Source: Escherichia coli
GTDB taxonomy: Bacteria > Pseudomonadota > Gammaproteobacteria > Enterobacterales > Enterobacteriaceae
Direction: 5' to 3' (one strand)
Length of the DNA stretch: 64,000 nucleotides
Assembly: GCF_016026235.1 (NCBI RefSeq)
Contig: NZ_CP065613.1
Shown: piece by piece, positions 1 to 64,000 of the stretch
Position numbering within the stretch: the first letter of the stretch is position 1
Layout: the number at the start of each line of letters is the position of its first letter
Position numbers and translations under genes: made by a program
The notes under the pieces: model-generated
Told to the model about the DNA's origin: nothing
Databases searched by the model: none
Seen by the model: only the letters and a program-made list of their open reading frames with translations

Positions 1-10817: not shown

Positions 10818-12264
10818 AATATTTCATCTCCCGAAACAGCCCGACCAGCTCATCTTCGGCACCATTGCGATTGTTCTTGTTCTCTCGACTGCTCATGCTA
10901 GGCAAAGGGAAGCCGTGCAGATCTCCCGGCAGACGAGCATCACGAATGGCACGGATCAGATTGTGCTCCAGCACATAGTTATCCATGGTTGCCAACTGCA
11001 CTACCTGCTGGCGGATGCGGCAGCGATAGGCCCAGATAAAGCACTTCTCGATGGCCAGTGACAGCCCTTGGCTGCCGAACTTGTCGATATAGAAGATCAG
11101 TGCGCAGTCGAACATGGCCCGCACATAACGATCCCCGGTGCGGTGGCGACGCTCGTAGCTGCCCAGGGTCGATAGCACCTTGCTGGCCATCGGTGTCAGC
11201 GTTTCGCCGAGCAGGGTGGCAGATTGCGCCTTGCCGGAATCAGACTCCTCGGCCACGATGGCGGCCACCCGCGTCTGGTAGTACTCGGCCATCTCGAAAA
11301 AGCGCCGACCATTGATGATCATCTGGTCGAGATGAAAGGGAAACGTCATGTACTGGCCGTCAATCTTGCGCTGGTACTGGCGGTTGTACTCATCGACAAA
11401 GTGGTGGGCGATGCGCAGCGACTCCACGTAAGGATAATGCCCTACCCGATCTAGGTTGACCCCCTTGAAGAGATCCACCTCCCCCTTGCCAAAGTAGCGG
11501 GCCGACTTGCCCTCGGCCCACTGGCGTACCCGATAGAGATAGAGGGCGAACAGATTGGCCAGCTCGTCGCTTGGCAGGCGCTCCCAATGGGCGACCGCCT
11601 CGGCCTTGAGATTGGCCTCATGACCGGCAAACTCGCGCAGGTGAAATGCCTTGAGCAGATCGTGAGGAGCCAGATCGCGCCCCCGGGCATTTTGCGAATC
11701 GAAGAACTGGAACGCCTCCGAGATATCCTGCAGTACAAAGCAGACCACCTGACAGCGGTTGAGCAGAAAGTCAATTTGCTGCTCGTCAAACTCAGGGCGG
11801 GCCACCAGCCGACGCAACTCCAGATAGTTGCGTCTGAGGTTGAACTCCGAATCCCGGCTGGGGAAGCGCTGGCGCTGCATAAACGCATCGATAGGTCCAC
11901 GCAAGACCTGCAATTGCTCACGCAGATCCTGACGTTGAAACCGGATACTCTTCTCTTTGCCACTGCGATTTTCGTTATCCAGCACCTCGATCAGCGCCTT
12001 GACGGTCAACATCAGGGTCAGGGTGCGTTGCTGACCATCGACGATATCAAGCATCTCGCCCTGCTCACTATCGGTGTGCTGATGAAACACCACCGAGCCC
12101 AGCCGGTAGGCGCTCTTGTCCTGATGGGTTGCCAAATCGGTAAAGAGATCCGAGATATTCTTGGAGCCCCAGCGGTAAGGTCGCTGATAGCTTGGGATGG
12201 CCAGTTGGGGAATGGCCAGCAACTGGCGTACCGACTGCACTTGATTATTAATGCTCTCCATCAT
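10810..12264 (-). CDS. DUF262 (ParB/GmrS-like NTPase) domain protein, 484 aa; upstream partner of a two-gene type IV restriction-like module
   Basis: '[12 protein letters not shown]' DGQQR motif and '[22 protein letters not shown]' typical of DUF262; overlaps the next gene's start (coupled). Confidence 0.8.
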
Positions 12265-12285
12265 GCCTCCTGCGGTATGAAGTGG

Positions 12286-12887
<602 letters not shown>

Positions 12888-12918
12888 GACAAATGAGCCC
12901 ATTGGAATAAGTTAGAAA

Positions 12919-13674
12919 CTACATATCTGCCAACAACATCCCAGCCATACCATCCAGTCGCTTCTTAACCTTTTCCCAGCCCGGCATAACCTGCCCCATC
13001 AGACGGTAAAACTCCTCGCTGTGGTTGTGCTCAGCCACATGGCATAACTCATGTAGCAAAACATAATCGATACATTCTGAGGATGCCTTAACCAGCCATG
13101 GATTCAGGGTCAGACAGCCTTTTGCTGAACAGTTGCCCCATTGCGTTTGCATCGCCCGCAGACGTATCGGAGGACGCTCACTGACCCAAAGGGTCTGCGG
13201 AATCAGTAAATCAAGCCTGCGCTGAAAAACATCTCTGGCACGTTCCCGATACCATTCAGCCAGCAAGGCTTTAATCTTTTCTGCCGATTTGTGTCTGACA
13301 GTCACTTCCAGACGCCCACGCAACATTTTCACTCGTTGCGGCACAGTAGCGTCTTCTGTCACTTTCAACTGATATTGCTTACCGAGATAATAATGGCTTT
13401 CTCCGCTGACATACTGACGCGGAACAATGTGTATCTGTTGCTCCCTGAAATCACGCAGTTGCTGGTATATCCAGCGCCCACGTTTTTTCAGCGCAGACAA
13501 TACCTCGTGCTCCGGTGTTTCAGGCGGTACAGAGGCCACAACCCGGCAGTCCGGATAAACCTTAATGAGCACCCTGCCCTTTACGACCTGACGCGGAACA
13601 CACTGTACGACGATGACCTCATCACCATAGACAATGCGTAACGCTTTCATTGATGGCGATTCTTTTTCACTCAT
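12919..13674 (-). CDS. M48-family / DUF45 (YgjP-like) zinc metallohydrolase, 251 aa, coupled to hsdR
   Basis: HExxH motif 'HELCHVAEHNH'; start overlaps the hsdR stop by 4 bp. Confidence 0.75.
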   Translation of the reverse strand: MSEKESPSMKALRIVYGDEVIVVQCVPRQVVKGRVLIKVYPDCRVVASVPPETPEHEVLSALKKRGRWIYQQLRDFREQQIHIVPRQYVSGESHYYLGKQYQLKVTEDATVPQRVKMLRGRLEVTVRHKSAEKIKALLAEWYRERARDVFQRRLDLLIPQTLWVSERPPIRLRAMQTQWGNCSAKGCLTLNPWLVKASSECIDYVLLHELCHVAEHNHSEEFYRLMGQVMPGWEKVKKRLDGMAGMLLADM

Positions 13675-16600
13675 GATTTCATCAAACCAACGCGCAGTAT
13701 CTGGATGATGGTTTCAACAATACGGTTAACCTGATTCATTCCGGCACCAATTTCCCGGCAGGCCGTAAACAGCAGTGGTAGCAGACTTGTCTTAACGACT
13801 TTCTCAATGTCCTGGGGGTTCAGGGAGTTTTCTGCCACCGCTTTGACGATAATGTTGTCCACTTCAAAAGCCAGCTTCGTCCACTTATCCTGCACCTGAA
13901 CGTCGTTTACCGCAAAAACCTCAGGTAGCTCTTTTTTAAATACACCGTAATACGCCTGAGCATGCTTGTTTACCGCCAGTGCATCCGGGATATCGCTGAG
14001 CTTACGGGCTTCAACCTGTTCTTCAAATTCACGGAACAAAAGGTACTGTTTCAGCGGATGGTCAAACAGTTTTTCAGCCTCTTCGATAGCCATACGCAGG
14101 AGTTTTGAAAATGCCTCCTGAGCATACGGGTCATCACGCAATTCCTGCTCAATCATCTTTGTCACACGGGTTTTAATGATGTCGGTTTCATTGCGGGTTT
14201 TATTGTTGTCCCACTCTTCGGGCTTTTCGCTCTTGCCCATTTTACCGACTTCATACACGCCATCCGGTTCACGAACTTCAACGCCGGTGACATGCTTATC
14301 CAGCAGTTTTTTCACCTGCTCAGCGTAGTCGTCATAATTGACCTGCTCTCCACTTACCTGCATCGCCCACTGGCGCAGGCTGGACATCTGTTTTACGGTT
14401 TCTTTATAGAGATTTCGGTCTTGTTCCGTAAAGCTCTTGTCGGTGAAGAAGGTAGCGGACTGCAGTGCCACTTTCAGGCATCCGGCAAAGGCCGTTAACG
14501 CCTCGAAGAAATCATCACGGGTTTTCTGATGGATATCGACCATCTCTCCGTCACGTTCTTCCATTTTAGGCACCAGTACCGCACGTAACTGCTCAGTATC
14601 ATTTTTGTTTTTAACACCGGCAAATATGGCCCACAGCTGGTTATACAGATGCGGCAGGCGCTTGTATTCAGAGCTCATGGCGCTGTACAGCCCGTCAATA
14701 TCTTTGATATCGTATCCGCCCTGAGTTCGGGAGGCGAGGTCCTGATATTTGCCGATAGTCGTGTCCAGCTCAGCCAGAATACCGCGATAATCAATCAGCA
14801 GACCGAACTTTTTTAGTGGATGCAGTCGGTTCACCCGCGCAATCGCCTGGATAAGGTTGTGGGACTTAAGCGGCTTGTCGATATACAGCACGGTATTCTT
14901 CGGCTCATCAAACCCGGTGAGCAGTTTATCAACGACTATCAGCAATTTGAGCTTCTCATCGGTATCGAAACGACTGATGACATTACGGGTATACACAGAC
15001 TCATCCTGCGTGCCGACATTATCCTTCCACCATTTCGTCACTTCCGGCAGTTTGCTTTCATCCACTTCGGTATTCCCTTCCCGGGTATCCGGCGGGCTGA
15101 TAACTACAGCTGACTCAAACAACCCGGCTTCATCAAGATACTTTTTATATTTGATGGCGGAAATCTTGCTGTCGCAGGCAAGCTGGCCTTTCAGTCCCTC
15201 ATCAATATTCTTCGAGAAGTGCGTGGCGATATCGAGTGCGATCAGACGGATGCGATCATCTGCACTATAAACCTCACCTTTACGGGCATATTTACGCTTC
15301 AGGTCGGCTTTTTGCGCTTCGCTTAACCCATCGGTAATACGATCAAACCAGGCATCTATTGCCCGATCGTTAACCTCAAGGTCGGGAATACGTTCTTCAT
15401 ACAGCAAAGGTGTAACGGCTTTATCTTCTACCGCTCGCTGCATGGTATAAGCGTGGACAATCGGCCCGAATTTATTAGTGGTCTTATCTTCTTTCAGCAA
15501 CGGCGTACCGGTAAATGCCACAAAGGCGGCGTTCGGCAGTGCCAGTTTCATTCGCACATGGTTCTCACCCCCCTGGCTCCGGTGTCCTTCATCAATCAGT
15601 ACGATGATGTCGGGGCTGGTATTGACGCATTCAGGAAGTTTTGTCGCTGAATTAAATTTCTGGATAAGGGTGAAGATAATGCGTTCTTTACCAGAGCCAA
15701 TCTGCTGTGCCAGTTTCTGGCCAGAGGTCGCCATTGCTTTGGCCTTATCATCCTTTCCGGCCAGTTCGCCACCAGAAGCGAAAGTGCCGCTGAGCTGCCC
15801 TTCAAGATCGACACGGTCCGTCACCACCACAATGCGACACTGCTTCAGGCTGTCATGAAGAATCAGCGCCTTACTGAGGAACACCATGGTGTACGATTTA
15901 CCGGAGCCCGTGGTATGCCAGATCACACCACCTTCTCTGCCCCCGTCCGGTCTGCGGGTGCTTATGCGTTCCAGCAGCCTTTTAATCCCGAACACCTGCT
16001 GATAGCGGGCGACAATTTTCCCGGTCTTTTTATCAAACAGGGTGAAAAAGCGGGTCATCTCCAGCAGACGTTCCGGTGAAAGCAGGCTGATGAGCAGCTT
16101 ATCCTGCCCGCTGACGGCCAGTTCACCGGCGGCGATTAACTGTTGGTACCAGTCGAGATCGGCTGAAGGACGATGATCAAACAACGCATGAATTTGTTCA
16201 GTCGATAACTTATGGTTGCGCAGCGCATACATCTGCGCGTAAGTAATATCTTCTTCGCGCCATGCCGCCCAGAATTTCATTGGTGTATGACAGGTACCGT
16301 AGCGCCCGTCATGCCCGTTAATCGACAGTAATATCTGGCTGTAAGCAAACAGCTGCGGGATTTCGTCGTTGAGCTGATTGCGGATACTCTGGGATATCCC
16401 TTCGTCAATGGTTGGCCCTTTCTTGCCGTGACCCGCCGGGCTTTTCGCTTCAATGACGGCCAGCGGGATACCATTCACAAAACACACAATATCCGGTCTG
16501 CGGGTTTCGACACCGCCTGACCGCAATACCGTAAATTCTTCGGTAAAATGGAACTGGTTATTTTCCGGATGTTCCCAGTCGATCAGCGCAATGGTGGGGT

Positions 16601-16958
16601 TCACCTTCTTGCCATCGACAAACTCCGTGACGGCGATACCGTAGAGCAGATGGTTATACATCCGTTCATTGGCTTTGAGCAGCCCTTCATTGAGCGCCGG
16701 AGAACAGACCTGTGATATCAGGTTATCCAGTGCTTTTTCCGATAACTGGCAGGTTTTGCCACCCGCCATAAAGGAACGCTTCGACAGCTCTTCACGCAGA
16801 ACCGGACGCAGCACCACCTCATCCTGTTTATAGCCCCGGTAATCCATAATCTGTTTCGGAGATAAAAACGTCCAGCCGAGGCTGGTCAGTAACGTCAGTG
16901 CCGGAATTTTGGCGCTGTATTCTTCCTGGAATTTTGGCGTGTACGTCTGGTTCATCAT
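13671..16958 (-). CDS. hsdR: Type I restriction enzyme R subunit (HsdR), 1095 aa
   Basis: Walker A 'TGSGKSYTM', DEAD-like 'DEGHRSQ', and a size typical of HsdR; sits in an operon with hsdM and hsdS. Confidence 0.9.
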   Translation of the reverse strand: MMNQTYTPKFQEEYSAKIPALTLLTSLGWTFLSPKQIMDYRGYKQDEVVLRPVLREELSKRSFMAGGKTCQLSEKALDNLISQVCSPALNEGLLKANERMYNHLLYGIAVTEFVDGKKVNPTIALIDWEHPENNQFHFTEEFTVLRSGGVETRRPDIVCFVNGIPLAVIEAKSPAGHGKKGPTIDEGISQSIRNQLNDEIPQLFAYSQILLSINGHDGRYGTCHTPMKFWAAWREEDITYAQMYALRNHKLSTEQIHALFDHRPSADLDWYQQLIAAGELAVSGQDKLLISLLSPERLLEMTRFFTLFDKKTGKIVARYQQVFGIKRLLERISTRRPDGGREGGVIWHTTGSGKSYTMVFLSKALILHDSLKQCRIVVVTDRVDLEGQLSGTFASGGELAGKDDKAKAMATSGQKLAQQIGSGKERIIFTLIQKFNSATKLPECVNTSPDIIVLIDEGHRSQGGENHVRMKLALPNAAFVAFTGTPLLKEDKTTNKFGPIVHAYTMQRAVEDKAVTPLLYEERIPDLEVNDRAIDAWFDRITDGLSEAQKADLKRKYARKGEVYSADDRIRLIALDIATHFSKNIDEGLKGQLACDSKISAIKYKKYLDEAGLFESAVVISPPDTREGNTEVDESKLPEVTKWWKDNVGTQDESVYTRNVISRFDTDEKLKLLIVVDKLLTGFDEPKNTVLYIDKPLKSHNLIQAIARVNRLHPLKKFGLLIDYRGILAELDTTIGKYQDLASRTQGGYDIKDIDGLYSAMSSEYKRLPHLYNQLWAIFAGVKNKNDTEQLRAVLVPKMEERDGEMVDIHQKTRDDFFEALTAFAGCLKVALQSATFFTDKSFTEQDRNLYKETVKQMSSLRQWAMQVSGEQVNYDDYAEQVKKLLDKHVTGVEVREPDGVYEVGKMGKSEKPEEWDNNKTRNETDIIKTRVTKMIEQELRDDPYAQEAFSKLLRMAIEEAEKLFDHPLKQYLLFREFEEQVEARKLSDIPDALAVNKHAQAYYGVFKKELPEVFAVNDVQVQDKWTKLAFEVDNIIVKAVAENSLNPQDIEKVVKTSLLPLLFTACREIGAGMNQVNRIVETIIQILRVGLMKS

Positions 16959-17007
16959 TAATCCTTTTCTTTCTGGCGCTACTCGCTACTGGTCACATGA
17001 AGATTCA

Positions 17008-17691
17008 TCAATGCAGACAGCACTTCTTAAATTTTTTACCGCTGCCACACGGACACGGGTCATTTCGCCCGGGCATGTTTTCTGCCCCCTTCACTGGAAC
17101 AGGCCGGGATGATGCCTCTGACATTCTCACCGACAACCAGTGCTGGTAAAGCGCCAGTGCCGCAGGCTGAATGAGAGTAATACTCTGTTCAAATTGAACA
17201 GGTGACATTTTCTCAACCACTGGGAAGTTCTTTTCGATACCATGAAGGGCTATCGCCTCCAGCGAGGGACGTAAGGCCTCTGGCAAGGCTGACCAGTCAT
17301 CCAGAGACCGGCCTTTCATATACCCGAAACACCACTCTTCGACGATTGTATATGTCTTCCCCTTCACCTCACGTCCATTGAAAATCGGTTCAAACTGTTC
17401 AGGGGCCTCATACAGGCAGCCAGCGATATCGTTCATATGCTGAAAACACAGCCCCACAAAACGCGTCATCTCTTTTTCAGTGGTCCAGTGAGGGTAGTAG
17501 TCACCTCGCCCCCAGATAGCACTAAGCCAGGTATTAGGGGGGATCATATTCGGGCCAGAGACAATCGCTGTCAGAAAGCCATCCAGCTCAGAGAAACAGA
17601 GCACAGAGTCATCATTGCCGTATTTCAGCAACACCTCTTCCAGCCAGTCGATTTCCCGGTCAATCAGCGGCCCGCTTTTCGTCAGTTTCAT
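17008..17691 (-). CDS. YecA-like UPF0149 protein with C-terminal SEC-C zinc motif, 227 aa, embedded between hsdS and hsdR
   Basis: C-terminal '[18 protein letters not shown]' SEC-C motif; overall similarity to the YecA family as I remember it; start overlaps the hsdS stop. Confidence 0.75.
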
Positions 17692-18914
17692 TCGGCAACC
17701 GCCTCATCGACCTTAACACGACGTTTGCCAGTCAATAGCTGTTGCATCAGGGCTTTTTTCTCATCTCTCAGGCAGGCGAGTTTTTTCTCCAGCGTGGAGA
17801 TTTCGGTGTCAGCAGCGGACAGCACGGCGGCGATTTTTTGTTGCTCTTTAATAAATGGGCAAGAAAAGCTTAAAGTTTCAAAATCTTTCTTGGAAAGTTC
17901 TAAAAATGTTGAGCCAGATGATTTTTTGATCATCTCATTTGTGTTCATTTGCAACAAATAATAAATAAATTCGATATTAAACCCTTCATTCGGAATGATG
18001 TTTTTAAAACCTTGATTGGTACAAATTTCCGATGTCGAAATTGCTAAAGCACCAATGGTAGCTCTTGTACATACCATCAAACTACCTTTTGGCAAAAGAA
18101 CAGCTGAGCTATTTAGTAATCCCGCAGGAGTAATTTTTCTACTAGTATTGCTAACGAACCTACCCGTTAATGCAGTAACATCAGTTGGGGTAAGCCATAG
18201 AATATCGCCTTCCCAATACATGGCCATGTTTGTATCAGGTGTTCCACCGGATACAACTTTGCCCATTTGTATTAGTTTAGTAATTTTCCACTCCCCACTA
18301 AACCTCACCCCATTCTCATCCAACAACCGTTTATTCCCGGTAAGCAATTGCTGCATCAGGGCTTTTTTCTGCTGTTGACTGTTGGCGAGAAGGCTTTCCG
18401 TCACCGAAATTGCCTTATCCCAGGCGGTCAGAATTTGAGATATTTTATCTTGTTCACAAATAGCAGGAGTTTTTATGTTTAACGCTCTAATATCAGAAAG
18501 GTTAATTCTAGAAAAGGTAGAACCACCTGCACTTTTTGCTATCTGTCGCTGGACTAAATCTGATTGTAATGTGTAGTAAATAAACCGCCAATCTGCATGG
18601 ATTGCTTTAATTAAGACAGTGTCTTGCCCTAATACAAATGGCTTTTTGGAATCCACATAGCTAACAACACCGACAGACTGGTTACGACTCATAACCAAAT
18701 CACCTTGTTCAACAACACAGTGATCCATCAGAGAGCGATATTCTTCTTCTGTAACTCTTTTTACAGGTGAAATCAGATCTAAGGCTCCCCATTTTATCGT
18801 CCCCGGTGAGACAAGTGGTATTCCCGATTTAACGTACTCAGGAGTCCTGTGTTTGCAATCGATTATCGACGCAACCGATGAGAGTTTCTGAGATGACCAC
18901 CCCTTAGGAATCAT
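17688..18914 (-). CDS. hsdS: Type I restriction-modification specificity subunit (HsdS), two target-recognition domains
   Basis: Two copies of the conserved '[11 protein letters not shown](N/K)(K/R)R' repeat separating two variable domains. Confidence 0.9.
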
Positions 18915-20427
18915 AACCCAACTCCTTCAGATACCCCGCCATCTCCGTTTCCAGCTTCGCCAGTTCCGCCTTCAGTTGCTCGCGTTCGGCGCGTACGGCC
19001 AGCAAATCAATCTCGTCTTCTTCTTCAAAGGTATCGACATAGCGCGGAATATTGAGGTTGTAATCGTTGTCCTGAATTTCCTTCAGGCTGGCAAGATAGG
19101 CGTATTTCTCGACGTTATCGCCATCACGGTAGGTCTTGACGATTTTCTTAATGTTTTCTTCGCTAAGCTGGTTCTGGTTTTTACCTGCCTTGAATTCACG
19201 GCTGGCATCGATAAACAGCACCTTGTCATCAACTTTCTGCTTTTTGAAAATCAGAATCGCAGCCGGAATCCCCGTACCGTAGAACAGTTTTTCCGGCAGA
19301 CCAATTACCGCATCCAGCAAATTTTCGTCGATCAGTTTCTGGCGAATTTTACCTTCGCTGGAGCCACGGAAAAGCACACCGTGTGGCACAACTACGCCCA
19401 TACGGCCAGTTCCCGGTTTCAGGGTTTCGATCATATGCGAGATAAAAGCGTAATCTCCTTTAGTCTTCGGCGGTACACCGCGACGAAAACGGCCAAACTT
19501 ATCGTTCTCGGCCTCGTCATGGCCCCACTTATCGAGGCTGAACGGTGGGTTAGCGGTCACGATATCAAACAGCATCAGGTCGCCATTTTTATCGAGCAGC
19601 TTCGGGTTGCGAATGGTATCGCCCCACTCGATTTTATGGTTGTCTTCCCCGTGCAGGAACATATTCATTTTCGCCAGCGACCACGTAGAACCGATCGCTT
19701 CCTGACCGAACAATGCATAGTTACGACTATCATGCCCGGAGACAATTTTACGCCCACACTTCATCAATAATGAACCGGAACCACAGGCTGGATCGCAGAT
19801 GGTATCACCCGGTTGCGGATCGAGCAGTTCTGCAATCAGGTCCGAAACTTCCGGCGGGGTATAGAACTCCCCGGCTTTCTGCCCACCGCTGGCGGCAAAG
19901 TTTTTGATCAGGTATTCGTAAGCATTGCCGATAACGTCCAGCGTACCGACACGACTCGGCTTCAGGTTGAGATCTTCACCGGCGAAGTCTTCCAGTAGCT
20001 GACGAAGGATGGTGTTTTTCTGTTTTTCTTCGCCAAGACGATCGGTGTTAAACGAAATATCCTGGAACACGCTTTTCCCGGCATCTTTCAGTTTGGTTCC
20101 GTTGGCTTCTTCGATTGCATGCAGAGCCTGATCGATACGCTCACCGTTACCCGGCTCATGGCGGCGTTCGTACAGCGCATAAAAGCTGGCACTTTTTGGC
20201 AGTACAAAACGCTCGTTGGCCATCATCGCTTCAATCAGTTCCGGCACATCGCCATACTGTTCTTTGTATTCGTCATAGTGATCCTGCCAGACATCTGAAA
20301 TGTACTTGAGGAACAGCATGGTAAGGATAAAGTCTTTATAGGTATCAGCACTGATGGTGCCACGGAACGTATCACACGCGGCCCACAGGGCTTTGTTGAT
20401 CGTGTCCTGACTGATTTTGTCGTTCAT
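18904..20427 (-). CDS. hsdM: Type I restriction-modification N6-adenine DNA methyltransferase (HsdM), 507 aa
   Basis: AdoMet motif 'DPACGSGSLL' and catalytic 'NPPF' ('IVTANPPFS'). Confidence 0.9.
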   Translation of the reverse strand: MNDKISQDTINKALWAACDTFRGTISADTYKDFILTMLFLKYISDVWQDHYDEYKEQYGDVPELIEAMMANERFVLPKSASFYALYERRHEPGNGERIDQALHAIEEANGTKLKDAGKSVFQDISFNTDRLGEEKQKNTILRQLLEDFAGEDLNLKPSRVGTLDVIGNAYEYLIKNFAASGGQKAGEFYTPPEVSDLIAELLDPQPGDTICDPACGSGSLLMKCGRKIVSGHDSRNYALFGQEAIGSTWSLAKMNMFLHGEDNHKIEWGDTIRNPKLLDKNGDLMLFDIVTANPPFSLDKWGHDEAENDKFGRFRRGVPPKTKGDYAFISHMIETLKPGTGRMGVVVPHGVLFRGSSEGKIRQKLIDENLLDAVIGLPEKLFYGTGIPAAILIFKKQKVDDKVLFIDASREFKAGKNQNQLSEENIKKIVKTYRDGDNVEKYAYLASLKEIQDNDYNLNIPRYVDTFEEEDEIDLLAVRAEREQLKAELAKLETEMAGYLKELGYDS

Positions 20428-20799
20428 GAATCATCCTGGTCTGAAGAAAAAGCTAGCGATGCAGGGCTTTGCATCTTAAAAATTTCGGTAAATGATACCG
20501 TAAGATGCCTCCCCTGACACGCCAATATCGCAGCATTCAGGTTTGCATCATCCCCGTAATATCGACATGAGACAGACTGACACAACCTGGCTCGTCACTC
20601 GCTAAAAACCAATTATCTTAGTAAGATAGCATCCATATTAGCCATGGTGTAAAACTGCCGTTGGGGTAATGATGATCCATATATCACCCGTTCTGGTGTG
20701 TGAAGCTGACATCATCCATAATCGGCAACGTTGATGCCCTTTGATAGTAATGATGACCGTCAATGTGATTCCCCTGCTGACTGGAGGTCTCCGGATAGT

Positions 20800-21966
20800 A
20801 TGAGTATTACCAACTGCGTTATCGGCCCACTTTACGATGAGCAAATAAAAAAAACACTTATGTATGCTGACCATAAATTCAAGCGGCTAATGAATACACG
20901 AATGTCGTTACTCGAACATTTATCACCCCACTATGACTTATCTTCCATGTTCAGCTATGAGTTGGAGGGAAGAGTTTTTCGGATTAAATTGATCAAGCCT
21001 GAGATTAAATTATCTCGCCAGCAGTTGATCTTCTCCTCACTCTTTTTAGAGCAAGATTTTCTAAAAGAATATAAAAAACACATCTCAAATACTCTACAAA
21101 AAACAATCAAACAGTGCATTAAAAAATACAAACAAAAAATCAAAATCGAGCCTTCTATTTTAGATTACATATCAGCGTCACCCCGCAATACGTCGAGTTA
21201 TGTATTACATGAGATAGTTTCTCAATGTGAACATTGCGATGAAATTCGCAATATTAAAAATGATATATTGCTTGATGAACTAACGTTGAATGGCCGGATC
21301 ACTAACATTTCAAAATACATTAAAAACAGTCAAGATAAAATCGTCGAACATATAGAGTTCTGCACTCATAAACTTGTCAATATAAGTCGTAAGAATCGTC
21401 ACATTTTCAACAGCACCACAATCTCTGGCAGAAAACCCAACATCACTGGTGTTTTACTTTGCCTTTCAGAATTGATAAGCAACCTGCATATTTACCCAAC
21501 TGAAATTAATAATATAAGCAATGCCATAATATTAAGCATTGTATACTCTGTACTTCAACATCTTCAATCCGGAAGAAAAACAGAAAAAACAAAAACCTCT
21601 CCAGCACTGGATTTCATCCCCACCATCATCGCACCTCATGTTTTCTACCTGGCGAAACGCGAAAAATCCTCTCAATATAAATACATTGAAAAAGAATATC
21701 TTCTCGGCCAGTTACTTATATTTTTGATGTATAAAACAGTTTACTACTCGATTCATAACATCAGGGTAAGCCGTAAGCATTTCTATAACGATATAAAACC
21801 AAAATTAATGATACTAAAAAAAGAAAGCTTATTAAGCACCAATTTCATGAAAAATCGAAGAGAGATTAGTGGTGAAGTCTTTGGTGATGTTGGTAGTATT
21901 GAGGCTGATTTTCGAGAAATCAGCACATTGATTCATCGGCGAAAGGCTCTGTTTATTTCCTTTTAA
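20800..21966 (+). CDS. Hypothetical protein, very AT-rich, no recognisable domain (~388 aa from the ATG at 20800; ORF extends to 20731)
   Basis: Long ORF in a strongly AT-rich stretch; Lys/Ile/Asn-rich; SD-like 'ggagg' upstream of the ATG at 20800. Confidence 0.5.
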   Translation: MSITNCVIGPLYDEQIKKTLMYADHKFKRLMNTRMSLLEHLSPHYDLSSMFSYELEGRVFRIKLIKPEIKLSRQQLIFSSLFLEQDFLKEYKKHISNTLQKTIKQCIKKYKQKIKIEPSILDYISASPRNTSSYVLHEIVSQCEHCDEIRNIKNDILLDELTLNGRITNISKYIKNSQDKIVEHIEFCTHKLVNISRKNRHIFNSTTISGRKPNITGVLLCLSELISNLHIYPTEINNISNAIILSIVYSVLQHLQSGRKTEKTKTSPALDFIPTIIAPHVFYLAKREKSSQYKYIEKEYLLGQLLIFLMYKTVYYSIHNIRVSRKHFYNDIKPKLMILKKESLLSTNFMKNRREISGEVFGDVGSIEADFREISTLIHRRKALFISF

Positions 21967-22368
21967 TCTTTAGAGAACACTATATCATCGTGAAGCAGAG
22001 CTAATTTCAGCCTTGCATAGATCATTATCAATGCCATAGACAGTGTTAATCATATGACATCGTTCCGGTATTGATACTGATTATCAGGCCTTGGTTTTAT
22101 GTAATTTAAACACCACCATCTCTGAAACCTCACAGTGCTCATATTTTAACCATAAAAACTAACCGATTTACACCCGCCACACACCGTCATAACTTATTGT
22201 ATTTAAATAGCTATAAGCCTCTAACTCACTGATTACACCATTAAATTCAAGCCATATCCTTACGCAGATTCAAGCTTGCCCCTGCTGCCATTCACGTTTT
22301 AGGATTACCTCGCTAACACGACATGCTACTTTTTAAATCAGTGTAATAATTCAAACGAGGATAAAATT

Positions 22369-23499
22369 ATGTTCGAGAAAATGAAAAACAATGTAACCCG
22401 TATGCCGGGGAATTTAACAAAACTTAATCAATACCAAAAAGACATTGATCACCTGTCTAAACTATTTTCTGAACAGCAATTACTGGAACTAATGACGACT
22501 ACCGAATCCGATCAAATATTGCAAATGAAGCCTGCTGTAGATATTCTTCATGTACTATCTCCATCAGCATCTACTGCTAAGCATATCAATTTTTTTCAGC
22601 ACGTCCCAGTGCTCGAACAATGGTTAAAAAAGGAGTGCACTGCCTTTAATTTACTGGCAGTACATTTCTATTCACAGCAATCCCGTAAAAATGTAATTCC
22701 GAAAGAAATCTGTATGCTACTGGATGCATTTATTGAAACTGAACTTTCATCTGCGGTTAATGGTAATAATAATGCCGAACTCCTTTCTTGTTTTCAAAAC
22801 ACGCTGGATAAAATGTGCAATACACTAACATTTATAGACCACACAGTTACGGAACAATCAGGTCAAGTAGCAATGCTTGATTTCAGCGCAAAAATGCATG
22901 AATATACTGTTGAAATCAGGACCTTTTTGAAGTCTGAATACTGGCTAAACAAACTACCTAAGGATATTAACATTCCAGCCATTGACCTATCCTGGCTTGT
23001 GTTTTGTTACTTTTGCTCTGAATATCTTTTTGTATTTATTCAAACAACGCTCAATACAATGAAGGCAGGAAAAATCATTCGTGATAACTACCTTTATCAT
23101 CCTAAAATGATTGCATTGATCATTTTATCTATGCTGCCTTATGAAGTCATTCATAACGATGGATCACTGAATAAGTTTAAAACGCCTTTAACCAGCCCTG
23201 ATGAGTTCATAATCAAATCTATTTGCATTAAAGGTAAGCAAAACACTACAGGGCATAAAAAAGATATAGAACAATTGCTTCGTAAGACATATATCTATAT
23301 TGCATTACTCTTAAACCCTGAGTGGGCACCATCTTCCAAGGAGTTGATTTCCTTTTTATCAGGAAAGTCCTCAGTGATAAGTGGTTCACTCAACTTCCAG
23401 TCAACCTCCAGTGGTCTGGGTGTTCAAACAAACAATATAACTCTTCTTAAGAATGAGGTTTACTTCGAAAAAATAGCGAACAAGATCATGAAACTGTAG
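22369..23499 (+). CDS. Hypothetical protein, AT-rich, no recognisable domain, 376 aa
   Basis: Long ORF in the same AT-rich stretch; 'gaggataaaatt' SD precedes the ATG. Confidence 0.5.
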   Translation: MFEKMKNNVTRMPGNLTKLNQYQKDIDHLSKLFSEQQLLELMTTTESDQILQMKPAVDILHVLSPSASTAKHINFFQHVPVLEQWLKKECTAFNLLAVHFYSQQSRKNVIPKEICMLLDAFIETELSSAVNGNNNAELLSCFQNTLDKMCNTLTFIDHTVTEQSGQVAMLDFSAKMHEYTVEIRTFLKSEYWLNKLPKDINIPAIDLSWLVFCYFCSEYLFVFIQTTLNTMKAGKIIRDNYLYHPKMIALIILSMLPYEVIHNDGSLNKFKTPLTSPDEFIIKSICIKGKQNTTGHKKDIEQLLRKTYIYIALLLNPEWAPSSKELISFLSGKSSVISGSLNFQSTSSGLGVQTNNITLLKNEVYFEKIANKIMKL

Positions 23500-23642
23500 T
23501 TTCTTAATATAATGGCGACATGGAATTGTGTTGCCATTATATCCGAATCTGCGTTTTTTCACCTGATGAACTGTGAAAGCTGTAACTGGCAGACTATAAC
23601 CTCACATCGTATTTTTCCAGTGTCATTTACAGGAGAAATACG

Positions 23643-24779
23643 ATGCCTATTCTGGATCTGCGTTTCAGCAACAAATCAATTCACCAACTTCCACATCCCC
23701 TCACGGGTTGTCAGGAATACCGTGATATTCACTGCCAAAACCTGCGTGCTCTGGTGTATCCCAATCGGATCACGCTGGCCTTTCGTGCCACTATAAACAA
23801 TCAGCGTATATATGAAACCCTGGGTCAGTTCCCTCAGCTCTGCGTTGAGGATGCCCGTCAGCATGTGATGAAACTGCTTGCTGATAAAAATCGTCTTGCG
23901 GTTCAGTCCCGTCGATTCACTGTGGAACAGGCCATCAATGACCTGTGGCTACCGGATTTGCAGTTGTATAAAAAGAGTCCTCAGTCAGAGTTGTCAAAAC
24001 TCAACCTCTACGTTCGCCCGTTCTGGGGCAAGCGGCAACTTCGCGACATCACGGCAGGAGAACTAGAACAATATGCTGCTGGCTTACGGGAAAAATTACG
24101 TCCGTCAACAGTAAACCGTATCCTCGCAATATTGTCCAAAATATGCTCTCTGGCAGTACGTGCTGGATGGATCACACATTCCCCGATGTCACATGTCCGC
24201 TATCTGAAAGAAAATAACATTCGCTATCGCACACTGTCAGCGACAGAAATCCCGCGCTTTATTGACGCGGCAACAGCGCTGCAAACACCGGCAGCTGATT
24301 CTATATTGCTTGCTCTTTATACGGGGATGCGTATTGGTGAGGTATGTACCCTGAAATGGGAGTACTGGCACCCGGATATGCATCAACTCATACTGCCTGA
24401 TACAAAGTCCGGACACCCTTTCACCTGCCCACTTGCACCTCCAGCCATTGCAGTTGTCCAGTGCCAGCAGGACCTGATGCTCAGCAAAACTTACATTTTT
24501 CCACAACTAACCGACAATGCCCGCCCTCTGGCATATCCGCGTGCAACCTTTGCCCGTATTTGCCGGGATGCCGACATTGATAACCTGCGGATGCATGACC
24601 TGCGCCGTACCTTTGCCACCCGGGTACTACAGGCGACCGGGGATATTGCAATCGCTTCCCATCTGCTAAATCACCATTCACTCACGGCGACCCGTCGCTA
24701 CGCTTTTCACAATGCAGCGACATCACACGCAGTGGTTTCTCAGGTCATAGAAAGTTATGACACAAAAATGAACCTATGA
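23643..24779 (+). CDS. Tyrosine recombinase / phage-type integrase (second integrase of the island), 378 aa
   Basis: Catalytic-domain pattern 'LYTGMRIGEV...MHDLRRTFATR...LNHHSLTATRRYA' (R..H-x-x-R..Y); SD 'aggaga' before the ATG. Confidence 0.8.
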   Translation: MPILDLRFSNKSIHQLPHPLTGCQEYRDIHCQNLRALVYPNRITLAFRATINNQRIYETLGQFPQLCVEDARQHVMKLLADKNRLAVQSRRFTVEQAINDLWLPDLQLYKKSPQSELSKLNLYVRPFWGKRQLRDITAGELEQYAAGLREKLRPSTVNRILAILSKICSLAVRAGWITHSPMSHVRYLKENNIRYRTLSATEIPRFIDAATALQTPAADSILLALYTGMRIGEVCTLKWEYWHPDMHQLILPDTKSGHPFTCPLAPPAIAVVQCQQDLMLSKTYIFPQLTDNARPLAYPRATFARICRDADIDNLRMHDLRRTFATRVLQATGDIAIASHLLNHHSLTATRRYAFHNAATSHAVVSQVIESYDTKMNL

Positions 24780-24921
24780 TCTGTGATTCGTGATTGATGC
24801 AACACTCGTTTAAGGACGGTATTGTCATTGCATGCTTCTGCAGGGCCCTGCATTAAGTCATCACAGAATGTGGATTGATATTAAATCCGCGTGGCTTCTT
24901 ATTCTCTGAAACCGGAGGTTT

Positions 24922-25050
24922 ATGTATTTAACCATTAAGCAGTTCGCAGAAAGATTTAATCTTTCTGCATCCACGGTTGCGTCAGATATATCGCGCAACC
25001 CCGGAAAACTCCCGCCCTTCATCAGAATTGGGCGGGCTATACGATTCTCT
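24922..25050 (+). pseudogene. AlpA-like helix-turn-helix regulator/excisionase gene truncated by IS1
   Basis: 'MYLTIKQFAERFNLSASTVASDISRNPGKLPPFIRIGRAIRF' resembles AlpA-family phage regulators; reading frame runs into the IS1 terminal repeat at 25051. Confidence 0.55.
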
Positions 25051-25065
25051 GGTAATGACTCCAAC

Positions 25066-25569
25066 TTACTGATAGTGTTTTATGTTCAGATAATGCCCGA
25101 TGACCTTGTCATGCAGCTCCACCGATTTTGAGAACGACAGTGACTTCCGTCCCAGCCTTGCCAGATGTTGTCTCAGATTCAGATTATGTCGCTCAATGCG
25201 CTGAGTGTAACGCTTGCTGATAACGTGCAGCTTTCCCTTCAGGCGTGATTCATACAGCGGCCAGCCATCCGTCATCCATACCACGACCTCAAAGGCCGAC
25301 AGCAGGCTCAGAAGACGCTCCAGTGTGGCCAGAGTGCGTTCACCGAAGACGTGCGCCACAACCGTCCTCCGTATCCTGTCATACGCGTAAAACAGCCAGC
25401 GCTGACGTGATTTAGCACCGACGTAGCCCCACTGTTCGTCCATTTCAGCGCAGACAATCACATCACTGCCCGGTTGTATGCGCGAGGTTACCGACTGCGG
25501 CCTGAGTTTTTTAAGTGACGTAAAACCGTGTTGAGGCCAACGCCCATAATGCGTGCACTGGCGCGACAT
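25066..25569 (-). CDS. insB: IS1 InsB frame (variant isoform)
   Basis: -1 frame overlapping insA within the IS1. Confidence 0.85.
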
Positions 25570-25763
25570 CCGACGCCATTCATGGCCATATCAATGATTT
25601 TCTGGTGCGTACCGGGCTGAGAGGCGGTGTAAGTGAACTGTAGTTGCCATGTTTTACGGCAATGAGAGCAGAGATAGCGCTGATGTCCGGCAGTGCTTTT
25701 GCCGTTACGCACCACGCCTTCAGTAGCGGAGCAGGAAGGACATCTGATGGAAATGGAAGCCAC
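25488..25763 (-). CDS. insA: IS1 InsA (variant isoform)
   Basis: '[37 protein letters not shown]...'. Confidence 0.9.
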
Positions 25764-25936
25764 GCAAGCACCTTAAAATCACCATCATACACTAAATCAG
25801 TAAGTTGGCAGCATTACCCATCTTCAAATGGGAGTACCAGCTCTGTTTTCAACAGACTCATTACTGACTCCGGAAGAAGGAGCGACGGCAGGTCTTGCCA
25901 GTTCGAGACAAATTTCATTGAATAATCCTCATAAAC

Positions 25937-25972
25937 AAAAAACCCGATACGATTAACGTATCGGGGTTTTTA
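25937..25972. terminator. Rho-independent terminator-like hairpin (aaaaaacccgatacg-attaa-cgtatcggggttttt), bidirectional
   Basis: Perfect 10-bp stem flanked by A-run and T-run. Confidence 0.7.
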
Positions 25973-26013
25973 TACATCCGCATAACTATTATTTACAGTT
26001 ATTGGTTTTCTAT

Positions 26014-26256
26014 TTAAATTCTTTCATAATACCCACAGTCCATACAGATAAGCACTGGCGCATTATTTCTTTCACACTGTTCAAGGAATCCAAATAGTTT
26101 TTTAATAGCCTTAATAATTTCTTTCAGTATTTCAGGTAAAAACTCCAGGCTAATATACCCAGAGCGTTTATTATCGGTTATCGATGGCAGTTTTCCTGCT
26201 GAACTTATCAATGTATTACAACTGCCACACTGTGGGCATTTTAAATGCATCCTCAT
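26014..26256 (-). CDS. Small zinc-ribbon protein (two CxxC pairs), 80 aa, AT-rich
   Basis: 'CPQCGSC' near the N-terminus and 'CMDCGYY' near the C-terminus. Confidence 0.45.
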   Translation of the reverse strand: MRMHLKCPQCGSCNTLISSAGKLPSITDNKRSGYISLEFLPEILKEIIKAIKKLFGFLEQCERNNAPVLICMDCGYYERI

Positions 26257-26286
26257 TCTCCATATTTATAGTTTGCTAAAAAGTAG

Positions 26287-27486
26287 TCACATCTGCTTCG
26301 TAGCCGCAGTATTCAGAAGCAGGTCAGTCACTCCCTGCCCTGTCTGACGCATACGTTCCGGTGTTAATTTCGCGTAACGTTCTGTACTCTGAATACTGGC
26401 ATGCGCCAGTTGGGCTTTAACGTCATACAGGCTGAATTGACCACTCGAAACCAGTAAAGAGGCAACAGAATGACGTGTGGTGTGAAAACAGACTTCATTC
26501 TTGTCTATACCGCACTGTGCCAGTATTTTTTCATATGCCCATCGGGGTTCCGATATCGGTTTTCCATTATCCTTAATGGCGAACAGATACGGATTACTGC
26601 CAACTCGTGGGATAGCATCAATAATCGATAATGCGGCATCGCTTAGATATACCGTCCGACTGCGACCATTTTTTGTATAAGGAATGAACAGAGTACGATT
26701 GGCCCGGTCGATATGTTCATGCCTGACATTAAGCATTTCTGATTTGCGTGTACCGGTTAACAACAACATGGCTATCAATCCCCCGGCAGCTTTGTTGGGA
26801 TATTGGGTAGCAGCGTCAAGAATGCGCCTGATCTCATCAGCATCAAAAAAGCGCGTCCGCTGATTATTCTCTTTCAGTAAAGGGATCTTATCGGCTTCAT
26901 TCTTTTCCAGCACATCCTGTCGCAACGCATAACGCCCCATCGTTTTCAGAATAGCAAGGGCTCTGTTACAGGTAGACGGCGCATATTGCTGCCCGTGAAT
27001 ACGCCCCTCCAGCATGTCAAACAGCACCTGTTGTATCTCTCTGGCCCTGAGATCGCAGTAACGTATCTTTCCCAGACGAGGTTCAATGTATTGCGTGAAA
27101 CGCTGAACATCCTTATCCCAGGACTTTTTATGGCGTTTGATGAACGGAACATAGGTCTGGTGAAAAAACTCACTAAGTGTTGGCATCGCACGATAATTAT
27201 CGCGTTCTGCTTTAGGGTCATTTCCCAGTGCAATCGCCTCCTTATGACGGCGAGCTATCTGGCGAGCTGTCCCCACATCAATTTCAGGGAATCTGCCAAT
27301 ACTGATACTTTTTTTGGTACCGTGGAATGTGTAGCGCAGGAGGAAACGTTTGTTACCCGTTCGACCTGAGAGACATTTGAGGCCAATAACTTCGGTATCA
27401 GATACCTCAAGCTCTGTAGATCTGGTATCTGTGTTTGCCGGAAGGGCTTTGATGGATGAATTGGTGAATCGGAAGGATTTTTGCAT
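26287..27486 (-). CDS. int: P4-type tyrosine integrase (tRNA-proximal integrase of the island); probable start at the Met at 27486, ORF extends to 27516
   Basis: 'LLLTGTRKSEMLNVRHEHI' and 'CFHTTRHSVASLL...STERYAKL' catalytic motifs; N-terminal 'FTNSSIKALP' arm-binding region; 'gaggat' SD before the ATG at 27486. Confidence 0.85.
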   Translation of the reverse strand: MQKSFRFTNSSIKALPANTDTRSTELEVSDTEVIGLKCLSGRTGNKRFLLRYTFHGTKKSISIGRFPEIDVGTARQIARRHKEAIALGNDPKAERDNYRAMPTLSEFFHQTYVPFIKRHKKSWDKDVQRFTQYIEPRLGKIRYCDLRAREIQQVLFDMLEGRIHGQQYAPSTCNRALAILKTMGRYALRQDVLEKNEADKIPLLKENNQRTRFFDADEIRRILDAATQYPNKAAGGLIAMLLLTGTRKSEMLNVRHEHIDRANRTLFIPYTKNGRSRTVYLSDAALSIIDAIPRVGSNPYLFAIKDNGKPISEPRWAYEKILAQCGIDKNEVCFHTTRHSVASLLVSSGQFSLYDVKAQLAHASIQSTERYAKLTPERMRQTGQGVTDLLLNTAATKQM

Positions 27487-27566
27487 ATTTATCCTCATGT
27501 ATCTGATTGATATCATGGAGATAATATATATCTGAAGGTGTTTTTATTACGGGGCAGGATTGAAGA

Positions 27567-28307
27567 ATGGAAAAGCTATTAGACGCGTACAAACGGATAT
27601 TACAGGAAGTTGACGCCCAGTCATTTAACCTGAATGAGGATAAATACTCAGGCGTCTTTTTACCCGTGCCCTTTGAAGAATACTGGCACTCACCGGTAAA
27701 AATCATACTGGTTGGACGTGAAACCGCTGGCTGGAATACTCTGAATGGTAAGAACACGATATCACGGGTGCTGGGACTTATACCTGACGTCACCATCGGG
27801 CAGGTGGTTGGAGAGGCTGTAGATCGTTACAGGAATCATCTTCCGGTACAAAATGATGGCACCACGAACCTCAAATCACGTAGCCGCTTCACGCAGTATC
27901 ATTTCCGGCTGGCCCGGGAGCTTAATATTCCTCCTCAGGCTATCGTGTATGCCAATCTACTGGCGTGGGATTACGACGGACTGACCCCTCTCAATCGCCC
28001 TCAAAATGAAGTGCAGGAAGTTATATTAGCCTCGCTGAAGCTGCTGGCGGTACAAATTAAACACCTTGAGCCTGATTTCATCATCTTTGCATCCGGAGCC
28101 CGGAGAACAGACTACATCATAAAACAGGTGCTTACTGAGCTGGGCGGCTATGAGACTTCTGCAGTCATTCCGGGGAAGCTATGGGAGTTCAAAACAGGTA
28201 ATGCAATCTGTTTCAGAATTGCCCATCCACGGGCTATGCGCGGACACCAGAAGTACAGAGATGAGGTGATTGCACGAATTAAGCAACTTTGTACTCAGGG
28301 TGGCTAG
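27567..28307 (+). CDS. Hypothetical protein, 246 aa; weak resemblance to a uracil-DNA-glycosylase-like fold
   Basis: ORF between the integrase and the tRNA; 'KIILVGRETAGW' and 'IAHPRAMRGH' loosely resemble UDG motifs A and B. Confidence 0.5.
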   Translation: MEKLLDAYKRILQEVDAQSFNLNEDKYSGVFLPVPFEEYWHSPVKIILVGRETAGWNTLNGKNTISRVLGLIPDVTIGQVVGEAVDRYRNHLPVQNDGTTNLKSRSRFTQYHFRLARELNIPPQAIVYANLLAWDYDGLTPLNRPQNEVQEVILASLKLLAVQIKHLEPDFIIFASGARRTDYIIKQVLTELGGYETSAVIPGKLWEFKTGNAICFRIAHPRAMRGHQKYRDEVIARIKQLCTQGG

Positions 28308-28491
28308 AGCATTACAGCTTGCTCAGCGGCCCCCTTCCCGGAAGCGTACCGGAAAACAGGCAAAGCGGCCTGGTTCTCTATGCTGGAAGCGACACGTTCG
28401 ATTCGGCATTGCCAGGCTGAAGATTGCAGCTCATCGCACCCCGTGAGCACAGGATATGCACAGGACATGAATTTCAGGCACAAAAAAACCA

Positions 28492-28520
28492 CCCGGAGGT
28501 GGTTTCACGACACTGCTTAT
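28492..28520 (-). terminator. Rho-independent terminator of the glyW-cysT-leuZ tRNA operon
   Basis: Minus-strand hairpin 'gaaaccacctccgggtggttt' followed by a T-run, directly 3' of tRNA-Leu. Confidence 0.8.
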
Positions 28521-28546
28521 TGCTTTGATTATTCTTGTCTTTCCCA

Positions 28547-28633
28547 TGGTACCCGGAGCGGGACTTGAACCCGCACAGCGCGAACGCCGAGGGATTTTAA
28601 ATCCCTTGTGTCTACCGATTCCACCATCCGGGC
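28547..28633 (-). tRNA. leuZ: tRNA-Leu (anticodon UAA), 87 nt
   Basis: Minus-strand sequence gcccggatggtggaatcggtagacacaagggattTAAaatccc...gggtacca; long variable arm and CCA end. Confidence 0.95.
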
Positions 28634-28645
28634 TCGGGAAGAAAA

Positions 28646-28719
28646 TGGAGGCGCGTTCCGGAGTCGAACCGGACTAGACGGATTTGCAATCCGCTACATA
28701 ACCGCTTTGTTAACGCGCC
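28646..28719 (-). tRNA. cysT: tRNA-Cys (anticodon GCA), 74 nt
   Basis: Minus-strand sequence ggcgcgttaacaaagcggttatgtagcggattGCAaatccg...cgcctcca. Confidence 0.95.
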
Positions 28720-28773
28720 AAATTCTTCAGGCCTTTCAGCCAGACATCCGCTTGACGCCGATGTCTTTTAAAC

Positions 28774-28849
<76 letters not shown>

Positions 28850-29000
28850 ATTCATCAAGCAATCAGTTAATCACTTGATTTTATTATCGTCTGGCAATCA
28901 GTGCCGCCGTTCGATGCGTTGCATTCTACTTACCTGGCGCGATGAGTCAACGATATTTTTCACCACTTTTGATCGTTTGCTGAAAATTACGCCGAAACGA

Positions 29001-29549
29001 TCACTGATCAAGCAAATCTGCACGCGCAGCGCTCAAATATTGCAACATTGACCACAGAGTCAGTACCGCAGCCACAAAGAAAAGTGCAATACCGGCGTAC
29101 TCAACCCAAATGTTCGGACGCCACAGCAGCCAGGCCAACGCCACCATCTGGGCAGTGGTTTTCACTTTCCCAATCCAGGAGACAGCCACGCTACTGCGTT
29201 TACCCAACTCCGCCATCCATTCGCGTAGCGCAGAAATAATAATTTCACGGGCGATCATCGTTGCCGCCGGTAGGGTCACCCACCAGCTGTGATAATGCTC
29301 GGTTACCAGCACCATGGCGATAGCCACGAGAACTTTATCTGCTACAGGGTCAAGGAAAGCACCAAACCGGGTACTCTGGTTCCAGCGGCGTGCCAGAAAA
29401 CCATCGAACCAGTCAGTCACCGCCGCGACGCAGAAAATGAGCGCGGCGGCAAACGGCGACCAGGTGACAGGCAGATAAAAGACCAATACAAAGAATGGGA
29501 TAAGGATGACACGGAACAGTGTAAGCAACGTAGGGATATTAAATTGCAT
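29001..29549 (-). CDS. pgsA: CDP-diacylglycerol--glycerol-3-phosphate 3-phosphatidyltransferase
   Basis: 182-aa membrane protein with CDP-alcohol phosphotransferase motif '[10 protein letters not shown]...[10 protein letters not shown]'; conserved position next to glyW. Confidence 0.95.
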
Positions 29550-29605
29550 AATGACGGGTAACTATCTGTTGTCAGTAAGATTACCCCTATGTTGCTACAG
29601 AGACA

Positions 29606-31438
29606 TCAATGTTTCAACGACCAGAAGATCTTTTCTGCCAGACCTTGCGAAATACCCGGCACTTTTGCAATTTCCTCGACGCTGGCGTTACGTAAACCTT
29701 GCAAACCGCCCATATATTTCAACAACATTTGCCGACGTTTTGGCCCGACGCCTTCAATGGTTTCCAGGGAACTGGTATTTTTGACTTTCGCCCGTTTTTT
29801 ACGGTGCCCGCCAATCGCGTGATCATGTGATTCATCGCGAATATGCTGGATAACATGCAGCGCGGGTGAATCTGGCGGCAAACTAAATCCCTCACCTTCC
29901 GGCTCAAAGAACAGCGTTTCCAGTCCAGCCTTACGATCTGCTCCTTTGGCAACGCCAAGTAGCAGCGGATGATTTTTATCCCATGAGACATCCAGTTCGG
30001 CGAAGACATTTTTCGCCTGCGCAAGCTGGCCTTTGCCGCCGTCGATAAGGATCACATCCGGGATCTTACTGTCGTCAATGGCTTTACCATAACGCCGACG
30101 CAGCACCTGATTCATCGCCGCATAATCATCGCCCGGCGTAATGCCAGTAATGTTATAGCGCCGATACTCCGCACGCAGCGGGCCGTTAGCATCAAACACC
30201 ACACAGGAGGCGACGGTTTGTTCACCCATGGTATGGCTGATGTCAAAGCACTCCATCCGCTTCACTTCCGGCAATTTCAACACGCTGGCAAGCGCGGTCA
30301 GCCGCTGGTGAACGGTAGATTGCTGCGAAAGTTTGCTGGTTAAGGCCGTCGCCGCATTGGTACGCGCGAGTTTCAGATAACGCGCTCTATCGCCACGAGG
30401 TTTGGTTTGAACATTAATCTTGCGTCCCGCCAGTTCTGAAAGGGAATCGGCGAGCAGCGTTTTATCGCTAAGATTAAAATCGAGCAGGATCTCACCCGGT
30501 AAGGTGCGCATCTGGCTGCCTTGTAAATAGAACTGACCTACGAAGGTTTCCACCACCTCGCTCAGTTCCGTACCGCCAGGCACTTTCGGGAAATAGCTGC
30601 GGCTGCCGAGCACTTTGCCCTGACGAATGAACAATACGTGGACACAAGCCATGCCCGCATCGAACGCCACACCAATAACGTCAAGGTCGTCGCCGGTATT
30701 AGAAACAAACTGTTTTTCGGTGACGCGTCGCACCGCCTGAATTTGGTCGCGAATACGTGCCGCTTCTTCAAACTCCAGATTCTGGCTGGCAGTTTCCATA
30801 CGGCTAATCAGTTGCGTAAGCACCTGATCATCTTTGCCAGACAAAAACAGGCGCACATACTCGACCTGCTGAGCGTATTCTTCTTCACTCACCAGTCCTT
30901 CAACGCACGGTCCCAGACAGCGCCCTATCTGATATTGCAGACACGGACGCGAGCGATTGCGATAAACACTATTTTCGCACTGGCGAATGAGGAATATCTT
31001 TTGCAGTAGCGCCAGTGTTTCACGTACGGCATAGCCATTCGGGAACGGGCCGAAATATTCACCTTTGGCATGCTTCGCACCACGATGCATCGCCAGACGC
31101 GGGTGGGTATCGCCACTCAGGAAGATAAAAGGATAAGATTTATCATCGCGTAGCAAAACGTTGTAACGCGGCTGATAGAGTTTGATGTAGTTGTGTTCCA
31201 GCAACAGCGCTTCGGTTTCTGTGTGAGTAACCGTTACATCAATTTGCTGGATCTGGGCGACCAGCGCTTCGGTTTTGCGCGAAGCGAGGTTGCTACGGAA
31301 ATAGCTGGAAAGCCGTTTTTTCAGGTCTTTCGCTTTGCCGACATAGATAACCGTACCACCAGCATCGTACATGCGATAAACGCCTGGCTGGCTGGTTACG
31401 GTTTTTAAAAACGCTTTTGCGTCAAACTGATCACTCAC
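29606..31438 (-). CDS. uvrC: Excinuclease ABC subunit C
   Basis: 610 aa; N-terminal GIY-YIG '[24 protein letters not shown]'; C-terminal helix-hairpin-helix. Confidence 0.95.
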
Positions 31439-32091
31439 TGACTTGATAATGTCTCCGCATTACACAGACCATGGCGAATTGCCAGGTGAGTCAGCTCAAC
31501 ATCGCCATGAATGTTTAGTTTACTGAACATACGATAGCGGTAGCTGTTCACCGTTTTCGGACTGAGATTGAGCTGTTCTGAGATCTCATTGACCTTCTGG
31601 CCCTTGGTGATCATCAGCATAATCTGCAATTCACGTTCAGACAAACTGGCAAATGGGCTTTCTGTTTTTTCTGGTTCGATCTGGCTTAACGCCATTTGTT
31701 GAGCGATATCAGAAGCAATGTAACGCTGCCCTGAATAGACAGAACGAATCGCACTCACGACTTCCTGCGGAGCCGCGCCTTTGCTGAGGTAGCCCGCAGC
31801 ACCGGCCTGCATGACTTTAGCTGGTAAAGGGTTTTCTGTATGGACGGTAAGCATGATGATTTTGACATCAGCTGTGGAACGCGCGATTTTACGCGTCGCC
31901 TCAAGACCGCCAATGCCCGGCATACTCATGTCCATTAGCACCACGTCAACGGCATTTGTCCGGCACCACTTAACGGCGTCTTCACCGCACGATGCCTCAC
32001 CGACGACTTTTATACCCTTTATATCTTCCAGAATGCGTCGTATCCCTGCGCGCACCAGTTCGTGGTCATCAACAAGTAGAACGTTGATCAA
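31435..32091 (-). CDS. uvrY: Response regulator UvrY (BarA/UvrY two-component system), LuxR-type HTH
   Basis: 218 aa; receiver domain '[16 protein letters not shown]...[11 protein letters not shown]'; overlaps the uvrC start. Confidence 0.95.
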
Positions 32092-32549
32092 AGGAATATC
32101 TCCAGAAATAGGGATAACGCTACTGATAGTTAGTCATTCGTATATTAGCGGTTTTTATTGCAACTTTGAAACGTTAAAAATGGTGGGTATTCGATTTTTC
32201 TCTCGTTTTTGTCAATTCGATTGTCCACAGTTATGGTCACGCCCGTCACCAACGGCTTACCGGATCGTTTCACAGTAAGCCCTGCGACGAAATGTGACAA
32301 AAATTACCTTTATTCAGCAAAAATGAAAATCAGCCCGCTGAATATGTAACATTAATTAACCCGAACAATACGGGCAAAAAACATTCATGATAAAAATATT
32401 TATTGGTCATTATATTAACGCATTTAATAGCACCGTTGACGATACGCTCAAAAAACAACCACTGCTATTTTTAGCAAAGCTTATGGTATACTCCGCCGCC
32501 TTAACATTTTTCACCGCAAATTTTCATTGCAACATGACGAGGAAAATAA

Positions 32550-32774
32550 ATGAGTACGCCTGATTTTTCTACTGCCGAGAATAATCAAGAACTGGCAAAT
32601 GAAGTCTCCTGCCTGAAAGCGATGCTGACGCTGATGCTGCAGGCGATGGGACAAGCTGACGCGGGCCGCGTGATGTTAAAGATGGAAAAACAGCTTGCGC
32701 TGATCGAAGACGAAACCCAGGCTGCAGTATTTTCCAAAACGGTTAAGCAAATTAAACAAGCCTACCGTCAGTAA
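32550..32774 (+). CDS. yecF: DUF2594 small protein YecF
   Basis: 74-aa ORF in the conserved position between uvrY and sdiA. Confidence 0.85.
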
Positions 32775-32778
32775 TATA

Positions 32779-32815
32779 AAACCGGCTGAGAGCGTGCCTT
32801 TCAGCCGGTTTTTGC
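32779..32815. terminator. Rho-independent terminator (aaaccggctga...tcagccggttttt) shared by yecF and sdiA
   Basis: Stem-loop plus T-run directly after the yecF stop. Confidence 0.75.
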
Positions 32816-32840
32816 ATCTGACACGCAGAAAGAAAAGAGA

Positions 32841-33563
32841 TCAAATTAAGCCAGTAGCGGCCGCGTAACAGGCAACCTGGGTCTTATTCGGTGCATTGAT
32901 TTTTTTCTGCATGTTTTTCTGATGGAAATTGACCGTATTCTCAGAGATTGACAAAATCATCGCTATCTCTGCTGATGTCTTCCCTTCCGCCGTCCATTTC
33001 AAAATTTCTTTTTCGCGCTTGCTGAAATTCATCTCTGGCGTCATCACTATTTCATCATTTAAACGCATCAGAGCCATCAGACTTTCACGCACCAGTAACT
33101 GCATTTTTAATTGCAGTTCATCACTAAGAATGGGTATTTCGCGCGCGCTGCTACGGGAAAAGGACAAAAAGCCCAGCGCCCGGTTTGGCAGCATTAAATA
33201 CTGAGTGACACCGCGGCGTAAACCATGTGCACGCGCGGCTTCCCATAACGGCTGTGCTTCGCTGAATAAGTCATCATTCCACATTAAATGGCCCTGACTA
33301 AAGTTTTCAGGGTTCAGCACCGGATCAATTGCGAGAAAGTTTTTTGCCTGATAATAACTAACCCACGCCTCAGGGTAATTGGTGTAGAAAGCCACTTTAG
33401 GTCGCGTGAATGGTACCGGGTGGCGAACACATAACGAATAGTAATCGTACTCCAGCTGCTGAGCCTGAAGCTCTATTTCATGGTAGACCTCTTCTGCGGC
33501 CTCCATCCTCTGAAAACGCAACAGCATCGTGCGACGCCAGCTGAAAAAATCCGTATCCTGCAT
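32841..33563 (-). CDS. sdiA: LuxR-family quorum-sensing regulator SdiA (start trimmed to 'MQDTDFF')
   Basis: Autoinducer-binding N-terminal domain plus C-terminal LuxR HTH 'KREKEILKWTAEGKTSAEIAMILSISENTVNFHQKN'. Confidence 0.95.
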   Translation of the reverse strand: MQDTDFFSWRRTMLLRFQRMEAAEEVYHEIELQAQQLEYDYYSLCVRHPVPFTRPKVAFYTNYPEAWVSYYQAKNFLAIDPVLNPENFSQGHLMWNDDLFSEAQPLWEAARAHGLRRGVTQYLMLPNRALGFLSFSRSSAREIPILSDELQLKMQLLVRESLMALMRLNDEIVMTPEMNFSKREKEILKWTAEGKTSAEIAMILSISENTVNFHQKNMQKKINAPNKTQVACYAAATGLI

Positions 33564-33792
33564 AGTAAACCGCAACGCCCCTGAGAGTGAGTATCATTTA
33601 TAATGATAATTCAAACTATCACATAAATAAGATTTATATATAATTTATATTATTCAGGCAATGAATTACTTTTGCAAGCCATCGCATTCTCTTATGTTAT
33701 TAATGAGTTATGCTGATTTGTTAAGCAGTTTTATCACGCTTGAAATGGCGTCCCGCCCCGACAGGTGAATCGTCGGGGCTGATTTTTTCTTA

Positions 33793-34545
33793 TTATTGCA
33801 GCAGAAACTTCTCGAGGAACTGGCGGGTGCGAGGCTGCTGGGGATCAGCAAATAACGCTTTTGCTGCCCCCTGCTCGACTATCCGCCCCTGGTCCATAAA
33901 AATCGCCCGGTCCGCAACATCCCGGGCAAAGCTCATTTCGTGCGTCACAATCACCATCGTGCGCTTTTCCTGCGCCAGCTGGCGGATTGTGTTCAGGACT
34001 TCGCCCACCAGCTCTGGATCCAGCACTGACGTTGGCTCGTCAAACAAAATCACCTCAGGACGCATTGCCAGCGCACGCGCAATCGCAACACGCTGCTGTT
34101 GACCGCCAGACAAACGACGTGGATAGCTGGTTTCTTTACCGGCCAGCCCAACTTTCGCCAGCAGCTCGCGAGCGCGCGCCGTGGCCTCTTCTTTCGGTTC
34201 GCCTTTGACGATCACCGGCCCTTCAATAATGTTTTCCAGCACCGTACGATGCGGAAACAAATTAAAGTTCTGGAAGACAAACCCGACGTGCTGACGCAAC
34301 TGGCGAATCAGCGATTTTTGCTGACTTAATGAACGTGCAGTATCAATAGTGATATCGCCAACGGTGATCGTTCCCGCTTCCGGTTGTTCCAGCAGATTTA
34401 TGCTGCGTAGCAACGTGGTTTTGCCGGAACCACTCGGACCGATAATTGCCACCACTTCGCCAGGCTTTACCTCGAGGTCGATACCGTGCAGCACCGTCTG
34501 ACCGTGAAATTTTTTCACCAGGTTCTTAACTTCAATGGCACTCAT
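33793..34545 (-). CDS. tcyN: L-cystine ABC transporter ATP-binding protein
   Basis: Walker A 'GPSGSGKTTL', ABC signature 'LSGGQQQRVAIARAL', Walker B 'ILFDEPTS'. Confidence 0.95.
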   Translation of the reverse strand: MSAIEVKNLVKKFHGQTVLHGIDLEVKPGEVVAIIGPSGSGKTTLLRSINLLEQPEAGTITVGDITIDTARSLSQQKSLIRQLRQHVGFVFQNFNLFPHRTVLENIIEGPVIVKGEPKEEATARARELLAKVGLAGKETSYPRRLSGGQQQRVAIARALAMRPEVILFDEPTSVLDPELVGEVLNTIRQLAQEKRTMVIVTHEMSFARDVADRAIFMDQGRIVEQGAAKALFADPQQPRTRQFLEKFLLQ

Positions 34546-35210
34546 TTTGGTTCTCTCTCCTGGCGATTAAGTTGATTCTCAAAATGGTTCTGCAACGTCG
34601 ATAATACTGTCGCCATGATCCAGTAGATGAGCGAAGCCGCCAGGTACATGGTGAACACCTCCAGCGTGCGCGAGGTAATCAACTGCGCCTGACGGAACAG
34701 CTCCGGCACCTGGATTGTCGCGGCCAGCGACGTATCTTTTACCAGACTGATAAAGCTGTTCGACAGCGGCGGCAACGCCACCCGCGCCGCCTGTGGCAAA
34801 ATCGCGCGACGCATGGTCTGCCACGGCGTCATACCAATACTGGCAGCGGCTTCCCACTGACCTTTATCAATAGAAGAAATGGCGGCGCGCAGCGTTTCGG
34901 CGGCATAGGCGGCAGTGTTCAGCGACAGACCAATCATTGCTGACGGAATGGGATCTAATTCGATACCAAACTGCGGCAGGCCGTAATAGATCATAAACAG
35001 TTGTGCGATGAGCGGCGTACCACGAAAAATAGAGATATAAAAACGCGCCAGCCAGCGCACGGGCCAGATTGGCGACAGGCGCATCAGCGCGAGAATAAAC
35101 CCGAGCAGTAAGCCAAAAAACATGCCGCCGATACTGAGTTGCAGGGTATACCCAGCCCCTTTCAACAGGAACGGCAAGGAATCAATAACCAGTTGTATAC
35201 TTTCTTGCAT
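34542..35210 (-). CDS. tcyL: L-cystine ABC transporter permease
   Basis: 222-aa polar amino-acid ABC permease; coupled to tcyN. Confidence 0.9.
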   Translation of the reverse strand: MQESIQLVIDSLPFLLKGAGYTLQLSIGGMFFGLLLGFILALMRLSPIWPVRWLARFYISIFRGTPLIAQLFMIYYGLPQFGIELDPIPSAMIGLSLNTAAYAAETLRAAISSIDKGQWEAAASIGMTPWQTMRRAILPQAARVALPPLSNSFISLVKDTSLAATIQVPELFRQAQLITSRTLEVFTMYLAASLIYWIMATVLSTLQNHFENQLNRQEREPK

Positions 35211-35224
35211 GAGCGTTCCCGGAG

Positions 35225-37116
<1,892 letters not shown>

Positions 37117-37203
37117 ATTCACCCCGAATGTTGTTATGTCTGTTTGCAGTGTAGAGCCATTGTTTGTAAACACAAAAACAACTCTGCTACATCTTATTCT
37201 TAT

Positions 37204-37755
37204 TTAATATATATCAGAAGCAGGCAGGCTGGTGGATTTCTGCACAAGCCCGGTACACGTTTGACGCTGATAGTGTTGATACTTCCGTAACGCGATGCGG
37301 TAATTGTTGGTGCTGGTAGTGGGCAGCCACGGGGCGAGGATTTCATCAAGGAAACCGTCCTGCAGCTGTTCGAGGGAAATATTTTGCTCGTGAAGATGAT
37401 TACCCAAACGGCGCAGACGAACGACATATTCACGCACCGTACCTGGGCTCATTTCAGTTTGCTCAAAAAGAAATTGCTTAAAGCCGATAATATCGAAAAA
37501 ATCACTCTGTGTTTTGCAATGTAAATCACCGCAGAATCGGCACAATGCCGCCCATGATTTTTGTTCCACTTGCCAGCCATTTTCATCAAGCAGCGTGTCC
37601 AGGCGGGAAATCTCGATTTTATTCACTATTTTGCCGTCGCGAACGAGGGTAATGCGATCGAGTAATTTACGGCAATGCGCGCAATGGGTCTGGCTGTGTT
37701 TAAAGTCTTTAAGATAGCGGCTTAATGGCCGTCTTTTCAGGTGCTGCACCATCAT
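37204..37755 (-). CDS. fliZ: Flagellar regulatory protein FliZ (start trimmed to 'MMVQHLK')
   Basis: Position immediately downstream of fliA; 183 aa. Confidence 0.9.
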   Translation of the reverse strand: MMVQHLKRRPLSRYLKDFKHSQTHCAHCRKLLDRITLVRDGKIVNKIEISRLDTLLDENGWQVEQKSWAALCRFCGDLHCKTQSDFFDIIGFKQFLFEQTEMSPGTVREYVVRLRRLGNHLHEQNISLEQLQDGFLDEILAPWLPTTSTNNYRIALRKYQHYQRQTCTGLVQKSTSLPASDIY

Positions 37756-37800
37756 TAAGAACTCCCGGTAGTCAAAATTAAAGTGCGGCATTTACTAACG

Positions 37801-38520
37801 TTATAGCTTACCCAGTTTAGTGCGTAACCGTTTAATGGCCTGGCTGTGTAACTGACTAACCCGCGATTCCCCGACCTCCAGCACCGCACCAATCTCTTTG
37901 AGATTCAGCTCTTCCTGGTAATAGAGGGTTAATACCAGTTTTTCGCGCTCCGGCAACGTTTCGATAGCTTCCATCACCCGCTGGCGCAGATTACTGTCCA
38001 GCAGTTGTTGTAGCGGGTTTTCTCGCTGATGATCATCAGTAACCAGTTCGATACTATCGCCGTGCTCTTCGCGCCACTCATCGTAGGAGAAGAGCTGGCT
38101 GTTATTGGTGTCGAGCAACATTTGGCGATAGTCGGCAATATCGATCCCTAAACGTTCCGCTACCTCAGTTTCCGTGGCGTTGCGGCCAAGTTCCTGCTCC
38201 AGTTGCCCTATTGCCTGTGCCACTTCACGCGCGTTGCGTCGCACGCTGCGCGGCACCCAGTCACGGCTGCGAAGTTCATCCAGCATAGCGCCACGGATAC
38301 GCTGCACTGCGTAAGTTGTAAATGCCGTTCCTTGTAGGGCGTCATAGCGTTCGACGGCATTAAGTAACCCAATGCCGCCCGCCTGTAGCAGATCGTCAAG
38401 TTCCACGCTCGCGGGCAGTCGAACCTGCAGGCGCAATGCTTCGTGACGCACCAGCGGGACATAACGCTGCCACAGCGAGTGTTTATCCATTACACCTTCA
38501 GCGGTATAGAGTGAATTCAC
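37801..38520 (-). CDS. fliA: Flagellar sigma factor sigma-28
   Basis: 239 aa; sigma-70 regions 2, 3 and 4 including 'LVLTLYYQEELNLKEIGAVLEVGESRVSQLHSQA'. Confidence 0.95.
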   Translation of the reverse strand: MNSLYTAEGVMDKHSLWQRYVPLVRHEALRLQVRLPASVELDDLLQAGGIGLLNAVERYDALQGTAFTTYAVQRIRGAMLDELRSRDWVPRSVRRNAREVAQAIGQLEQELGRNATETEVAERLGIDIADYRQMLLDTNNSQLFSYDEWREEHGDSIELVTDDHQRENPLQQLLDSNLRQRVMEAIETLPEREKLVLTLYYQEELNLKEIGAVLEVGESRVSQLHSQAIKRLRTKLGKL

Positions 38521-38642
38521 GATAAACAGCCCTGCGTTATATGAGTTATCGGCATGATTATCCGTTTCTGCAGGGTTTTTAATCGGACGATTAGTGGGTG
38601 AAATGAGGGGTTATTTGGGGGTTACCGGTAAATTGCGGACAG

Positions 38643-38664
38643 AAAAAAACCCGCCGGTGGCGGG
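38643..38664 (-). terminator. Rho-independent terminator downstream of fliC
   Basis: Minus-strand hairpin cccgccaccggcggg followed by a T7 run. Confidence 0.7.
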
Positions 38665-38697
38665 GGATCACGTTGCTGACAAATTACCATTCATGTT

Positions 38698-38797
<100 letters not shown>

Positions 38798-38839
38798 ATT
38801 TGGCGTTGCCGTCAGTCTCAGTTAATCAGGTTACGACGA

Positions 38840-40516
38840 TTAACCCTGCAGCAGAGACAGAACCTGCTGCGGTACCTGGTTAGCTTTTGCCAGCACGGAG
38901 TTACCGGCCTGCTGGATGATCTGCGCTTTCGACATGTTGGACACTTCGGTCGCATAGTCGGCGTCCTGAATACGGGACTGCGCTTCAGACAGGTTGGTAG
39001 TGGTGTTGTTCAGGTTGGTGACCGCAGAATCCAGACGGTTTTGAACCGCACCGAGGGAGGAGCGGAATTTGTCGATGGAGCTGATGGCTTCGTCCAGAGC
39101 TTTCAGAGGGTCAGTGGTTGCTTCAGACTTGGTAGTTGCATCTTTAGTGATGGAACCATCAGCAGCTTTATAGACAGTAGAACCTTCACCGTCAGAAACT
39201 TTACCATCAGCAAAACCGTAGTAGGTCGTGGTAACGGTTTCATCATCTTCAGTCGTCAGTGCGCCAGTGGTATCTTTATACACATTTACGCCACCTGTCT
39301 GAACTGCGTCTGAGGTTACGGCATAAGCCTTACCGCCTACGTTGGCTGTATAGGAACCATTAATTAAGGTTGATGCCATTGCATCAGCAGAAATAGACGC
39401 GCCTTTAAAGTCAACAGTGCCAGCACCTTCGTCGAATTTAGCTGTCATGCCGCTATCGAAAGTGATCGTTGCATCCTGAGCACCAGCAGCAAACAATTTA
39501 TCTACAGTTGCTTTATCAGCAGAAGTCAGATTCGCGGTATTTTTGGTCAAGTTACCGGTGTCATCGAGGTACAGAGCATCGCCATTGGTATCGGTGATGG
39601 AGCCATCTTTGGCGATGTTAACTTCTTGCTCGGTACCACCAATATTAATTTTACCGGTGTTAGATGCACCTAAGTAGCCTTTCAGTGCCGTCGCGGCATC
39701 CGTGCTGACAACGCCAATAGCATCAAAGGTGTAAGACTTATTCGCTGCATTGTAGGTATAAGTCGAGGCATCAGCAGCGACGCCTAAGCCAGTATCAGTG
39801 CCCGCATAGGTAATGCTATCGCCAGCCGCCGCTTTGCCCAATACATCAGCCGCTGTCGCTGTGTCGAACTTGGTAACGGTGTCTTTCGTATAAGTGATTT
39901 TGCCATTAGCATCGGCTGCGCTTGCCGTGAAACCAGCATCAGTAAGATCTTTGCCAGTCGCCTTGGCATTATCAACAGAGCCAGCACCATTCACGTTAAA
40001 CCCTGTCAGATTCAGCGTATCAGAGTCAATTTTCTTCAGATCAATAGTAATTGTTTCACCATCATTTGCACCCACCTGAATTTTCATTGAACCGTCTTTA
40101 GACAGCACGTTCACGCCGTTGAACTGGGTCTGACCAGATACGCGGTCAATTTCGTCAAGACGGGATTTGATTTCGTCCTGGATGGAGTCCAGGTCAGAAT
40201 CGGAGTTAGTCCCTGTAGTGGCCTGAACCGTCAGTTCACGAATACGCTGTAAGTTGTTGTTGATTTCGGACAGCGCGCCTTCAGTGGTCTGTGCAACGGA
40301 GATACCGTCGTTGGCGTTACGTGCAGCCTGAGTCAGGCCTTTAATGTTAGAAGTAAAACGGTTAGCAATCGCCTGACCTGCGGCGTCATCCTTCGCGCTG
40401 TTAATACGCAAGCCAGAAGACAGACGCTCGATAGAACTCGACAGCGCAGACTGGTTCTTGTTGATATTATTTTGAGTGATCAGCGAGAGGCTGTTGGTAT
40501 TAATGACTTGTGCCAT
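38840..40516 (-). CDS. fliC: Flagellin (H antigen), 558 aa, conserved termini with a long variable central region
   Basis: N-terminal '[54 protein letters not shown]'; C-terminal '...[24 protein letters not shown]'. Confidence 0.95.
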
Positions 40517-40590
40517 GATTCGTTATCCTATATTGCAAGTCGTTGATTACGTATTGGGTTTCCACCCGTCGGCTCAATCGCCGTCAACCC

Positions 40591-40619
40591 TGTTATCGTC
40601 TGTCGTAAAACAACCTTTA
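40591..40619 (-). promoter_or_regulatory. Sigma-28 (class 3) promoter of fliC
   Basis: Minus strand TAAAGGTT-N11-CGATAACA, close to the sigma-28 consensus TAAAGTTT-N11-GCCGATAA. Confidence 0.7.
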
Positions 40620-40711
40620 GAATTTTTTTCACAAACAGCCATTTTTTGTTAGTCGCCGAAATACTCTTTTCTCTGCCCCTTATTCCCGCTATTAAAAAAA
40701 ACAATTAAACG

Positions 40712-40738
40712 TAAACTTTGCGCAATTCAGGCCGATAA
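40712..40738 (+). promoter_or_regulatory. Sigma-28 (class 3) promoter of fliDST
   Basis: TAAACTTT-N11-GCCGATAA about 45 bp upstream of the fliD start. Confidence 0.75.
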
Positions 40739-40781
40739 CCCCGGTATTCGTTTTACGTGTCGAAAGATAAAAGGAAATCGC

Positions 40782-42188
40782 ATGGCAAGTATTTCATCGC
40801 TGGGAGTCGGGTCAGGTCTGGATTTAAGTTCAATCCTCGATAGCCTCACCGCCGCGCAAAAAGCGACGCTAACCCCTATTTCAAATCAGCAATCGTCGTT
40901 TACCGCTAAACTTAGCGCCTACGGTACGCTGAAAAGCGCGCTGACGACTTTCCAGACCGCCAATACTGCATTGTCTAAAGCCGATCTTTTTTCCGCCACC
41001 AGCACCACCAGCAGCACCACCGCGTTCAGTGCCACCACCGCGGGTAACGCCATCGCCGGGAAATACACCATCAGCGTCACCCATCTGGCGCAGGCGCAAA
41101 CCCTGACCACGCGCACCACCAGAGACGATACGAAAACGGCGATCGCCACCAGCGACAGCAAACTCACCATTCAACAAGGCGGCGACAAAGATCCGATTAC
41201 CATTGATATCAGCGCGGCTAACTCATCATTAAGCGGGATCCGTGATGCCATCAACAACGCAAAAGCGGGTGTTAGCGCGAGCATCATTAACGTGGGTAAC
41301 GGTGAATATCGTCTGTCAGTCACATCAAATGACACCGGCCTTGATAATGCGATGACACTCTCGGTCAGCGGTGATGATGCGCTACAAAGTTTTATGGGCT
41401 ATGACGCCAGTGCCAGCAGCAACGGTATGGAGGTCTCGGTCGCCGCCCAGAATGCGCAGCTGACGGTCAACAACGTCGCCATTGAGAACAGCAGCAACAC
41501 CATCAGCGACGCGCTGGAAAACATCACCCTGAACCTGAACGATGTCACCACGGGCAACCAGACGCTAACCATCACTCAGGACACCTCCAAAGCGCAAACG
41601 GCGATTAAAGACTGGGTGAATGCCTATAACTCGCTAATAGATACCTTCAGCAGCCTGACCAAATACACCGCCGTAGATGCGGGAGCTGATAGCCAAAGCT
41701 CTAGCAATGGCGCACTGCTCGGCGACTCCACGCTGCGGACGATTCAGACACAGTTGAAATCGATGCTGAGTAATACCGTTAGTTCTTCCAACTATAAAAC
41801 GCTGGCGCAGATTGGTATCACGACCGATCCCAGCGATGGCAAACTGAAACTGGATGCCGACAAACTCACCGCTGCATTGAAAAAAGATGCCAGCGGCGTA
41901 GGTGCATTGATTGTTGGCGATGGTAAAAAAACCGGCATCACAACCACCATCGGCAGCAACCTGACCAGTTGGCTTTCGACAACGGGCATTATTAAAGCCG
42001 CTACCGATGGCGTTAGTAAGACCCTGAACAAGTTAACTAAAGACTACAACGCCGCCAGCGATCGCATTGATGCGCAGGTCGCTCGCTACAAAGAACAATT
42101 TACCCAACTGGACGTTTTAATGACCTCGTTAAACAGCACCAGCAGCTACTTAACGCAGCAGTTCGAAAACAACAGTAATTCCAAGTAA
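40782..42188 (+). CDS. fliD: Flagellar filament cap protein
   Basis: 468 aa; position divergent from fliC. Confidence 0.95.
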   Translation: MASISSLGVGSGLDLSSILDSLTAAQKATLTPISNQQSSFTAKLSAYGTLKSALTTFQTANTALSKADLFSATSTTSSTTAFSATTAGNAIAGKYTISVTHLAQAQTLTTRTTRDDTKTAIATSDSKLTIQQGGDKDPITIDISAANSSLSGIRDAINNAKAGVSASIINVGNGEYRLSVTSNDTGLDNAMTLSVSGDDALQSFMGYDASASSNGMEVSVAAQNAQLTVNNVAIENSSNTISDALENITLNLNDVTTGNQTLTITQDTSKAQTAIKDWVNAYNSLIDTFSSLTKYTAVDAGADSQSSSNGALLGDSTLRTIQTQLKSMLSNTVSSSNYKTLAQIGITTDPSDGKLKLDADKLTAALKKDASGVGALIVGDGKKTGITTTIGSNLTSWLSTTGIIKAATDGVSKTLNKLTKDYNAASDRIDAQVARYKEQFTQLDVLMTSLNSTSSYLTQQFENNSNSK

Positions 42189-42212
42189 TTATTATTCATC
42201 GGGAGACAGGTC

Positions 42213-42623
42213 ATGTACGCGGCAAAAGGCACCCAGGCCTATGCACAAATTGGCGTCGAAAGCGCCGTAATGAGCGCCAGCCAGCAGCAGCTGGTCACCA
42301 TGCTATTTGATGGAGTGCTGAGCGCACTGGTTAGAGCGCGCCTGTTTATGCAGGACAACAATCAGCAAGGCAAAGGCGTCTCTTTGTCAAAAGCGATCAA
42401 CATCATTGAGAACGGGCTGCGGGTGAGTCTTGATGAAGAGAGCAAAGACGAACTAACCCAAAACTTGATTGCTCTTTATAGCTATATGGTCAGGCGTTTG
42501 CTGCAAGCCAATTTACGCAACGATGTCTCCGCAGTCGAAGAAGTGGAAGCATTAATGCGTAACATTGCCGATGCCTGGAAAGAGTCTTTACTCTCCCCTT
42601 CTTTGATTCAGGACCCAGTCTGA
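42213..42623 (+). CDS. fliS: Flagellin-specific chaperone
   Basis: 136 aa; conserved operon position. Confidence 0.95.
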
Positions 42624-42988
42624 TGAACCATGCACCGCATTTGTATTTCGCCTGGCAACAACTCGTCGAAAAAAGCCAGCTCATGTTACGCCTGGCAACA
42701 GAAGAACAGTGGGACGAACTCATCGCCAGCGAAATGGCGTATGTGAATGCGGTGCAGGAGATTGCACACCTGACTGAAGAGGTTGAGCCGTCCACCACAA
42801 TGCAGGAGCAACTCCGCCCGATGCTGCGCCTGATTCTCGATAACGAAAGCAAGGTGAAGCAGTTATTACAGATTCGGATGGATGAACTGGCGAAACTGGT
42901 CGGTCAGTCATCGGTACAAAAATCGGTGTTAAGTGCCTATGGCGATCAGGGCGGCTTTGTGCTGGCTCCGCAGGATAACCTCTTTTGA
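42623..42988 (+). CDS. fliT: Flagellar export chaperone / FlhDC anti-activator
   Basis: 121 aa; start overlaps the fliS stop. Confidence 0.95.
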
Positions 42989-43065
42989 ATCTTAACGAGC
43001 TGATGGCTCGCGAATAATCCGATTACGGCTACGCTTCTAATGTTCCCCTTGAATGGAGTCGAAGA

Positions 43066-44553
43066 ATGCGTAATCCCACGCTGTTACAATGTTTTCACTG
43101 GTATTACCCGGAAGGCGGTAAGCTCTGGCCTGAACTGGCCGAGCGCGCCGACGGTTTCAATGATATTGGTATCAATATGGTCTGGTTGCCGCCCGCCTAT
43201 AAAGGCGCATCGGGCGGGTATTCGGTCGGCTACGACTCCTATGATTTATTTGATTTAGGCGAGTTTGATCAGAAAGGCAGCATCCCTACTAAATATGGCG
43301 ATAAAGCACAACTGTTGGCCGCCATTGACGCCCTGAAACGTAATGACATTGCGGTGCTGTTGGACGTGGTAGTCAACCACAAAATGGGCGCAGATGAAAA
43401 AGAAGCTATTCGCGTGCAGCGTGTAAATGCTGATGACCGTACGCAAATTGACGAAGAAATCATTGAGTGCGAAGGCTGGACGCGTTACACCTTCCCCGCC
43501 CGTGCCGGGCAATACTCGCAGTTTATCTGGGATTTCAAATGTTTTAGCGGTATCGACCATATCGAAAACCCTGATGAAGATGGCATTTTTAAAATTGTTA
43601 ACGACTATACCGGAGAAGGCTGGAACGATCAGGTTGATGATGAACTCGGTAATTTCGATTATCTGATGGGCGAGAATATCGATTTTCGCAATCATGCCGT
43701 GACGGAAGAGATTAAATACTGGGCGCGCTGGGTGATGGAACAAACACAATGCGACGGTTTTCGTCTTGATGCGGTCAAACATATTCCAGCCTGGTTTTAT
43801 AAAGAGTGGATCGAACACGTACAGGAAGTTGCGCCAAAGCCGCTGTTTATTGTGGCGGAATACTGGTCGCATGAAGTTGATAAGCTGCAAACGTATATTG
43901 ATCAGGTGGAAGGCAAAACCATGCTGTTCGATGCGCCGCTGCAGATGAAATTCCATGAAGCATCGCGCATGGGACGCGACTACGACATGACGCAGATTTT
44001 CACTGGGACGCTGGTGGAAGCCGATCCTTTTCACGCCGTAACCCTCGTTGCCAACCATGACACCCAACCGTTGCAAGCCCTCGAAGCGCCGGTCGAACCA
44101 TGGTTTAAACCGCTGGCGTACGCCCTAATTTTGTTGCGGGAAAATGGCGTTCCTTCGGTGTTCTATCCGGATCTCTACGGTGCACATTACGAAGATGTCG
44201 GTGGTGACGGGCAAACCTATCCGATAGATATGCCAATAATCGAACAACTTGATGAGTTAATTCTCGCCCGTCAGCGTTTCGCCCACGGTGTACAGACGTT
44301 ATTTTTCGACCATCCGAACTGCATTGCCTTTAGCCGCAGTGGCACCGACGAATATCCCGGCTGCGTGGTGGTCATGTCGAACGGAGATGATGGCGAAAAA
44401 ACCATTCATTTAGGAGAGAATTACGGCAATAAAACCTGGCGTGATTTTCTGGGGAACCGGCAAGAAAGTGTAGTAACCGACGAAAACGGCGAAGCGACCT
44501 TCTTTTGCAACGGCGGCAGCGTCAGCGTGTGGGTTATCGAAGAGGTGATTTAA
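43066..44553 (+). CDS. amyA: Cytoplasmic alpha-amylase (GH13)
   Basis: 495 aa; GH13 catalytic regions '[10 protein letters not shown]' and 'VANHDTQP'. Confidence 0.95.
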
Positions 44554-44559
44554 ATTCAT

Positions 44560-44578
44560 CCCCGGCGGCAAGCCGGGG
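44560..44578. terminator. Bidirectional hairpin terminator between amyA and yedD (ccccggc-ggcaa-gccgggg)
   Basis: 7-bp GC stem located between two convergent stop codons. Confidence 0.65.
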
Positions 44579-44586
44579 AGATTTCA

Positions 44587-45003
44587 TTACGGCAATGGCG
44601 TCGGTAACGGCGCTTTATCCAGCGCAGCGGCACACTCTGCCGTCGGGCGATCCACACGCTCCATCGTCATTCCATCGTACTCAATGGTGTTACCTTCACG
44701 CTCAACCTCGTACAGCTCACGTTTTACGGTAACGTTAGTGAGATCATCAGACATCAATGTCAACTTACCCGGCACAGCAATCACCCGCTGCCACTGACGG
44801 CAATCCAGGGTATCGCCCTCTTTAGTGACAATCAGGCTGCCTATCGCTTCCGGACTGACCAGCGCACTTTGCGGCCCTTTGGTCTGCCAGTAGCCCGCCA
44901 GCCAGTCCGGCGCGGGGGTTTTAACGACATTGTTATAGTTTTCGACTTCGGCACAGCCCGCCAGCAACATGAGCGCGCCTGCAATTGCGAGTTTTTTCAT
45001 CAT
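44587..45003 (-). CDS. yedD: Lipoprotein YedD
   Basis: Lipobox 'LLAGC' in the signal peptide; conserved synteny. Confidence 0.9.
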   Translation of the reverse strand: MMKKLAIAGALMLLAGCAEVENYNNVVKTPAPDWLAGYWQTKGPQSALVSPEAIGSLIVTKEGDTLDCRQWQRVIAVPGKLTLMSDDLTNVTVKRELYEVEREGNTIEYDGMTMERVDRPTAECAAALDKAPLPTPLP

Positions 45004-45186
45004 TCGTCCTGCATGAGAAGAAAAGAGGATTGTGGCATTAAAGCCCTGATGTCGCCAGCCTTTCCAGGTTCAGAGAGAAATTTGATCTAACTATTATTTT
45101 TGTGAATTATTACCCCGAAAATAAATTTGTTTGATGTATGATTCGCGACTCTTGTTTCAAACCTTCTGAGTTCAGAGGCTACATTC

Positions 45187-46392
45187 ATGTCATGGCAGCA
45201 ATTCAAACACGCCTGGTTGATTAAATTCTGGGCGCCCATCCCCGCGGTCATCGCGGCGGGTATTCTCTCCACTTACTATTTTGGCATCACTGGCACCTTT
45301 TGGGCAGTCACGGGTGAATTTACCCGTTGGGGCGGTCAGCTTTTGCAGCTGTTTGGCGTCCATGCTGAAGAGTGGGGTTATTTTAAAATTATTCATCTGG
45401 AAGGATCGCCATTAACCCGCATCGACGGAATGATGATCCTCGGTATGTTTGGCGGCTGCTTTGCTGCAGCGCTGTGGGCCAACAATGTCAAACTGCGCAT
45501 GCCGCGCAGCCGTATCCGCATTATGCAGGCCATCATTGGCGGCATTATCGCCGGTTTTGGCGCGCGTCTGGCAATGGGCTGTAACCTGGCGGCGTTCTTT
45601 ACCGGCATTCCTCAGTTCTCGCTGCATGCCTGGTTCTTTGCCATCGCCACTGCCATTGGTTCATGGTTTGGCGCGCGCTTTACCCTGCTGCCCATCTTCC
45701 GTATTCCCGTGAAAATGCAGAAAGTTTCTGCCGCCTCACCGCTGACGCAAAAACCGGATCAGGCGCGGCGTCGTTTTCGTCTCGGGATGCTGGTCTTTTT
45801 CGGCATGCTGGGCTGGGCGCTGCTGACGGCGATGAACCAACCAAAACTGGGGCTGGCAATGCTGTTTGGCGTCGGCTTTGGTTTACTGATTGAACGTGCG
45901 CAAATCTGCTTTACTTCGGCGTTCCGCGATATGTGGATCACCGGACGTACCCACATGGCGAAAGCAATCATTATCGGTATGGCGGTAAGTGCCATCGGGA
46001 TCTTCAGTTACGTACAGTTAGGCGTTGAACCCAAAATCATGTGGGCAGGACCAAACGCGGTAATTGGTGGTTTGCTGTTTGGATTTGGCATCGTGCTGGC
46101 AGGCGGCTGCGAAACCGGCTGGATGTACCGCGCGGTAGAAGGCCAGGTGCACTACTGGTGGGTCGGTCTGGGCAATGTGATCGGCTCAACGATTCTGGCG
46201 TATTACTGGGATGATTTCGCTCCGGCGCTGGCCACCGACTGGGACAAAATCAACCTCCTGAAAACCTTTGGCCCGATGGGTGGCCTGCTGGTGACATATT
46301 TGCTGCTGTTTGCTGCGCTGATGTTGATTATCGGCTGGGAAAAACGCTTCTTCCGCCATGCGGCACCGCAGACAGCTAAGGAGATCGCATGA
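45187..46392 (+). CDS. yedE: YedE/YeeE-family inner-membrane transporter (selenium/thiosulfate-related)
   Basis: 401-aa polytopic membrane protein; overlaps the yedF start. Confidence 0.9.
   Translation: MSWQQFKHAWLIKFWAPIPAVIAAGILSTYYFGITGTFWAVTGEFTRWGGQLLQLFGVHAEEWGYFKIIHLEGSPLTRIDGMMILGMFGGCFAAALWANNVKLRMPRSRIRIMQAIIGGIIAGFGARLAMGCNLAAFFTGIPQFSLHAWFFAIATAIGSWFGARFTLLPIFRIPVKMQKVSAASPLTQKPDQARRRFRLGMLVFFGMLGWALLTAMNQPKLGLAMLFGVGFGLLIERAQICFTSAFRDMWITGRTHMAKAIIIGMAVSAIGIFSYVQLGVEPKIMWAGPNAVIGGLLFGFGIVLAGGCETGWMYRAVEGQVHYWWVGLGNVIGSTILAYYWDDFAPALATDWDKINLLKTFGPMGGLLVTYLLLFAALMLIIGWEKRFFRHAAPQTAKEIA

Positions 46393-64000: not shown

Follow-up and report, generated by a model that had tools for sequence, protein, structure and literature searches.

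The window analysed here is a 64,000-nucleotide stretch of Escherichia coli DNA (contig NZ_CP065613.1), in which an ORF check places five genes between positions 12919 and 20427, all on the minus strand. The first gene, hsdM (18904–20427, 507 aa), encodes the N6-adenine methyltransferase subunit with N6_Mtase (4e-107) and HsdM_N (9e-22) domains and is followed by hsdS (17688–18914, 408 aa), the specificity subunit gene with two Methylase_S stretches. A paralogue of yecA/ascA comes next (17008–17691, 227 aa), combining a UPF0149 domain (4.5e-30) with a SEC-C domain (2.2e-10). The restriction/translocase subunit gene hsdR (13671–16958) encodes 1095 aa, or 1094 aa in RefSeq where it begins one ATG downstream, and carries HSDR_N (9e-47), SWI2_SNF2 (1e-75) and T1R_D3-like (1e-24) domains. 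The last gene (12919–13674, 251 aa) encodes a YgjP-like (DUF45, PF01863) zinc metallohydrolase, which RefSeq names "M48 family" or "SprT family". The original prediction, a type I restriction-modification (R-M) operon with two extra genes, is upheld by the domain assignments of all five ORFs.

The junctions are tight. Reading them in the sequence gives overlaps of 11 nt between hsdM and hsdS and of 4 nt (ATGA) both between hsdS and the yecA-like gene and between hsdR and the zinc hydrolase gene, exactly as had been predicted. The further claim that every junction overlaps is wrong, since 49 nt (16959–17007) separate the yecA-like gene from hsdR, or 52 nt when measured from the second hsdR ATG. 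This sole non-overlapping junction contains an AAGGA ribosome-binding site and has the same sequence in the loci L007, L011 and L006, and a scan of the 49 nt found no terminator-like or promoter-like match. Close packing of the genes and the lack of a terminator-like match in the gap agree with transcription as one unit, with presumptive translational coupling at three junctions. The promoter presumably lies in the region upstream of hsdM (20428–20530), which holds weak consensus matches only; a sigma-70-like match (GTGTCA-17-TATCAT, 9/12) is found at 20520–20492, and the number of promoter-like sites shows no excess (8 against 10.1 expected from shuffling).

The two core enzymes are readily recognised. 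HsdM scores 284 bits against NCBIfam TIGR00497 (cutoff 243) and is nearer to the EcoR124II M subunit (237 bits) than to that of EcoKI (100 bits), while HsdR reaches 464 bits against TIGR00348 (cutoff 285) and has relatives of 34–99% identity in 79 loci across phyla. In HsdS, the target-recognition domains TRD1 (about aa 1–150) and TRD2 (about aa 205–350) alternate with conserved repeats (aa 151–200 and 351–408). The two recognition domains are distinct, as proposed from the sequence. In the sister strain EC-JS426 TRD1 is 100% identical, TRD2 is unrelated (15–33% identity) and the internal conserved repeat is 45% identical. From what is known of the family, an HsdM2S1 complex would methylate a bipartite target that TRD1 and TRD2 specify, and HsdR joining this complex would give an ATP-driven translocating endonuclease.

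The operon sits in a 28-kb defence island integrated at a tRNA-Leu gene (leuZ), with an integrase and flanking 114-nt direct repeats of the leuZ 3′ end. Conservation across genomes, put forward as a check on the original prediction, is confirmed: the operon is present at a coverage of at least 80% in 395 of 5426 complete E. coli genomes and in about 340 plasmids, mostly conjugative ones of Klebsiella (383 plasmid records match, among them 364 conjugative ones and 360 from Klebsiella). The hsdR-protease pair is found in 540 of the 5426 genomes, or about 10%. All five genes are under purifying selection (dN/dS 0.02–0.28, with 0.02–0.04 for hsdM, 0.03–0.07 for hsdR and 0.05–0.19 for the yecA-like gene), and no loss-of-function lesions were seen in them. 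Since the same operon recurs in genomes and plasmids and is under purifying selection, the arrangement is not a chance pattern of ORFs. It is an intact, horizontally mobile type I R-M operon from a widespread cross-phylum family with a fixed layout.

This layout was established in a census of the 79 related HsdR loci, of which 75 reach past hsdR and 69 allowed the hsdS-hsdR gap to be counted. The order is hsdM, hsdS, a variable cargo slot, hsdR and the gene for the YgjP-like zinc protease. The gap between hsdS and hsdR exceeds 300 nt in 53 of the 69 loci, and where its contents were checked they are defence genes: a CBASS cyclase, SIR2-HerA, a Septu PtuA-like ATPase, McrBC, McrBC-like genes and RhuM/PDC-S05. 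Within this HsdR family the hsdS-hsdR junction is thus a slot for other defence genes, and the gene order in the window, at first taken to be unusual, is the standard one. The layout is real, yet it has already been noticed by others. The closest published arrangement is the "RRDM" island of EPEC E2348/69 (RptR-HsdM-HsdS-DarT-DarG-HsdR-M48), which has the same order of hsdM, hsdS, cargo, hsdR and an M48-annotated metallopeptidase and whose authors consider the hsdS-hsdR site a probable hotspot at which defence genes recombine and show the M48 gene as a conserved neighbour (NAR 2025, PMC12255303). The two differ in their cargo, DarTG2 in the island and the YecA paralogue in the window, and in the RptR repressor gene, no counterpart of which was found upstream of hsdM in the window; about 26–32 nt upstream of the hsdM ATG there is a single GCTAGCT, which nearly matches the RptR palindrome TAGCTA. 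Searching complete E. coli genomes by blastn down to about 65% identity returned almost nothing below 80% and no identifiable EPEC locus, in a collection whose inclusion of E2348/69 is unconfirmed. An extra gene between hsdS and hsdR is also found in the type IC operon EcoprrI, again in the order M-S-R. There the additional protein, PrrC, is a tRNA nuclease that the R-M complex keeps latent, whereas no nuclease or toxin domain is present in the YecA paralogue, and the HsdR of the window shows only a distant relationship with type IC HsdR (E = 3.5e-32, motor domain only). EcoprrI is not known to have a protease gene downstream.

The YecA paralogue matches NCBIfam NF007704 (YecA) with 349 bits (cutoff 149) and shares with E. 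coli YecA (AscA) the architecture of a UPF0149 domain and a SecA-like metal-binding domain, including an identical metal-binding tail of 15 residues. It differs from core YecA, to which it is 58% identical, in evolving faster, in having a less acidic N-terminal domain and in residing inside a mobile R-M operon; the yecA locus itself lies just outside the start of the window. The enteric R-M-embedded proteins form a separate clade, monophyletic in 57 of 60 neighbour-joining bootstraps. Their sequences have diverged to 76–96% amino acid identity where HsdR retains 95–99%, with a dS that follows the hypervariable hsdS region and not hsdR, while the metal-binding tail is fully conserved. At every junction read, in E. 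coli, Klebsiella and a distant Microbulbifer operon, the gene directly follows hsdS with an overlap of 1–4 nt. The original prediction had implied an integral part of the operon. It is instead optional cargo, dispensable for the R-M core, because sister operons at the leuZ hotspot lack it: L009, 95% identical in DNA, has no YecA paralogue and a gap of 21 nt between hsdS and hsdR, and about 23% of the E. coli carriers of the hsdR-protease pair are likewise without it. The gene is nevertheless kept by selection. A second gene accompanies it in many genomes, encoding a 620-aa protein, as added in some sister operons, McrBC or GmrSD; in L008 such a gene is added behind the YecA paralogue. The role of the paralogue may lie with this second gene and not with R-M.

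What the YecA paralogue does can be read in two ways, neither of which we hold more than tentatively. It is possible that it is an autonomous anti-phage gene, independent of the R-M enzyme and lodged in the hsdS-hsdR slot only so as to be moved and expressed together with the operon; its SecA-type zinc knuckle could, for example, act on ribosomes or SecB and thereby block or sense phage protein synthesis. The protein matches PADLOC PDC-S12 over its full length (324 bits); this model was obtained by "guilt by embedding", its source genes lying inside BREX, DISARM or type I R-M systems (Payne et al., bioRxiv 2024). Other occupants of the slot in sister operons (DarTG, CBASS, SIR2-HerA) are self-sufficient defence systems, the paralogue evolves fast at the protein level, much as arms-race genes do, and in Providencia an intact copy persists next to a GmrSD gene and the truncated remains of hsdS, where no hsdR-protease pair adjoins. 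Against this, the domain assignments contain no enzymatic, nuclease or toxin domain, and PDC models are bioinformatic candidates only, PDC-S12 being one with no reported anti-phage activity and not named in the accessible parts of the preprint text and supplement files. Moreover, the gene adjoins hsdS in every E. coli row inspected, and its overlap with the hsdS stop suggests stoichiometric co-production with HsdS. This last feature fits better with an R-M accessory, a somewhat more doubtful reading in our view, in which the protein would be a dedicated holdase or adaptor chaperoning aggregation-prone HsdS, or HsdR, during assembly, a gate for HsdR loading, or, by way of its basic tail, a binder of acidic anti-restriction proteins that mimic DNA. 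Its gene is presumably coupled to hsdS in translation and always comes first behind it, with other cargo always further back, and its dS tracks hsdS. Core YecA binds SecB and the ribosome and has holdase activity, the same tail contacting an acidic surface of SecB (bioRxiv 10.1101/2020.07.21.215244), and in the paralogue this tail is invariant while the N-terminal domain has become less acidic. However, close operons without the gene are intact and common, so that the R-M core does not need it, and structural comparison of the AF2 model, itself only moderately confident (pLDDT 75), yielded YgfB but no other informative match. The holdase-type UPF0149 domain and the basic zinc knuckle hint that the paralogue might be a protein-binding adaptor.

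The YgjP-like gene, on the other hand, amounts in practice to a fourth core gene, always present and coupled to hsdR. It adjoins hsdR in all 75 informative loci, either overlapping it or starting at most 22 nt past its stop codon, over an HsdR identity range of 34–99%, and the identities of the HsdR and protease proteins to those of the window are closely correlated across loci (r = 0.96). When long-form YgjP-like proteins were sampled independently, three of four were encoded directly after an HsdR and one had no HsdR adjoining. An association of DUF45-type hydrolases with type I systems, as had been suggested, is therefore strongly borne out within this HsdR family. Fusions of HsdR and protease were found neither among the 150 best family representatives nor in the locus census. 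The catalytic motif HExxHx5H is invariant and the fold is nearest to the archaeal minigluzincins (proabylysin, selecase), then to the DNA-protein-crosslink proteases Spartan/SprT and Wss1/WLM. The candidate protease of the window differs from these in being bacterial and R-M-linked and in possessing an extra N-terminal beta-rich domain of about 165 residues and a long helix, for which none of the matches offers a solved equivalent; it showed no recognisable DNA-binding or ubiquitin/SUMO-binding module. The fold is not restricted to R-M, since the short YgjP of E. coli is a paralogue in a housekeeping context.

Host-encoded AAA+ machines offer an analogy for what such an enzyme might do. Proteolysis of HsdR prevents self-restriction at under-methylated host DNA: translocating EcoKI is a target of ClpXP (PMC4231737; PMC11109961), and HsdR of P. 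aeruginosa is a translocation-dependent target of Lon and AsrA in iREN (bioRxiv 10.1101/2024.10.21.619520). The small zinc protease encoded by the operon could similarly degrade HsdR, or the entire restriction complex, once these stall or translocate on host DNA that lacks modification, a proposal we favour although we would put it at somewhat below even. An offensive or back-up role is unlikely by comparison; the enzyme would then degrade anti-restriction proteins of phages or plasmids, or be an abortive-infection effector released on inhibition of R-M as PrrC is. The constant linkage to hsdR would suit such a role, a latent effector guarded by a type I enzyme has its precedent in PrrC of EcoprrI, and metalloproteases also work for the other party in this conflict, as ArdC does (PMC7213743). 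Yet a gene for an effector or for counter-counter-defence usually belongs to the variable cargo, whereas the protease is invariant across phyla, its co-divergence with HsdR is that of a core subunit or regulator, and the PrrC-type slot lies upstream of hsdR while the protease gene lies downstream. It is very improbable that the accessory genes are neutral hitch-hikers, or that the last gene encodes a nucleotide pyrophosphatase instead of a protease, with no specific part in restriction. E. coli YgjP has been described as a weak UTP pyrophosphatase, and the absence of the YecA paralogue from about a quarter of carriers and the one long-form YgjP-like gene without HsdR nearby would agree with the absence of a specific role. 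But both accessory genes are under purifying selection, a cross-phylum adjacency without exception and with conserved overlap cannot be neutral, and the invariant motif and the fold are those of a protease.

Taken together, the locus is probably best explained as a mobile R-M operon of fixed layout, complemented by the roles proposed here for the protease and the YecA paralogue. Degradation of HsdR by the protease would constitute self-encoded, host-independent restriction alleviation, in contrast to that provided by host machines. The operon could thereby establish itself in naive hosts independently of ClpXP and Lon.

The five genes lie on the minus strand in the order hsdM (18904-20427), hsdS (17688-18914), a yecA-like gene (17008-17691), hsdR (13671-16958) and a YgjP-like gene annotated as "M48" (12919-13674), and all five ORFs were assigned by profile searches with scores far over the curated cutoffs. 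HsdM combines an N6-adenine methyltransferase domain (PF02384, 4e-107) with an HsdM N-terminal domain (PF12161, 9e-22) and scores 284 bits against TIGR00497 (cutoff 243). HsdR matches the HSDR_N (9e-47), SWI2_SNF2 (1e-75), ResIII and T1R_D3-like profiles, reaches 464 bits against TIGR00348 (cutoff 285), and contains both the N-terminal PD-(D/E)xK nuclease region and the SF2 translocase motor. The original prediction of two distinct target-recognition domains (TRDs) in HsdS is borne out by two Methylase_S stretches; the protein varies over aa 1-150 and 205-350, and its two conserved repeats (aa 151-200 and 351-408) share 45% identity. The three overlaps it gave are exact when the junctions are read directly, i.e. 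11 nt for hsdM/hsdS and a 4-nt ATGA for both hsdS/yecA-like and hsdR/protease. It went too far in letting every junction overlap, since the yecA-like gene and hsdR are separated by 49 nt (52 nt counted from the second ATG, the RefSeq start), with an AAGGA ribosome-binding site inside. Simple scans of this gap gave neither a terminator nor a promoter match, promoter-like sites are no more frequent in the operon than in shuffled sequence, and an Rfam scan of window positions 12000-22000 returned no match. That the five genes constitute one transcription unit is plausible from the sequence.

Judged by protein comparison, the system is outside types IA and IC. Type IA was rejected as HsdR and HsdS have no BLASTP match to the EcoKI proteins and HsdM is 26% identical; the EcoKI genes of K-12 are moreover ordered R-M-S, unlike the M-S-R of the window. 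The latter order is shared with the type IC enzyme EcoR124I. Type IC was nevertheless rejected: the HsdR match to EcoR124I covers the motor domain only (aa 297-517, E = 3.5e-32), and HsdM scores 237 bits against EcoR124I HsdM, lower than against unrelated solved methyltransferases. All genes of a type I system are present in the operon, together with a cargo slot between hsdS and hsdR and a constant hsdR-protease pair. From what is known of the family, methylation would be performed by HsdM2S, with translocation and cleavage depending on HsdR.

The constancy of the hsdR-protease pair emerges from a scan that took one genome from each species and yielded 79 loci encoding HsdR relatives; these were annotated with profiles iterated from the five window proteins. 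HsdR identities fall into bands of 88-99% (Enterobacterales), 68-77% (other Gammaproteobacteria) and 34-46% (Bacteroidota, Firmicutes, Planctomycetes, Nitrospirota and others). In all annotated loci hsdM and then hsdS precede hsdR, so the gene order, originally thought unusual, is the norm of this HsdR family. The expectation that DUF45 hydrolases recur beside type I systems proved well founded for this family: all 75 loci that extend past hsdR have a YgjP-like gene at most 22 nt from, or overlapping, the hsdR stop codon. The identities of HsdR and protease to their window counterparts co-vary across the loci (r = 0.96). An all-database profile search with the protease family produced 7,081 clusters at E <= 1e-30; the best 150 of these are all stand-alone proteins of 229-313 aa, and neither they nor the census loci include an HsdR-protease gene fusion. 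Of four family representatives sampled as an independent check, three are encoded immediately downstream of an HsdR from this family; the fourth is not. Many distant family members (L014, L028, L032 and others) have an ORF of ~200 aa with a half-size HsdS-profile match just before hsdM, and extra genes between hsdM and hsdS are frequent among them; the window has neither.

The protease itself matches PF01863 over aa 35-241 with 197 bits (cutoff 26) and an intact HExxH, and the extended motif HExxHxxxxxH (H208, E209, H212, H218) is invariant across phyla. Its AF2 model is confident (pLDDT 90.6), with an N-terminal part of ~165 residues that has no solved counterpart. Similarity to E. coli K-12 YgjP (167 aa) is limited to 25% identity over 60 aa in the motif region, and we therefore regard the window protease as a member of a distinct long-form subfamily. 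In family M48 gluzincins the HExxH motif is accompanied by a downstream Glu as the third zinc ligand. The RefSeq label "M48" is a loose one, PF01863 (YgjP-like) being the membership that was tested.

The hsdS-hsdR interval varies, from at most 120 nt in 12 of 69 loci to more than 300 nt, and up to 6.5 kb, in 53. Where the contents were checked, they are known types of defence gene: the slot holds a CBASS cyclase with McrBC-like genes, SIR2-HerA, Septu PtuA, a pAgo/Schlafen-like protein, RhuM (PDC-S05) or, in Microbulbifer, McrBC; in a published EPEC island it holds DarTG2 (PMC12255303). The yecA-like gene, which occupies the slot of the window (17008-17691), is found in 7 of the 69 census loci, all from Enterobacterales, and also in Klebsiella quasipneumoniae. 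The Microbulbifer operon has a 51% identical version followed by McrBC, and in Providencia the yecA-like gene persists beside an hsdS remnant and a GmrSD gene. Wherever present, it comes first after hsdS, with other cargo later, and its start overlaps the hsdS stop by 1-4 nt in the loci whose junction was read.

Six of the seven census loci with YecA-like cargo also encode a protein of about 620 aa. This 594-620-aa protein, for example in E. coli CP66-6 (L008, 7107-8969), is likewise present in L005, L020-22, L026, L031, L034 and Klebsiella plasmids, follows the YecA paralogue in several Enterobacterales besides E. coli, and has no copy in the window; it shows a sub-threshold cold-shock-domain match only, and no match in PADLOC or NCBIfam. 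Because it never occurs without the YecA paralogue in any locus inspected, they may together make up a two-gene cassette that has so far gone unrecognised.

The YecA paralogue matches the YecA equivalog NF007704 over its full length (349 bits, cutoff 149), with both UPF0149 and SEC-C domains. The SecA-type metal-binding tail is complete, C213, C215, C224 and C225 being invariant and H227 present in at least 90% of sequences, and in the PDB it matches MBD peptides of SecA and YchJ. Homologues in the databases form two clearly separate sets, one embedded in R-M systems (68-100% identity) and the other core YecA (at most 59%), and the enteric embedded clade was recovered in 57 of 60 neighbour-joining bootstraps; the embedded Microbulbifer protein is equidistant (49%) from the two clades. 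Core yecA lies directly outside the start of the window, ~17 kb from the embedded gene in the same genome, a proximity due to the integration of the island at leuZ, the neighbour of yecA. With 58% protein identity and a separate clade, the embedded gene is not a recent copy of the adjoining core yecA, and these features, together with its different locus beside the island, exclude orthology. On a metagenome contig (L006, 4469-5119) an otherwise intact operon has a YecA paralogue whose middle part is locally scrambled, as a double frameshift or an error in assembly could produce.

Pairwise Nei-Gojobori estimates between the window and eight other operons gave dN/dS values of 0.02-0.04 for hsdM, 0.03-0.07 for hsdR, 0.04-0.28 for the protease gene and 0.05-0.19 for the yecA-like gene, so that by this measure purifying selection acts on all four. 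At the protein level the YecA paralogue has diverged far more quickly than HsdR, being 76-96% identical among operons whose HsdR proteins are 95-99% identical, and the synonymous divergence of its gene resembles that of the adjoining hypervariable hsdS region. HsdS has undergone domain shuffling: between the window and strain EC-JS426 TRD1 is identical and TRD2 unrelated.

Conservation of the operon across genomes, a check proposed with the original prediction, was examined in complete E. coli genomes and in plasmids. At a coverage of at least 80% the whole operon is present in 395 of 5426 complete E. coli genomes and on 340 plasmids; of the 383 plasmid records that matched, Klebsiella accounts for 360, and 364 are predicted to be conjugative. 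Of the same 5426 genomes 540 (~10%) have the hsdR-protease pair, 417 the yecA-like gene and ~199 the 620-aa "cold-shock-domain" gene after it. At the yecA-leuZ hotspot the operon comes in several layouts. The order hsdM-hsdS-yecA-like-hsdR-protease is that of the window, L007, L011 and L013 and also of plasmid L012, and L008 has the 620-aa gene inserted before hsdR. L009 lacks slot genes altogether, with 21 nt between hsdS and hsdR, and L010 retains an hsdR-protease remnant. Since variants without it exist at the same hotspot, the yecA-like gene is optional cargo outside the R-M core.

The operon is 100% identical to that of E. coli strain FDAARGOS_943 and resides in an integrative defence island of ~28 kb (~28.4 kb) at leuZ. 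The island is bounded by 114-nt direct repeats (1-114 and 28491-28602) containing the 3' part of tRNA-Leu (leuZ), and its integrase gene (26287-27516) adjoins the leuZ-cysT-glyW tRNA cluster (28547-28849). Within it there are also another integrase-like gene (23643-24779) and copies of IS1. The anti-phage helicase-nuclease gene hhe (DUF4011; 2076-8600, minus strand; insertions at ~350-1827 and 4342-5109) is unbroken in FDAARGOS_943, but in the window an IS110-family element and a copy of IS1 split it into two ORFs, so that the window differs from its best-matching complete genome outside the operon. Between hhe and the operon lies an overlapping GmrSD-like (DUF262) gene pair on the minus strand (8775-10817 and 10810-12264), one with a GmrSD_C nuclease domain and the other with DUF7834, whose best PADLOC matches are the HEC-06 and SspE-like models. 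This pair is again found next to the R-M operon in K. quasipneumoniae and, in E. coli, on an F plasmid of the Klebsiella type. Divergent from hsdM are two plus-strand ORFs of 411 aa (20731-21966) and 376 aa (22369-23499) with no Pfam, NCBIfam or PADLOC match. Homologues adjoin the same operon in other E. coli (97%) and in Citrobacter amalonaticus and C. koseri (87-93%), and in four more loci hsdM has a neighbouring gene for a relative of the 376-aa protein at 36-43% identity; the two ORFs may be further cargo, of the island in general or with a defence role.

Among described layouts, that of the EPEC RRDM island (PMC12255303) comes closest. Both systems have the order M-S-[cargo]-R-M48, with extra gene(s) between hsdS and hsdR and a YgjP-like/M48-annotated gene directly after hsdR (with the 4-nt overlap in the window). 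They differ in cargo, DarTG2 in RRDM and the YecA paralogue here, and in the RptR regulator gene of RRDM, which the window lacks upstream of hsdM: the only ORF there (20638-20874, 78 aa) does not look convincingly like a protein-coding gene, and a search for TAGCTA repeats found a single GCTAGCT near-match and no direct-repeat series. A blastn search to ~65% identity in complete E. coli genomes, a set that may lack the RRDM strain E2348/69 itself, gave no match identifiable as the RRDM locus. The 2008 EPEC paper describes another type I system, an EcoR124I-like one. EcoprrI/PrrC is the classical precedent for a gene embedded in a type I operon. The layout of our operon is ordinary for its family and has been described before, and the embedded gene, too, is listed already as a candidate.

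What does the protease do? Literature on DUF45, COG1451 or M48 genes with type I R-M systems yielded descriptive mentions only and no functional study. We tentatively favour, at somewhat less than even chances, a self-encoded restriction-alleviation role, by analogy with the proteolysis of translocating HsdR that blocks self-restriction through ClpXP in E. coli (PMC11109961) and through Lon/AsrA in P. aeruginosa (bioRxiv 10.1101/2024.10.21.619520). This reading is also suggested by the association of the gene with hsdR and not with hsdM/hsdS, by its co-divergence with hsdR in the manner of a subunit, and by the nearest characterised folds which, archaeal minigluzincins aside, are proteases clearing DNA-stuck proteins. 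That the protease would instead act against anti-restriction, or as an abortive effector, seems to us improbable. Very improbable is a product that is not a protease, or is neutral, given the invariant HExxHxxxxxH motif and the purifying selection.

For the YecA paralogue two readings stand nearly level. Over aa 5-227 the protein matches positions 2-218 of the 218-position PDC-S12 profile (324 bits), and it is embedded in a defence system; PDC-S12 is a PADLOC candidate from "guilt by embedding" (Payne et al., bioRxiv 2024). It might accordingly be an autonomous defence or sensor gene, a tentative option at less than even chances. We found no reports of PDC-S12 anti-phage activity in the literature, and PDC-S12 was not found in the supplement tables of the preprint, which use anonymous family IDs. 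A role as R-M accessory or chaperone, in our view about as likely, can be set beside the properties of core YecA (AscA), which according to a preprint has holdase activity and binds SecB and ribosomes through its tail (bioRxiv 10.1101/2020.07.21.215244); the optional occurrence of the gene has to be set beside it as well. A neutral passenger is unlikely because of the purifying selection and the conserved placement. Both proteins could be accommodated in a joint reading, which as a whole we consider rather unlikely. Here the protease would be an obligatory fourth core component of a cross-phylum type I family, a self-encoded restriction-alleviation enzyme similar to DNA-protein-crosslink proteases that clears HsdR stalled on unmodified host DNA, which would account for the spread of the family between phyla. 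The YecA paralogue would be a ribosome-/SecB-tethered adaptor, a re-purposed housekeeping Sec/ribosome chaperone coupling the R-M complex or the slot cargo to the sensing of phage infection or of anti-restriction proteins.

With the hsdR-protease pair in ~10% of complete E. coli genomes and the operon on hundreds of plasmids, most of them conjugative and from Klebsiella, the system would in practice hamper phage therapy of clinical strains and the transfer of DNA into them. The YecA paralogue clearly illustrates how the gene of a housekeeping chaperone can be duplicated into a defence operon, and the idea of "guilt by embedding" can readily be tested on it. If the protease were shown to control HsdR, it would represent a portable mechanism of autoimmunity control for type I enzymes, and would also explain how such systems become established in new hosts.

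Follow-up and report, generated by a model that had tools for sequence, protein, structure and literature searches.

A YecA-family gene between hsdS and hsdR in the Type I restriction-modification module of an Escherichia coli leuZ island

The leuZ island and its hsd operon

The window (the whole 64,000-nucleotide stretch of Escherichia coli DNA that was analysed) carries an intact Type I restriction-modification (R-M) operon on its minus strand, in the order hsdM-hsdS-yecL-hsdR-M48. The names YecL and yecL are coined here for the product of positions 17008-17691 and its gene; RefSeq labels the product a YecA family protein. The operon and the surrounding island comprise the following features.

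1-114, no strand: left island boundary, a direct repeat of the 3' half of leuZ and downstream sequence (alignment with 28491-28605, BLAST)
8775-12264, minus: two DUF262/GmrSD-family genes (10810-12264 and 8775-10817; Pfam GmrSD_N, DUF7834, GmrSD_C; PADLOC HEC-06 matches)
12919-13674, minus: M48/YgjP-like metallopeptidase gene (Pfam YgjP-like, E 6.7e-58), overlapping the hsdR stop
13671-16958, minus: hsdR, Type I restriction/translocase subunit (Pfam HSDR_N, SWI2_SNF2, T1R_D3-like; PADLOC REase_I, 1365 bits)
17008-17691, minus: yecL, 227 aa (N-terminal UPF0149 domain, variable linker, C-terminal SecA-like SEC-C metal-binding domain)
17688-18914, minus: hsdS, Type I specificity subunit (Pfam Methylase_S, two stretches)
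18904-20427, minus: hsdM, Type I methyltransferase subunit (Pfam N6_Mtase and HsdM_N)
20492-20520, minus: sigma-70-like promoter match upstream of hsdM (consensus scan), the only candidate operon promoter
23643-24779, plus: island tyrosine recombinase (Pfam Phage_integrase; RefSeq annotation of the identical locus)
26287-27516, minus: second tyrosine recombinase (Pfam Phage_integrase; RefSeq annotation of the identical locus)
28491-28633, minus: leuZ (tRNA-Leu-UAA, 28547-28633; ARAGORN) and the right copy of the att repeat (28491-28605; alignment)

Among solved structures, HsdM matches the M protein of EcoR124 (237 bits) better than that of EcoKI (99 bits). The target-recognition domains of HsdS are only 34-41% identical between loci. 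The M48 gene is a constant 3' member of the operon and follows hsdR in all related loci, including those of Pseudomonas and Vibrio; the DUF262/GmrSD pair represents defence cargo downstream of the hsd module, and the same pair follows the module in a different island (locus L015). RefSeq places the start of hsdR at 16955.

The start codon of yecL overlaps the stop codon of hsdS as ATGA and is preceded by GAGG, and a spacer of 49 bp separates yecL from hsdR. This agrees with the original prediction of a YecA-like gene coupled between hsdS and hsdR, which is borne out by both the coordinates and the ATGA junction. The consensus scan detected no promoter or terminator match inside the yecL-hsdR spacer and placed terminator-like matches just within hsdR (minus strand, 16885-16872), which, like the promoter match upstream of hsdM, is weak evidence, as the number of matches was no higher than in shuffled sequence.

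The 114-bp direct repeat at 1-114 and 28491-28605 indicates that the boundaries of the island are real and span approximately 28.4 kb. The tRNA cluster glyW-cysT-leuZ lies at 28547-28849, and yecL is located 10.9 kb away, close to the 11 kb inside the island at which the YecA-like gene had been placed. In the near-identical strain FDAARGOS_943, native yecA (221 aa) starts approximately 140 bp to the left of window position 1 and is followed by tyrP; in other Enterobacteriaceae, leuZ is found at most 6 kb upstream of the housekeeping yecA in 30 of 68 loci. Both observations corroborate the earlier statement that yecA of strain K-12 adjoins leuZ at the site of the island.

Pipolins integrate at tRNA-Leu between pgsA and yecA (PMC11551731), and the proximity of the island to native yecA is explained by this integration site of pipolin-class islands. 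Enterobacterial pipolins exchange Type I RM, PDC-S12, Hhe, and HEC-06 among their defence systems (PMC11551731). The island in the window shares with them the tRNA-Leu site, the flanking direct repeats, the tyrosine recombinases, and matching defence cargo but differs in that, by ORF size alone, the interval 20.4-28.5 kb has no piPolB-sized ORF (~850 aa). The window lacks the corresponding part of the near-identical FDAARGOS_943 island; in related islands, a hypothetical protein of 866 aa or an annotated DNA polymerase is encoded.

Family membership and origin of YecL

Judged by its sequence, YecL is a member of the YecA/UPF0149 plus SEC-C family with the full YecA architecture. It matches Pfam UPF0149 (PF03695; E 4.5e-30, residues 15-185) and SEC-C (E 2.2e-10, residues 209-225), passes the cut-off of the NCBIfam YecA model NF007704 (348.7 bits; cut-off 149), and scores 133 bits with TIGR02292. 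These profile matches uphold the earlier description of a 227-aa SEC-C/UPF0149 YecA-like protein. The C-terminal end (...[20 protein letters not shown]) retains the SEC-C ligands C213, C215, S217, C224, and C225 (CxCxSG...CC) and matches the metal-binding-domain peptides of SecA and YchJ in the PDB. YecL retains every one of the 25 positions that show conservation in 90% or more of 103 family members, metal ligands included, and only 11 clade-fixed differences, few of them radical, distinguish it from the housekeeping YecA.

The predicted structure, which was obtained with 103 sequences as input (with 19 close ones, the pLDDT was only 59 and the model unusable), has a YgfB-type helical fold and resembles YgfB at the fold level only (11-14% identity); no structural neighbours besides YgfB-type proteins were found. 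A Pfam domain search of YecL returned only UPF0149 and SEC-C and no nuclease, NTPase, or other effector domain, and distant relatives fused to other domains (DUF6933, DUF1186) offered no clue to function. Two-domain architecture, length, family-conserved residues, YgfB-type fold, and the CxCxSG...CC knuckle are all shared with YecA (AscA) of E. coli. The genes differ in their surroundings, with yecL residing in a Type I R-M operon on mobile elements and yecA adjoining leuZ and tyrP; moreover, YecL falls into a separate clade, coexists with the native copy, and has N-terminal alleles that are shuffled by recombination.

YecL and the YecA of the same strain are 58% identical over their full length, and megablast finds no link between the two genes. 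The relatives of YecL in a large protein database show a bimodal distribution, consisting of embedded-type proteins with 68-97% identity and, as the next group, the housekeeping YecA of Enterobacterales with at most 59%. In neighbour-joining trees of the YecA family, the embedded-type group is monophyletic with 98-100% bootstrap support; it branches beside the entire housekeeping clade of Enterobacterales and inside no genus, although this node has only 45% support and the nodes that join embedded to host clades generally range from 45 to 52%. Its position inside the hsd operon and its separate clade set yecL apart from the orthologues of housekeeping yecA, which adjoin tyrP. Matches to YecL in a phage database did not stem from phage genes but from native yecA at the termini of prophage records.

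The original prediction had left open whether yecL is a captured host gene or a recruited paralogue. The latter alternative stands, as the gene has 58% identity to yecA, forms its own clade, is coupled to hsdS, and moves with the hsd module, whereas recent capture does not. Also, the hsd-linked protein is not identical to the housekeeping YecA, nor are such copies unique to this genome; they are widespread. It is true that native yecA is the first gene past the attachment site of the island, and that one metagenomic protein (P0018) is a chimera with an N-terminal half of the housekeeping type and a C-terminal half of the island type. Nevertheless, a recent capture or duplication of the neighbouring yecA, via imprecise excision or a rearrangement of the leuZ island, is highly improbable, because the divergence is too high and the same module is present on Klebsiella plasmids and on islands outside leuZ. 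The lack of a megablast connection, the strongly supported clade, the occurrence of the same gene on 347 plasmids and on other islands, and the location of yecL in the middle of the operon, away from the island edge, speak against it as well. Recent capture of the adjacent yecA was consequently rejected. As far as comparative genomics shows, recruitment of a paralogue is supported over capture of a host gene; an ancient capture from a yecA of the Enterobacterales type would be possible.

Distribution, variable slot, and allelic mosaic of yecL

Of 5426 complete E. coli genomes, at least 420 contain yecL DNA, given that alleles below approximately 80% identity escape megablast, and 542 contain the associated hsdR family; on these counts, approximately 23% of the genomes with the hsdR family are without yecL. 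YecL with an identity of 80% or higher is encoded on 347 plasmids, almost all of them large Klebsiella plasmids, where it adjoins hsdS. It occurs in at least 10 other genera; the names given by cluster members and species representatives include Citrobacter, Salmonella, Enterobacter, Leclercia, Pantoea, and Serratia, together with Yersinia, Morganella, Providencia, Buttiauxella, Intestinirhabdus, and Franconibacter.

All enterobacterial loci with sufficient flanking sequence have yecL directly after hsdS, with hsdR and the M48 gene further 3', and the same direct succession of hsdS and yecL was found in 8 of 8 further species-representative genomes. The overlap between the stop of hsdS and the start of yecL amounts to 4 bp or 1 bp in loci L003, L007, L008, L009, L015, and L031 as well as in the window. 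Besides leuZ, the module occupies IncFIB plasmids and a different island (L015) that also carries CbtA/CbeA and anti-restriction genes. In E. coli 23CRST051, an operon of hsdM, hsdS, hsdR, and the M48 gene with 97% identical HsdR and HsdM lacks yecL and has a gap of 21 bp between hsdS and hsdR. The existence of such a closely related R-M system without yecL marks it as an accessory gene rather than a subunit, and an obligatory role of YecL as a Type I subunit was ruled out by the same operon. The content of the slot between hsdS and hsdR varies among loci as follows.

Locus L010: slot empty
The window: yecL
Many E. coli and Klebsiella plasmid loci: yecL and a cold-shock-domain (CSD) protein of ~600 aa
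V. vulnificus: CSD protein alone

The CSD protein constitutes an independent cassette because it is present also in an ICE and as a solo gene. A two-gene system of YecL and the CSD protein was therefore rejected, given the CSD protein alone in the hsd slot of Vibrio, in the ICE, and as a solo chromosomal gene, and its absence from the window.

Some copies lie outside an intact hsd operon. A basal relative of YecL (67% identical) is encoded in a remnant of a leuZ island without hsd genes (L019), two genes away from a truncated resident yecA, and yecL of Providencia lies beside a degraded hsdS. Members of the YecA family are mobile also elsewhere, being located beside Tn3-family transposases (Xanthomonas and Pseudomonas plasmids) and next to IS66 elements.

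The sequence of yecL varies more strongly than that of its operon. Loci with 92-99% identity in HsdM and HsdR share only 66-97% in YecL, the dN/dS ratios are 0.05-0.28 for yecL versus 0.02-0.10 for the flanking genes, and dS is 3-4 times higher than in the flanking genes. A sliding-window comparison revealed that the first ~500 nt of yecL are 70-89% identical, between flanks with 98-100% identity, and that the last ~170 nt, which encode the linker and the metal-binding domain, are 94-100% identical. This mosaic indicates an exchange of alleles by recombination in the predicted client-binding domain, under purifying selection. The higher amino acid divergence, combined with the 3-4-fold dS, points to old recombining alleles and is no proof of positive selection, which remained unsupported in view of the low dN/dS ratios and the coincidence of high divergence with high dS and the mosaic. 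The sole pair with a dN/dS above 1 (L003/L008) is due to a frameshifted stretch in a metagenomic contig.

A homologous operon is present in three Pseudomonas genomes (HsdM 70%, HsdR 60%, and M48 ~50% identical). It contains, between hsdS and hsdR, a YecA-like gene whose product is 52-54% identical to YecL and has a full SEC-C domain; downstream of this gene come HigB-like toxin pairs or a Schlafen/AlbA_2 ATPase, with hsdR after them. A distance of approximately 300 nt from hsdS to the YecA-like gene shows that the coupling is not universal. The Pseudomonas clade and the enterobacterial embedded clade were grouped in 0 of 200 bootstraps, and the former tends toward the native YecA of Halopseudomonas (52% bootstrap). 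In Morganella, a YecL with 83% identity comes after an hsdS that belongs to a different Type I family, whose HsdM is only 42% identical. The position of the Pseudomonas clade suggests a repeated recruitment of YecA-like genes, or their replacement by host copies; since the deep nodes are weak (45-52% bootstrap), independent recruitment is suggested rather than proven.

Possible roles of YecL in Type I restriction-modification

The hsd-embedded arrangement is already known and catalogued as the defence candidate PDC-S12. PDC candidates were derived from genes located within BREX, DISARM, and Type I R-M systems ("guilt-by-embedding"; Payne et al., bioRxiv 10.1101/2024.01.29.577857), with HMMs built from clusters of all RefSeq homologues, and defence functions are over-represented among the genes found inside Type I R-M operons (bioRxiv 10.1101/2024.01.29.577857). 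The accessible part of the supplementary tables of Payne et al. contains no entry for PDC-S12, YecA, or UPF0149. In PADLOC-DB, YecL is a full-length match to PDC-S12 (324 bits, E 9.9e-98); because the model scores native YecA even higher (366 bits), this match is not specific for defence and cannot separate the paralogue from the native gene. PDC-S12 is a candidate and not a characterised system, and YecL shares both its HMM match and its embedding in Type I R-M. The literature searched contained no tests of PDC-S12 for anti-phage activity.

The anticodon nuclease PrrC, which restriction itself does not require, is encoded between hsdS and hsdR in the hsd locus of EcoprrI (Type IC). It possesses ATPase and nuclease domains and is triggered by the Stp peptide of phage T4. 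Although yecL occupies the same slot as this accessory gene, its product has neither a catalytic domain nor a known trigger. PrrC is almost exclusively embedded in Type I R-M systems (bioRxiv 10.1101/2024.01.29.577857).

Functional information comes from other members of the family. YecA/AscA of E. coli binds both SecB (Kd ~150 nM) and 70S ribosomes via its metal-binding domain and prevents aggregation (bioRxiv 10.1101/2020.07.21.215244). It also binds Zn/Fe and acts as a holdase; K-12 YecA is the only protein for which these activities are known. [quoted passage not shown]

YecL is a diverged, mobile paralogue of YecA/AscA and represents a long-standing but dispensable accessory of the module hsdM-hsdS-yecL-(variable cassette)-hsdR-M48. 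The reading that we favour, with confidence close to but short of an even chance, is that it acts as an R-M-linked chaperone. By analogy with E. coli YecA/AscA, its C-terminal SecA-like metal-binding domain would dock on ribosomes and SecB, and its UPF0149 domain would hold a protein client. The client may be a nascent Hsd subunit, in which case YecL would time or assemble the enzyme upon arrival of the module in a new host; alternatively, it may be an anti-restriction protein of a phage or plasmid that is caught during its synthesis. In either version, YecL would tune or protect the R-M system from outside the enzyme itself. The points counted in favour of an R-M-linked role comprise the coupling to hsdS, the purifying selection, the retention of the slot across genera, the recurrence in Pseudomonas and Morganella, and the mosaic alleles of the N-terminal domain, together with the family fold, the partner binding by UPF0149 proteins, and the enrichment of embedded genes for defence. 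Counted against it are the 97% identical system and the ~23% of E. coli genomes with the hsdR family that lack yecL, the island remnant without hsd genes, the degraded hsdS of Providencia, and the ~300-nt gap in Pseudomonas.

YecL resembles an ordinary YecA with few radical clade-specific changes and may therefore simply do the job of YecA. It could then be a passenger without a role in R-M, either as an extra YecA-type chaperone for the element or its host (e.g., under export load or envelope stress) or through mere linkage to the frequently exchanged hsdS segment. The ability of the operon to do without yecL, the YecA-typical sequence, the mobility of related genes with Tn3-family transposases and IS66, and a raised dS that would fit linkage to the recombining hsdS region are all compatible with this explanation. 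It is nonetheless unlikely, because YecA-type genes, apparently of different clades, occupy the slot after hsdS in no fewer than 10 genera from two bacterial orders and in two Type I families, and because the translational coupling to hsdS is tight and purifying selection acts on elements whose hosts already own a native yecA. We consider it similarly improbable that YecL is an independent embedded defence gene, a second line comparable to PrrC that is silenced by or co-expressed with the Type I enzyme and, on infection, interferes with translation or Sec-dependent export via its ribosome/SecB-binding domain. The PrrC-like position, the derivation of PDC candidates from embedding, and the PADLOC match to PDC-S12 would suit such a gene, as would its persistence without hsd genes and the defence-like or toxin cassettes in the slot that follows it (CSD protein, HigB-like toxin pairs, Schlafen/AlbA_2 ATPase). 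However, YecL has no enzymatic or effector domain, its only fold relatives are of the YgfB type, and nearly all housekeeping residues are kept; overproduction of the housekeeping YecA is not reported to be toxic and even suppresses a secB defect, and the preference of the PDC-S12 model for native YecA (366 vs 324 bits) points in the same direction.

A third explanation invokes a regulator at the level of transcription that, like YgfB or MtvS, would bind RNA polymerase or an antiterminator and time hsdR relative to hsdM and hsdS. Apart from the partners bound by YgfB (AlpA) and MtvS (the beta' subunit, with up-regulation of CRISPR-Cas), this would be in line with the location of yecL between the modification genes and hsdR, where no separate hsdR promoter is recognisable. 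The YgfB subfamily, however, lacks SEC-C, and YecL falls into the YecA subfamily, for which binding to ribosomes and SecB is documented in the characterised member; with a likeness to YgfB at the fold level only (11-14% identity), such a function is quite improbable.

A broader and rather doubtful extension of the R-M-linked chaperone reading is that YecA-type chaperones that dock on ribosomes and SecB were recruited more than once after hsdS (in Enterobacterales and Pseudomonas, and in two Type I families) because Type I restriction has a translation-coupled step. This step might be the co-translational capture of anti-restriction proteins of phages or plasmids (Ocr, ArdA) or a ribosome-coupled hand-over of HsdS or HsdR that would set the timing of restriction after entry of the module into a new host. 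In that case, the recombination among the N-terminal alleles of YecL would be the trace of an arms race or of a matching to the variable HsdS.

YecA is a poorly understood conserved protein of E. coli, and Type I R-M systems are usually viewed as machines of three subunits. A chaperone paralogue that trails hsdS across genera, plasmids, and islands hints at a further, so far unstudied level at which restriction is controlled or protected, and yecL provides a natural handle on the binding partners of YecA-family proteins. The present analysis adds to the catalogued arrangement the separation of yecL from native yecA, the empty or variable slot, the recurrence in Pseudomonas and in a second Type I family, the mosaic alleles of the N-terminal domain, and the caveat concerning the PDC-S12 model. 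Because the model favours the housekeeping YecA, the counts of "PDC-S12" in genome surveys are probably inflated. The module itself is common on large Klebsiella plasmids from clinical isolates.

Cassettes of the hsdS-hsdR interval

The interval between hsdS and hsdR, which in the window holds yecL, the gene of a YecA-like protein (UPF0149 and SEC-C), has a second occupant, a protein of approximately 600 aa with a weak N-terminal cold-shock domain, which is encoded at the following positions of four comparison loci:

L002 10194-12056, cold-shock domain protein
L009 12644-14491, cold-shock domain protein
L007 3801-5585, cold-shock domain protein
L023 8001-9845, cold-shock domain protein

Beyond the weak cold-shock domain, neither a further recognisable domain nor a solved relative of this protein was found. 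It also occurs without YecL: a Vibrio hsd operon carries it, as does an ICE, where it adjoins a Fic gene, and in Erwinia it is encoded by a solo gene. It seems to be an uncharacterised defence candidate able to stand alone.

The slot gathers varied cassettes also in a second bacterial order. In hsd operons of Pseudomonas, the interval between the YecA-like gene and hsdR is occupied by differing cassettes:

L087 6925-7586, HigB-like toxin followed by one small ORF without a Pfam match
L097 6848-8251, HigB-like toxin followed by two small ORFs without Pfam matches
L090 6989-8935, 648-aa protein with Schlafen/AlbA_2 and HATPase_c_4 domains

YecA-family genes outside hsd operons

A copy of the embedded type is also encountered without hsd genes. 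On a metagenomic Enterobacterales contig (L019 1-9000), pgsA, glyW-cysT-leuZ, an integrase fragment, an IS, and ABM precede a YecL-like gene, which is followed by a 141-aa ORF, a YeeE-like gene, the resident yecA, ftnA, yecR, and flhDC. The YecL-like protein shares 67% identity with YecL and is encoded 2 kb from the native yecA, which is truncated (192 aa) and has no SEC-C motif. Both types are joined in P0018, a chimeric protein from a 3.2-kb contig of an ENA metagenome, whose residues 1 to approximately 125 are of the housekeeping type of E. coli and Salmonella and whose remainder is of the embedded type. The chimera arose either by recombination between a native and an embedded copy or during sequence assembly.

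More distant members of the YecA family (25-33% identity) are located on plasmids of Xanthomonas, Pseudomonas, and Acidovorax (L012, L013, L014), where they either directly follow Tn3-family transposases, in the company of a PIN toxin-antitoxin pair, or adjoin IS66 elements; in Xanthomonas, such a gene is present on 82 plasmids. The plasmid location and the neighbouring Tn3-family and IS66 elements indicate that YecA-family genes are mobile also outside the hsd setting.

Native yecA and the leuZ site

The PADLOC model of the phage-defence candidate PDC-S12 (PDLC04917) assigns a higher score to the housekeeping YecA (366 bits; L001 4566-5231, in E. coli FDAARGOS_943) than to the embedded paralogue (324 bits), so that reports of PDC-S12 in genome surveys, e.g., of Klebsiella, may have counted the native yecA. 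Six "phage" records (ON470596, NC_049344, and others) begin with the native yecA of E. coli (positions 4-690); the prophage limits chosen around the leuZ site seem too wide. In Citrobacter amalonaticus (L064) and C. koseri (L060), the hsdR-M48 end of the module lies no more than 6 kb upstream of the native yecA, and a 56-nt leuZ repeat is located on that side within the same distance, which shows that the leuZ site of Citrobacter holds the same kind of island as the window.

The island of the window and its counterpart in FDAARGOS_943

Relative to the otherwise near-identical island of FDAARGOS_943, the window carries an additional IS110-family element (350-1827) near its left att repeat and an additional IS1 copy (4341-5109), which interrupts hhe, a defence gene encoding a DUF4011 helicase-nuclease. 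Two ORFs between hsdM and the integrase gene had no match in either Pfam or PADLOC.

577-1773, IS110-family transposase
5088-8600 and 2076-4355, the two pieces of hhe, split by IS1
20731-21966, + strand, ORF of 411 aa
22369-23499, + strand, ORF of 376 aa

Approximately 10 kb of the FDAARGOS_943 island (L001 27472-37944) are missing from the window at 24944-26720, with an IS1 at the junction. Because this segment encodes a hypothetical protein of 866 aa, probably the PolB of a pipolin (a class of islands that integrate at tRNA-Leu), the polymerase module has apparently been lost from the copy in the window.

Follow-up and report, generated by a model that had tools for sequence, protein, structure and literature searches.

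Orphan genes ORF1 and ORF2 beside the IntP2 recombinase gene of a decayed Escherichia coli pipolin: candidate backbone genes of the element

Pipolins are mobile elements that encode a primer-independent PolB (piPolB) (PMC5695915, PMC7385651, PMC11551731). Descriptions of them already mention frequent orphan genes as well as deletions associated with IS elements close to the recombinase gene IntP2 (PMC7385651, PMC11551731). Their pangenomes contain several frequent "hypothetical" or orphan genes, none of which is equated here with the genes under study, and "2 orphan proteins" serve as core markers (PMC7385651 Table S3; PMC11551731). IntP2 itself has been suggested to be a later acquisition from another mobile element (PMC11551731).

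The window, by which we mean the whole 64-kb stretch of DNA analysed, carries two AT-rich orphan genes, ORF1 and ORF2, in an island that is, judged from its sequence, an enterobacterial pipolin inserted at the tRNA-Leu site between yecA and pgsA of E. coli. As in other enterobacterial pipolins, a tRNA-Leu site with att repeats is combined with IntSXT and IntP2 and with a cargo of type I R-M, Hhe and DUF262 genes, and DNA identity to E. coli loci with a bona fide piPolB reaches 97-99%. The original prediction of a previously undescribed module is therefore not supported, since the island is a known element whose pangenomes already list orphan genes (PMC7385651, PMC11551731). A literature search found neither a functional assignment for ORF1 or ORF2 nor a description of the internal repeat reported below. 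The pipolin papers, in the parts available, single out neither the two genes, nor the hypervariability of ORF2, nor the internal 25-nt repeat pair. The features of the locus are as follows.

1-114: attL, the left pipolin end, repeating the 3' part of tRNA-Leu and the sequence downstream of it
18904-20427, minus strand: hsdM, type I R-M cargo, divergent from ORF1, the final gene of the exchangeable cargo module
20646-20670, plus strand: conserved 25-nt motif GGTGTAAAACTGCCGTTGGGGTAAT, copy 1, its 3' end 130 nt upstream of the ORF1 ATG
20800-21966, plus strand: ORF1, 388 aa, basic (pI 9.6), predicted all-alpha orphan, an accessory gene specific to type-A pipolins
21967-22368: ORF1-ORF2 spacer, 402 nt (304-499 nt among relatives)
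22369-23499, plus strand: ORF2, 376 aa, predicted all-alpha orphan, directly upstream of IntP2 in every enterobacterial pipolin examined
23507-23542, plus strand: hairpin with a 14-15 bp stem, right after the ORF2 stop codon (z-score of the region -5.6)
23565-23578, plus strand: GATGAACTGTGAAA box, about 65-78 nt upstream of the IntP2 start
23605-23645, plus strand: hairpin of CATCGTATTTTTCCAGT paired with ACAGGAGAAATACGATG, predicted to sequester the Shine-Dalgarno (SD) sequence and AUG of IntP2
23643-24779, plus strand: IntP2-family tyrosine recombinase, pipolin backbone (family name from PMC11551731)
24922-25059, plus strand: 5' remnant of the excisionase (HTH_17) gene, 46 aa at 96% identity, cut by IS1
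25051-25819: IS1, marking a deletion of about 7 kb (24625-31634 of locus L001, by comparison with that locus)
26290-27486, minus strand: IntSXT-family integrase adjoining the tRNA-Leu attachment site (PMC11551731)
28491-28602: attR, overlapping the 3' part of tRNA-Leu (28547-28633, minus strand)

The two att repeats (114 and 112 nt) are direct, 96.5% identical, and one of them covers the tRNA-Leu 3' end, as is typical of pipolins. attL also matches the tRNA-Leu region of L001, in which the yecA and pgsA flanks are present. The piPolB gene has no match in the window (tblastn). L001, at 97-99% DNA identity, encodes an 866-aa piPolB with all signature residues (D59, E61, D368, K613, H614, K623, R625) as well as SxTTDG and KH-X8-KTRG, so that the window holds a decaying, piPolB-less remnant in which this gene was deleted. 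The IS1-associated deletion took p200, piPolB, the second copy of the 25-nt motif, DUF2787, p176 and part of p123. Of the gammaproteobacterial core, IntSXT and IntP2 are present, the excisionase gene is truncated, and DUF2787 and WYL, both present in relatives, are deleted; UDG-like genes of intact pipolins are likewise lost. The arrangement of IntSXT, IntP2 with excisionase, DUF2787 and WYL agrees with the published description (PMC11551731). A second IS1 splits the Hhe defence gene, and an IS110 is also found in the island.

Both ORFs are intact and lie on the same strand, and the SD-like sequences ascribed to them are borne out, with a GGAGG context for ORF1 and GAGGA 8 nt before the ATG of ORF2. 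The ORF1 frame is open from 20731, with the true start at the ATG at 20800, where all homologues begin with MSIxN. The SD and start context GGAGG..GGATAGxATG is kept even in a 45%-identical homologue, and the 410-aa RefSeq version represents a non-conserved N-terminal extension. The exceptional AT-richness is equally real: the bins 21001-22000 and 22001-23000, with a GC content of 0.337 and 0.367, are the two lowest 1-kb bins of the window, the next-lowest reaching 0.394 and 0.399, and the genes themselves have 0.35-0.36 against about 0.50 in the host. It had been read as a sign of recent foreign origin. Horizontal acquisition stands; recency does not, because a low GC content (0.33-0.39) persists in both families in all lineages, even in pairs with saturated synonymous divergence, which makes it a long-standing family property.

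The expectation that neither protein would belong to a recognisable family was confirmed also by remote-homology searches. No match was found in Pfam, either with single sequences or per member on alignments, nor in NCBIfam, PHROGs, PDB sequence profiles or a fold library, and PADLOC-DB 2.0 returned no defence family at E values up to 0.1 for either protein. The AbiJ_NTD4 profile matched ORF1 at an i-E of 0.036, and at best 0.018 in two of eight family members, none of which reaches significance. The searches detected neither a DNA-binding nor any other domain, and no fold or motif of a nuclease, ATPase, TIR, Sir2 or HEPN-like kind. The structure model of ORF1 (pLDDT 40) is unusable. The highest 19-residue Kyte-Doolittle means, 1.51 in ORF2 (residues 210-228) and 1.23 in ORF1, stay below the usual threshold of 1.6, on this hydropathy scale only. 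Several candidate identities were dropped. An Abi/AbiJ-like assignment was rejected, with AbiJ_NTD4 sub-significant and no conserved HEPN Rx4-6H motif. The sole HEPN-like R-x5-H of ORF2 (238-244) has a non-conserved Arg, a P-loop-like GKxNxTG in ORF2 has residues that are not conserved or a pattern that does not fit, and paralogy of ORF1 and ORF2 was rejected by BLASTP and hhalign (probability 0.1%). A profile search of 1.84 billion representative proteins yielded only six full-length 50%-identity clusters for ORF2. The profile search for ORF1 brought in no member beyond its 13 related proteins; some homologue clusters are short, and truncated copies occur in some relatives (L017, L047). Both proteins appear from these searches as helical, non-enzyme-like orphans found nowhere but in pipolins.

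The position of ORF2 is highly conserved. Each of the 29 loci whose sequence extends far enough, which come from E. coli, Citrobacter, Edwardsiella, Serratia, Lelliottia, Hafnia, Buttiauxella, Intestinirhabdus and metagenomes, has it immediately upstream of IntP2, followed on the same strand by the string of IntP2 recombinase, excisionase, p200 and piPolB. To its left the cargo varies among type I R-M, type III R-M with UvrD, dynamin-like GTPases and patatin, and hsdM is 97-99% identical in amino acids across pipolins whose backbone genes are only about 70% identical. ORF2 marks the border between the conserved module and swappable defence cargo. Neither ORF has a match in phages; on plasmids, ORF1 has none and ORF2 no intact one, being found there only as an IS1-truncated stub of 94 codons beside exported hsdRMS in two Klebsiella plasmids. 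With neither phage nor intact plasmid homologues, and with ORF2 in every informative pipolin locus, the genes do not behave as exchangeable cargo in the sense of PMC11551731. Of the predicted setting, carriage on a mobile element with defence systems nearby (type I R-M, GmrSD-like and Hhe genes) is retained, while the label of cargo is not, ORF2 being tied to the IntP2-piPolB string. Nor is the pair conserved as such: the order of ORF2 and IntP2 is kept throughout, but ORF1 is patchy, confined to pipolin-type islands, and accompanies the type-A allele of ORF2 only. In a related island (L006), a homologue of ORF1 forms a block with a different tyrosine recombinase and a DUF927 primase, and this block sits elsewhere relative to DUF2787-p176-p123.

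ORF2 falls into five allele types with 36-43% identity between them. L007 and L022 share 41% identity in ORF2 and 93% in IntP2, while L007 and L008 share 72% in ORF2, with dS raised 2-4 fold, against 95% in IntP2 and 94% in piPolB. We interpret these contrasts as an indication that old alleles of ORF2 were shuffled between backbones. The non-synonymous rate of ORF2 is 5-7 times that of IntP2 or piPolB.

The intergenic regions contain further conserved elements. The 25-nt motif is unique in the window (0 copies expected by chance) and precedes ORF1/ORF2 in each of the five ORF2 allele types. Wherever a pipolin sequence extends far enough, a second copy in the same orientation lies 7-11 kb downstream, adjoining DUF2787 and the HTH gene p78, a stand-alone copy of the N-terminal HTH of the WYL regulator. 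The start of p78 is 81 nt away, and in L001 this second copy occupies 30080-30104. Both copies fall in promoter-bearing intergenic regions, and the motif is probably an operator of the pipolin WYL/HTH regulators. A function of the motif as an att site was considered and rejected, as no recombinant junction appeared in searches for an empty-site junction in E. coli genomes or for the motif in viral and metagenome collections. The hairpin behind ORF2 is possibly a partial terminator or an RNA-stability element. The GATGAACTGTGAAA box, of which the 12-nt core ATGAACTGTGAA (followed by one variable position) is invariant in nine aligned pipolin sequences, is a candidate promoter or operator element of IntP2, and the sequence of the hairpin predicted to sequester the IntP2 SD is mostly conserved across allele types. 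No consensus sigma-70 promoter is found upstream of ORF1 or ORF2, and the ORF1-ORF2 spacer lacks a consensus promoter, a consensus terminator and significant repeats. The spacers have no Rfam match, no tandem or iteron-like repeats, and no excess of promoter-like or terminator-like sites.

On balance we favour, with some reserve, the reading that ORF1 and ORF2 are pipolin backbone genes, allele-specific factors in the element's own control and not an exchangeable anti-phage system. ORF2 would head the same-strand string ORF2-IntP2-Xis-p200-piPolB from its place between the 25-nt motif and IntP2, and its at least five deeply divergent alleles appear to be swapped by recombination while the neighbouring genes stay conserved. 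ORF1 would be an extra gene travelling only with the type-A allele. Expressed under the 25-nt motif as probable operator of the WYL/HTH regulators, ORF2, together with ORF1 in type A, may set the specificity of IntP2/piPolB activation or exclude related elements. We infer this regulatory role from position and allele pattern. Co-transcription of ORF2 and IntP2 is not established, given the strong hairpin 3' of ORF2 and the box and SD-sequestering hairpin that IntP2 has of its own. Further points speak against this reading. Fast evolution, AT-richness and defence-gene neighbours fit a conflict gene (defence or anti-defence) equally well, and both genes are intact though piPolB and the putative regulators are gone, which is unexpected for genes serving mobility only. 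The deletion of the piPolB region may be recent, which would account for their intactness.

That the open frames are spurious, in AT-rich junk or as pseudogenes of a dying island, is highly improbable and already at odds with the conservation data. The decay of the island is visible (IS1, IS110, deleted piPolB, split Hhe), and so are the truncated copies in L017 and L047. AT-rich DNA is rich in stop codons, yet both frames run to full length in relatives with 36-69% identity, their start contexts and N-termini are preserved, and 80% or more of the ORF1-ORF2 interval is present in 234 of 5,426 complete E. coli genomes. Since full-length homologues are found down to 36-47% identity and dN/dS (0.11-0.29 for ORF1, 0.16-0.40 for ORF2) indicates purifying selection, the two are regarded as genuine protein-coding genes; the frames are indeed conserved in related islands. 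A greater challenge comes from the view, which we hold to be doubtful though worth keeping in mind, that ORF2, with or without ORF1, is a fixed abortive-infection-like or counter-defence protein, silenced by H-NS and/or WYL and released on infection; the hypervariability of ORF2 might then reflect an arms race with phages. The seat in a defence island directly beside type I R-M, GmrSD-like and Hhe genes, the persistent AT-richness, the accelerated non-synonymous evolution of ORF2, the weak AbiJ_NTD4 match of ORF1 and the survival of both genes after the loss of the replication module in the window would all suit it, as does the control of defence systems by WYL regulators in other contexts (PMC11551731). 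It is weakened by the lack of matches to any PADLOC, Pfam or NCBIfam defence model, of enzyme-like folds or a conserved R-x5-H, and, on the Kyte-Doolittle scale, of a confident transmembrane segment. Moreover, the families were never found on other mobile elements, unlike the neighbouring cargo, a single family has diverged into alleles at a fixed slot without the cassette turnover typical of defence hotspots, and dN/dS is well under 1.

The paired motif allows yet another, and quite unlikely, reading, in which its copies are attL and attR of a nested "mini-pipolin", a unit of 7-11 kb mobilised by IntP2/Xis. It would comprise [ORF1]-ORF2-IntP2-Xis-p200-piPolB-WYL...p78, the ORFs serving this inner element, within an older IntSXT island (IntSXT-p123-p176-DUF2787 and cargo). 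The direct repeats bound exactly this gene set in all allele types and in every pipolin with enough sequence, the suggested later incorporation of IntP2 from another mobile element (PMC11551731) would fit, and so would the different position of the L006 block. That block, however, has no flanking repeat, and no one-piece empty-site junction exists in the 5,426 E. coli genomes; the sole module-less island (strain I4) is a microhomology deletion retaining both motif copies. Among 58 metagenome matches of the motif, of which about 21 are chance matches without pipolin genes, the roughly 37 pipolin matches include no circle-type or empty-type junction, and breaks beside the motif are IS insertions. 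The placement of both copies in promoter-bearing regions, copy 2 by an HTH gene, fits an operator. We consider it unlikely overall that either ORF2 (with ORF1 in type-A elements) founds a new family of unassigned fold that determines immunity, exclusion or anti-phage activity of pipolins in an allele-specific way, switched by a hitherto undescribed 25-nt operator shared with the p78/WYL regulators, or a nested, IntP2-mobilised piPolB "mini-pipolin" exists.

Pipolins are widespread defence-carrying islands whose induction, excision, piPolB replication and transfer are essentially uncharacterised. Two "orphan defence candidates" are here reclassified as backbone genes of such an element, and three leads emerge: a hypervariable, pipolin-restricted gene at the head of the IntP2-piPolB string, a conserved 25-nt motif in two copies, one by an HTH-only paralogue of the WYL regulator, and a predicted RNA hairpin occluding the IntP2 ribosome-binding site. 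An operator-switched determinant or a mini-pipolin, if true, would provide a first handle on pipolin regulation or movement. In genome scans, AT-rich orphans found by an integrase within a defence island may turn out to do housekeeping for the element and not to be new immune systems.

In the lysogeny operon of P2/186-type phages, the P2-family integrase gene is immediately preceded by the immunity repressor gene, which is read in the same direction. The pipolin locus is alike in that a gene just ahead of an IntP2-family integrase gene shares its orientation, and in its strongly divergent "types" between otherwise similar elements, which recall immunity regions. The likeness is positional only, without sequence or fold similarity between ORF2 and the P2/186 repressors: these are HTH proteins of 99-192 aa, whereas ORF2 has 376 aa and no detectable HTH, and the pipolin excisionase gene lies downstream on the same strand, whereas that of P2/186 is divergent. 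The gene families in the defence hotspots of P2 phages and P4 satellites are unrelated to one another and occur elsewhere too. These hotspots and WYL-regulated defence loci of the BrxR/CapW type resemble the present locus in their AT-rich orphans in a fixed slot between conserved genes of the mobile element, with an integrase adjoining and WYL nearby. In contrast to the hotspots, the pipolin slot, to which no defence model matches, is filled in all lineages by one homologous, pipolin-restricted family.

The two long reading frames of the original prediction lie between hsdM and a tyrosine recombinase gene and on the same strand, as it had placed them. The features of the window to which we refer are:

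1-114, attL, left end of the pipolin
577-1773, 2076-4355, 4340-5112 and 5088-8600, region of the IS110 transposase and the split Hhe gene
18904-20427, minus strand, hsdM, left neighbour of the ORF pair
20646-20670, 25-nt motif GGTGTAAAACTGCCGTTGGGGTAAT, copy 1, 130 nt 5' of the ORF1 ATG, unique in the window
20731/20800-21966, plus strand, ORF1
22369-23499, plus strand, ORF2
23507-23542, strong hairpin of 14-15 bp directly 3' of the ORF2 stop codon
23565-23578, box GATGAACTGTGAAA, some 65-78 nt 5' of where IntP2 starts
23605-23645, predicted RNA hairpin pairing the IntP2 Shine-Dalgarno and AUG with an upstream complement
23643-24779, plus strand, tyrosine recombinase (IntP2) gene, right neighbour of the ORF pair
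25051-25819, IS1, marking a deletion
27567-28307, 246-aa ORF without a match to any family, flanked by the IntSXT integrase and tRNA-Leu
28491-28602, attR, overlapping tRNA-Leu

The two 1-kb bins over ORF1 and ORF2 have GC contents of 0.337 and 0.367, the minimum of the 64-kb window, in which the other bins lie mostly at 0.45-0.58; the AT-richness is as extreme as claimed. Low GC in these genes is nevertheless a maintained property and not a mark of recent foreign arrival, as had been supposed, because it amounts to 0.33-0.39 in every lineage (backbone neighbours 0.41-0.53). Both frames have the expected Shine-Dalgarno-like sequences, with GAGGA located 8 nt 5' of the ORF2 ATG and a GGAGG...GGATAG-ATG initiation context in ORF1 that is retained even at 45% identity. 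Since this context and the MSIxN N-terminus at the 20800 ATG are common to all ORF1 homologues, the comparison indicates that ORF1 starts there (388 aa) and not at the upstream ATG of the 410-aa RefSeq call, whose extension (20734-20799) is non-conserved.

The surrounding island is recognisable as a pipolin, because an 866-aa protein of L001, a comparison locus in E. coli strain PK8217, has precisely the defining residues of the primer-independent PolB (piPolB) of E. coli pipolins (PMC5695915): D59, E61, D368, K613, H614, K623 and R625 are all present in its sequence, along with an SxTTDG PolC motif and KH-X8-KTRG. The L001 region is flanked by yecA on one side and on the other by the leuZ-cysT-glyW tRNA cluster adjoining pgsA. 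Its left part reads Hhe, two DUF262 genes, M48 peptidase, hsdR, YecA-like, hsdS and hsdM. Next come the two hypothetical genes and then those for a recombinase, an HTH protein and the proteins of 212 and 866 aa; further to the right are DUF2787, then two small genes and a second integrase, and finally tRNA-Leu. The layout of the island agrees with the published one, in which IntSXT lies at the tRNA and IntP2 and then the excisionase near piPolB, with DUF2787 and WYL genes and distal defence cargo (PMC11551731, PMC7385651). Several "hypothetical protein" groups occur in 64-93% of E. coli pipolins (PMC7385651 Table S3), and "2 orphan proteins" serve as core markers (PMC11551731). The 246-aa ORF has counterparts at the corresponding position in E. 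coli PK8217 and in Serratia, sometimes as a pseudogene.

The element in the window is a piPolB-less remnant. In alignment it is colinear with L001 up to 25050, where IS1 follows, and resumes at L001 position 31634 (affected region 24922-25819). The deletion of about 7 kb removed p200, piPolB, the downstream small genes and most of the excisionase gene, as well as motif copy 2, DUF2787, p176 and part of p123, and left ORF1, ORF2 and IntP2 intact. It is consistent with the IS-linked deletions described near IntP2 in pipolins (PMC11551731). The defence cargo is also decaying: a second IS1 copy splits the Hhe anti-phage helicase gene in two, and a transposase gene of the IS110 family is found close to attL.

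Gene contexts, gathered by exact-protein look-ups together with one scan of genomes and one for the motif, separate the backbone of the element from its cargo. IntP2 comes directly after an ORF2 homologue, on the same strand, in each of the 29 loci whose downstream DNA is long enough, while the left-hand genes change, which argues against the predicted reading of ORF2 as defence cargo; longer stretches continue with excisionase, p200 and piPolB. On the left, type I R-M is found in many loci, type III R-M with a UvrD/PD-(D/E)XK protein in Serratia, and dynamin-like GTPases or patatin in others. The hsdM protein is 97-99% identical among pipolins that share only about 70% identity in their backbone genes (the window and loci L005, L007, L008 and L017-L023), its start constantly 219 nt from motif copy 1; swapping, or homogenisation, of the R-M cassette is under way across diverged backbones. 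Conservation of the neighbourhood thus holds for ORF2 and IntP2 but not for the two ORFs as a pair: ORF1 accompanies only type-A ORF2 (E. coli, Citrobacter, Intestinirhabdus, Edwardsiella and Salmonella) and is found in none of the loci with other allele types. Its sole other occurrence is a 45%-identical gene in L006 (metagenome contig ERR1891491_286, 5450-10980), where it is found on its own, 5' of another kind of tyrosine recombinase and of a DUF927 primase; with its DUF2787-, p176- and p123-like genes, L006 is a pipolin-like island with a primase in piPolB's place. Both ORFs are conserved pipolin genes, ORF2 being a universal, pipolin-restricted and hypervariable backbone gene at the border of core and cargo, and ORF1 a type-A accessory.

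Searches of 5.8 billion clustered proteins returned only 13 proteins related to ORF1 and 18 related to ORF2, every one of them enterobacterial and unnamed. A profile search gained no further ORF1 members, and for ORF2 one against 1.84 billion representatives gave six full-length 50%-identity clusters and no more; a species-level genome scan gave seven loci, distributed over Citrobacter, Intestinirhabdus, Enterobacter and Buttiauxella. Among 5,426 complete E. coli genomes, the 3.2-kb interval has a chromosomal match at 95-99% identity in 430 and is present over at least 80% of its length in 234. No gene encoding either protein was found among 50,697 phage records, nor ORF1 among 72,556 plasmids; in that plasmid set ORF2 is represented only by a 94-codon 5' stub, cut by IS1, on two Klebsiella plasmids, adjacent to an exported hsdRMS cassette. 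In one of these, the IncFIB plasmid pKqu-1 of Klebsiella quasipneumoniae (L025, NZ_CP097647.1, 5169-8002), the stub is of type B and stands at the ORF2 position after a pipolin-type hsdRMS/YecA cassette, a footprint of IS1-mediated export of pipolin cargo and not of ORF2 mobility.

ORF2 diverges far more than its neighbours. Between E. coli and the Serratia/Lelliottia/Hafnia group its amino acid identity is 39-43% (IntP2 77-78%, piPolB 71%), between Lelliottia and Buttiauxella 41% (IntP2 93%), and between Lelliottia and Hafnia 72% (IntP2 95%, piPolB 94%), with dN about 7 times and dS about 3.6 times that of the neighbours in the last pair. Because dS is raised while dN/dS stays well below 1, this pattern points to a shuffling of old functional alleles between backbones and not to runaway positive selection in place. 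There are at least five allele types; type A occurs in 234 complete E. coli genomes and type B in 2-4.

The proteins themselves offer few clues. Neither has a significant match in Pfam, NCBIfam, PADLOC or PHROGs, as anticipated, and comparison of the sequences ruled out that the two families are related. The ORF2 model is all-alpha with one small beta hairpin (pLDDT 64, pTM 0.57), and independent AlphaFold DB models of the family superpose with TM up to 0.71. The proposed remote-homology check by Foldseek against AFDB50 returned family members and one weak Vibrio protein, with no informative fold outside the family, and a BFVD search gave no match. The ORF1 model is unusable (pLDDT 40). ORF1 is basic (pI 9.6) and ORF2 near neutral, and hydrophobic stretches in both fall below the usual transmembrane threshold. 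No catalytic-looking conserved motif was found in either; an R-x5-H of ORF2 was dropped as non-conserved.

Between ORF2 and IntP2, the hairpin behind the ORF2 stop codon may act as a partial terminator, its Edwardsiella equivalent having a T-run after it. The GATGAACTGTGAAA box, with a 12-nt core invariant in 9 of 9 diverse pipolin sequences aligned, is a candidate promoter or operator element of IntP2, and the hairpin over the IntP2 Shine-Dalgarno and AUG, largely conserved across ORF2 allele types, suggests translational control. Because of these three features IntP2 may be under its own control, its co-transcription with ORF2 being at most putative.

The 25-nt motif could be either an operator or an att-like site. 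It lies 65-90 nt upstream of ORF2 in types B, C and E and about 220-315 nt upstream in the more divergent copies L014-L016. Wherever the sequence of a pipolin extends far enough, a second copy in the same orientation follows 7-11 kb downstream (L001 30080-30104, and 18858-18882 and 19708-19732 in comparison loci L007 and L002, among others), about 190-215 nt from the DUF2787 end and 81 nt from the start of the adjoining 78-aa gene p78 (L007 18541-18777 and equivalents); a degenerate continuation of the repeat reaches an ATCACCC box. The p78 protein duplicates, as a separate protein, the N-terminal HTH of the pipolin WYL regulator (both match phrog_13105) and may be a truncated paralogue acting on the same putative operator. 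A nested IntP2 "mini-pipolin" with the two motif copies as its ends is improbable. The predicted empty-site junction was found in one piece in none of the 5,426 E. coli genomes, and about 37 metagenomic pipolin matches contained no circle-type or empty-type junctions, breaks beside the motif being IS1/IS5 insertions. The one island without the whole ORF1...p78 module, in E. coli strain I4 (L024, NZ_CP195978.1, 8903-9596), has a deletion with one end 7 nt before the ORF1 ATG and the other 117 nt to the left of motif copy 2; it went through a 6-nt microhomology and spared both motif copies. As recombination sites the repeats thus find no support, and a candidate operator common to two promoter regions is the more economical reading. 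The parts of the pipolin literature examined do not mention the repeat.

We lean, if only slightly, towards a composite reading of a pipolin backbone identity and context together with an allele-specific control role of ORF1 and ORF2; most of this leaning is owed to identity and context and not to mechanism, which by itself is perhaps somewhat less likely than not. Expression of the two genes would be under the 25-nt motif, bound by the WYL and p78 HTH proteins, and their products would act as allele-specific factors in the pipolin's own control, perhaps by making activation or exclusion specific. A fixed defence or anti-defence effector, which we regard as rather unlikely, would fit the fast evolution, the AT-richness, the neighbourhood and the persistence of both genes after piPolB loss, but the genes are restricted to pipolins, their variation is allelic and not of cassette type, and no effector-like feature was found. 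That the ORFs are spurious is hardly credible for frames that are conserved as ORFs, full-length at 36-69% identity, with pairwise Nei-Gojobori dN/dS of 0.11-0.29 (ORF1) and 0.16-0.40 (ORF2).

The object is not the undescribed module for which it had been a candidate but is already known, since the element is of a known kind, near-identical copies exist in public genomes, and ORF1 and ORF2, annotated as hypothetical, belong to a class of genes listed as orphans in pipolin papers. Interest is left in what the hypervariable, pipolin-specific gene does and in the undescribed motif pair. In P2/186-type phages a divergent immunity gene is located upstream of the integrase. The proposed control role draws on the resemblance of this arrangement to the place of ORF2 upstream of IntP2, the analogy being one of position only.

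Follow-up and report, generated by a model that had tools for sequence, protein, structure and literature searches.

A 64,000-nucleotide stretch of Escherichia coli DNA (contig NZ_CP065613.1; the window in what follows) carries two tyrosine recombinase genes beside one tRNA-Leu gene, and the question that this locus raises is whether the island around them records one integration or two. An earlier note had taken the recombinase further from the tRNA, together with an AlpA-like gene cut short by an insertion sequence, as the remnant of a second integrative element that marks a boundary between separate arrivals of cargo. Here, we argue that positions 1–28633 are, with high probability, a single pipolin at leuZ in which a copy of IS1 has replaced 7,832 bp of the core; the locus displays a mobile element in ordinary decay and not a second element.

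Pipolins are mobile elements whose defining gene encodes piPolB, a primer-independent DNA polymerase of family B (Redrejo-Rodriguez 2017, Flament-Simon 2020, Mateo-Caceres and Redrejo-Rodriguez 2024). Those of E. coli integrate at Leu-tRNA and carry a UDG at the right end, and where a pipolin has two recombinases, one of them adjoins an excisionase-like gene (PMC7385651). Enterobacterial pipolins place IntSXT beside the tRNA, and IntP2 followed by the excisionase beside piPolB; IntSXT and the IntP2–excisionase pair are considered their ancestral core (PMC11551731, PMC7385651). The gammaproteobacterial core is given as IntSXT, IntP2–excisionase, DUF2787 and WYL, and insertion sequences and deletions occur near IntP2 (PMC11551731).

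The island is bounded at tRNA-Leu (leuZ) by a single pair of direct repeats of approximately 112 bp, and both integrases lie inside it. The attL-side repeat (1–114) consists of the 3′ 56 nt of tRNA-Leu and about 56 nt downstream; BLAST aligns it with the attR-side copy (28491–28602) at 96.5% identity over 114 columns. The attR-side copy overlaps the tRNA-Leu(taa) gene (28547–28633, minus strand), the whole feature (28491–28633) being delimited by ARAGORN and a repeat search. A BLAST search of the window found no internal copy of this repeat, only the terminal pair. Beyond tRNA-Leu(taa) lie tRNA-Cys, tRNA-Gly, pgsA and uvrC, and relatives show the same chromosomal context. The window itself starts inside or at the attL-side repeat.

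At the tRNA end, a 399-aa tyrosine integrase (26287–27486, minus strand; Pfam Phage_integrase and Arm-DNA-bind_3), whose open reading frame could be extended to 27516, is identical over 399/399 residues to a site-specific integrase of E. coli S30; the name IntSXT for this type is taken from the pipolin literature. Between it and the tRNA lies a 246-aa gene (27567–28307, plus strand) that is present in every relative sampled and whose product has no match in Pfam, NCBIfam or PDB sequences. A family-4 UDG is placed at this position in pipolins (PMC7385651), and this is its putative identity here. On the other side of the integrase is an 80-aa open reading frame from the ORF list with two CxxC pairs (zinc-ribbon-like; 26014–26256, minus strand), whose Zn_Ribbon_YjdM match is weak and below the cut-off (E = 5e-4); the S30 annotation lists no feature at its position. 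It is separated from orf123′, a gene fragment described below, by a bidirectional terminator-like hairpin (25943–25965) with six G–C pairs in a 9-bp stem and T-runs on both strands.

The second integrase, int378, is found where the earlier note had placed it, approximately 4 kb from the tRNA. It is an intact open reading frame of 378 codons (23643–24779, plus strand), free of internal stops and situated at the IntP2-type place in the pipolin core. A gap of 3.8 kb separates its end from the 3′ terminus of tRNA-Leu (28547), compared with 10.8 kb in S30; the core deletion has brought the two closer together. The catalytic domain is recognized by PF00589 Phage_integrase (E = 4e-21; score 76 bits, cut-off 27.1) and the protein by PHROG_1 integrase (E = 6e-52). 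An alignment to XerA (5hxy) covers the stretches YTGMRIGE, HDLRRTFAT and LNHHSLTATRRY, which we take to hold the catalytic residues R, HxxR, H and Y. End to end, int378 is 27% identical to the tRNA-proximal integrase, with whose arm-binding-type N-terminus its own N-terminal region aligns, and it is identical at 378/378 residues to its positional counterpart in S30 (WP_032636140.1 there). Most probably, int378 and the AlpA-like gene beside it are the pipolin's IntP2-type recombinase and excisionase. The IntP2 label is adopted from PMC11551731, where a secondary role is suggested for IntP2 and the excisionase in pipolins.

The AlpA-like gene, xis′ (24922–25050, plus strand), retains the first 43 of 66 codons, as a comparison of its translation with the S30 gene reveals, so that the earlier description of a short AlpA-like helix–turn–helix gene cut by the end of an IS1 was correct. 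Its open frame runs on to 25131, the 26 codons after codon 43 lying inside IS1, while codons 1–43 correspond to the start of the intact 66-aa S30 protein (WP_000281555.1 there). The NCBI annotation pipeline names the intact product an AlpA family regulator in strain ET358, and the intact protein matches both TIGR01764 'excise' and PHROG_66 'excisionase'. Against HTH_17, for which the cut-off is 27 bits, the intact homologue scores 36.5 bits and xis′ 25.7; the fragment spans profile positions 1–42 of 51, short of a complete domain, and xis′ is a truncated HTH_17 member. The order of IntP2 and then excisionase is retained in the window with int378 intact and xis truncated; in relatives xis is complete and is followed by orf212 and piPolB, so that in intact elements the pair opens a row of four genes read in one direction.

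The element that interrupts xis is a complete IS1 of 768 bp (25051–25818, minus strand), delimited by its inverted repeats, its flanks, Pfam InsA and DDE_Tnp_IS1 matches and the breakpoints in S30. Terminal inverted repeats and the InsA/InsB frames (insA 25763–25488, insB′ 25569–25066, minus strand) identify it as IS1. A simple insertion would be flanked by a target-site duplication of 8–10 bp, usually 9 bp; as had been reported earlier, the 9-mers on the two sides differ (CGATTCTCT and CATCTTCAA), and the 8- and 10-mers differ too. The other full IS1 of the window (4342–5109) serves as a control and has a perfect 9-bp duplication, AGTAAATCG. No matching target duplication was found in the window: CGATTCTCT has no second copy there, and CATCTTCAA has one further copy, at 21559, within an open reading frame with no adjoining insertion sequence. 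The IS1 in xis, described earlier as a divergent isoform, shares 91% identity with the IS1A-like copy at 4342–5109 and with annotated IS1A, but the isoform is a common one, neither odd nor chimeric. The best match, of any length, has at least 99% identity to it in 3,926 records of E. coli genomes, and the isoform occupies a median of 11 places per genome. A hybrid of two isoforms was considered and rejected, since full-length copies of 100% identity are widespread in E. coli genomes.

Comparison with related islands, which the earlier note had proposed as the route to the ancestral arrangement, supplies it directly: S30 has the intact 7,832-bp core. Alignment with the S30 locus (L003) sets the ends of IS1 independently, with window position 25050 corresponding to L003 18332 and 25819 to L003 26165. 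The sequence between them, L003 18333–26164, is missing from the window, and the flanks are collinear and in the same orientation. Lost with these 7,832 bp are the 3′ third of xis, orf212, piPolB, orf108, the WYL regulator, DUF726, DUF2787, orf177 and most of orf123. The genes at both junctions are truncated, xis at codon 43 and orf123 after codon 33; the remaining fragment of this core orphan gene, orf123′ (25819–25918, minus strand), was recognized by its match to the S30 translation and encodes MKFVSNWQDLPSLLLPESVMSLLKTELVLPFED, residues 1–33 of the 123-aa S30 protein, the intact form of which matches PHROG_32947. The flanks in the window have 98–99.8% DNA identity to intact pipolins. The earlier proposal of an IS1-mediated deletion or recombination is supported because IS1 stands in the window in place of sequence that holds the two flanks 7,832 bp apart in S30.

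The principal casualty is the hallmark gene. A tblastn search of the whole window with S30 piPolB gave chance matches only (E > 3), and the window therefore encodes no piPolB. The 866-aa protein at the syntenic place in S30 has D59, E61, D368, K613-H614-X8-K623-T-R625-G and SVTTDG, with the residue numbers reported for the characterized E. coli piPolB (PMC5695915); it has weak polymerase matches in Pfam and PHROG, and its RefSeq name in other strains is 'DNA polymerase type-B family protein'. DUF2787 and WYL, which lie between piPolB and IntSXT, are likewise absent from the window, both being inside the deleted stretch (in S30, WYL+WCX+HTH_DeoR gives E = 1e-10 and DUF2787 E = 4e-40). Strictly defined, the element is no pipolin but a deletion derivative of one. 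Its pipolin identity rests on synteny with, and near-identity to, intact relatives.

In all nine sampled E. coli relatives that retain this integrase (loci L001–L005 and L007–L011, L006 excepted), int378, xis, orf212 and piPolB follow one another. The genes to the left of int378, two orphan genes, are the same in seven of these nine, six of which also share the gene for the M subunit of a type I restriction–modification (R-M) system; they differ in 99-3165 (L002) and FJ_Ec_21. Among 5,426 complete E. coli genomes, neither the left nor the right junction of the window occurs (0 in each case), nor does an intermediate with IS1 and its duplication at either site, and the junction event is private to this strain. 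An apparent match to the right junction in strain 21AR0133 was rejected, the IS1 there being at a different position, and four matches of '83% coverage' proved to combine into one place IS1 copies that lie upstream of the integrase, a different arrangement. Strain 21AR0133 has a loss of its own: an IS1 without duplication accompanies the loss of 14,265 bp of core, the deletion ending 188 bp from the window's right breakpoint, and orf123 was struck by a separate IS1. Another IS1 without duplication adjoins IntP2 in 99-3165, which has been named as a pipolin-bearing strain, and strain L37, also named as such, matches the window's right flank (PMC7385651).

Could int378 and the AlpA-like gene still be the leftover of a separately acquired element, nested or tandem, that divides the cargo into sets? 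An integrase followed by alpA is a common head of P4/CP4-57-like islands, which favours such a reading, as do the low identity (27%) between the two recombinases and the change of genes to the left of int378 in 99-3165 and FJ_Ec_21. The literature lends it some colour, in that tandem pipolins are reported in Vibrio and IntP2 has been speculated to have entered pipolins long ago from another mobile element, yet reinfection is not seen in Enterobacterales (PMC11551731). Against it, the sole pair of att repeats encloses both integrases, the tRNA repeat has no internal copy, and neither the window nor intact S30 yielded an att pair of the second integrase, which would have told for a separate element; the region upstream of int378 and the int–xis spacer share with the island and with S30 only repeats of 12–14 nt, a chance level, and nothing longer. 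The core order is constant, orf212–piPolB coming after int–xis in every relative that keeps the pair, and in most of them the genes to the left are the same as well. The int–xis pair is confined to chromosomes, with a median of one location per genome and a maximum of two, and the number of genomes that have it is close to that for piPolB (288 and 296 of 5,426). We consider a separately acquired element very improbable; recent acquisition of int378 as a second element is largely refuted, and a recombinase that belongs to the conserved pipolin core cannot serve as a boundary between arrivals of cargo. The opposite polarity, in which the window preserves the ancestral state and the 7.8 kb of S30-like strains were inserted later, is a formal possibility whose probability is negligible: the reading frames of xis and orf123, whole in relatives, are cut short in the window, which refutes it, IS1 occupies the junction, and the long form is present in around 290 genomes while the window junction is present in none of the 5,426.

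For a single pipolin that lost its core, adjacent deletion by IS1 is the most likely mechanism. IS1 would have inserted at one of the two sites, on the xis or the orf123 side; one of its ends would then have transposed intramolecularly into a nearby target, the classical adjacent deletion, which takes out the DNA in between and one of the two copies of the first target duplication. IS1 is said to make such deletions by itself, a property reportedly described by Reif and Saedler in 1975. The same end-state, one IS1 with unrelated flanks in one collinear element, would result if two IS1 copies in direct orientation, in xis and in orf123, had recombined homologously and so removed the 7.8 kb and one IS1. 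The abundance of the isoform and the separate IS1 that struck orf123 in 21AR0133 make such a course conceivable; it requires, however, that one isoform inserted twice, independently and in a single orientation, and that recombination followed, none of the 5,426 genomes has IS1 at either site, and IS1 alone is generally known as a classical maker of adjacent deletions. We regard recombination between two copies as rather unlikely. By adjacent deletion or otherwise, the product is a piPolB-less pipolin relic that retains both integrases, both att repeats, the gene at the UDG position and the distal defence cargo. It is probably fixed in place or poorly mobilizable, because the replicase is lost and the excisionase is crippled.

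The annotation of the 28.6-kb island is corrected accordingly: it is one pipolin whose second integrase is conserved core, and it is therefore not to be split into two acquisition events. The locus is a case, clean and resolved to the base, in which IS1 has eliminated the hallmark polymerase and left both recombinases, both att sites and the defence cargo in place. Tools keyed to piPolB, such as ExplorePipolin, would by their method probably miss it. The strain would amount to a natural piPolB knock-out of a pipolin, and could be a natural control for the need for piPolB and the excisionase in pipolin excision or maintenance. Such relics may outnumber what piPolB-keyed surveys suggest, an idea that we advance tentatively and at somewhat less than even chances, because at a coverage of at least 80% the right end with IntSXT and the UDG-position gene is found in 360 of the 5,426 complete genomes and piPolB in 283, and because a core deletion associated with IS1 is present in at least one other strain (21AR0133). 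If this is true, the prevalence of pipolins is underestimated, and selection would be keeping the defence cargo after the loss of the replication and mobility core.

Comparison with known systems highlights both similarities and differences. Islands of the P4/CP4-57 type resemble the window in having a co-directional integrase and AlpA-like winged-helix gene; in intact relatives of the window, however, orf212 and piPolB come next, there is no P4 alpha primase–helicase or other satellite function, and int378 has no att pair of its own that would mark a separate second element. With IS1 adjacent deletions the window shares a complete IS1 with intact ends, the missing target duplication, and collinear flanks between which relatives have 7.8 kb. 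The 'truncated pipolin' subgroup (PMC11551731, Figure 3B, pipolin 2) likewise displays IS-associated erosion of the core, with deletions between IntSXT and piPolB and insertion sequences near IntP2. This subgroup is monophyletic, keeps piPolB and has co-integrated prophages (PMC11551731), whereas the window has lost piPolB with both recombinases intact, in an event absent from 5,426 complete genomes. The closest counterparts are the pipolins of E. coli. From these the window differs in lacking piPolB, WYL and DUF2787 and in its truncated excisionase, and with them it shares the site, tRNA-Leu beside pgsA, and direct repeats of approximately 110 bp, an integrase, putatively of the IntSXT type, and the UDG-position gene at the tRNA end, the order of IntP2-type integrase and then excisionase, and a distal defence cargo of type I R-M, Hhe and GmrSD-like genes.

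The second integrase, IntP2, is encoded by an uninterrupted reading frame for 378 aa (23643–24779, plus strand) that matches the Phage_integrase catalytic domain (E = 4e-21) and the integrase family PHROG_1 (E = 6e-52). A short reading frame, xis, starts 143 bp downstream at 24922 and meets an IS1 at 25051; its truncated product matches the excisionase/AlpA-type winged-helix family HTH_17, with a score below the Pfam threshold. The spacer between IntP2 and xis holds a 14-bp perfect palindrome containing GCAGGGCCCTGC (24839–24852), also found in strain S30, which could be an operator or binding site. The IS1 is exactly 768 bp long (25051–25818) and has inverted ends; its InsA and InsB′ frames are in minus-strand orientation. 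It is bordered by CGATTCTCT on the left and CATCTTCAA on the right, and the 8-, 9- and 10-mers all differ, confirming the absence of a target duplication reported in the earlier note. A second full IS1 in the window, an IS1A-like copy at 4342–5109 that is 91% identical to the junction IS1, carries a perfect 9-bp duplication (AGTAAATCG), so the missing duplication at the junction is genuine and not an alignment slip. Description of the junction IS1 as a divergent isoform holds relative to IS1A but not otherwise, as 100%-identical copies are widespread in E. coli.

Many E. coli chromosomes match the left flank (23500–25050) at 99.5–99.8% identity, in every case exactly up to the IS1 edge and no further; the right flank (25819–26290) is 100% identical to S30 and others. 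In S30 the two flanks are collinear and in the same orientation, separated by 7,832 bp (window 22001–25050 aligns with 15283–18332 of the S30 locus, and 25819–29000 with 26165–29347). Relative to S30, the window lacks the final 23 codons of xis, the HTH gene (66 codons in full); the orphan gene orf212 (212 aa); a gene of 866 aa; a second orphan gene, of 108 aa; genes for a WYL/WCX/HTH regulator, a DUF726 hydrolase-like protein and a DUF2787 protein; a third orphan gene, of 177 aa; and everything after codon 33 of a fourth, orf123 (123 aa). Because genes are cut on both sides of the IS1, the window arrangement is the derived state.

The 866-aa protein has sub-threshold matches to organellar and viral family-B polymerases (Pfam DNA_pol_B_2, E = 0.009) and to PHROG_11768, ‘DNA polymerase’ (E = 5e-7). 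It contains D59, E61, D368, K613-H614-X8-K623-T-R625-G and SVTTDG, the same residues, with the same numbering, that Redrejo-Rodriguez et al. mutated or defined in E. coli piPolB, a primer-independent family-B DNA polymerase (PMC5695915), and in several strains RefSeq labels the gene ‘DNA polymerase type-B family protein’. Pipolins have piPolB as their hallmark. We infer that the int–xis–orf212–piPolB gene string has been severed in the window strain, with loss of the replicase and of the C-terminal third of the excisionase.

A single IS1 standing, without duplication, for 7.8 kb present in S30 bears out the IS1-associated deletion proposed earlier. In an adjacent deletion, one IS1 end would transpose intramolecularly and the intervening DNA would be lost; this appears the most parsimonious route. 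An identical end-state could also have arisen if two IS1 copies in direct repeat had recombined. Since neither IS1 junction occurs in 5,426 complete E. coli genomes, no intermediate is to hand. Strain 21AR0133 (NZ_CM132251.1) offers a parallel to the inferred deletion: an IS1 without duplication (8332–9099 of its locus) replaces 14,265 bp from hsdS to orf123, taking out IntP2, xis, piPolB, WYL and DUF2787. That deletion ends 188 bp from the window's right breakpoint, a proximity that may mark orf123 or the DNA around it as a site that IS1 hits repeatedly. Directly upstream of IntP2, strain 99-3165 has an IS1 without duplication and ET358 a simple IS1A insertion with one.

The earlier note had read IntP2 as the remnant of a second integrative element, marking a boundary between cargo sets. 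The first part finds no support, as both integrases lie within a single pair of att repeats (1–114 and 28491–28602, 96.5% identity), which comprise the 3′ 56 nt of tRNA-Leu(taa) and approximately 56 nt downstream. No third copy of this repeat occurs in the window, and searches of the rest of the window island and of intact S30 for repeats of the IntP2 flanks gave nothing longer than 14 nt. The order int–xis–orf212–piPolB is kept in all nine sampled relatives retaining IntP2 (L001–L005, L007–L011), one of which has a shortened piPolB abutting IS903B. Among the 5,426 genomes, the int–xis segment is found in 288 (262 at 80% coverage or more) and piPolB in 296 (283 at this coverage), both on chromosomes only, with a median of one location per genome and never more than two. 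Nor is IntP2 a general cargo boundary, since two orphan genes immediately to its left (20731–21966, 411 aa; 22369–23499, 376 aa) are kept in seven of the nine relatives, six of which also have the type I restriction–modification (R-M) subunit M gene beyond; the exceptions, 99-3165 and FJ_Ec_21, carry an IS1 or IS1 fragment near a point left of IntP2. Neither orphan protein matches Pfam, PHROGs or NCBIfam. Judged by their 27% identity over full length, IntP2 and the tRNA-proximal integrase IntSXT (26287–27486, minus strand) are old relatives and did not arise by recent duplication; pipolins may have captured IntP2 in the distant past, as the 2024 study speculates (PMC11551731).

Both integrases match the S30 proteins at every residue of the translations (378/378 for IntP2, 399/399 for IntSXT) and both att repeats are retained, so the window element is a piPolB-less relic that its integrases may still recognise; from its gene content, it is probably poorly mobilisable. 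The right end (IntSXT plus the gene in the UDG position) is present in 531 of the 5,426 genomes (ecoli_genomes), and the excess of right ends (360 against 283 for piPolB, at 80% coverage or more) suggests either piPolB-less relics or other islands with the same integrase module, and hints that such relics may be under-counted.

The UDG-position gene (27567–28307, 246 aa) has no sequence match in Pfam, NCBIfam or PDB; its product and that of S30 differ at 11 residues, though both flanking integrases are identical, and the gene has an internal stop in strain SHP24. Between orf123 and IntSXT lies an 80-aa reading frame with two CxxC pairs (26014–26256, minus strand), where S30 lists no feature; after it comes a hairpin (25943–25965) that resembles a strong bidirectional terminator.

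The window cargo comprises an IS110-family transposase gene just inside attL (577–1773), hhe, two GmrSD-type DUF262 genes, and a type I R-M operon with M48 peptidase and YecA-like genes. The anti-phage helicase gene hhe (2076–8600; 1,911 aa in S30, DUF4011 + AAA_11/12 + MTES_1575 nuclease) is broken by the IS1A-like copy into reading frames of 1170 and 759 aa and is probably inactive. In the interval that separates the GmrSD-like genes from the R-M operon, a partial IS1 (12512–12887, within 12300–12887) adjoins an ‘integrase core domain’ fragment (the RefSeq label in relatives); being common to S30, FJ_Ec_21 and 21AR0133, it is an old scar. Inside the operon, an M48/YgjP-like metallopeptidase gene (12919–13674) directly follows hsdR and a YecA-like UPF0149/SEC-C gene (17008–17691) lies between hsdS and hsdR, a layout shared by three of the relatives in which the operon was covered (LR-45, S30 and 21AR0133).

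E. coli pipolins are all located at a Leu-tRNA gene with att-like direct repeats on both sides, and UDG adjoins the recombinase at their right end (PMC7385651); the window island agrees in its repeats and tRNA-Leu site. Carriers in that 2020 study include 99-3165 and L37, and L37 matched the window's right flank. The gammaproteobacterial core has IntSXT near the integration site and, close to piPolB, IntP2 with an excisionase usually behind it, together with DUF2787 and WYL; insertion sequences and deletions are frequent around IntP2, and pipolins are bimodular, with a conserved core towards the tRNA and defence cargo that can be exchanged at the distal end (PMC11551731), a scheme with which the window cargo is consistent. 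The main value of the analysis lies in putting the annotation right and in a natural piPolB-minus pipolin. Among complete genomes, this strain alone has the specific deletion; both the type of element, a pipolin, and its form of decay, IS1 deletion, are already known.

Follow-up and report, generated by a model that had tools for sequence, protein, structure and literature searches.

A small gene downstream of the IntSXT integrase in Escherichia coli pipolins encodes a predicted split zinc-ribbon protein

We analysed a stretch of 64,000 nucleotides from Escherichia coli (contig NZ_CP065613.1 of assembly GCF_016026235.1), called the window below, and found in it a small minus-strand gene that we hold with high confidence to be real, conserved and embedded in an integrase operon. 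Judged from its distribution and setting, it would be a fixed core gene of the pipolins of this species and not variable cargo. Its product is modelled as a three-stranded Cys4 zinc ribbon split by an insertion of about 55 residues, which consists of a variable loop and a long helix. We tentatively favour a role for this protein as a partner subunit of element-encoded enzymes that cut and rejoin DNA.

The gene was noticed in a first-pass annotation as an AT-rich reading frame with two CxxC pairs, lying between an IS1 element and a P4-type integrase. We recover exactly this arrangement, with an 80-codon open reading frame on the minus strand at 26014..26256 (translation MRMHLKCPQCGSC...ICMDCGYYERI), IS1 at 25051..25818 and the integrase at 26287..27516. 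The GC content of the frame is 35.4%, below that of the integrase (46.4%) and of the window as a whole (49.4%), and from base composition alone we estimate the chance of an 80-codon open frame at 35% GC to be about 0.003 per frame. The product had been given as 80 aa, which holds for the number of codons but probably not for the protein, as translation likely begins at the second in-frame ATG (26250), giving a 78-aa Cys4 zinc-ribbon protein (26014..26250, minus strand, stop codon TAA at 26014-26016). This start is preferred because a Shine-Dalgarno GGAG (26258..26261, minus strand) lies 7 nt upstream of it, because the database proteins are 78 aa long and because the family consensus starts M-x-L-x-C. 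The same GGAG is kept in the divergent alleles. The other in-frame ATG, at 26254-26256 on the minus strand, would yield the 80-aa form if used.

Complete E. coli genomes hold two deeply diverged allele classes of the gene, the window type and an 83-aa form that carries a 5-codon (15-nt) in-frame insertion relative to it; a 4-nt deletion at the stop codon still gives an end in ERI followed by a stop, and the frame is kept. Comparison of the window allele with four divergent alleles, all taken from finished genomes, gives dN/dS values of 0.11-0.17 in the coding frame versus 1.1-6.7 in the other two frames (our earlier dN/dS estimates were noisier). Among eight copies of the window-type class that were inspected, four of the seven variable sites are synonymous and none of the copies is interrupted, with seven reaching the stop codon and the eighth (locus L015) stopping at the edge of the locus. 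The allele is intact in each of 12 copies inspected from complete genomes or viral contigs, and of 235 complete genomes, 232 have an intact A6 run in the gene.

These results bear directly on the possibility that there is no functional gene here, so that the frame would be a chance opening in the AT-rich 3' UTR of the integrase or a decaying pseudogene. Such a reading would agree with the lack of any RefSeq/PGAP call in 58 of 60 sampled genomes, with the frameshifted and truncated versions found in a large protein database, and with the loss of the second cysteine in one low-coverage metagenome contig (L007). However, it is at odds with the strong and frame-specific purifying selection, with the intact state of all 12 inspected copies, and with the retention of the four cysteines in distant representatives at 28-51% identity. 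Decay in particular had been raised by frameshifted 79-aa database proteins and was rejected, as the A5 frameshift is seen in 1 of the 235 complete genomes. A non-coding RNA was likewise considered and dropped, with no Rfam family above threshold in the region. We therefore take the reading as a spurious ORF to be effectively excluded. A separate observation is a terminator-like hairpin with a T-run inside the frame, at 26142-26165 on the minus strand (codons ~29-37), which is the site of the 15-nt insertion of the other allele class; its presence there is probably due to chance.

The window-type allele is present in 229-246 complete E. coli genomes and the divergent allele in about 100 more, the latter being a count estimated from identity and length bands with four loci read. 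With both classes taken together, the gene is estimated to occur in about 350 of the 356 complete E. coli genomes that carry the integrase, and in ~6% of complete E. coli genomes overall. Some 90 genomes with the neighbouring core genes at first seemed to lack the small gene; this was rejected, since the divergent allele had escaped megablast. The expectation that a protein of this kind would be rarely annotated is borne out, as the 58 of 60 uncalled genomes come from an even sample of RefSeq (~97%). In one of the two sampled genomes with a call at the locus (E. coli EF7-18-51, NZ_CP063487.1; locus L035, 1801-1968), PGAP predicts a 55-aa fragment whose initiator methionine results from an I24M substitution and which thereby lacks the first CxxC knuckle. 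The gene is an example of a real small gene that is dropped by annotation pipelines. A tighter-alignment scan of wider collections gave 1 marginal locus in species-representative genomes, 1 in viral contigs and 9 in metagenomes, and no family match in the GenBank phage collection.

The integrase upstream is IntSXT, a P4/SXT-type tyrosine integrase with Arm-DNA-bind_3 and Phage_integrase domains, encoded on the minus strand (its RefSeq start corresponds to 27486). In the window 30-36 nt separate its stop codon from the small gene downstream, depending on which ATG is used, and the spacer is 15 nt in L003 and 31 nt in L007. Scans of the region from the integrase to the frame gave no terminator-like site and no minus-strand sigma-70-like promoter, although weak or non-sigma-70 promoters escape a consensus scan of this type. 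In L017 and L037, two divergent loci with a 40%-identical small protein, the ATG of the small gene overlaps the stop codon of the integrase (ATGA). As far as sequence signals go, the layout establishes the integrase gene as the first cistron and the small gene as the second and last cistron of the same operon, and the two are probably translationally coupled. The order integrase, small ORF, ~125-aa gene, ~170-aa gene and DUF2787 gene is kept in L003, L007, L017 and L037; piPolB was not seen on the contigs of L017 and L037, which are short.

A strong bidirectional terminator hairpin had been described as preceding the gene. The hairpin is real and has T-runs on both strands, but its place relative to the gene is the reverse: for a minus-strand gene this position is on the 3' side, and we read the hairpin as the terminator of the transcript of the integrase and the small gene and not as an upstream element. 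It occupies 25933..25965 on the minus strand, where a 9-bp stem (25943-25965) leads into UUUUUUGUUU (25933-25942). The minus-strand structure has a predicted energy of -21 kcal/mol (z = -3.6), with none of 200 shuffled sequences as stable, and it is kept in both allele classes (L003, L007 and L044-L047).

Judged by its terminal repeats and gene content, the first part of the window (1-28602) is a pipolin that integrated at tRNA-Leu and lost piPolB by an IS1-linked deletion. The left end is a direct repeat (attL, 1..114) that is 96.5% identical over 114 bp to attR (28491..28602), which overlaps tRNA-Leu(taa) at 28547-28633 on the minus strand; this tRNA gene adjoins pgsA and uvrC. The IS1 copy (768 bp, minus strand, exact ends) fills the place of about 7.8 kb of an intact pipolin and, compared with strain S30, replaces positions 4169-12000 of the S30 locus. 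In S30 this one island contains the second integrase, the excisionase, an 866-aa protein, a WYL regulator, DUF726, DUF2787, the 177-aa and 123-aa orphans and, across a gap, the IntSXT integrase. The 866-aa protein has a weak DNA_pol_B_2 match and is named a type-B DNA polymerase in other RefSeq records. The IS1 event removed the 3' end of the excisionase gene, a 212-aa gene, piPolB, WYL, DUF726, DUF2787, the 177-aa gene and the 123-aa gene beyond codon 33. What is left in the window is IntP2 (23643-24779), the first 46 codons of the excisionase (24922-25059), the first 33 codons of the 123-aa core orphan (25820..25918, minus strand, cut off by IS1), IntSXT and the small gene. The small gene persists amid such decay elsewhere as well, for example next to an IS21-disrupted integrase in L034.

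This picture fits what has been reported of enterobacterial pipolins. PMC11551731 places the core at tRNA-Leu and lists IntSXT, DUF2787, WYL and "several orphan proteins"; it also describes core deletions such as loss of piPolB as common, and an AlpA-like excisionase that adjoins the second integrase, IntP2. The small gene has its place in this known core, directly between IntSXT on one side and the two orphan genes and DUF2787 on the other, and a module with an 86%-identical integrase keeps the gene order even though its small protein is 40% identical. The copy of the element in the window differs in having lost piPolB to the IS1 deletion. An E. coli survey (PMC7385651) saw no episomal pipolin and judged excision to be either negligible or below detection in standard growth conditions. 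Within their searchable text, neither PMC11551731 nor PMC7385651 singles out a zinc ribbon or a small ORF after the integrase.

Of the genes in its module, the small gene evolves fastest. Between the window-type module and L017, the small protein is 39.7% identical and the 123-aa orphan 43%, followed by 62% for both the 177-aa orphan and DUF2787 and 86.5% for the integrase. L003 matches the S30 type at 98-100% identity apart from a sharply bounded patch of about 300 bp with 62-68% identity. By comparison with L003, L007 and L044-L047, the patch corresponds to about 26140-26430 of the window. It takes in the final integrase codons, the spacer and the 5' third of the small gene, and sets apart the two allele classes of E. 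coli, of about 250 and about 100 genomes. Because synonymous divergence inside the patch is saturated while its flanks are near-identical, the patch was brought in by recombination instead of evolving in place. The integrase protein is invariant up to GQGVTDLL, and its variation is confined to the last 8-15 residues.

To look at the protein family more widely, a profile search was run against 1.8 billion representatives, which gave 49 matches, 31 of them full-length representatives of 76-102 aa with 28-69% identity to the window protein. In an alignment of 32 sequences (78-aa numbering) C5, C8 and C72 are invariant and C69 is at least 90% conserved, and about 30 distant representatives at 28-51% identity keep both CxxC pairs. 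The two E. coli allele classes likewise retain all four cysteines, L044-L047 included. Conservation in homologous islands had been put forward as the check on the two cysteine pairs, and both the frame and the pairs are kept there; the third cysteine of the quoted motif, CPQCGSC, does not share in this. C11 and C59 are not conserved, and the third cysteine of CPQCGSC and the cysteine of EQCERNN are both arginine in the other allele class. The sole copy that lacks a ligand cysteine is L007, which we set aside as an outlier, being a metagenome contig at 1.5x coverage whose change is not shared by four finished genomes of the same class, all of which keep CPKC. The family pattern opens with M-x-L-x-C-x-x-C-G-S-x-N-T, passes through a variable polar loop to G-x-I-x-P and a helix of about 20-27 residues, and closes with K-E-K-N and v-v-C-k-D-C-G-y-W/Y-E-k.

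An AlphaFold2 model built from the 32-sequence alignment (mean pLDDT 66.7) has a strand at residues 13-15, a helix at 35-61 and two further strands at 66-69 and 75-77, which is the basis for the split ribbon proposed above. Residues 21-28 of the loop are of low confidence in the model and the variable loop is probably disordered. Zinc binding is predicted from the cysteine pattern. The central helix has a Kyte-Doolittle hydropathy above 1.6, the threshold for a membrane segment, in most relatives and often above 2; that of the window protein is amphipathic, with a hydropathy of 0.85 and five charged residues. A membrane-spanning helix is argued against because both of its flanks are positively charged and because the N- and C-terminal strands are paired in the model. 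The helix would more plausibly offer a binding surface, for another copy of the protein, a partner or the surface of a membrane. Most family members carry a net charge between +1 and +7.

The family already has a name, though not a function. The window protein matches phrog_32727, a family without annotation in PHROGs v4, over its full length (E = 9.8e-58, residues 3-80 on profile positions 1-78 of 78), as do 32 of 32 family representatives. Pfam and NCBIfam gave sub-threshold generic zinc-ribbon matches at best, the clearest being PF08274, Zn_Ribbon_YjdM, at 20.3 bits (E = 5e-4) against a gathering cut-off of 30.8; four of 32 relatives match this family, all weakly. PADLOC-DB gave no match to a defence-system model at E <= 0.01, a profile search of the PDB gave nothing significant (best E = 0.013), and neither did Foldseek (best E = 1.6 in the PDB and 0.04 in BFVD). 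The small protein shares with classical zinc ribbons (YjdM/PhnA, TFIIB, TFIIS/Rpb9) the two CxxC knuckles and, in the model, three short strands, and Rpb9/TFIIS-type ribbons are its best fold matches, with Foldseek E values of at least 0.04. The classical ribbons lack its loop-plus-helix insertion, however, which is apparent when residues 6-76 of the small protein align to positions 4-27 of the 30 in the YjdM ribbon. Lar/RalR of the Rac prophage (PF14354) is likewise a small, prophage-encoded Cys4 zinc ribbon, and three family members match it weakly (best E = 0.0027), whereas the window protein reaches 12.8 bits versus a cut-off of 28.6. To our knowledge, Lar has no long helical insertion.

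The neighbourhoods of distant relatives are varied. Adjacency to an integrase is recurrent but not universal, being found in four of about eleven subfamilies. In L013 and L032 the member lies directly downstream of a tyrosine integrase of a different class (L013 is a prophage contig with a lysozyme gene), and in L008-L010 and L028 it is convergent with a P4-type integrase. A 122-aa neighbour in L008 was considered as a homologue of the 123-aa pipolin orphan, and no homology was detected. In three distant subfamilies a gene for a GIY-YIG nuclease (GIY_YIG_2, about 130-160 aa) lies 1-3 nt from the member; the nuclease is a stand-alone one, encoded downstream in L025 (1135-1563) and L027 (5256-5651) and upstream in the P0059 contig (1520-2011). 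This spacing suggests that the zinc-ribbon gene and the GIY-YIG gene form a two-gene unit. Other members are in defence-type surroundings, with a type I R subunit, a DUF2787 fragment, an M78 peptidase and DUF4411, an N6 methylase or cpYpsA nearby, and one is in a phage early-like region. Finally, in five Enterobacter prophages the member directly follows the holin, endolysin and spanins, with differing genes downstream. This lysis-cassette form has 91 aa and a TM-like central helix (L039-L043, 5001-5276; L023, 6995-7270), and its cassette includes a GH19 endolysin and a spanin pair. NZ_CP083847.1, another carrier of this form, was deposited as a non-mobilizable plasmid; it encodes a holin, an endolysin, a terminase and a prohead protease and looks like a phage genome.

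The reading as a partner subunit of DNA-cutting and rejoining enzymes is favoured, if only tentatively, because the gene is tightly coupled to two integrase classes and to GIY-YIG nucleases and because of its fixed status in the pipolin core. In such a role the zinc ribbon would serve as a rigid clasp that displays the helix as a binding surface, the protein would in pipolins be made together with IntSXT, and its contact with the integrase would modulate integration or excision by way of assembly, activity or direction. This mode would differ from that of the classical DNA-bending Xis proteins. Searches of Pfam, NCBIfam, PADLOC and the PDB and with Foldseek matched it to no characterised protein with significance, whether by sequence or by fold. 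Several points weigh against a partner subunit: a number of subfamilies have no integrase or nuclease partner, the 40% identity beside 86% for the integrase would be unusual for the partner of a highly conserved enzyme, and a hydrophobic helix of 20 residues would suit membrane binding at least as well. We are doubtful about a more ambitious version, in which the protein founds a new class of zinc-ribbon cofactors for the DNA enzymes of mobile elements, as a switch or direction partner of IntSXT in pipolins and in the service of GIY-YIG nucleases elsewhere. The main rival of the partner-subunit reading is that of a moron-type accessory gene, for a small peripheral-membrane or self-associating protein that would serve the element or its host, for instance in superinfection exclusion, defence or anti-defence, or the modulation of lysis, and would merely occupy a permissive junction beside the integrase. 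We consider this a serious possibility, even if on the unlikely side. It would account well for the low GC content next to the integrase (35% vs 46%), the gene's own Shine-Dalgarno sequence and terminator, and a helix hydropathy above 1.6 in most members with a helix that often ends in an aromatic residue and a lysine. The fixed slot at the end of the lysis cassette in the five Enterobacter prophages, with variable genes downstream, would fit it too, as would the defence-island members with type I R-M, M78 peptidase and DUF4411, or cpYpsA as neighbours, and the rapid evolution of the gene with exchange of a diverged ~300-bp patch between otherwise near-identical pipolins. On the other hand, no promoter-like site of its own appeared in the scan, the translational coupling in diverged modules would be unusual for a gene expressed independently of recombination, and the gene is a fixed part of the pipolin core where variable cargo would be expected. 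Additionally, the helix of the window protein is charged and amphipathic, the positive flanks and paired terminal strands make a membrane-spanning topology unlikely, and PADLOC is without a match.

The first-pass annotation had proposed a regulator or an excision cofactor. The position in the integrase operon and the coupling lend this some support, whereas the lack of an Xis- or AlpA-type match and the existence of integrase-free relatives do not, and the role is not established. In its strict form the proposal would make the protein a dedicated excisionase, that is a recombination directionality factor that binds and bends DNA and is dedicated to the integrase next to it. Like the Xis, AlpA and Vis factors it is small, mostly basic, adjacent to a tyrosine integrase and co-transcribed with it, and IntSXT has no other assigned directionality factor, the known pipolin excisionase being beside IntP2. 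Directionality factors are also structurally heterogeneous and may be scavenged proteins, a point demonstrated with serine integrases (PMC11795197). However, the Xis, AlpA and Vis factors have a winged helix in place of the predicted zinc ribbon and helix of the small protein, and searches of Pfam and NCBIfam gave no similarity to these families. The same element holds a separate excisionase remnant (24922-25059), constitutive co-translation with the integrase would destabilise integration, and our literature search gave no zinc-ribbon directionality factor or cofactor of a tyrosine integrase. Because members also lie near other integrases, GIY-YIG nucleases, defence islands and lysis cassettes, with no integrase near many of them, we find a dedicated excisionase improbable.

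The value of these findings depends in part on which reading is right. If the small protein did found a new class of cofactors, this may explain why pipolin excision goes unseen under standard conditions, and a strongly conserved gene coupled to the main integrase, as second cistron of its operon, is in any case a cheap candidate to pursue for the question of pipolin integration and excision. If it is merely an accessory protein, the practical gain would be better annotation only. Either way the family is an uncharacterised one of split zinc ribbons that is spread over phages, prophages and defence islands. The ordinary zinc-ribbon fold and the unnamed PHROG family were already known; the helical insertion that splits the ribbon, the overlooked status in the pipolin core and the coupling to the integrase were not found in the sources as far as these are searchable.

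A few minor features of the element were noted along the way. Between the integrase and tRNA-Leu, a 246-aa gene on the plus strand (27567-28307) matches phrog_29550 (E = 7e-177) and gave nothing in Pfam, NCBIfam, PADLOC or a PDB sequence search; it is a pseudogene in L033 and L035. Upstream of IntP2 are two large plus-strand ORFs of 376 aa (22369-23499, with no Pfam or PADLOC match) and 411 aa (20731-21966), which in S30 are CDSs labelled as hypothetical proteins. The large minus-strand reading frames at 12.9-20.4 kb resemble, as judged by size and order, genes annotated in strain 21AR0133 (L002) for an M48 peptidase, type I R-M and a YecA-like protein. Two further IS1-related copies lie inside the island at 4342-5109 and 12512-12887, one full length and one partial, and each is about 91% identical to the IS1 at 25051-25818.

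Follow-up and report, generated by a model that had tools for sequence, protein, structure and literature searches.

What is the protein encoded between a tyrosine integrase gene and a tRNA-Leu gene at the edge of an Escherichia coli island, and what does it do for the element or the host that carries it? The stretch of DNA analysed here, called the window below, comprises 64,000 nucleotides of contig NZ_CP065613.1 (assembly GCF_016026235.1). The original prediction placed a 246-aa open reading frame (ORF) between integrase and tRNA, reading toward the tRNA, and it was found exactly so (Table 1). The ORF starts with ATG, has an AGGA Shine-Dalgarno sequence 7 nt upstream, is divergent from the integrase gene at a distance of 50 bp, and points toward tRNA-Leu(taa) (28547..28633, minus strand). 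This tRNA gene belongs to a tRNA-Leu(taa)/Cys/Gly cluster (28547..28849, minus strand) that is followed by pgsA, uvrC and uvrY, and the locus is E. coli leuZ. A promoter scan of 27300-28700 found no sigma-70-like site. An antisense ORF of 129 aa (27407..27796), which covers the beginning of this frame from the other strand, was treated as spurious.

Table 1. Features of the island and of its UDG gene, in window coordinates
Feature	Position	Strand	Basis or remark
Distal att repeat; the 3' 56 bp of tRNA-Leu occur here a second time	59..114	.	direct repeat; far island end
IS1 copy at the deletion junction	25045..25820	.	comparison with the intact pipolin in L002
80-aa Cys-rich ORF (CxxC...CxxC) in the att-proximal module	26014..26256	-	ORF; within the conserved block
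Tyrosine integrase, 409 aa, att-proximal	26287..27516	-	ORF; IntSXT of the pipolin literature
UDG-superfamily gene, 'pipolin UDG' (246 aa)	27567..28307	+	ORF, fold and profile evidence, purifying selection
Strand beta1 and motif A, K45-W56: KIILVGRETAGW	27699..27734	+	conservation; AF2 strand 46-50
Strand beta2 ending in N130 (IVYAN-LLAWDY), base-contacting Asn position	27942..27974	+	N130 64/65; aligns with N89 of T. thermophilus UDGA
Strand beta4 and motif B, C215-H227: CFRIAHPRAMRGH, with H220-P221	28209..28247	+	conservation; alignment to 4zbx (HPAA) and 1ui0 (HPAY)
att repeat, tRNA end; 56 bp are the 3' part of tRNA-Leu(taa), island boundary	28547..28602	.	exact repeat at 59-114

A pipolin that has lost its polymerase

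The exact 56-bp direct repeat bounds an island of about 28.5 kb (window 59-28602), and homology to pipolins integrated elsewhere ends at 28601-28606, at the tRNA end of this island. Pipolins are recognised by integration at tRNA-Leu between att direct repeats and by a core synteny of integrase-orphans-DUF2787-piPolB; site and repeats were found in the window, and the full core synteny in related loci. The comparison was made with the locus L002 of a closely related E. coli genome; it runs from attL (tRNA-Leu), the UDG gene, the integrase, two orphan genes and DUF2787 onwards to an 866-aa 'DNA polymerase', an HTH gene and a second integrase, followed by a type I restriction-modification (RM) system, DUF262 genes and Hhe. 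The 866-aa polymerase is the primer-independent PolB (piPolB) of pipolins. The order piPolB...DUF2787-orphans-integrase-UDG-tRNA-Leu is kept in loci L002, L016, L018, L019, L021 and L022. The arrangement agrees with published pipolins in its site, a tRNA-Leu gene flanked by pgsA and yecA, in having two recombinases and DUF2787, and in its cargo (hhe, HEC-06, type I RM and PDC-S12).

In the window an IS1-bounded deletion took piPolB, DUF2787 and one orphan gene, and cut the second orphan gene to its first 33 codons (25918..25820). Since tblastn found nothing of piPolB in the window, the element is a piPolB-less pipolin derivative: an att-bounded pipolin at leuZ whose hallmark polymerase was lost via an IS1 deletion. 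The 80-aa Cys-rich ORF, which has no PADLOC or NCBIfam match, looks zinc-ribbon-like from its sequence and may be an 'orphan' pipolin core gene or an excision factor.

The cargo of the island comprises Hhe, a HEC-06-like DUF262 pair and a type I RM/PDC-S12 system. The hhe gene, which codes for an anti-phage helicase, is present as two ORFs (2076..4355 and 5088..8600) and is interrupted by a second IS1 copy (91% identical) at 4341-5111, so that hhe is probably inactive in this island. Part of a third IS1 is found at 12512-12887. Two uncharacterised pipolin cargo ORFs on the plus strand, 20731-21966 (411 aa) and 22369-23499 (376 aa), separate the type I RM operon from the second integrase, which is of the IntP2 type (23643-24779); both ORFs are hypothetical in RefSeq and have no PADLOC or NCBIfam match.

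The UDG gene itself has been seen before. Pipolin papers report a frequent UDG at the 'right end' of pipolins in tRNA-Leu, the described site being the tRNA-Leu between pgsA and yecA, in synteny with a tyrosine recombinase (Redrejo-Rodriguez 2017, PMC5695915; Flament-Simon 2020, bioRxiv 10.1101/2020.04.24.059261; ExplorePipolin, PMC9710591; NAR 2024, PMC11551731). The window shares the site, the att repeats, the recombinases and the hhe/HEC-06/type I RM/PDC-S12 cargo with these elements, whereas published pipolins carry piPolB and the window element has lost it. The gene in the window is almost certainly this same 'UDG' of E. coli pipolins. It was called unknown in the original prediction; being listed in the pipolin papers and labelled 'Uracil-DNA glycosylase-like domain-containing protein' among its cluster members in UniRef, the protein is not unknown in name. 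The 'type-4 UDG' label used in the same four papers is an automated annotation given without analysis or assay. No functional test of the pipolin UDG was found in the pipolin literature, and the DefensePredictor paper names UDG in a figure legend only, with nothing specific to this gene.

Fold, active-site motifs and family placement

Taken singly, the UDG sequence has no match in Pfam, NCBIfam, PADLOC (version 2, a database older than the discovery of Brig1) or the PDB sequences, and its single match in PHROGs is the unannotated family phrog_29550. No phage relative of the gene was found by tblastn in 50,697 phage genomes; the PHROG match notwithstanding, it is thus not a gene that phages typically carry. 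When 1.84 billion representatives were searched exhaustively with phmmer, 220 clusters were returned at E<=1e-3; at 50% identity the family numbers about 220 clusters. With the family profile, hmmsearch against the PDB returned the S. tokodaii family-4 UDG 4zbx (E=1.3e-5), in an alignment that pairs HPRA with HPAA at the HP motif. The Pfam UDG profile PF03167 matches 4/65 family members at E<=1e-3 and 25/65 at E<=0.1. The AF2 model, built from an alignment of 65 sequences with 22-64% identity to the query (A1), has a pLDDT of 94.3 and a pTM of 0.92 and predicts the alpha/beta/alpha fold with central parallel sheet that families 1-6 of the UDG superfamily have in common. Its top Foldseek matches in the PDB belong exclusively to this superfamily (probability 1.0) and include UdgX, the T. 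thermophilus family-4 UDG, SMUG1 and TDG. The proposal of a divergent UDG-superfamily protein is thus borne out by the family profile, PF03167 and AF2/Foldseek, the structure check that it had called for giving a UDG fold and no confident unrelated family. We consider membership of the UDG superfamily very probable.

The conserved positions point in the same direction. In the A1 alignment G50 and P169 are kept in 65/65 sequences, W56, N130, S156, F174, W206 and H220 in 64/65, E52, R217 and P221 in 63/65, and F108 in 59/65. The first reading had rested on a loose resemblance of two segments, KIILVGRETAGW (residues 45-56) and IAHPRAMRGH (residues 218-227), to UDG signature loops; since key residues of both are near-invariant in the alignment, the resemblance is not due to chance, and the two segments are motif A and motif B of the superfamily. 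In the AF2 model the motif A loop G50-R-E52-T-A-G-W56 comes directly after strand 46-50, which is the superfamily layout, and H220-P221 follows strand 213-218, just as the His-Pro or Asn-Pro of motif B comes behind the last core strand. Since strand 46-50 ends at G50, E52 stands two residues past the beta1 glycine. Family 1 UDGs have Asp as the catalytic residue two positions after this glycine (GQD); in families 2 and 3 the same catalytic position is occupied by Asn (GIN, GMN). Alignment by hhalign with T. thermophilus UDGA, whose sequence was confirmed as 1ui0, pairs N130 with N89, H220-P221 with H155-P156, and the PD-IIF-G strand with PQIIVPLG; an extension of low confidence pairs VGRET with VGEGP, which agrees with the placement of E52. 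The gene is under purifying selection, with dN/dS of 0.07-0.31 against orthologues of five other genera (Franconibacter, Enterobacter, Citrobacter and Buttiauxella among them). The product is probably an active glycosylase.

The family-4 identity given in the pipolin papers was ruled out by the missing Fe-S cysteines and the variant motif A. The four Cys ligands of the family-4 4Fe-4S cluster are absent from the A1 alignment, which also has no N-terminal CxxC; recurring cysteines are limited to two positions, 215 (C215, 50/65) and 133 (30/65). With no four conserved cysteines, a 4Fe-4S cluster is not expected. The family-4 motif A, GE[AG]PG, is absent as well: the protein reads VGRETAGW, with the motif-A Glu shifted by one position and no Pro-Gly. 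Compared with the family 4/5 structures (T. maritima TM0511 1l9g, T. thermophilus UDGA 1ui0 and UDGB 2d3y, and S. tokodaii 4zbx), the pipolin UDG differs in its motif A of the form G-[RQK]-E-[TP]-x-x-W and in carrying a conserved N-terminal helix. Family 4 has a short loop after motif A, whereas the pipolin UDG has an insertion of about 50 residues (57-105) with two helices. The family-3 enzyme SMUG1 has Asn at the catalytic position where the pipolin UDG has Glu, and none of the SMUG1 sequences of the PDB was matched by the family profile at a threshold of E<=10. The structure is roughly equidistant from families 2-5, so that the pipolin UDG forms a family of its own.

UDG-fold glycosylases with an antiviral role, to which the original prediction referred, do exist in the form of Brig1 and Brig2. 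Brig1 is a DNA glycosylase that acts on alpha-glucosyl-hmC and protects against T-even phages (Nature 2024, PMC11078745). It resembles the pipolin UDG in its UDG fold, in having the S. tokodaii family-4 UDG as its closest solved relative, in requiring an Asn for function, and as a stand-alone gene in defence islands (PMC11078745). It differs in its motif A, GLNPG, in a different arrangement (LNFELYPWHS), and in having 42 homologues, mostly from Actinobacteria (PMC11078745). A closer relationship was rejected, since hhalign of the family alignment against Brig1, with the Brig1 sequence taken from OCR text of the paper's supplement, gave a probability of 0.1% and E=0.74. Brig2 is an integron-borne UDG-like glycosylase directed against phages with modified thymidine, and its gene, too, stands alone, is linked to mobile elements and is widespread among Proteobacteria (bioRxiv 10.1101/2025.10.29.685425). 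Its homologues, compared with the pipolin UDG from the published description, also occur in Bacillota and Bacteroidota (bioRxiv 10.1101/2025.10.29.685425); the named source organisms of the pipolin UDG family are all proteobacteria, mostly gammaproteobacteria. Brig3 was dismissed as a relative because it has an AAG-like fold and not a UDG fold. Within the UDG superfamily, the pipolin UDG is better assigned to a new family that lacks the Fe-S cluster than to family 4. The 'type-4 UDG' label of the pipolin literature should therefore be corrected, whichever function holds.

These features lead us to a proposed function to which we give even chances: the protein would be the Fe-S-less UDG-superfamily glycosylase of pipolins that excises non-canonical pyrimidines from the DNA of invading phages. 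The target pyrimidine would be flipped from the DNA so as to enter a pocket made up of the motif A loop after strand 1 (G50 to W56), N130 and H220-P221. There E52 would take the water-activating role that Asp or Asn has in families 1-3, and H220 would stabilise the leaving base. As expected of a monofunctional glycosylase, the product would be an abasic site, without strand cleavage. The substrate would be uracil, or a 5-substituted uracil or cytosine, in the invading phage DNA. Plain excision of uracil would fit the conserved Asn and His just as well.

Retention of the gene and its possible roles within the element

That last point bears on the main alternative, in which the protein would serve to maintain the element: as a uracil-DNA glycosylase of the ordinary kind, it would remove uracil from pipolin DNA made by piPolB. 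A conserved Asn/His pair is typical of uracil-recognising UDGs, the pipolin papers group UDG with replication and repair ('nucleic-acid metabolism') genes, and piPolB bypasses abasic sites, which are what a glycosylase produces. The position of the gene in the conserved core, next to integrase and att and syntenic with piPolB across genera, favours the same view. Block 25819-28602 contains the 80-aa Cys-rich ORF, the genes for integrase and UDG, and att. It is conserved at leuZ in five further genera (Franconibacter, Enterobacter, Citrobacter, Buttiauxella and Shimwellia) with a nucleotide identity of 86-92%, and outside the block the sequence differs. In these five genera and in Escherichia the integrase has 93-100% identity and keeps its synteny with the UDG gene.

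The genome counts speak against this alternative. The UDG gene is present in 531/5426 complete E. coli genomes (80-99.9% nucleotide identity), in all of which it is annotated 'hypothetical protein'. The adjacent integrase was found in 443 complete E. coli genomes (356 with the full length) and piPolB in 296, so that the UDG gene is retained in about 235 more genomes than piPolB; the window with its deleted piPolB is such a case. From this order of frequencies it follows that the UDG gene is kept once the element cannot replicate, and its persistence without replication and mobility genes argues against a role limited to pipolin replication. By these counts the UDG gene is also the most persistent piece of decaying pipolins. 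In strain FDAARGOS_943 (L001, NZ_CP065615.1, 17385-22138) the pipolin integrase is interrupted by IS2 and a P2-like prophage with its own integrase comes directly after the UDG gene; this arrangement is consistent with a published note that prophages co-integrate beside truncated pipolins.

Other points weigh against element maintenance as well. E. coli encodes Ung and Mug, and repair of its own DNA is already provided for by these enzymes. Homologues outside pipolins have no polymerase nearby, the hallmarks of family 4 are absent, and some relatives occur with a partner gene or a fused domain (see below), an architecture that is not seen in repair UDGs. We therefore regard this alternative as unlikely; if it did hold, the enzyme would show how pipolins maintain DNA that is made by an error-tolerant polymerase.

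The neighbourhood of the integrase raises another alternative, namely that the protein is an accessory to integration or excision, a UDG-fold DNA-binding protein whose catalysis is irrelevant and which works with the adjacent integrase at att. In the enterobacterial clade the gene always lies 50 bp from the same integrase, divergent and next to att, and it is retained together with the att end. Against this, the catalytic-type residues are near-invariant even in many members without an integrase nearby, and the gene occurs in more genomes than the integrase does. To our knowledge there is no precedent for a UDG-fold recombination directionality factor, which weakens this alternative further, and we consider it improbable.

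Neighbourhoods outside E. coli and a possible role in defence

The defence reading, in which the glycosylase acts on foreign DNA, draws on the wider family. For the genome scan for UDG homologues, the query was the closer alignment. Named members come from Enterobacterales, Pseudoalteromonas, Marinobacter, Stutzerimonas, Pseudomonas and others, and homologues were found on thirteen plasmids. Where the gene occurs outside pipolins, it has usually been inserted on its own. In Proteus the homologue adjoins Mrr and a type I RM system, in Pectobacterium Mrr_cat and PDDEXK_4, and on a metagenomic contig a DUF4011/Hhe helicase; in Marinobacter it is located between Azaca ZacABC and PDC-S36/PD-T4-1-like genes, and on a Kosakonia plasmid near VapBC and a KAP-type NTPase. 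At other loci the neighbours are not obviously defensive.

An anti-foreign-DNA role is favoured by these repeated defence neighbourhoods, by the sporadic and horizontally transferred distribution, by the presence of Ung and Mug for repair in E. coli, and by the precedent of Brig1 and Brig2. The location of the gene argues in the other direction, as it is in the conserved core by integrase and att, whereas the defence genes of pipolins are, according to the pipolin literature, usually found in the exchangeable cargo module. By analogy with the Brig enzymes we tentatively propose, at slightly less than even chances, that the primary role of the pipolin UDG is in anti-phage defence. It would then add a Brig-like layer to the Hhe, the HEC-06-like DUF262 pair and the type I RM/PDC-S12 system of the island. 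About 10% of complete E. coli genomes carry the gene, and if it is antiviral, it would be a common and unrecognised defence determinant of Enterobacteriaceae that current defence finders miss, and a third UDG-fold lineage beside Brig1 and Brig2.

A part of the family has a feature that the window lacks. In one clade, at about 55% identity, a gene for a 109-aa partner protein lies immediately upstream of the UDG gene; the clade includes Stutzerimonas, Marinobacter, Pseudoalteromonas, Halopseudomonas, Methylotuvimicrobium and others. The partner gene abuts or overlaps the UDG start codon in several loci, and in six proteins the partner domain is fused to the UDG N-terminus; no homologue of the partner was found anywhere in the window. 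A further alternative, which we think improbable, is a toxin/immunity-type pair: the partner would restrain a glycosylase able to damage cellular DNA, as might serve abortive infection, and the copy in E. coli would be an orphan that lacks the partner and is possibly attenuated.

A more elaborate form of the defence reading makes use of the same partner. The pipolin UDG would be an antiviral family of a 'Brig4' type with its own substrate, regulated by an EsaG-like partner in some lineages and coupled to piPolB in intact pipolins, which is a speculative and on balance unlikely extension. Its substrates would be found, for instance, in phages with uracil-DNA or hypermodified thymidine, and the regulator would be the EsaG-like 109-aa protein or the fused domain. 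The glycosylase would riddle the invading DNA with abasic sites, and the abasic-tolerant, primer-independent piPolB would let the element or the host replicate past collateral damage. The partner and fusion architecture offers a concrete handle on the regulation of the enzyme.

Follow-up and report, generated by a model that had tools for sequence, protein, structure and literature searches.

Organization of the fliC locus

The window, by which we mean the entire 64,000-nucleotide stretch of Escherichia coli DNA analyzed here (contig NZ_CP065613.1), carries fliC at positions 38840 to 40516 of the minus strand as an open reading frame with an ATG start and 558 codons followed by a stop. This is an ordinary, intact flagellin gene. 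The gene, its internal divisions, its regulatory elements and the adjacent flagellar genes are arranged as follows.

37204-37755: fliZ, which follows fliA
37801..38520, minus strand: fliA (sigma-28, which directs transcription of fliC), 239 aa, matching K-12 FliA from end to end at 100% identity
38643..38836, minus strand: fliC 3' UTR, with REP-like palindromes, a FliX sRNA counterpart and an intrinsic terminator
38840..40516, minus strand: fliC coding sequence, stop codon at 38840-38842 (ORF, Pfam and NCBIfam)
38843..39103, minus strand: conserved C-terminal D1/D0 helices, residues 472-558 (Flagellin_C and alignment)
39104..40003, minus strand: variable outer domains, the H-antigen part, residues 172-471 (alignment, H26 family, homologues of H6/H7 D2-D3-D4)
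39533..39571, minus strand: counterpart of the D4 dimer-interface motif, residues 316-328 (alignment to 7SN4 and 7SN7)
40004..40516, minus strand: conserved N-terminal D0/D1 helices, residues 1-171 (alignment, Flagellin_N, AlphaFold2 helices)
40593..40619, minus strand: fliC class 3 sigma-28 (FliA) promoter, with TAAA at 40619-40616, a 15-nt spacer and GACGATAA at 40600-40593
40782..42988, plus strand: fliD (filament cap), fliS (flagellin export chaperone) and fliT, divergent from fliC

Both helical domains of the product score above the curated thresholds that define the FliC/FljB family. Flagellin_N (PF00669) covers residues 5-140 with an E-value of 1.4e-46 and 158.5 bits against a cut-off of 26.6, and Flagellin_C (PF00700) covers residues 471-556 with 110.6 bits against a cut-off of 23. 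The Pfam FliC model (PF12445) matches residues 343-462, and the NCBIfam model NF005953, “FliC/FljB family flagellin,” returns 742 bits, with its cut-off at 619. A flagellin of 558 aa had been proposed at this position from the letters alone, and the ORF, Pfam and NCBIfam results bear this out.

The same sequence-only reading took the termini to be the conserved D0/D1 segments and described the central ~300 codons as rich in Thr, Ala, Gly and Asp and longer than in the K-12 flagellin (~498 aa), all of which agrees with the measurements. In the multiple alignment, residues 1-171 are 99% identical to H26, 97-98% to H6 and H7 and 93% to K-12, and residues 472-558 are 97-98% identical to H26, H6, H7 and K-12. 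Across the central 300 residues (172-471), alanine (16.7%), threonine (16.0%), glycine (12.0%) and aspartate (11.0%) make up 55.7% of the sequence. K-12 FliC has 498 aa (1497 bp), a difference of 60 residues. The complete protein has a mass of 57.6 kDa and a pI of 4.4, and is without Cys, Trp and His. No internal duplication was found in its central region, and no second flagellin gene was found in the window.

By analogy with other flagellins, the product of this chromosomal gene would polymerize into the flagellar filament, with the D0/D1 terminal helices forming the core and also carrying the signals for export, for binding to FliS and for recognition by TLR5, and with the central ~300 residues exposed at the surface as the outer domains that would define the H antigen. 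The TLR5-recognition stretch is presumably LQRIRELT, at residues 89-96 (40229-40252), a role that we take over from Salmonella FliC.

The surroundings of the gene are also those of fliC. Synteny and sequence place it with fliA and fliD-fliS-fliT to either side and a sigma-28 class 3 promoter upstream, and its neighbors are the canonical ones, with fliA, fliZ, tcyJ and dcyD downstream and fliD, fliS, fliT and amyA on the divergent side. The promoter was identified from the known sigma-28 consensus, TAAA-N15-GCCGATAA, and the stretch of 284 nt ahead of fliC matches K-12 at all but two positions, both of them outside the promoter elements. At the other end of the gene, the 3' UTR region aligns to the K-12 region annotated as the fliX ncRNA, with no match to an Rfam family found for the FliX region, and a terminator-like stem-loop at 38664-38650 is followed by a T-run. 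Beyond the fliC terminator, the promoter element GCCGATAA is conserved upstream of fliA. Transcription of fliC would thus be expected to follow the normal class 3 route, from the FliA/sigma-28 promoter through a FliX-like 3' UTR to the intrinsic terminator.

Probable enteroinvasive lineage and condition of the flagellar genes

Positions 28483-59232 of the window are 99.92% identical to strain FDAARGOS_943 (NZ_CP065615.1). When fliC is set aside, the 21.7 kb backbone is 99.9% identical to this strain, with the next best of >5,000 genomes at 97.9%. The window strain is therefore closely related to FDAARGOS_943 but different from it, as the two differ in their insertion elements and prophage content (described below). 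FDAARGOS_943 contains the O112ac wzx and wzy genes, many Shigella-type IS elements and a 155-kb IncFII plasmid with sepA, virK, capU, phoC and an IpaH-type NEL fragment; the O112ac genes, the IS elements and the invasion-type plasmid together are hallmarks of enteroinvasive E. coli (EIEC). SerotypeFinder types ipaH-positive E. coli of EIEC cluster C6 as O112ac:H26, O143:H26 and O167:H26 (ShigEiFinder, PMC8767346), and molecular serotyping assigns EIEC 4608-58 to O143:H26 (PMC4319576). Classical serology scores EIEC of groups O112ac, O143 and O167 as H- (PMC5156508, PMC5723341, PMC8767346).

None of the window genes fliA, fliZ, fliD, fliS, fliT and fliE through fliR is truncated or gapped relative to K-12, and their identities are 92.5-100%; FliA and FliG are 100% identical, and fliD, fliS and fliT are 99.2-99.6% identical. 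The hook-length control protein FliK (54082-55209) is the most divergent of the fli proteins at 92.5%, the others falling at 97-100%. No block to fliC expression was found within the window, which does not extend to flhDC, flg, flh, mot or che. Failure of flagellin export through a fliR gene split by IS1 was considered and is ruled out for this strain, as fliR is intact in the window and split in FDAARGOS_943 only.

Comparison of window positions 37801-59375 with NZ_CP065615.1 revealed 11 differences in flagellar genes, eight of which are non-synonymous or indels: fliA R19C, fliD A156T, a 3-nt deletion in fliS, fliF H69Q and G307S, fliG K273E, fliH L208P and fliI T34A. Where a change could be polarized, the window carries the K-12 state. 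This pattern in FDAARGOS_943 fits decay after IS1 broke fliR, and suggests that the flagellar regulon has been decaying in that strain and not in the window strain.

These observations bear on the strongest alternative, in which fliC is intact but cryptic: as with Shigella and classical EIEC, damage to other parts of the flagellar regulon would under standard conditions leave the strain non-motile, with no flagellin made and an H- serotype. The H- listings of its presumed relatives, the split fliR and the excess of protein-altering changes in the sister strain, and the abundance of IS elements in the window itself all lend weight to this explanation. Against it, fliR is intact in the window, and each fli gene there, together with fliA and the fliC promoter, is full length and K-12-like. 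In addition, a review (PMC5156508) citing Andrade 2002 notes that in 0.2% agar EIEC described as non-motile can build working flagella. A cryptic fliC is a serious contender, falling just short of an even chance.

Assignment to the H26 family

The whole fliC gene was matched at 100% identity by a single one of 5,426 complete E. coli genomes, that of FDAARGOS_943, where it encodes WP_038339395.1. The next group of alleles, at 94.6-94.8% nucleotide identity, is that of a 557-codon gene (WP_025670328.1) common to NCTC9080 and the O80:H26 strain EC-107; over the full gene, the window and the O80:H26 allele are 94.8% identical in nucleotides and 96.2% in amino acids. With the central 921 nt as query against the same 5,426 genomes, one record matched at 100% and 36 at ~93.2%, all of the H26 group, and all remaining genomes matched at no more than 69% or only in part. 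The 94.8% identity extends over 100% of the gene and exceeds the SerotypeFinder defaults, with minima of 85% for identity and 60% for length; the assignment made here is to the nearest labeled family among the 5,426 complete genomes, beyond which a rarer named H type still closer to the window allele may exist. On this basis, the comparisons support a fliC genotype of H26 in a variant form. A protein-database search with the central region alone, which gave distant relatives such as Atlantibacter hermannii at 64% and an E. coli partial flagellin at 51% among the matches listed, its own cluster being absent from them, was left out of the typing. H46, once considered as a close relative of H26, proved to be wrong in that role: it is 1,719 bp long and resembles H28 (PMC4441469).

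Between the window allele and the H26 allele there are 21 differences in 558 positions, one of them a single-residue insertion; they span residues 171 to 480, and 18 fall in the 300-residue central region. The dS between the two genes is 0.16 with a dN/dS of 0.13 (0.18 in the center), and by these rates the split is an old one maintained under purifying selection, rather than the product of a few recent mutations. Flanking genes diverge from those of H26 strains by about 2-3%. Public relatives of 558 aa differ from the window allele by 0-10 residues and from classical H26 by 16-23, and so form a discrete group. WP_038339395.1 itself occurs on at least 26 public contigs, and no serotype labels were found on the contigs encoding this exact protein. 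Taken with the published typing of the lineage, we infer that the window allele is the “H26” of EIEC cluster C6.

The central domain had also been read as identifying the H serotype of the source strain. This stands for the H genotype, which falls in the H26 family, but not necessarily for the antigen expressed: because the lineage (EIEC O112ac/O143/O167) is classically non-motile and H-, the gene defines a molecular H type only. A molecular H type of this kind is useful for typing and epidemiology, as such strains are usually scored H- serologically. The H26-family genotype, together with the identity of the backbone to an O112ac strain, points to the enteroinvasive E. coli lineage.

By its sequence similarity, the 558-aa variant may also react with H26 antiserum. 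The opposing possibility is that the 558-aa group is a serologically distinct H antigen, either a new H type or a sub-factor of H26, that has been lumped as H26. The 21 amino acid differences from O80:H26, of which the central surface region holds 18, the discreteness of the allele group and the age of the split (dS 0.16) are compatible with a separate antigen, and two types as close as H1 and H12, with 97.5% nucleotide identity and only 7 amino acid differences, count as distinct (PMC4753304). However, a divergence of 5% is within the range known within a single type, as fliC of H28-agglutinating strains differs by 8% (PMC4441469), and the central dN/dS of 0.18 is without sign of diversifying selection. 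H26 is also absent from the list of recognized cross-reacting H pairs (PMC4753304), and published in-silico typing calls such strains H26 (PMC8767346). A distinct antigen is accordingly regarded as unlikely, and H26 in a variant form remains the preferred assignment.

Outer domains related to sheath-forming flagellins

Among solved structures, the window FliC matched the H6 flagellin (7SQJ/7SN7, E about 1e-186) and the H7 flagellin (7SN4, E 2e-156) over its full length in a single stretch, whereas K-12-like and Salmonella flagellins matched at the ends only. The central 300 aa alone matched 7SN7/7SQJ from end to end (E 1.8e-28). Amino acid identity over residues 172-471 in the multiple alignment is 94% to the O80:H26 allele, 41% to H6 and 28% to H7.

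Outer-domain-sheath flagellins are known as the H7/H6/Achromobacter type. In H6 and H7 flagellins, the outer domains D2-D4 dimerize or tetramerize into an outer-domain sheath, which stabilizes an intermediate waveform and prolongs tumbles, and mutation of N319 and N323 in the D4 interface motif of H7 disrupts the sheath and impairs motility (PMC8931119). The window protein has homologues of all three domains (D2-D3-D4) and retains both asparagines of the D4 motif, with N322 and N326 matching H7 N319 and N323; the H7 motif is YVDDAGNLTTNNA and the H6 motif is YMDATGNLTKNNA. N322 is nearly invariant in the flagellin alignment.

An AlphaFold2 monomer model, built from a 17-sequence alignment, had a pLDDT of about 88-94 over residues ~180-465 and helices at residues 7-40, 45-101 and 106-129. 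Its best Foldseek matches were the sheath-type filaments 7SN4, 9N59, 7SN7 and 7SQD (E 1e-30 to 1e-44), with Salmonella FliC weaker at 1e-23 or worse. Global TM-scores against the sheath-type filaments were low (0.35-0.42) because domain orientation differs between a monomer model and a filament, and the fold ranking is used here as supporting evidence only. Given the homology of the outer domains and the conservation of the D4 motif, the window flagellin would build a filament with an outer-domain sheath held by D4-D4 dimers, and sheath formation is probable.

A compound reading would join several of these elements, with the EIEC 558-aa group being a distinct H antigen merged into H26, having an H6/H7-like sheath and being expressed by “non-motile” EIEC only in particular settings, soft agar of low viscosity being one. 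We consider this combination quite improbable, more so than the distinct antigen by itself.

Exclusion of other gene identities

Identity as a K-12-type (H48) flagellin, or as a length variant of one, is favored by the conserved termini (93% N-terminal, 97% C-terminal) and by nothing else, and can be set aside with near certainty, as BLASTP aligns the ends alone, the center has 66 identical residues among 215 alignable positions with 110 gap columns in the multiple alignment, and the K-12-like PDB chain 8CXM is matched at two stretches, both terminal, and nowhere else. The prior description of a non-K-12 central domain, for which a match to the H48 allele had been named as the refuting outcome, is upheld by these alignments. 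A phase-variable gene for an alternative flagellin, such as flkA, fllA, flmA or flnA, in place of fliC, which has only the non-K-12 flagellin itself to recommend it, is equally remote and was rejected on synteny: the gene sits between fliA and fliD as in K-12 with near-identical intergenic regions, it is the sole flagellin in the window with no adjacent recombinase or repressor gene, and it occupies a single place in the genome of FDAARGOS_943.

In total, we are highly confident that the locus is the chromosomal fliC gene in a discrete 558-aa, H26-family allele of the EIEC lineage, with predicted H6/H7-like outer domains and predicted normal class 3 transcription. The allele is already known, the exact protein being public and covered by published in-silico typing, and nothing about it is biologically new. 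It is of mild interest for its sheath-forming structural class and for the apparently intact fli set in the window compared with the loss in the sister strain.

Other features of the window

Several features outside the fli genes were recorded, among them a defense island at 8775-20427, for which gene names follow those of the corresponding FDAARGOS_943 region (99.9% identical), and a set of mobile-element genes.

8775-12264: two DUF262 genes, defense island
12512-12888: IS1 remnant, defense island
12919-13674: M48 peptidase, defense island
13671-16958: hsdR, type I restriction-modification system, defense island
within 13671-20427: YecA-family gene, type I restriction-modification system
17688-18914: hsdS, type I restriction-modification system
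18904-20427: hsdM, type I restriction-modification system
577-1773, 23643-24779, 25050-25824 and 26287-27516: mobile-element genes (an IS110-family transposase, two tyrosine integrases and a full IS1)
60919-61005, minus strand: DsrA sRNA, 102.5 bits with Rfam, above the gathering score

The mobile-element genes stand just left of a tRNA cluster at 28550-28849, and because they adjoin it the island seems to have integrated at this cluster. At the junction at 28483, the defense island directly abuts the tRNA genes in the window; the prophage of FDAARGOS_943 lies at 637-666 kb of NZ_CP065615.1, beside a tRNA Gly-Cys-Leu cluster. No Pfam match was found for the ORFs at 20731-21966, 22369-23499 and 27567-28307.

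An IS1 at about 4342-5110 interrupts the anti-phage gene hhe (DUF4011), leaving ORFs at 5088-8600 and 2076-4355 (minus strand). The gene is intact in FDAARGOS_943 (1,911 aa), where IS1 copies are found in fliR, araF and ftnB instead, and since the sites differ between the strains, the IS1 insertions are independent. The SOS-response-associated peptidase gene yedK (46731-47399) has a premature stop at 47331-47333, codon 201 of 222, which is Trp in both K-12 and FDAARGOS_943. DsrA is flanked by rcsA, dsrB, yodD and yedP as in K-12, and an IS1 present between dsrB and rcsA in FDAARGOS_943 is absent from the window.

Comparison with known flagellins

The closest known system is that of FDAARGOS_943, in which fliC is 100% identical to the window in both DNA and protein, at the same locus and in the same lineage. 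FDAARGOS_943 differs in having an IS1 inside fliR and a P2-like prophage of ~30 kb by the tRNA cluster, neither of which is in the window, and the window carries IS1 copies at sites other than those of FDAARGOS_943.

The O80:H26 flagellin (NCTC9080 and EC-107; WP_025670328.1, 557 aa) is, within the 5,426 genomes, of the one family whose central region resembles that of the window, and its D0/D1 termini are 98-99% identical. It is set apart by the 21 differing residues of the window protein, the 1-aa insertion included, and by the synonymous divergence given above.

K-12 FliC (H48, 498 aa; PDB 8CXM) is alike in gene, locus, promoter, 3' UTR and D0/D1 core, but its central domain is unrelated and shorter, without the three-domain, sheath-type outer region. 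The outer region of the window protein is instead homologous over its whole length to those of H6 (EPEC O127:H6) and H7 (EHEC O157:H7), with both D4 asparagines kept, although the outer-domain identities of 41% and 28% would make it a different H antigen from either. H6 and H7 themselves pack differently, as a tetramer with a seam and as a dimer, respectively.
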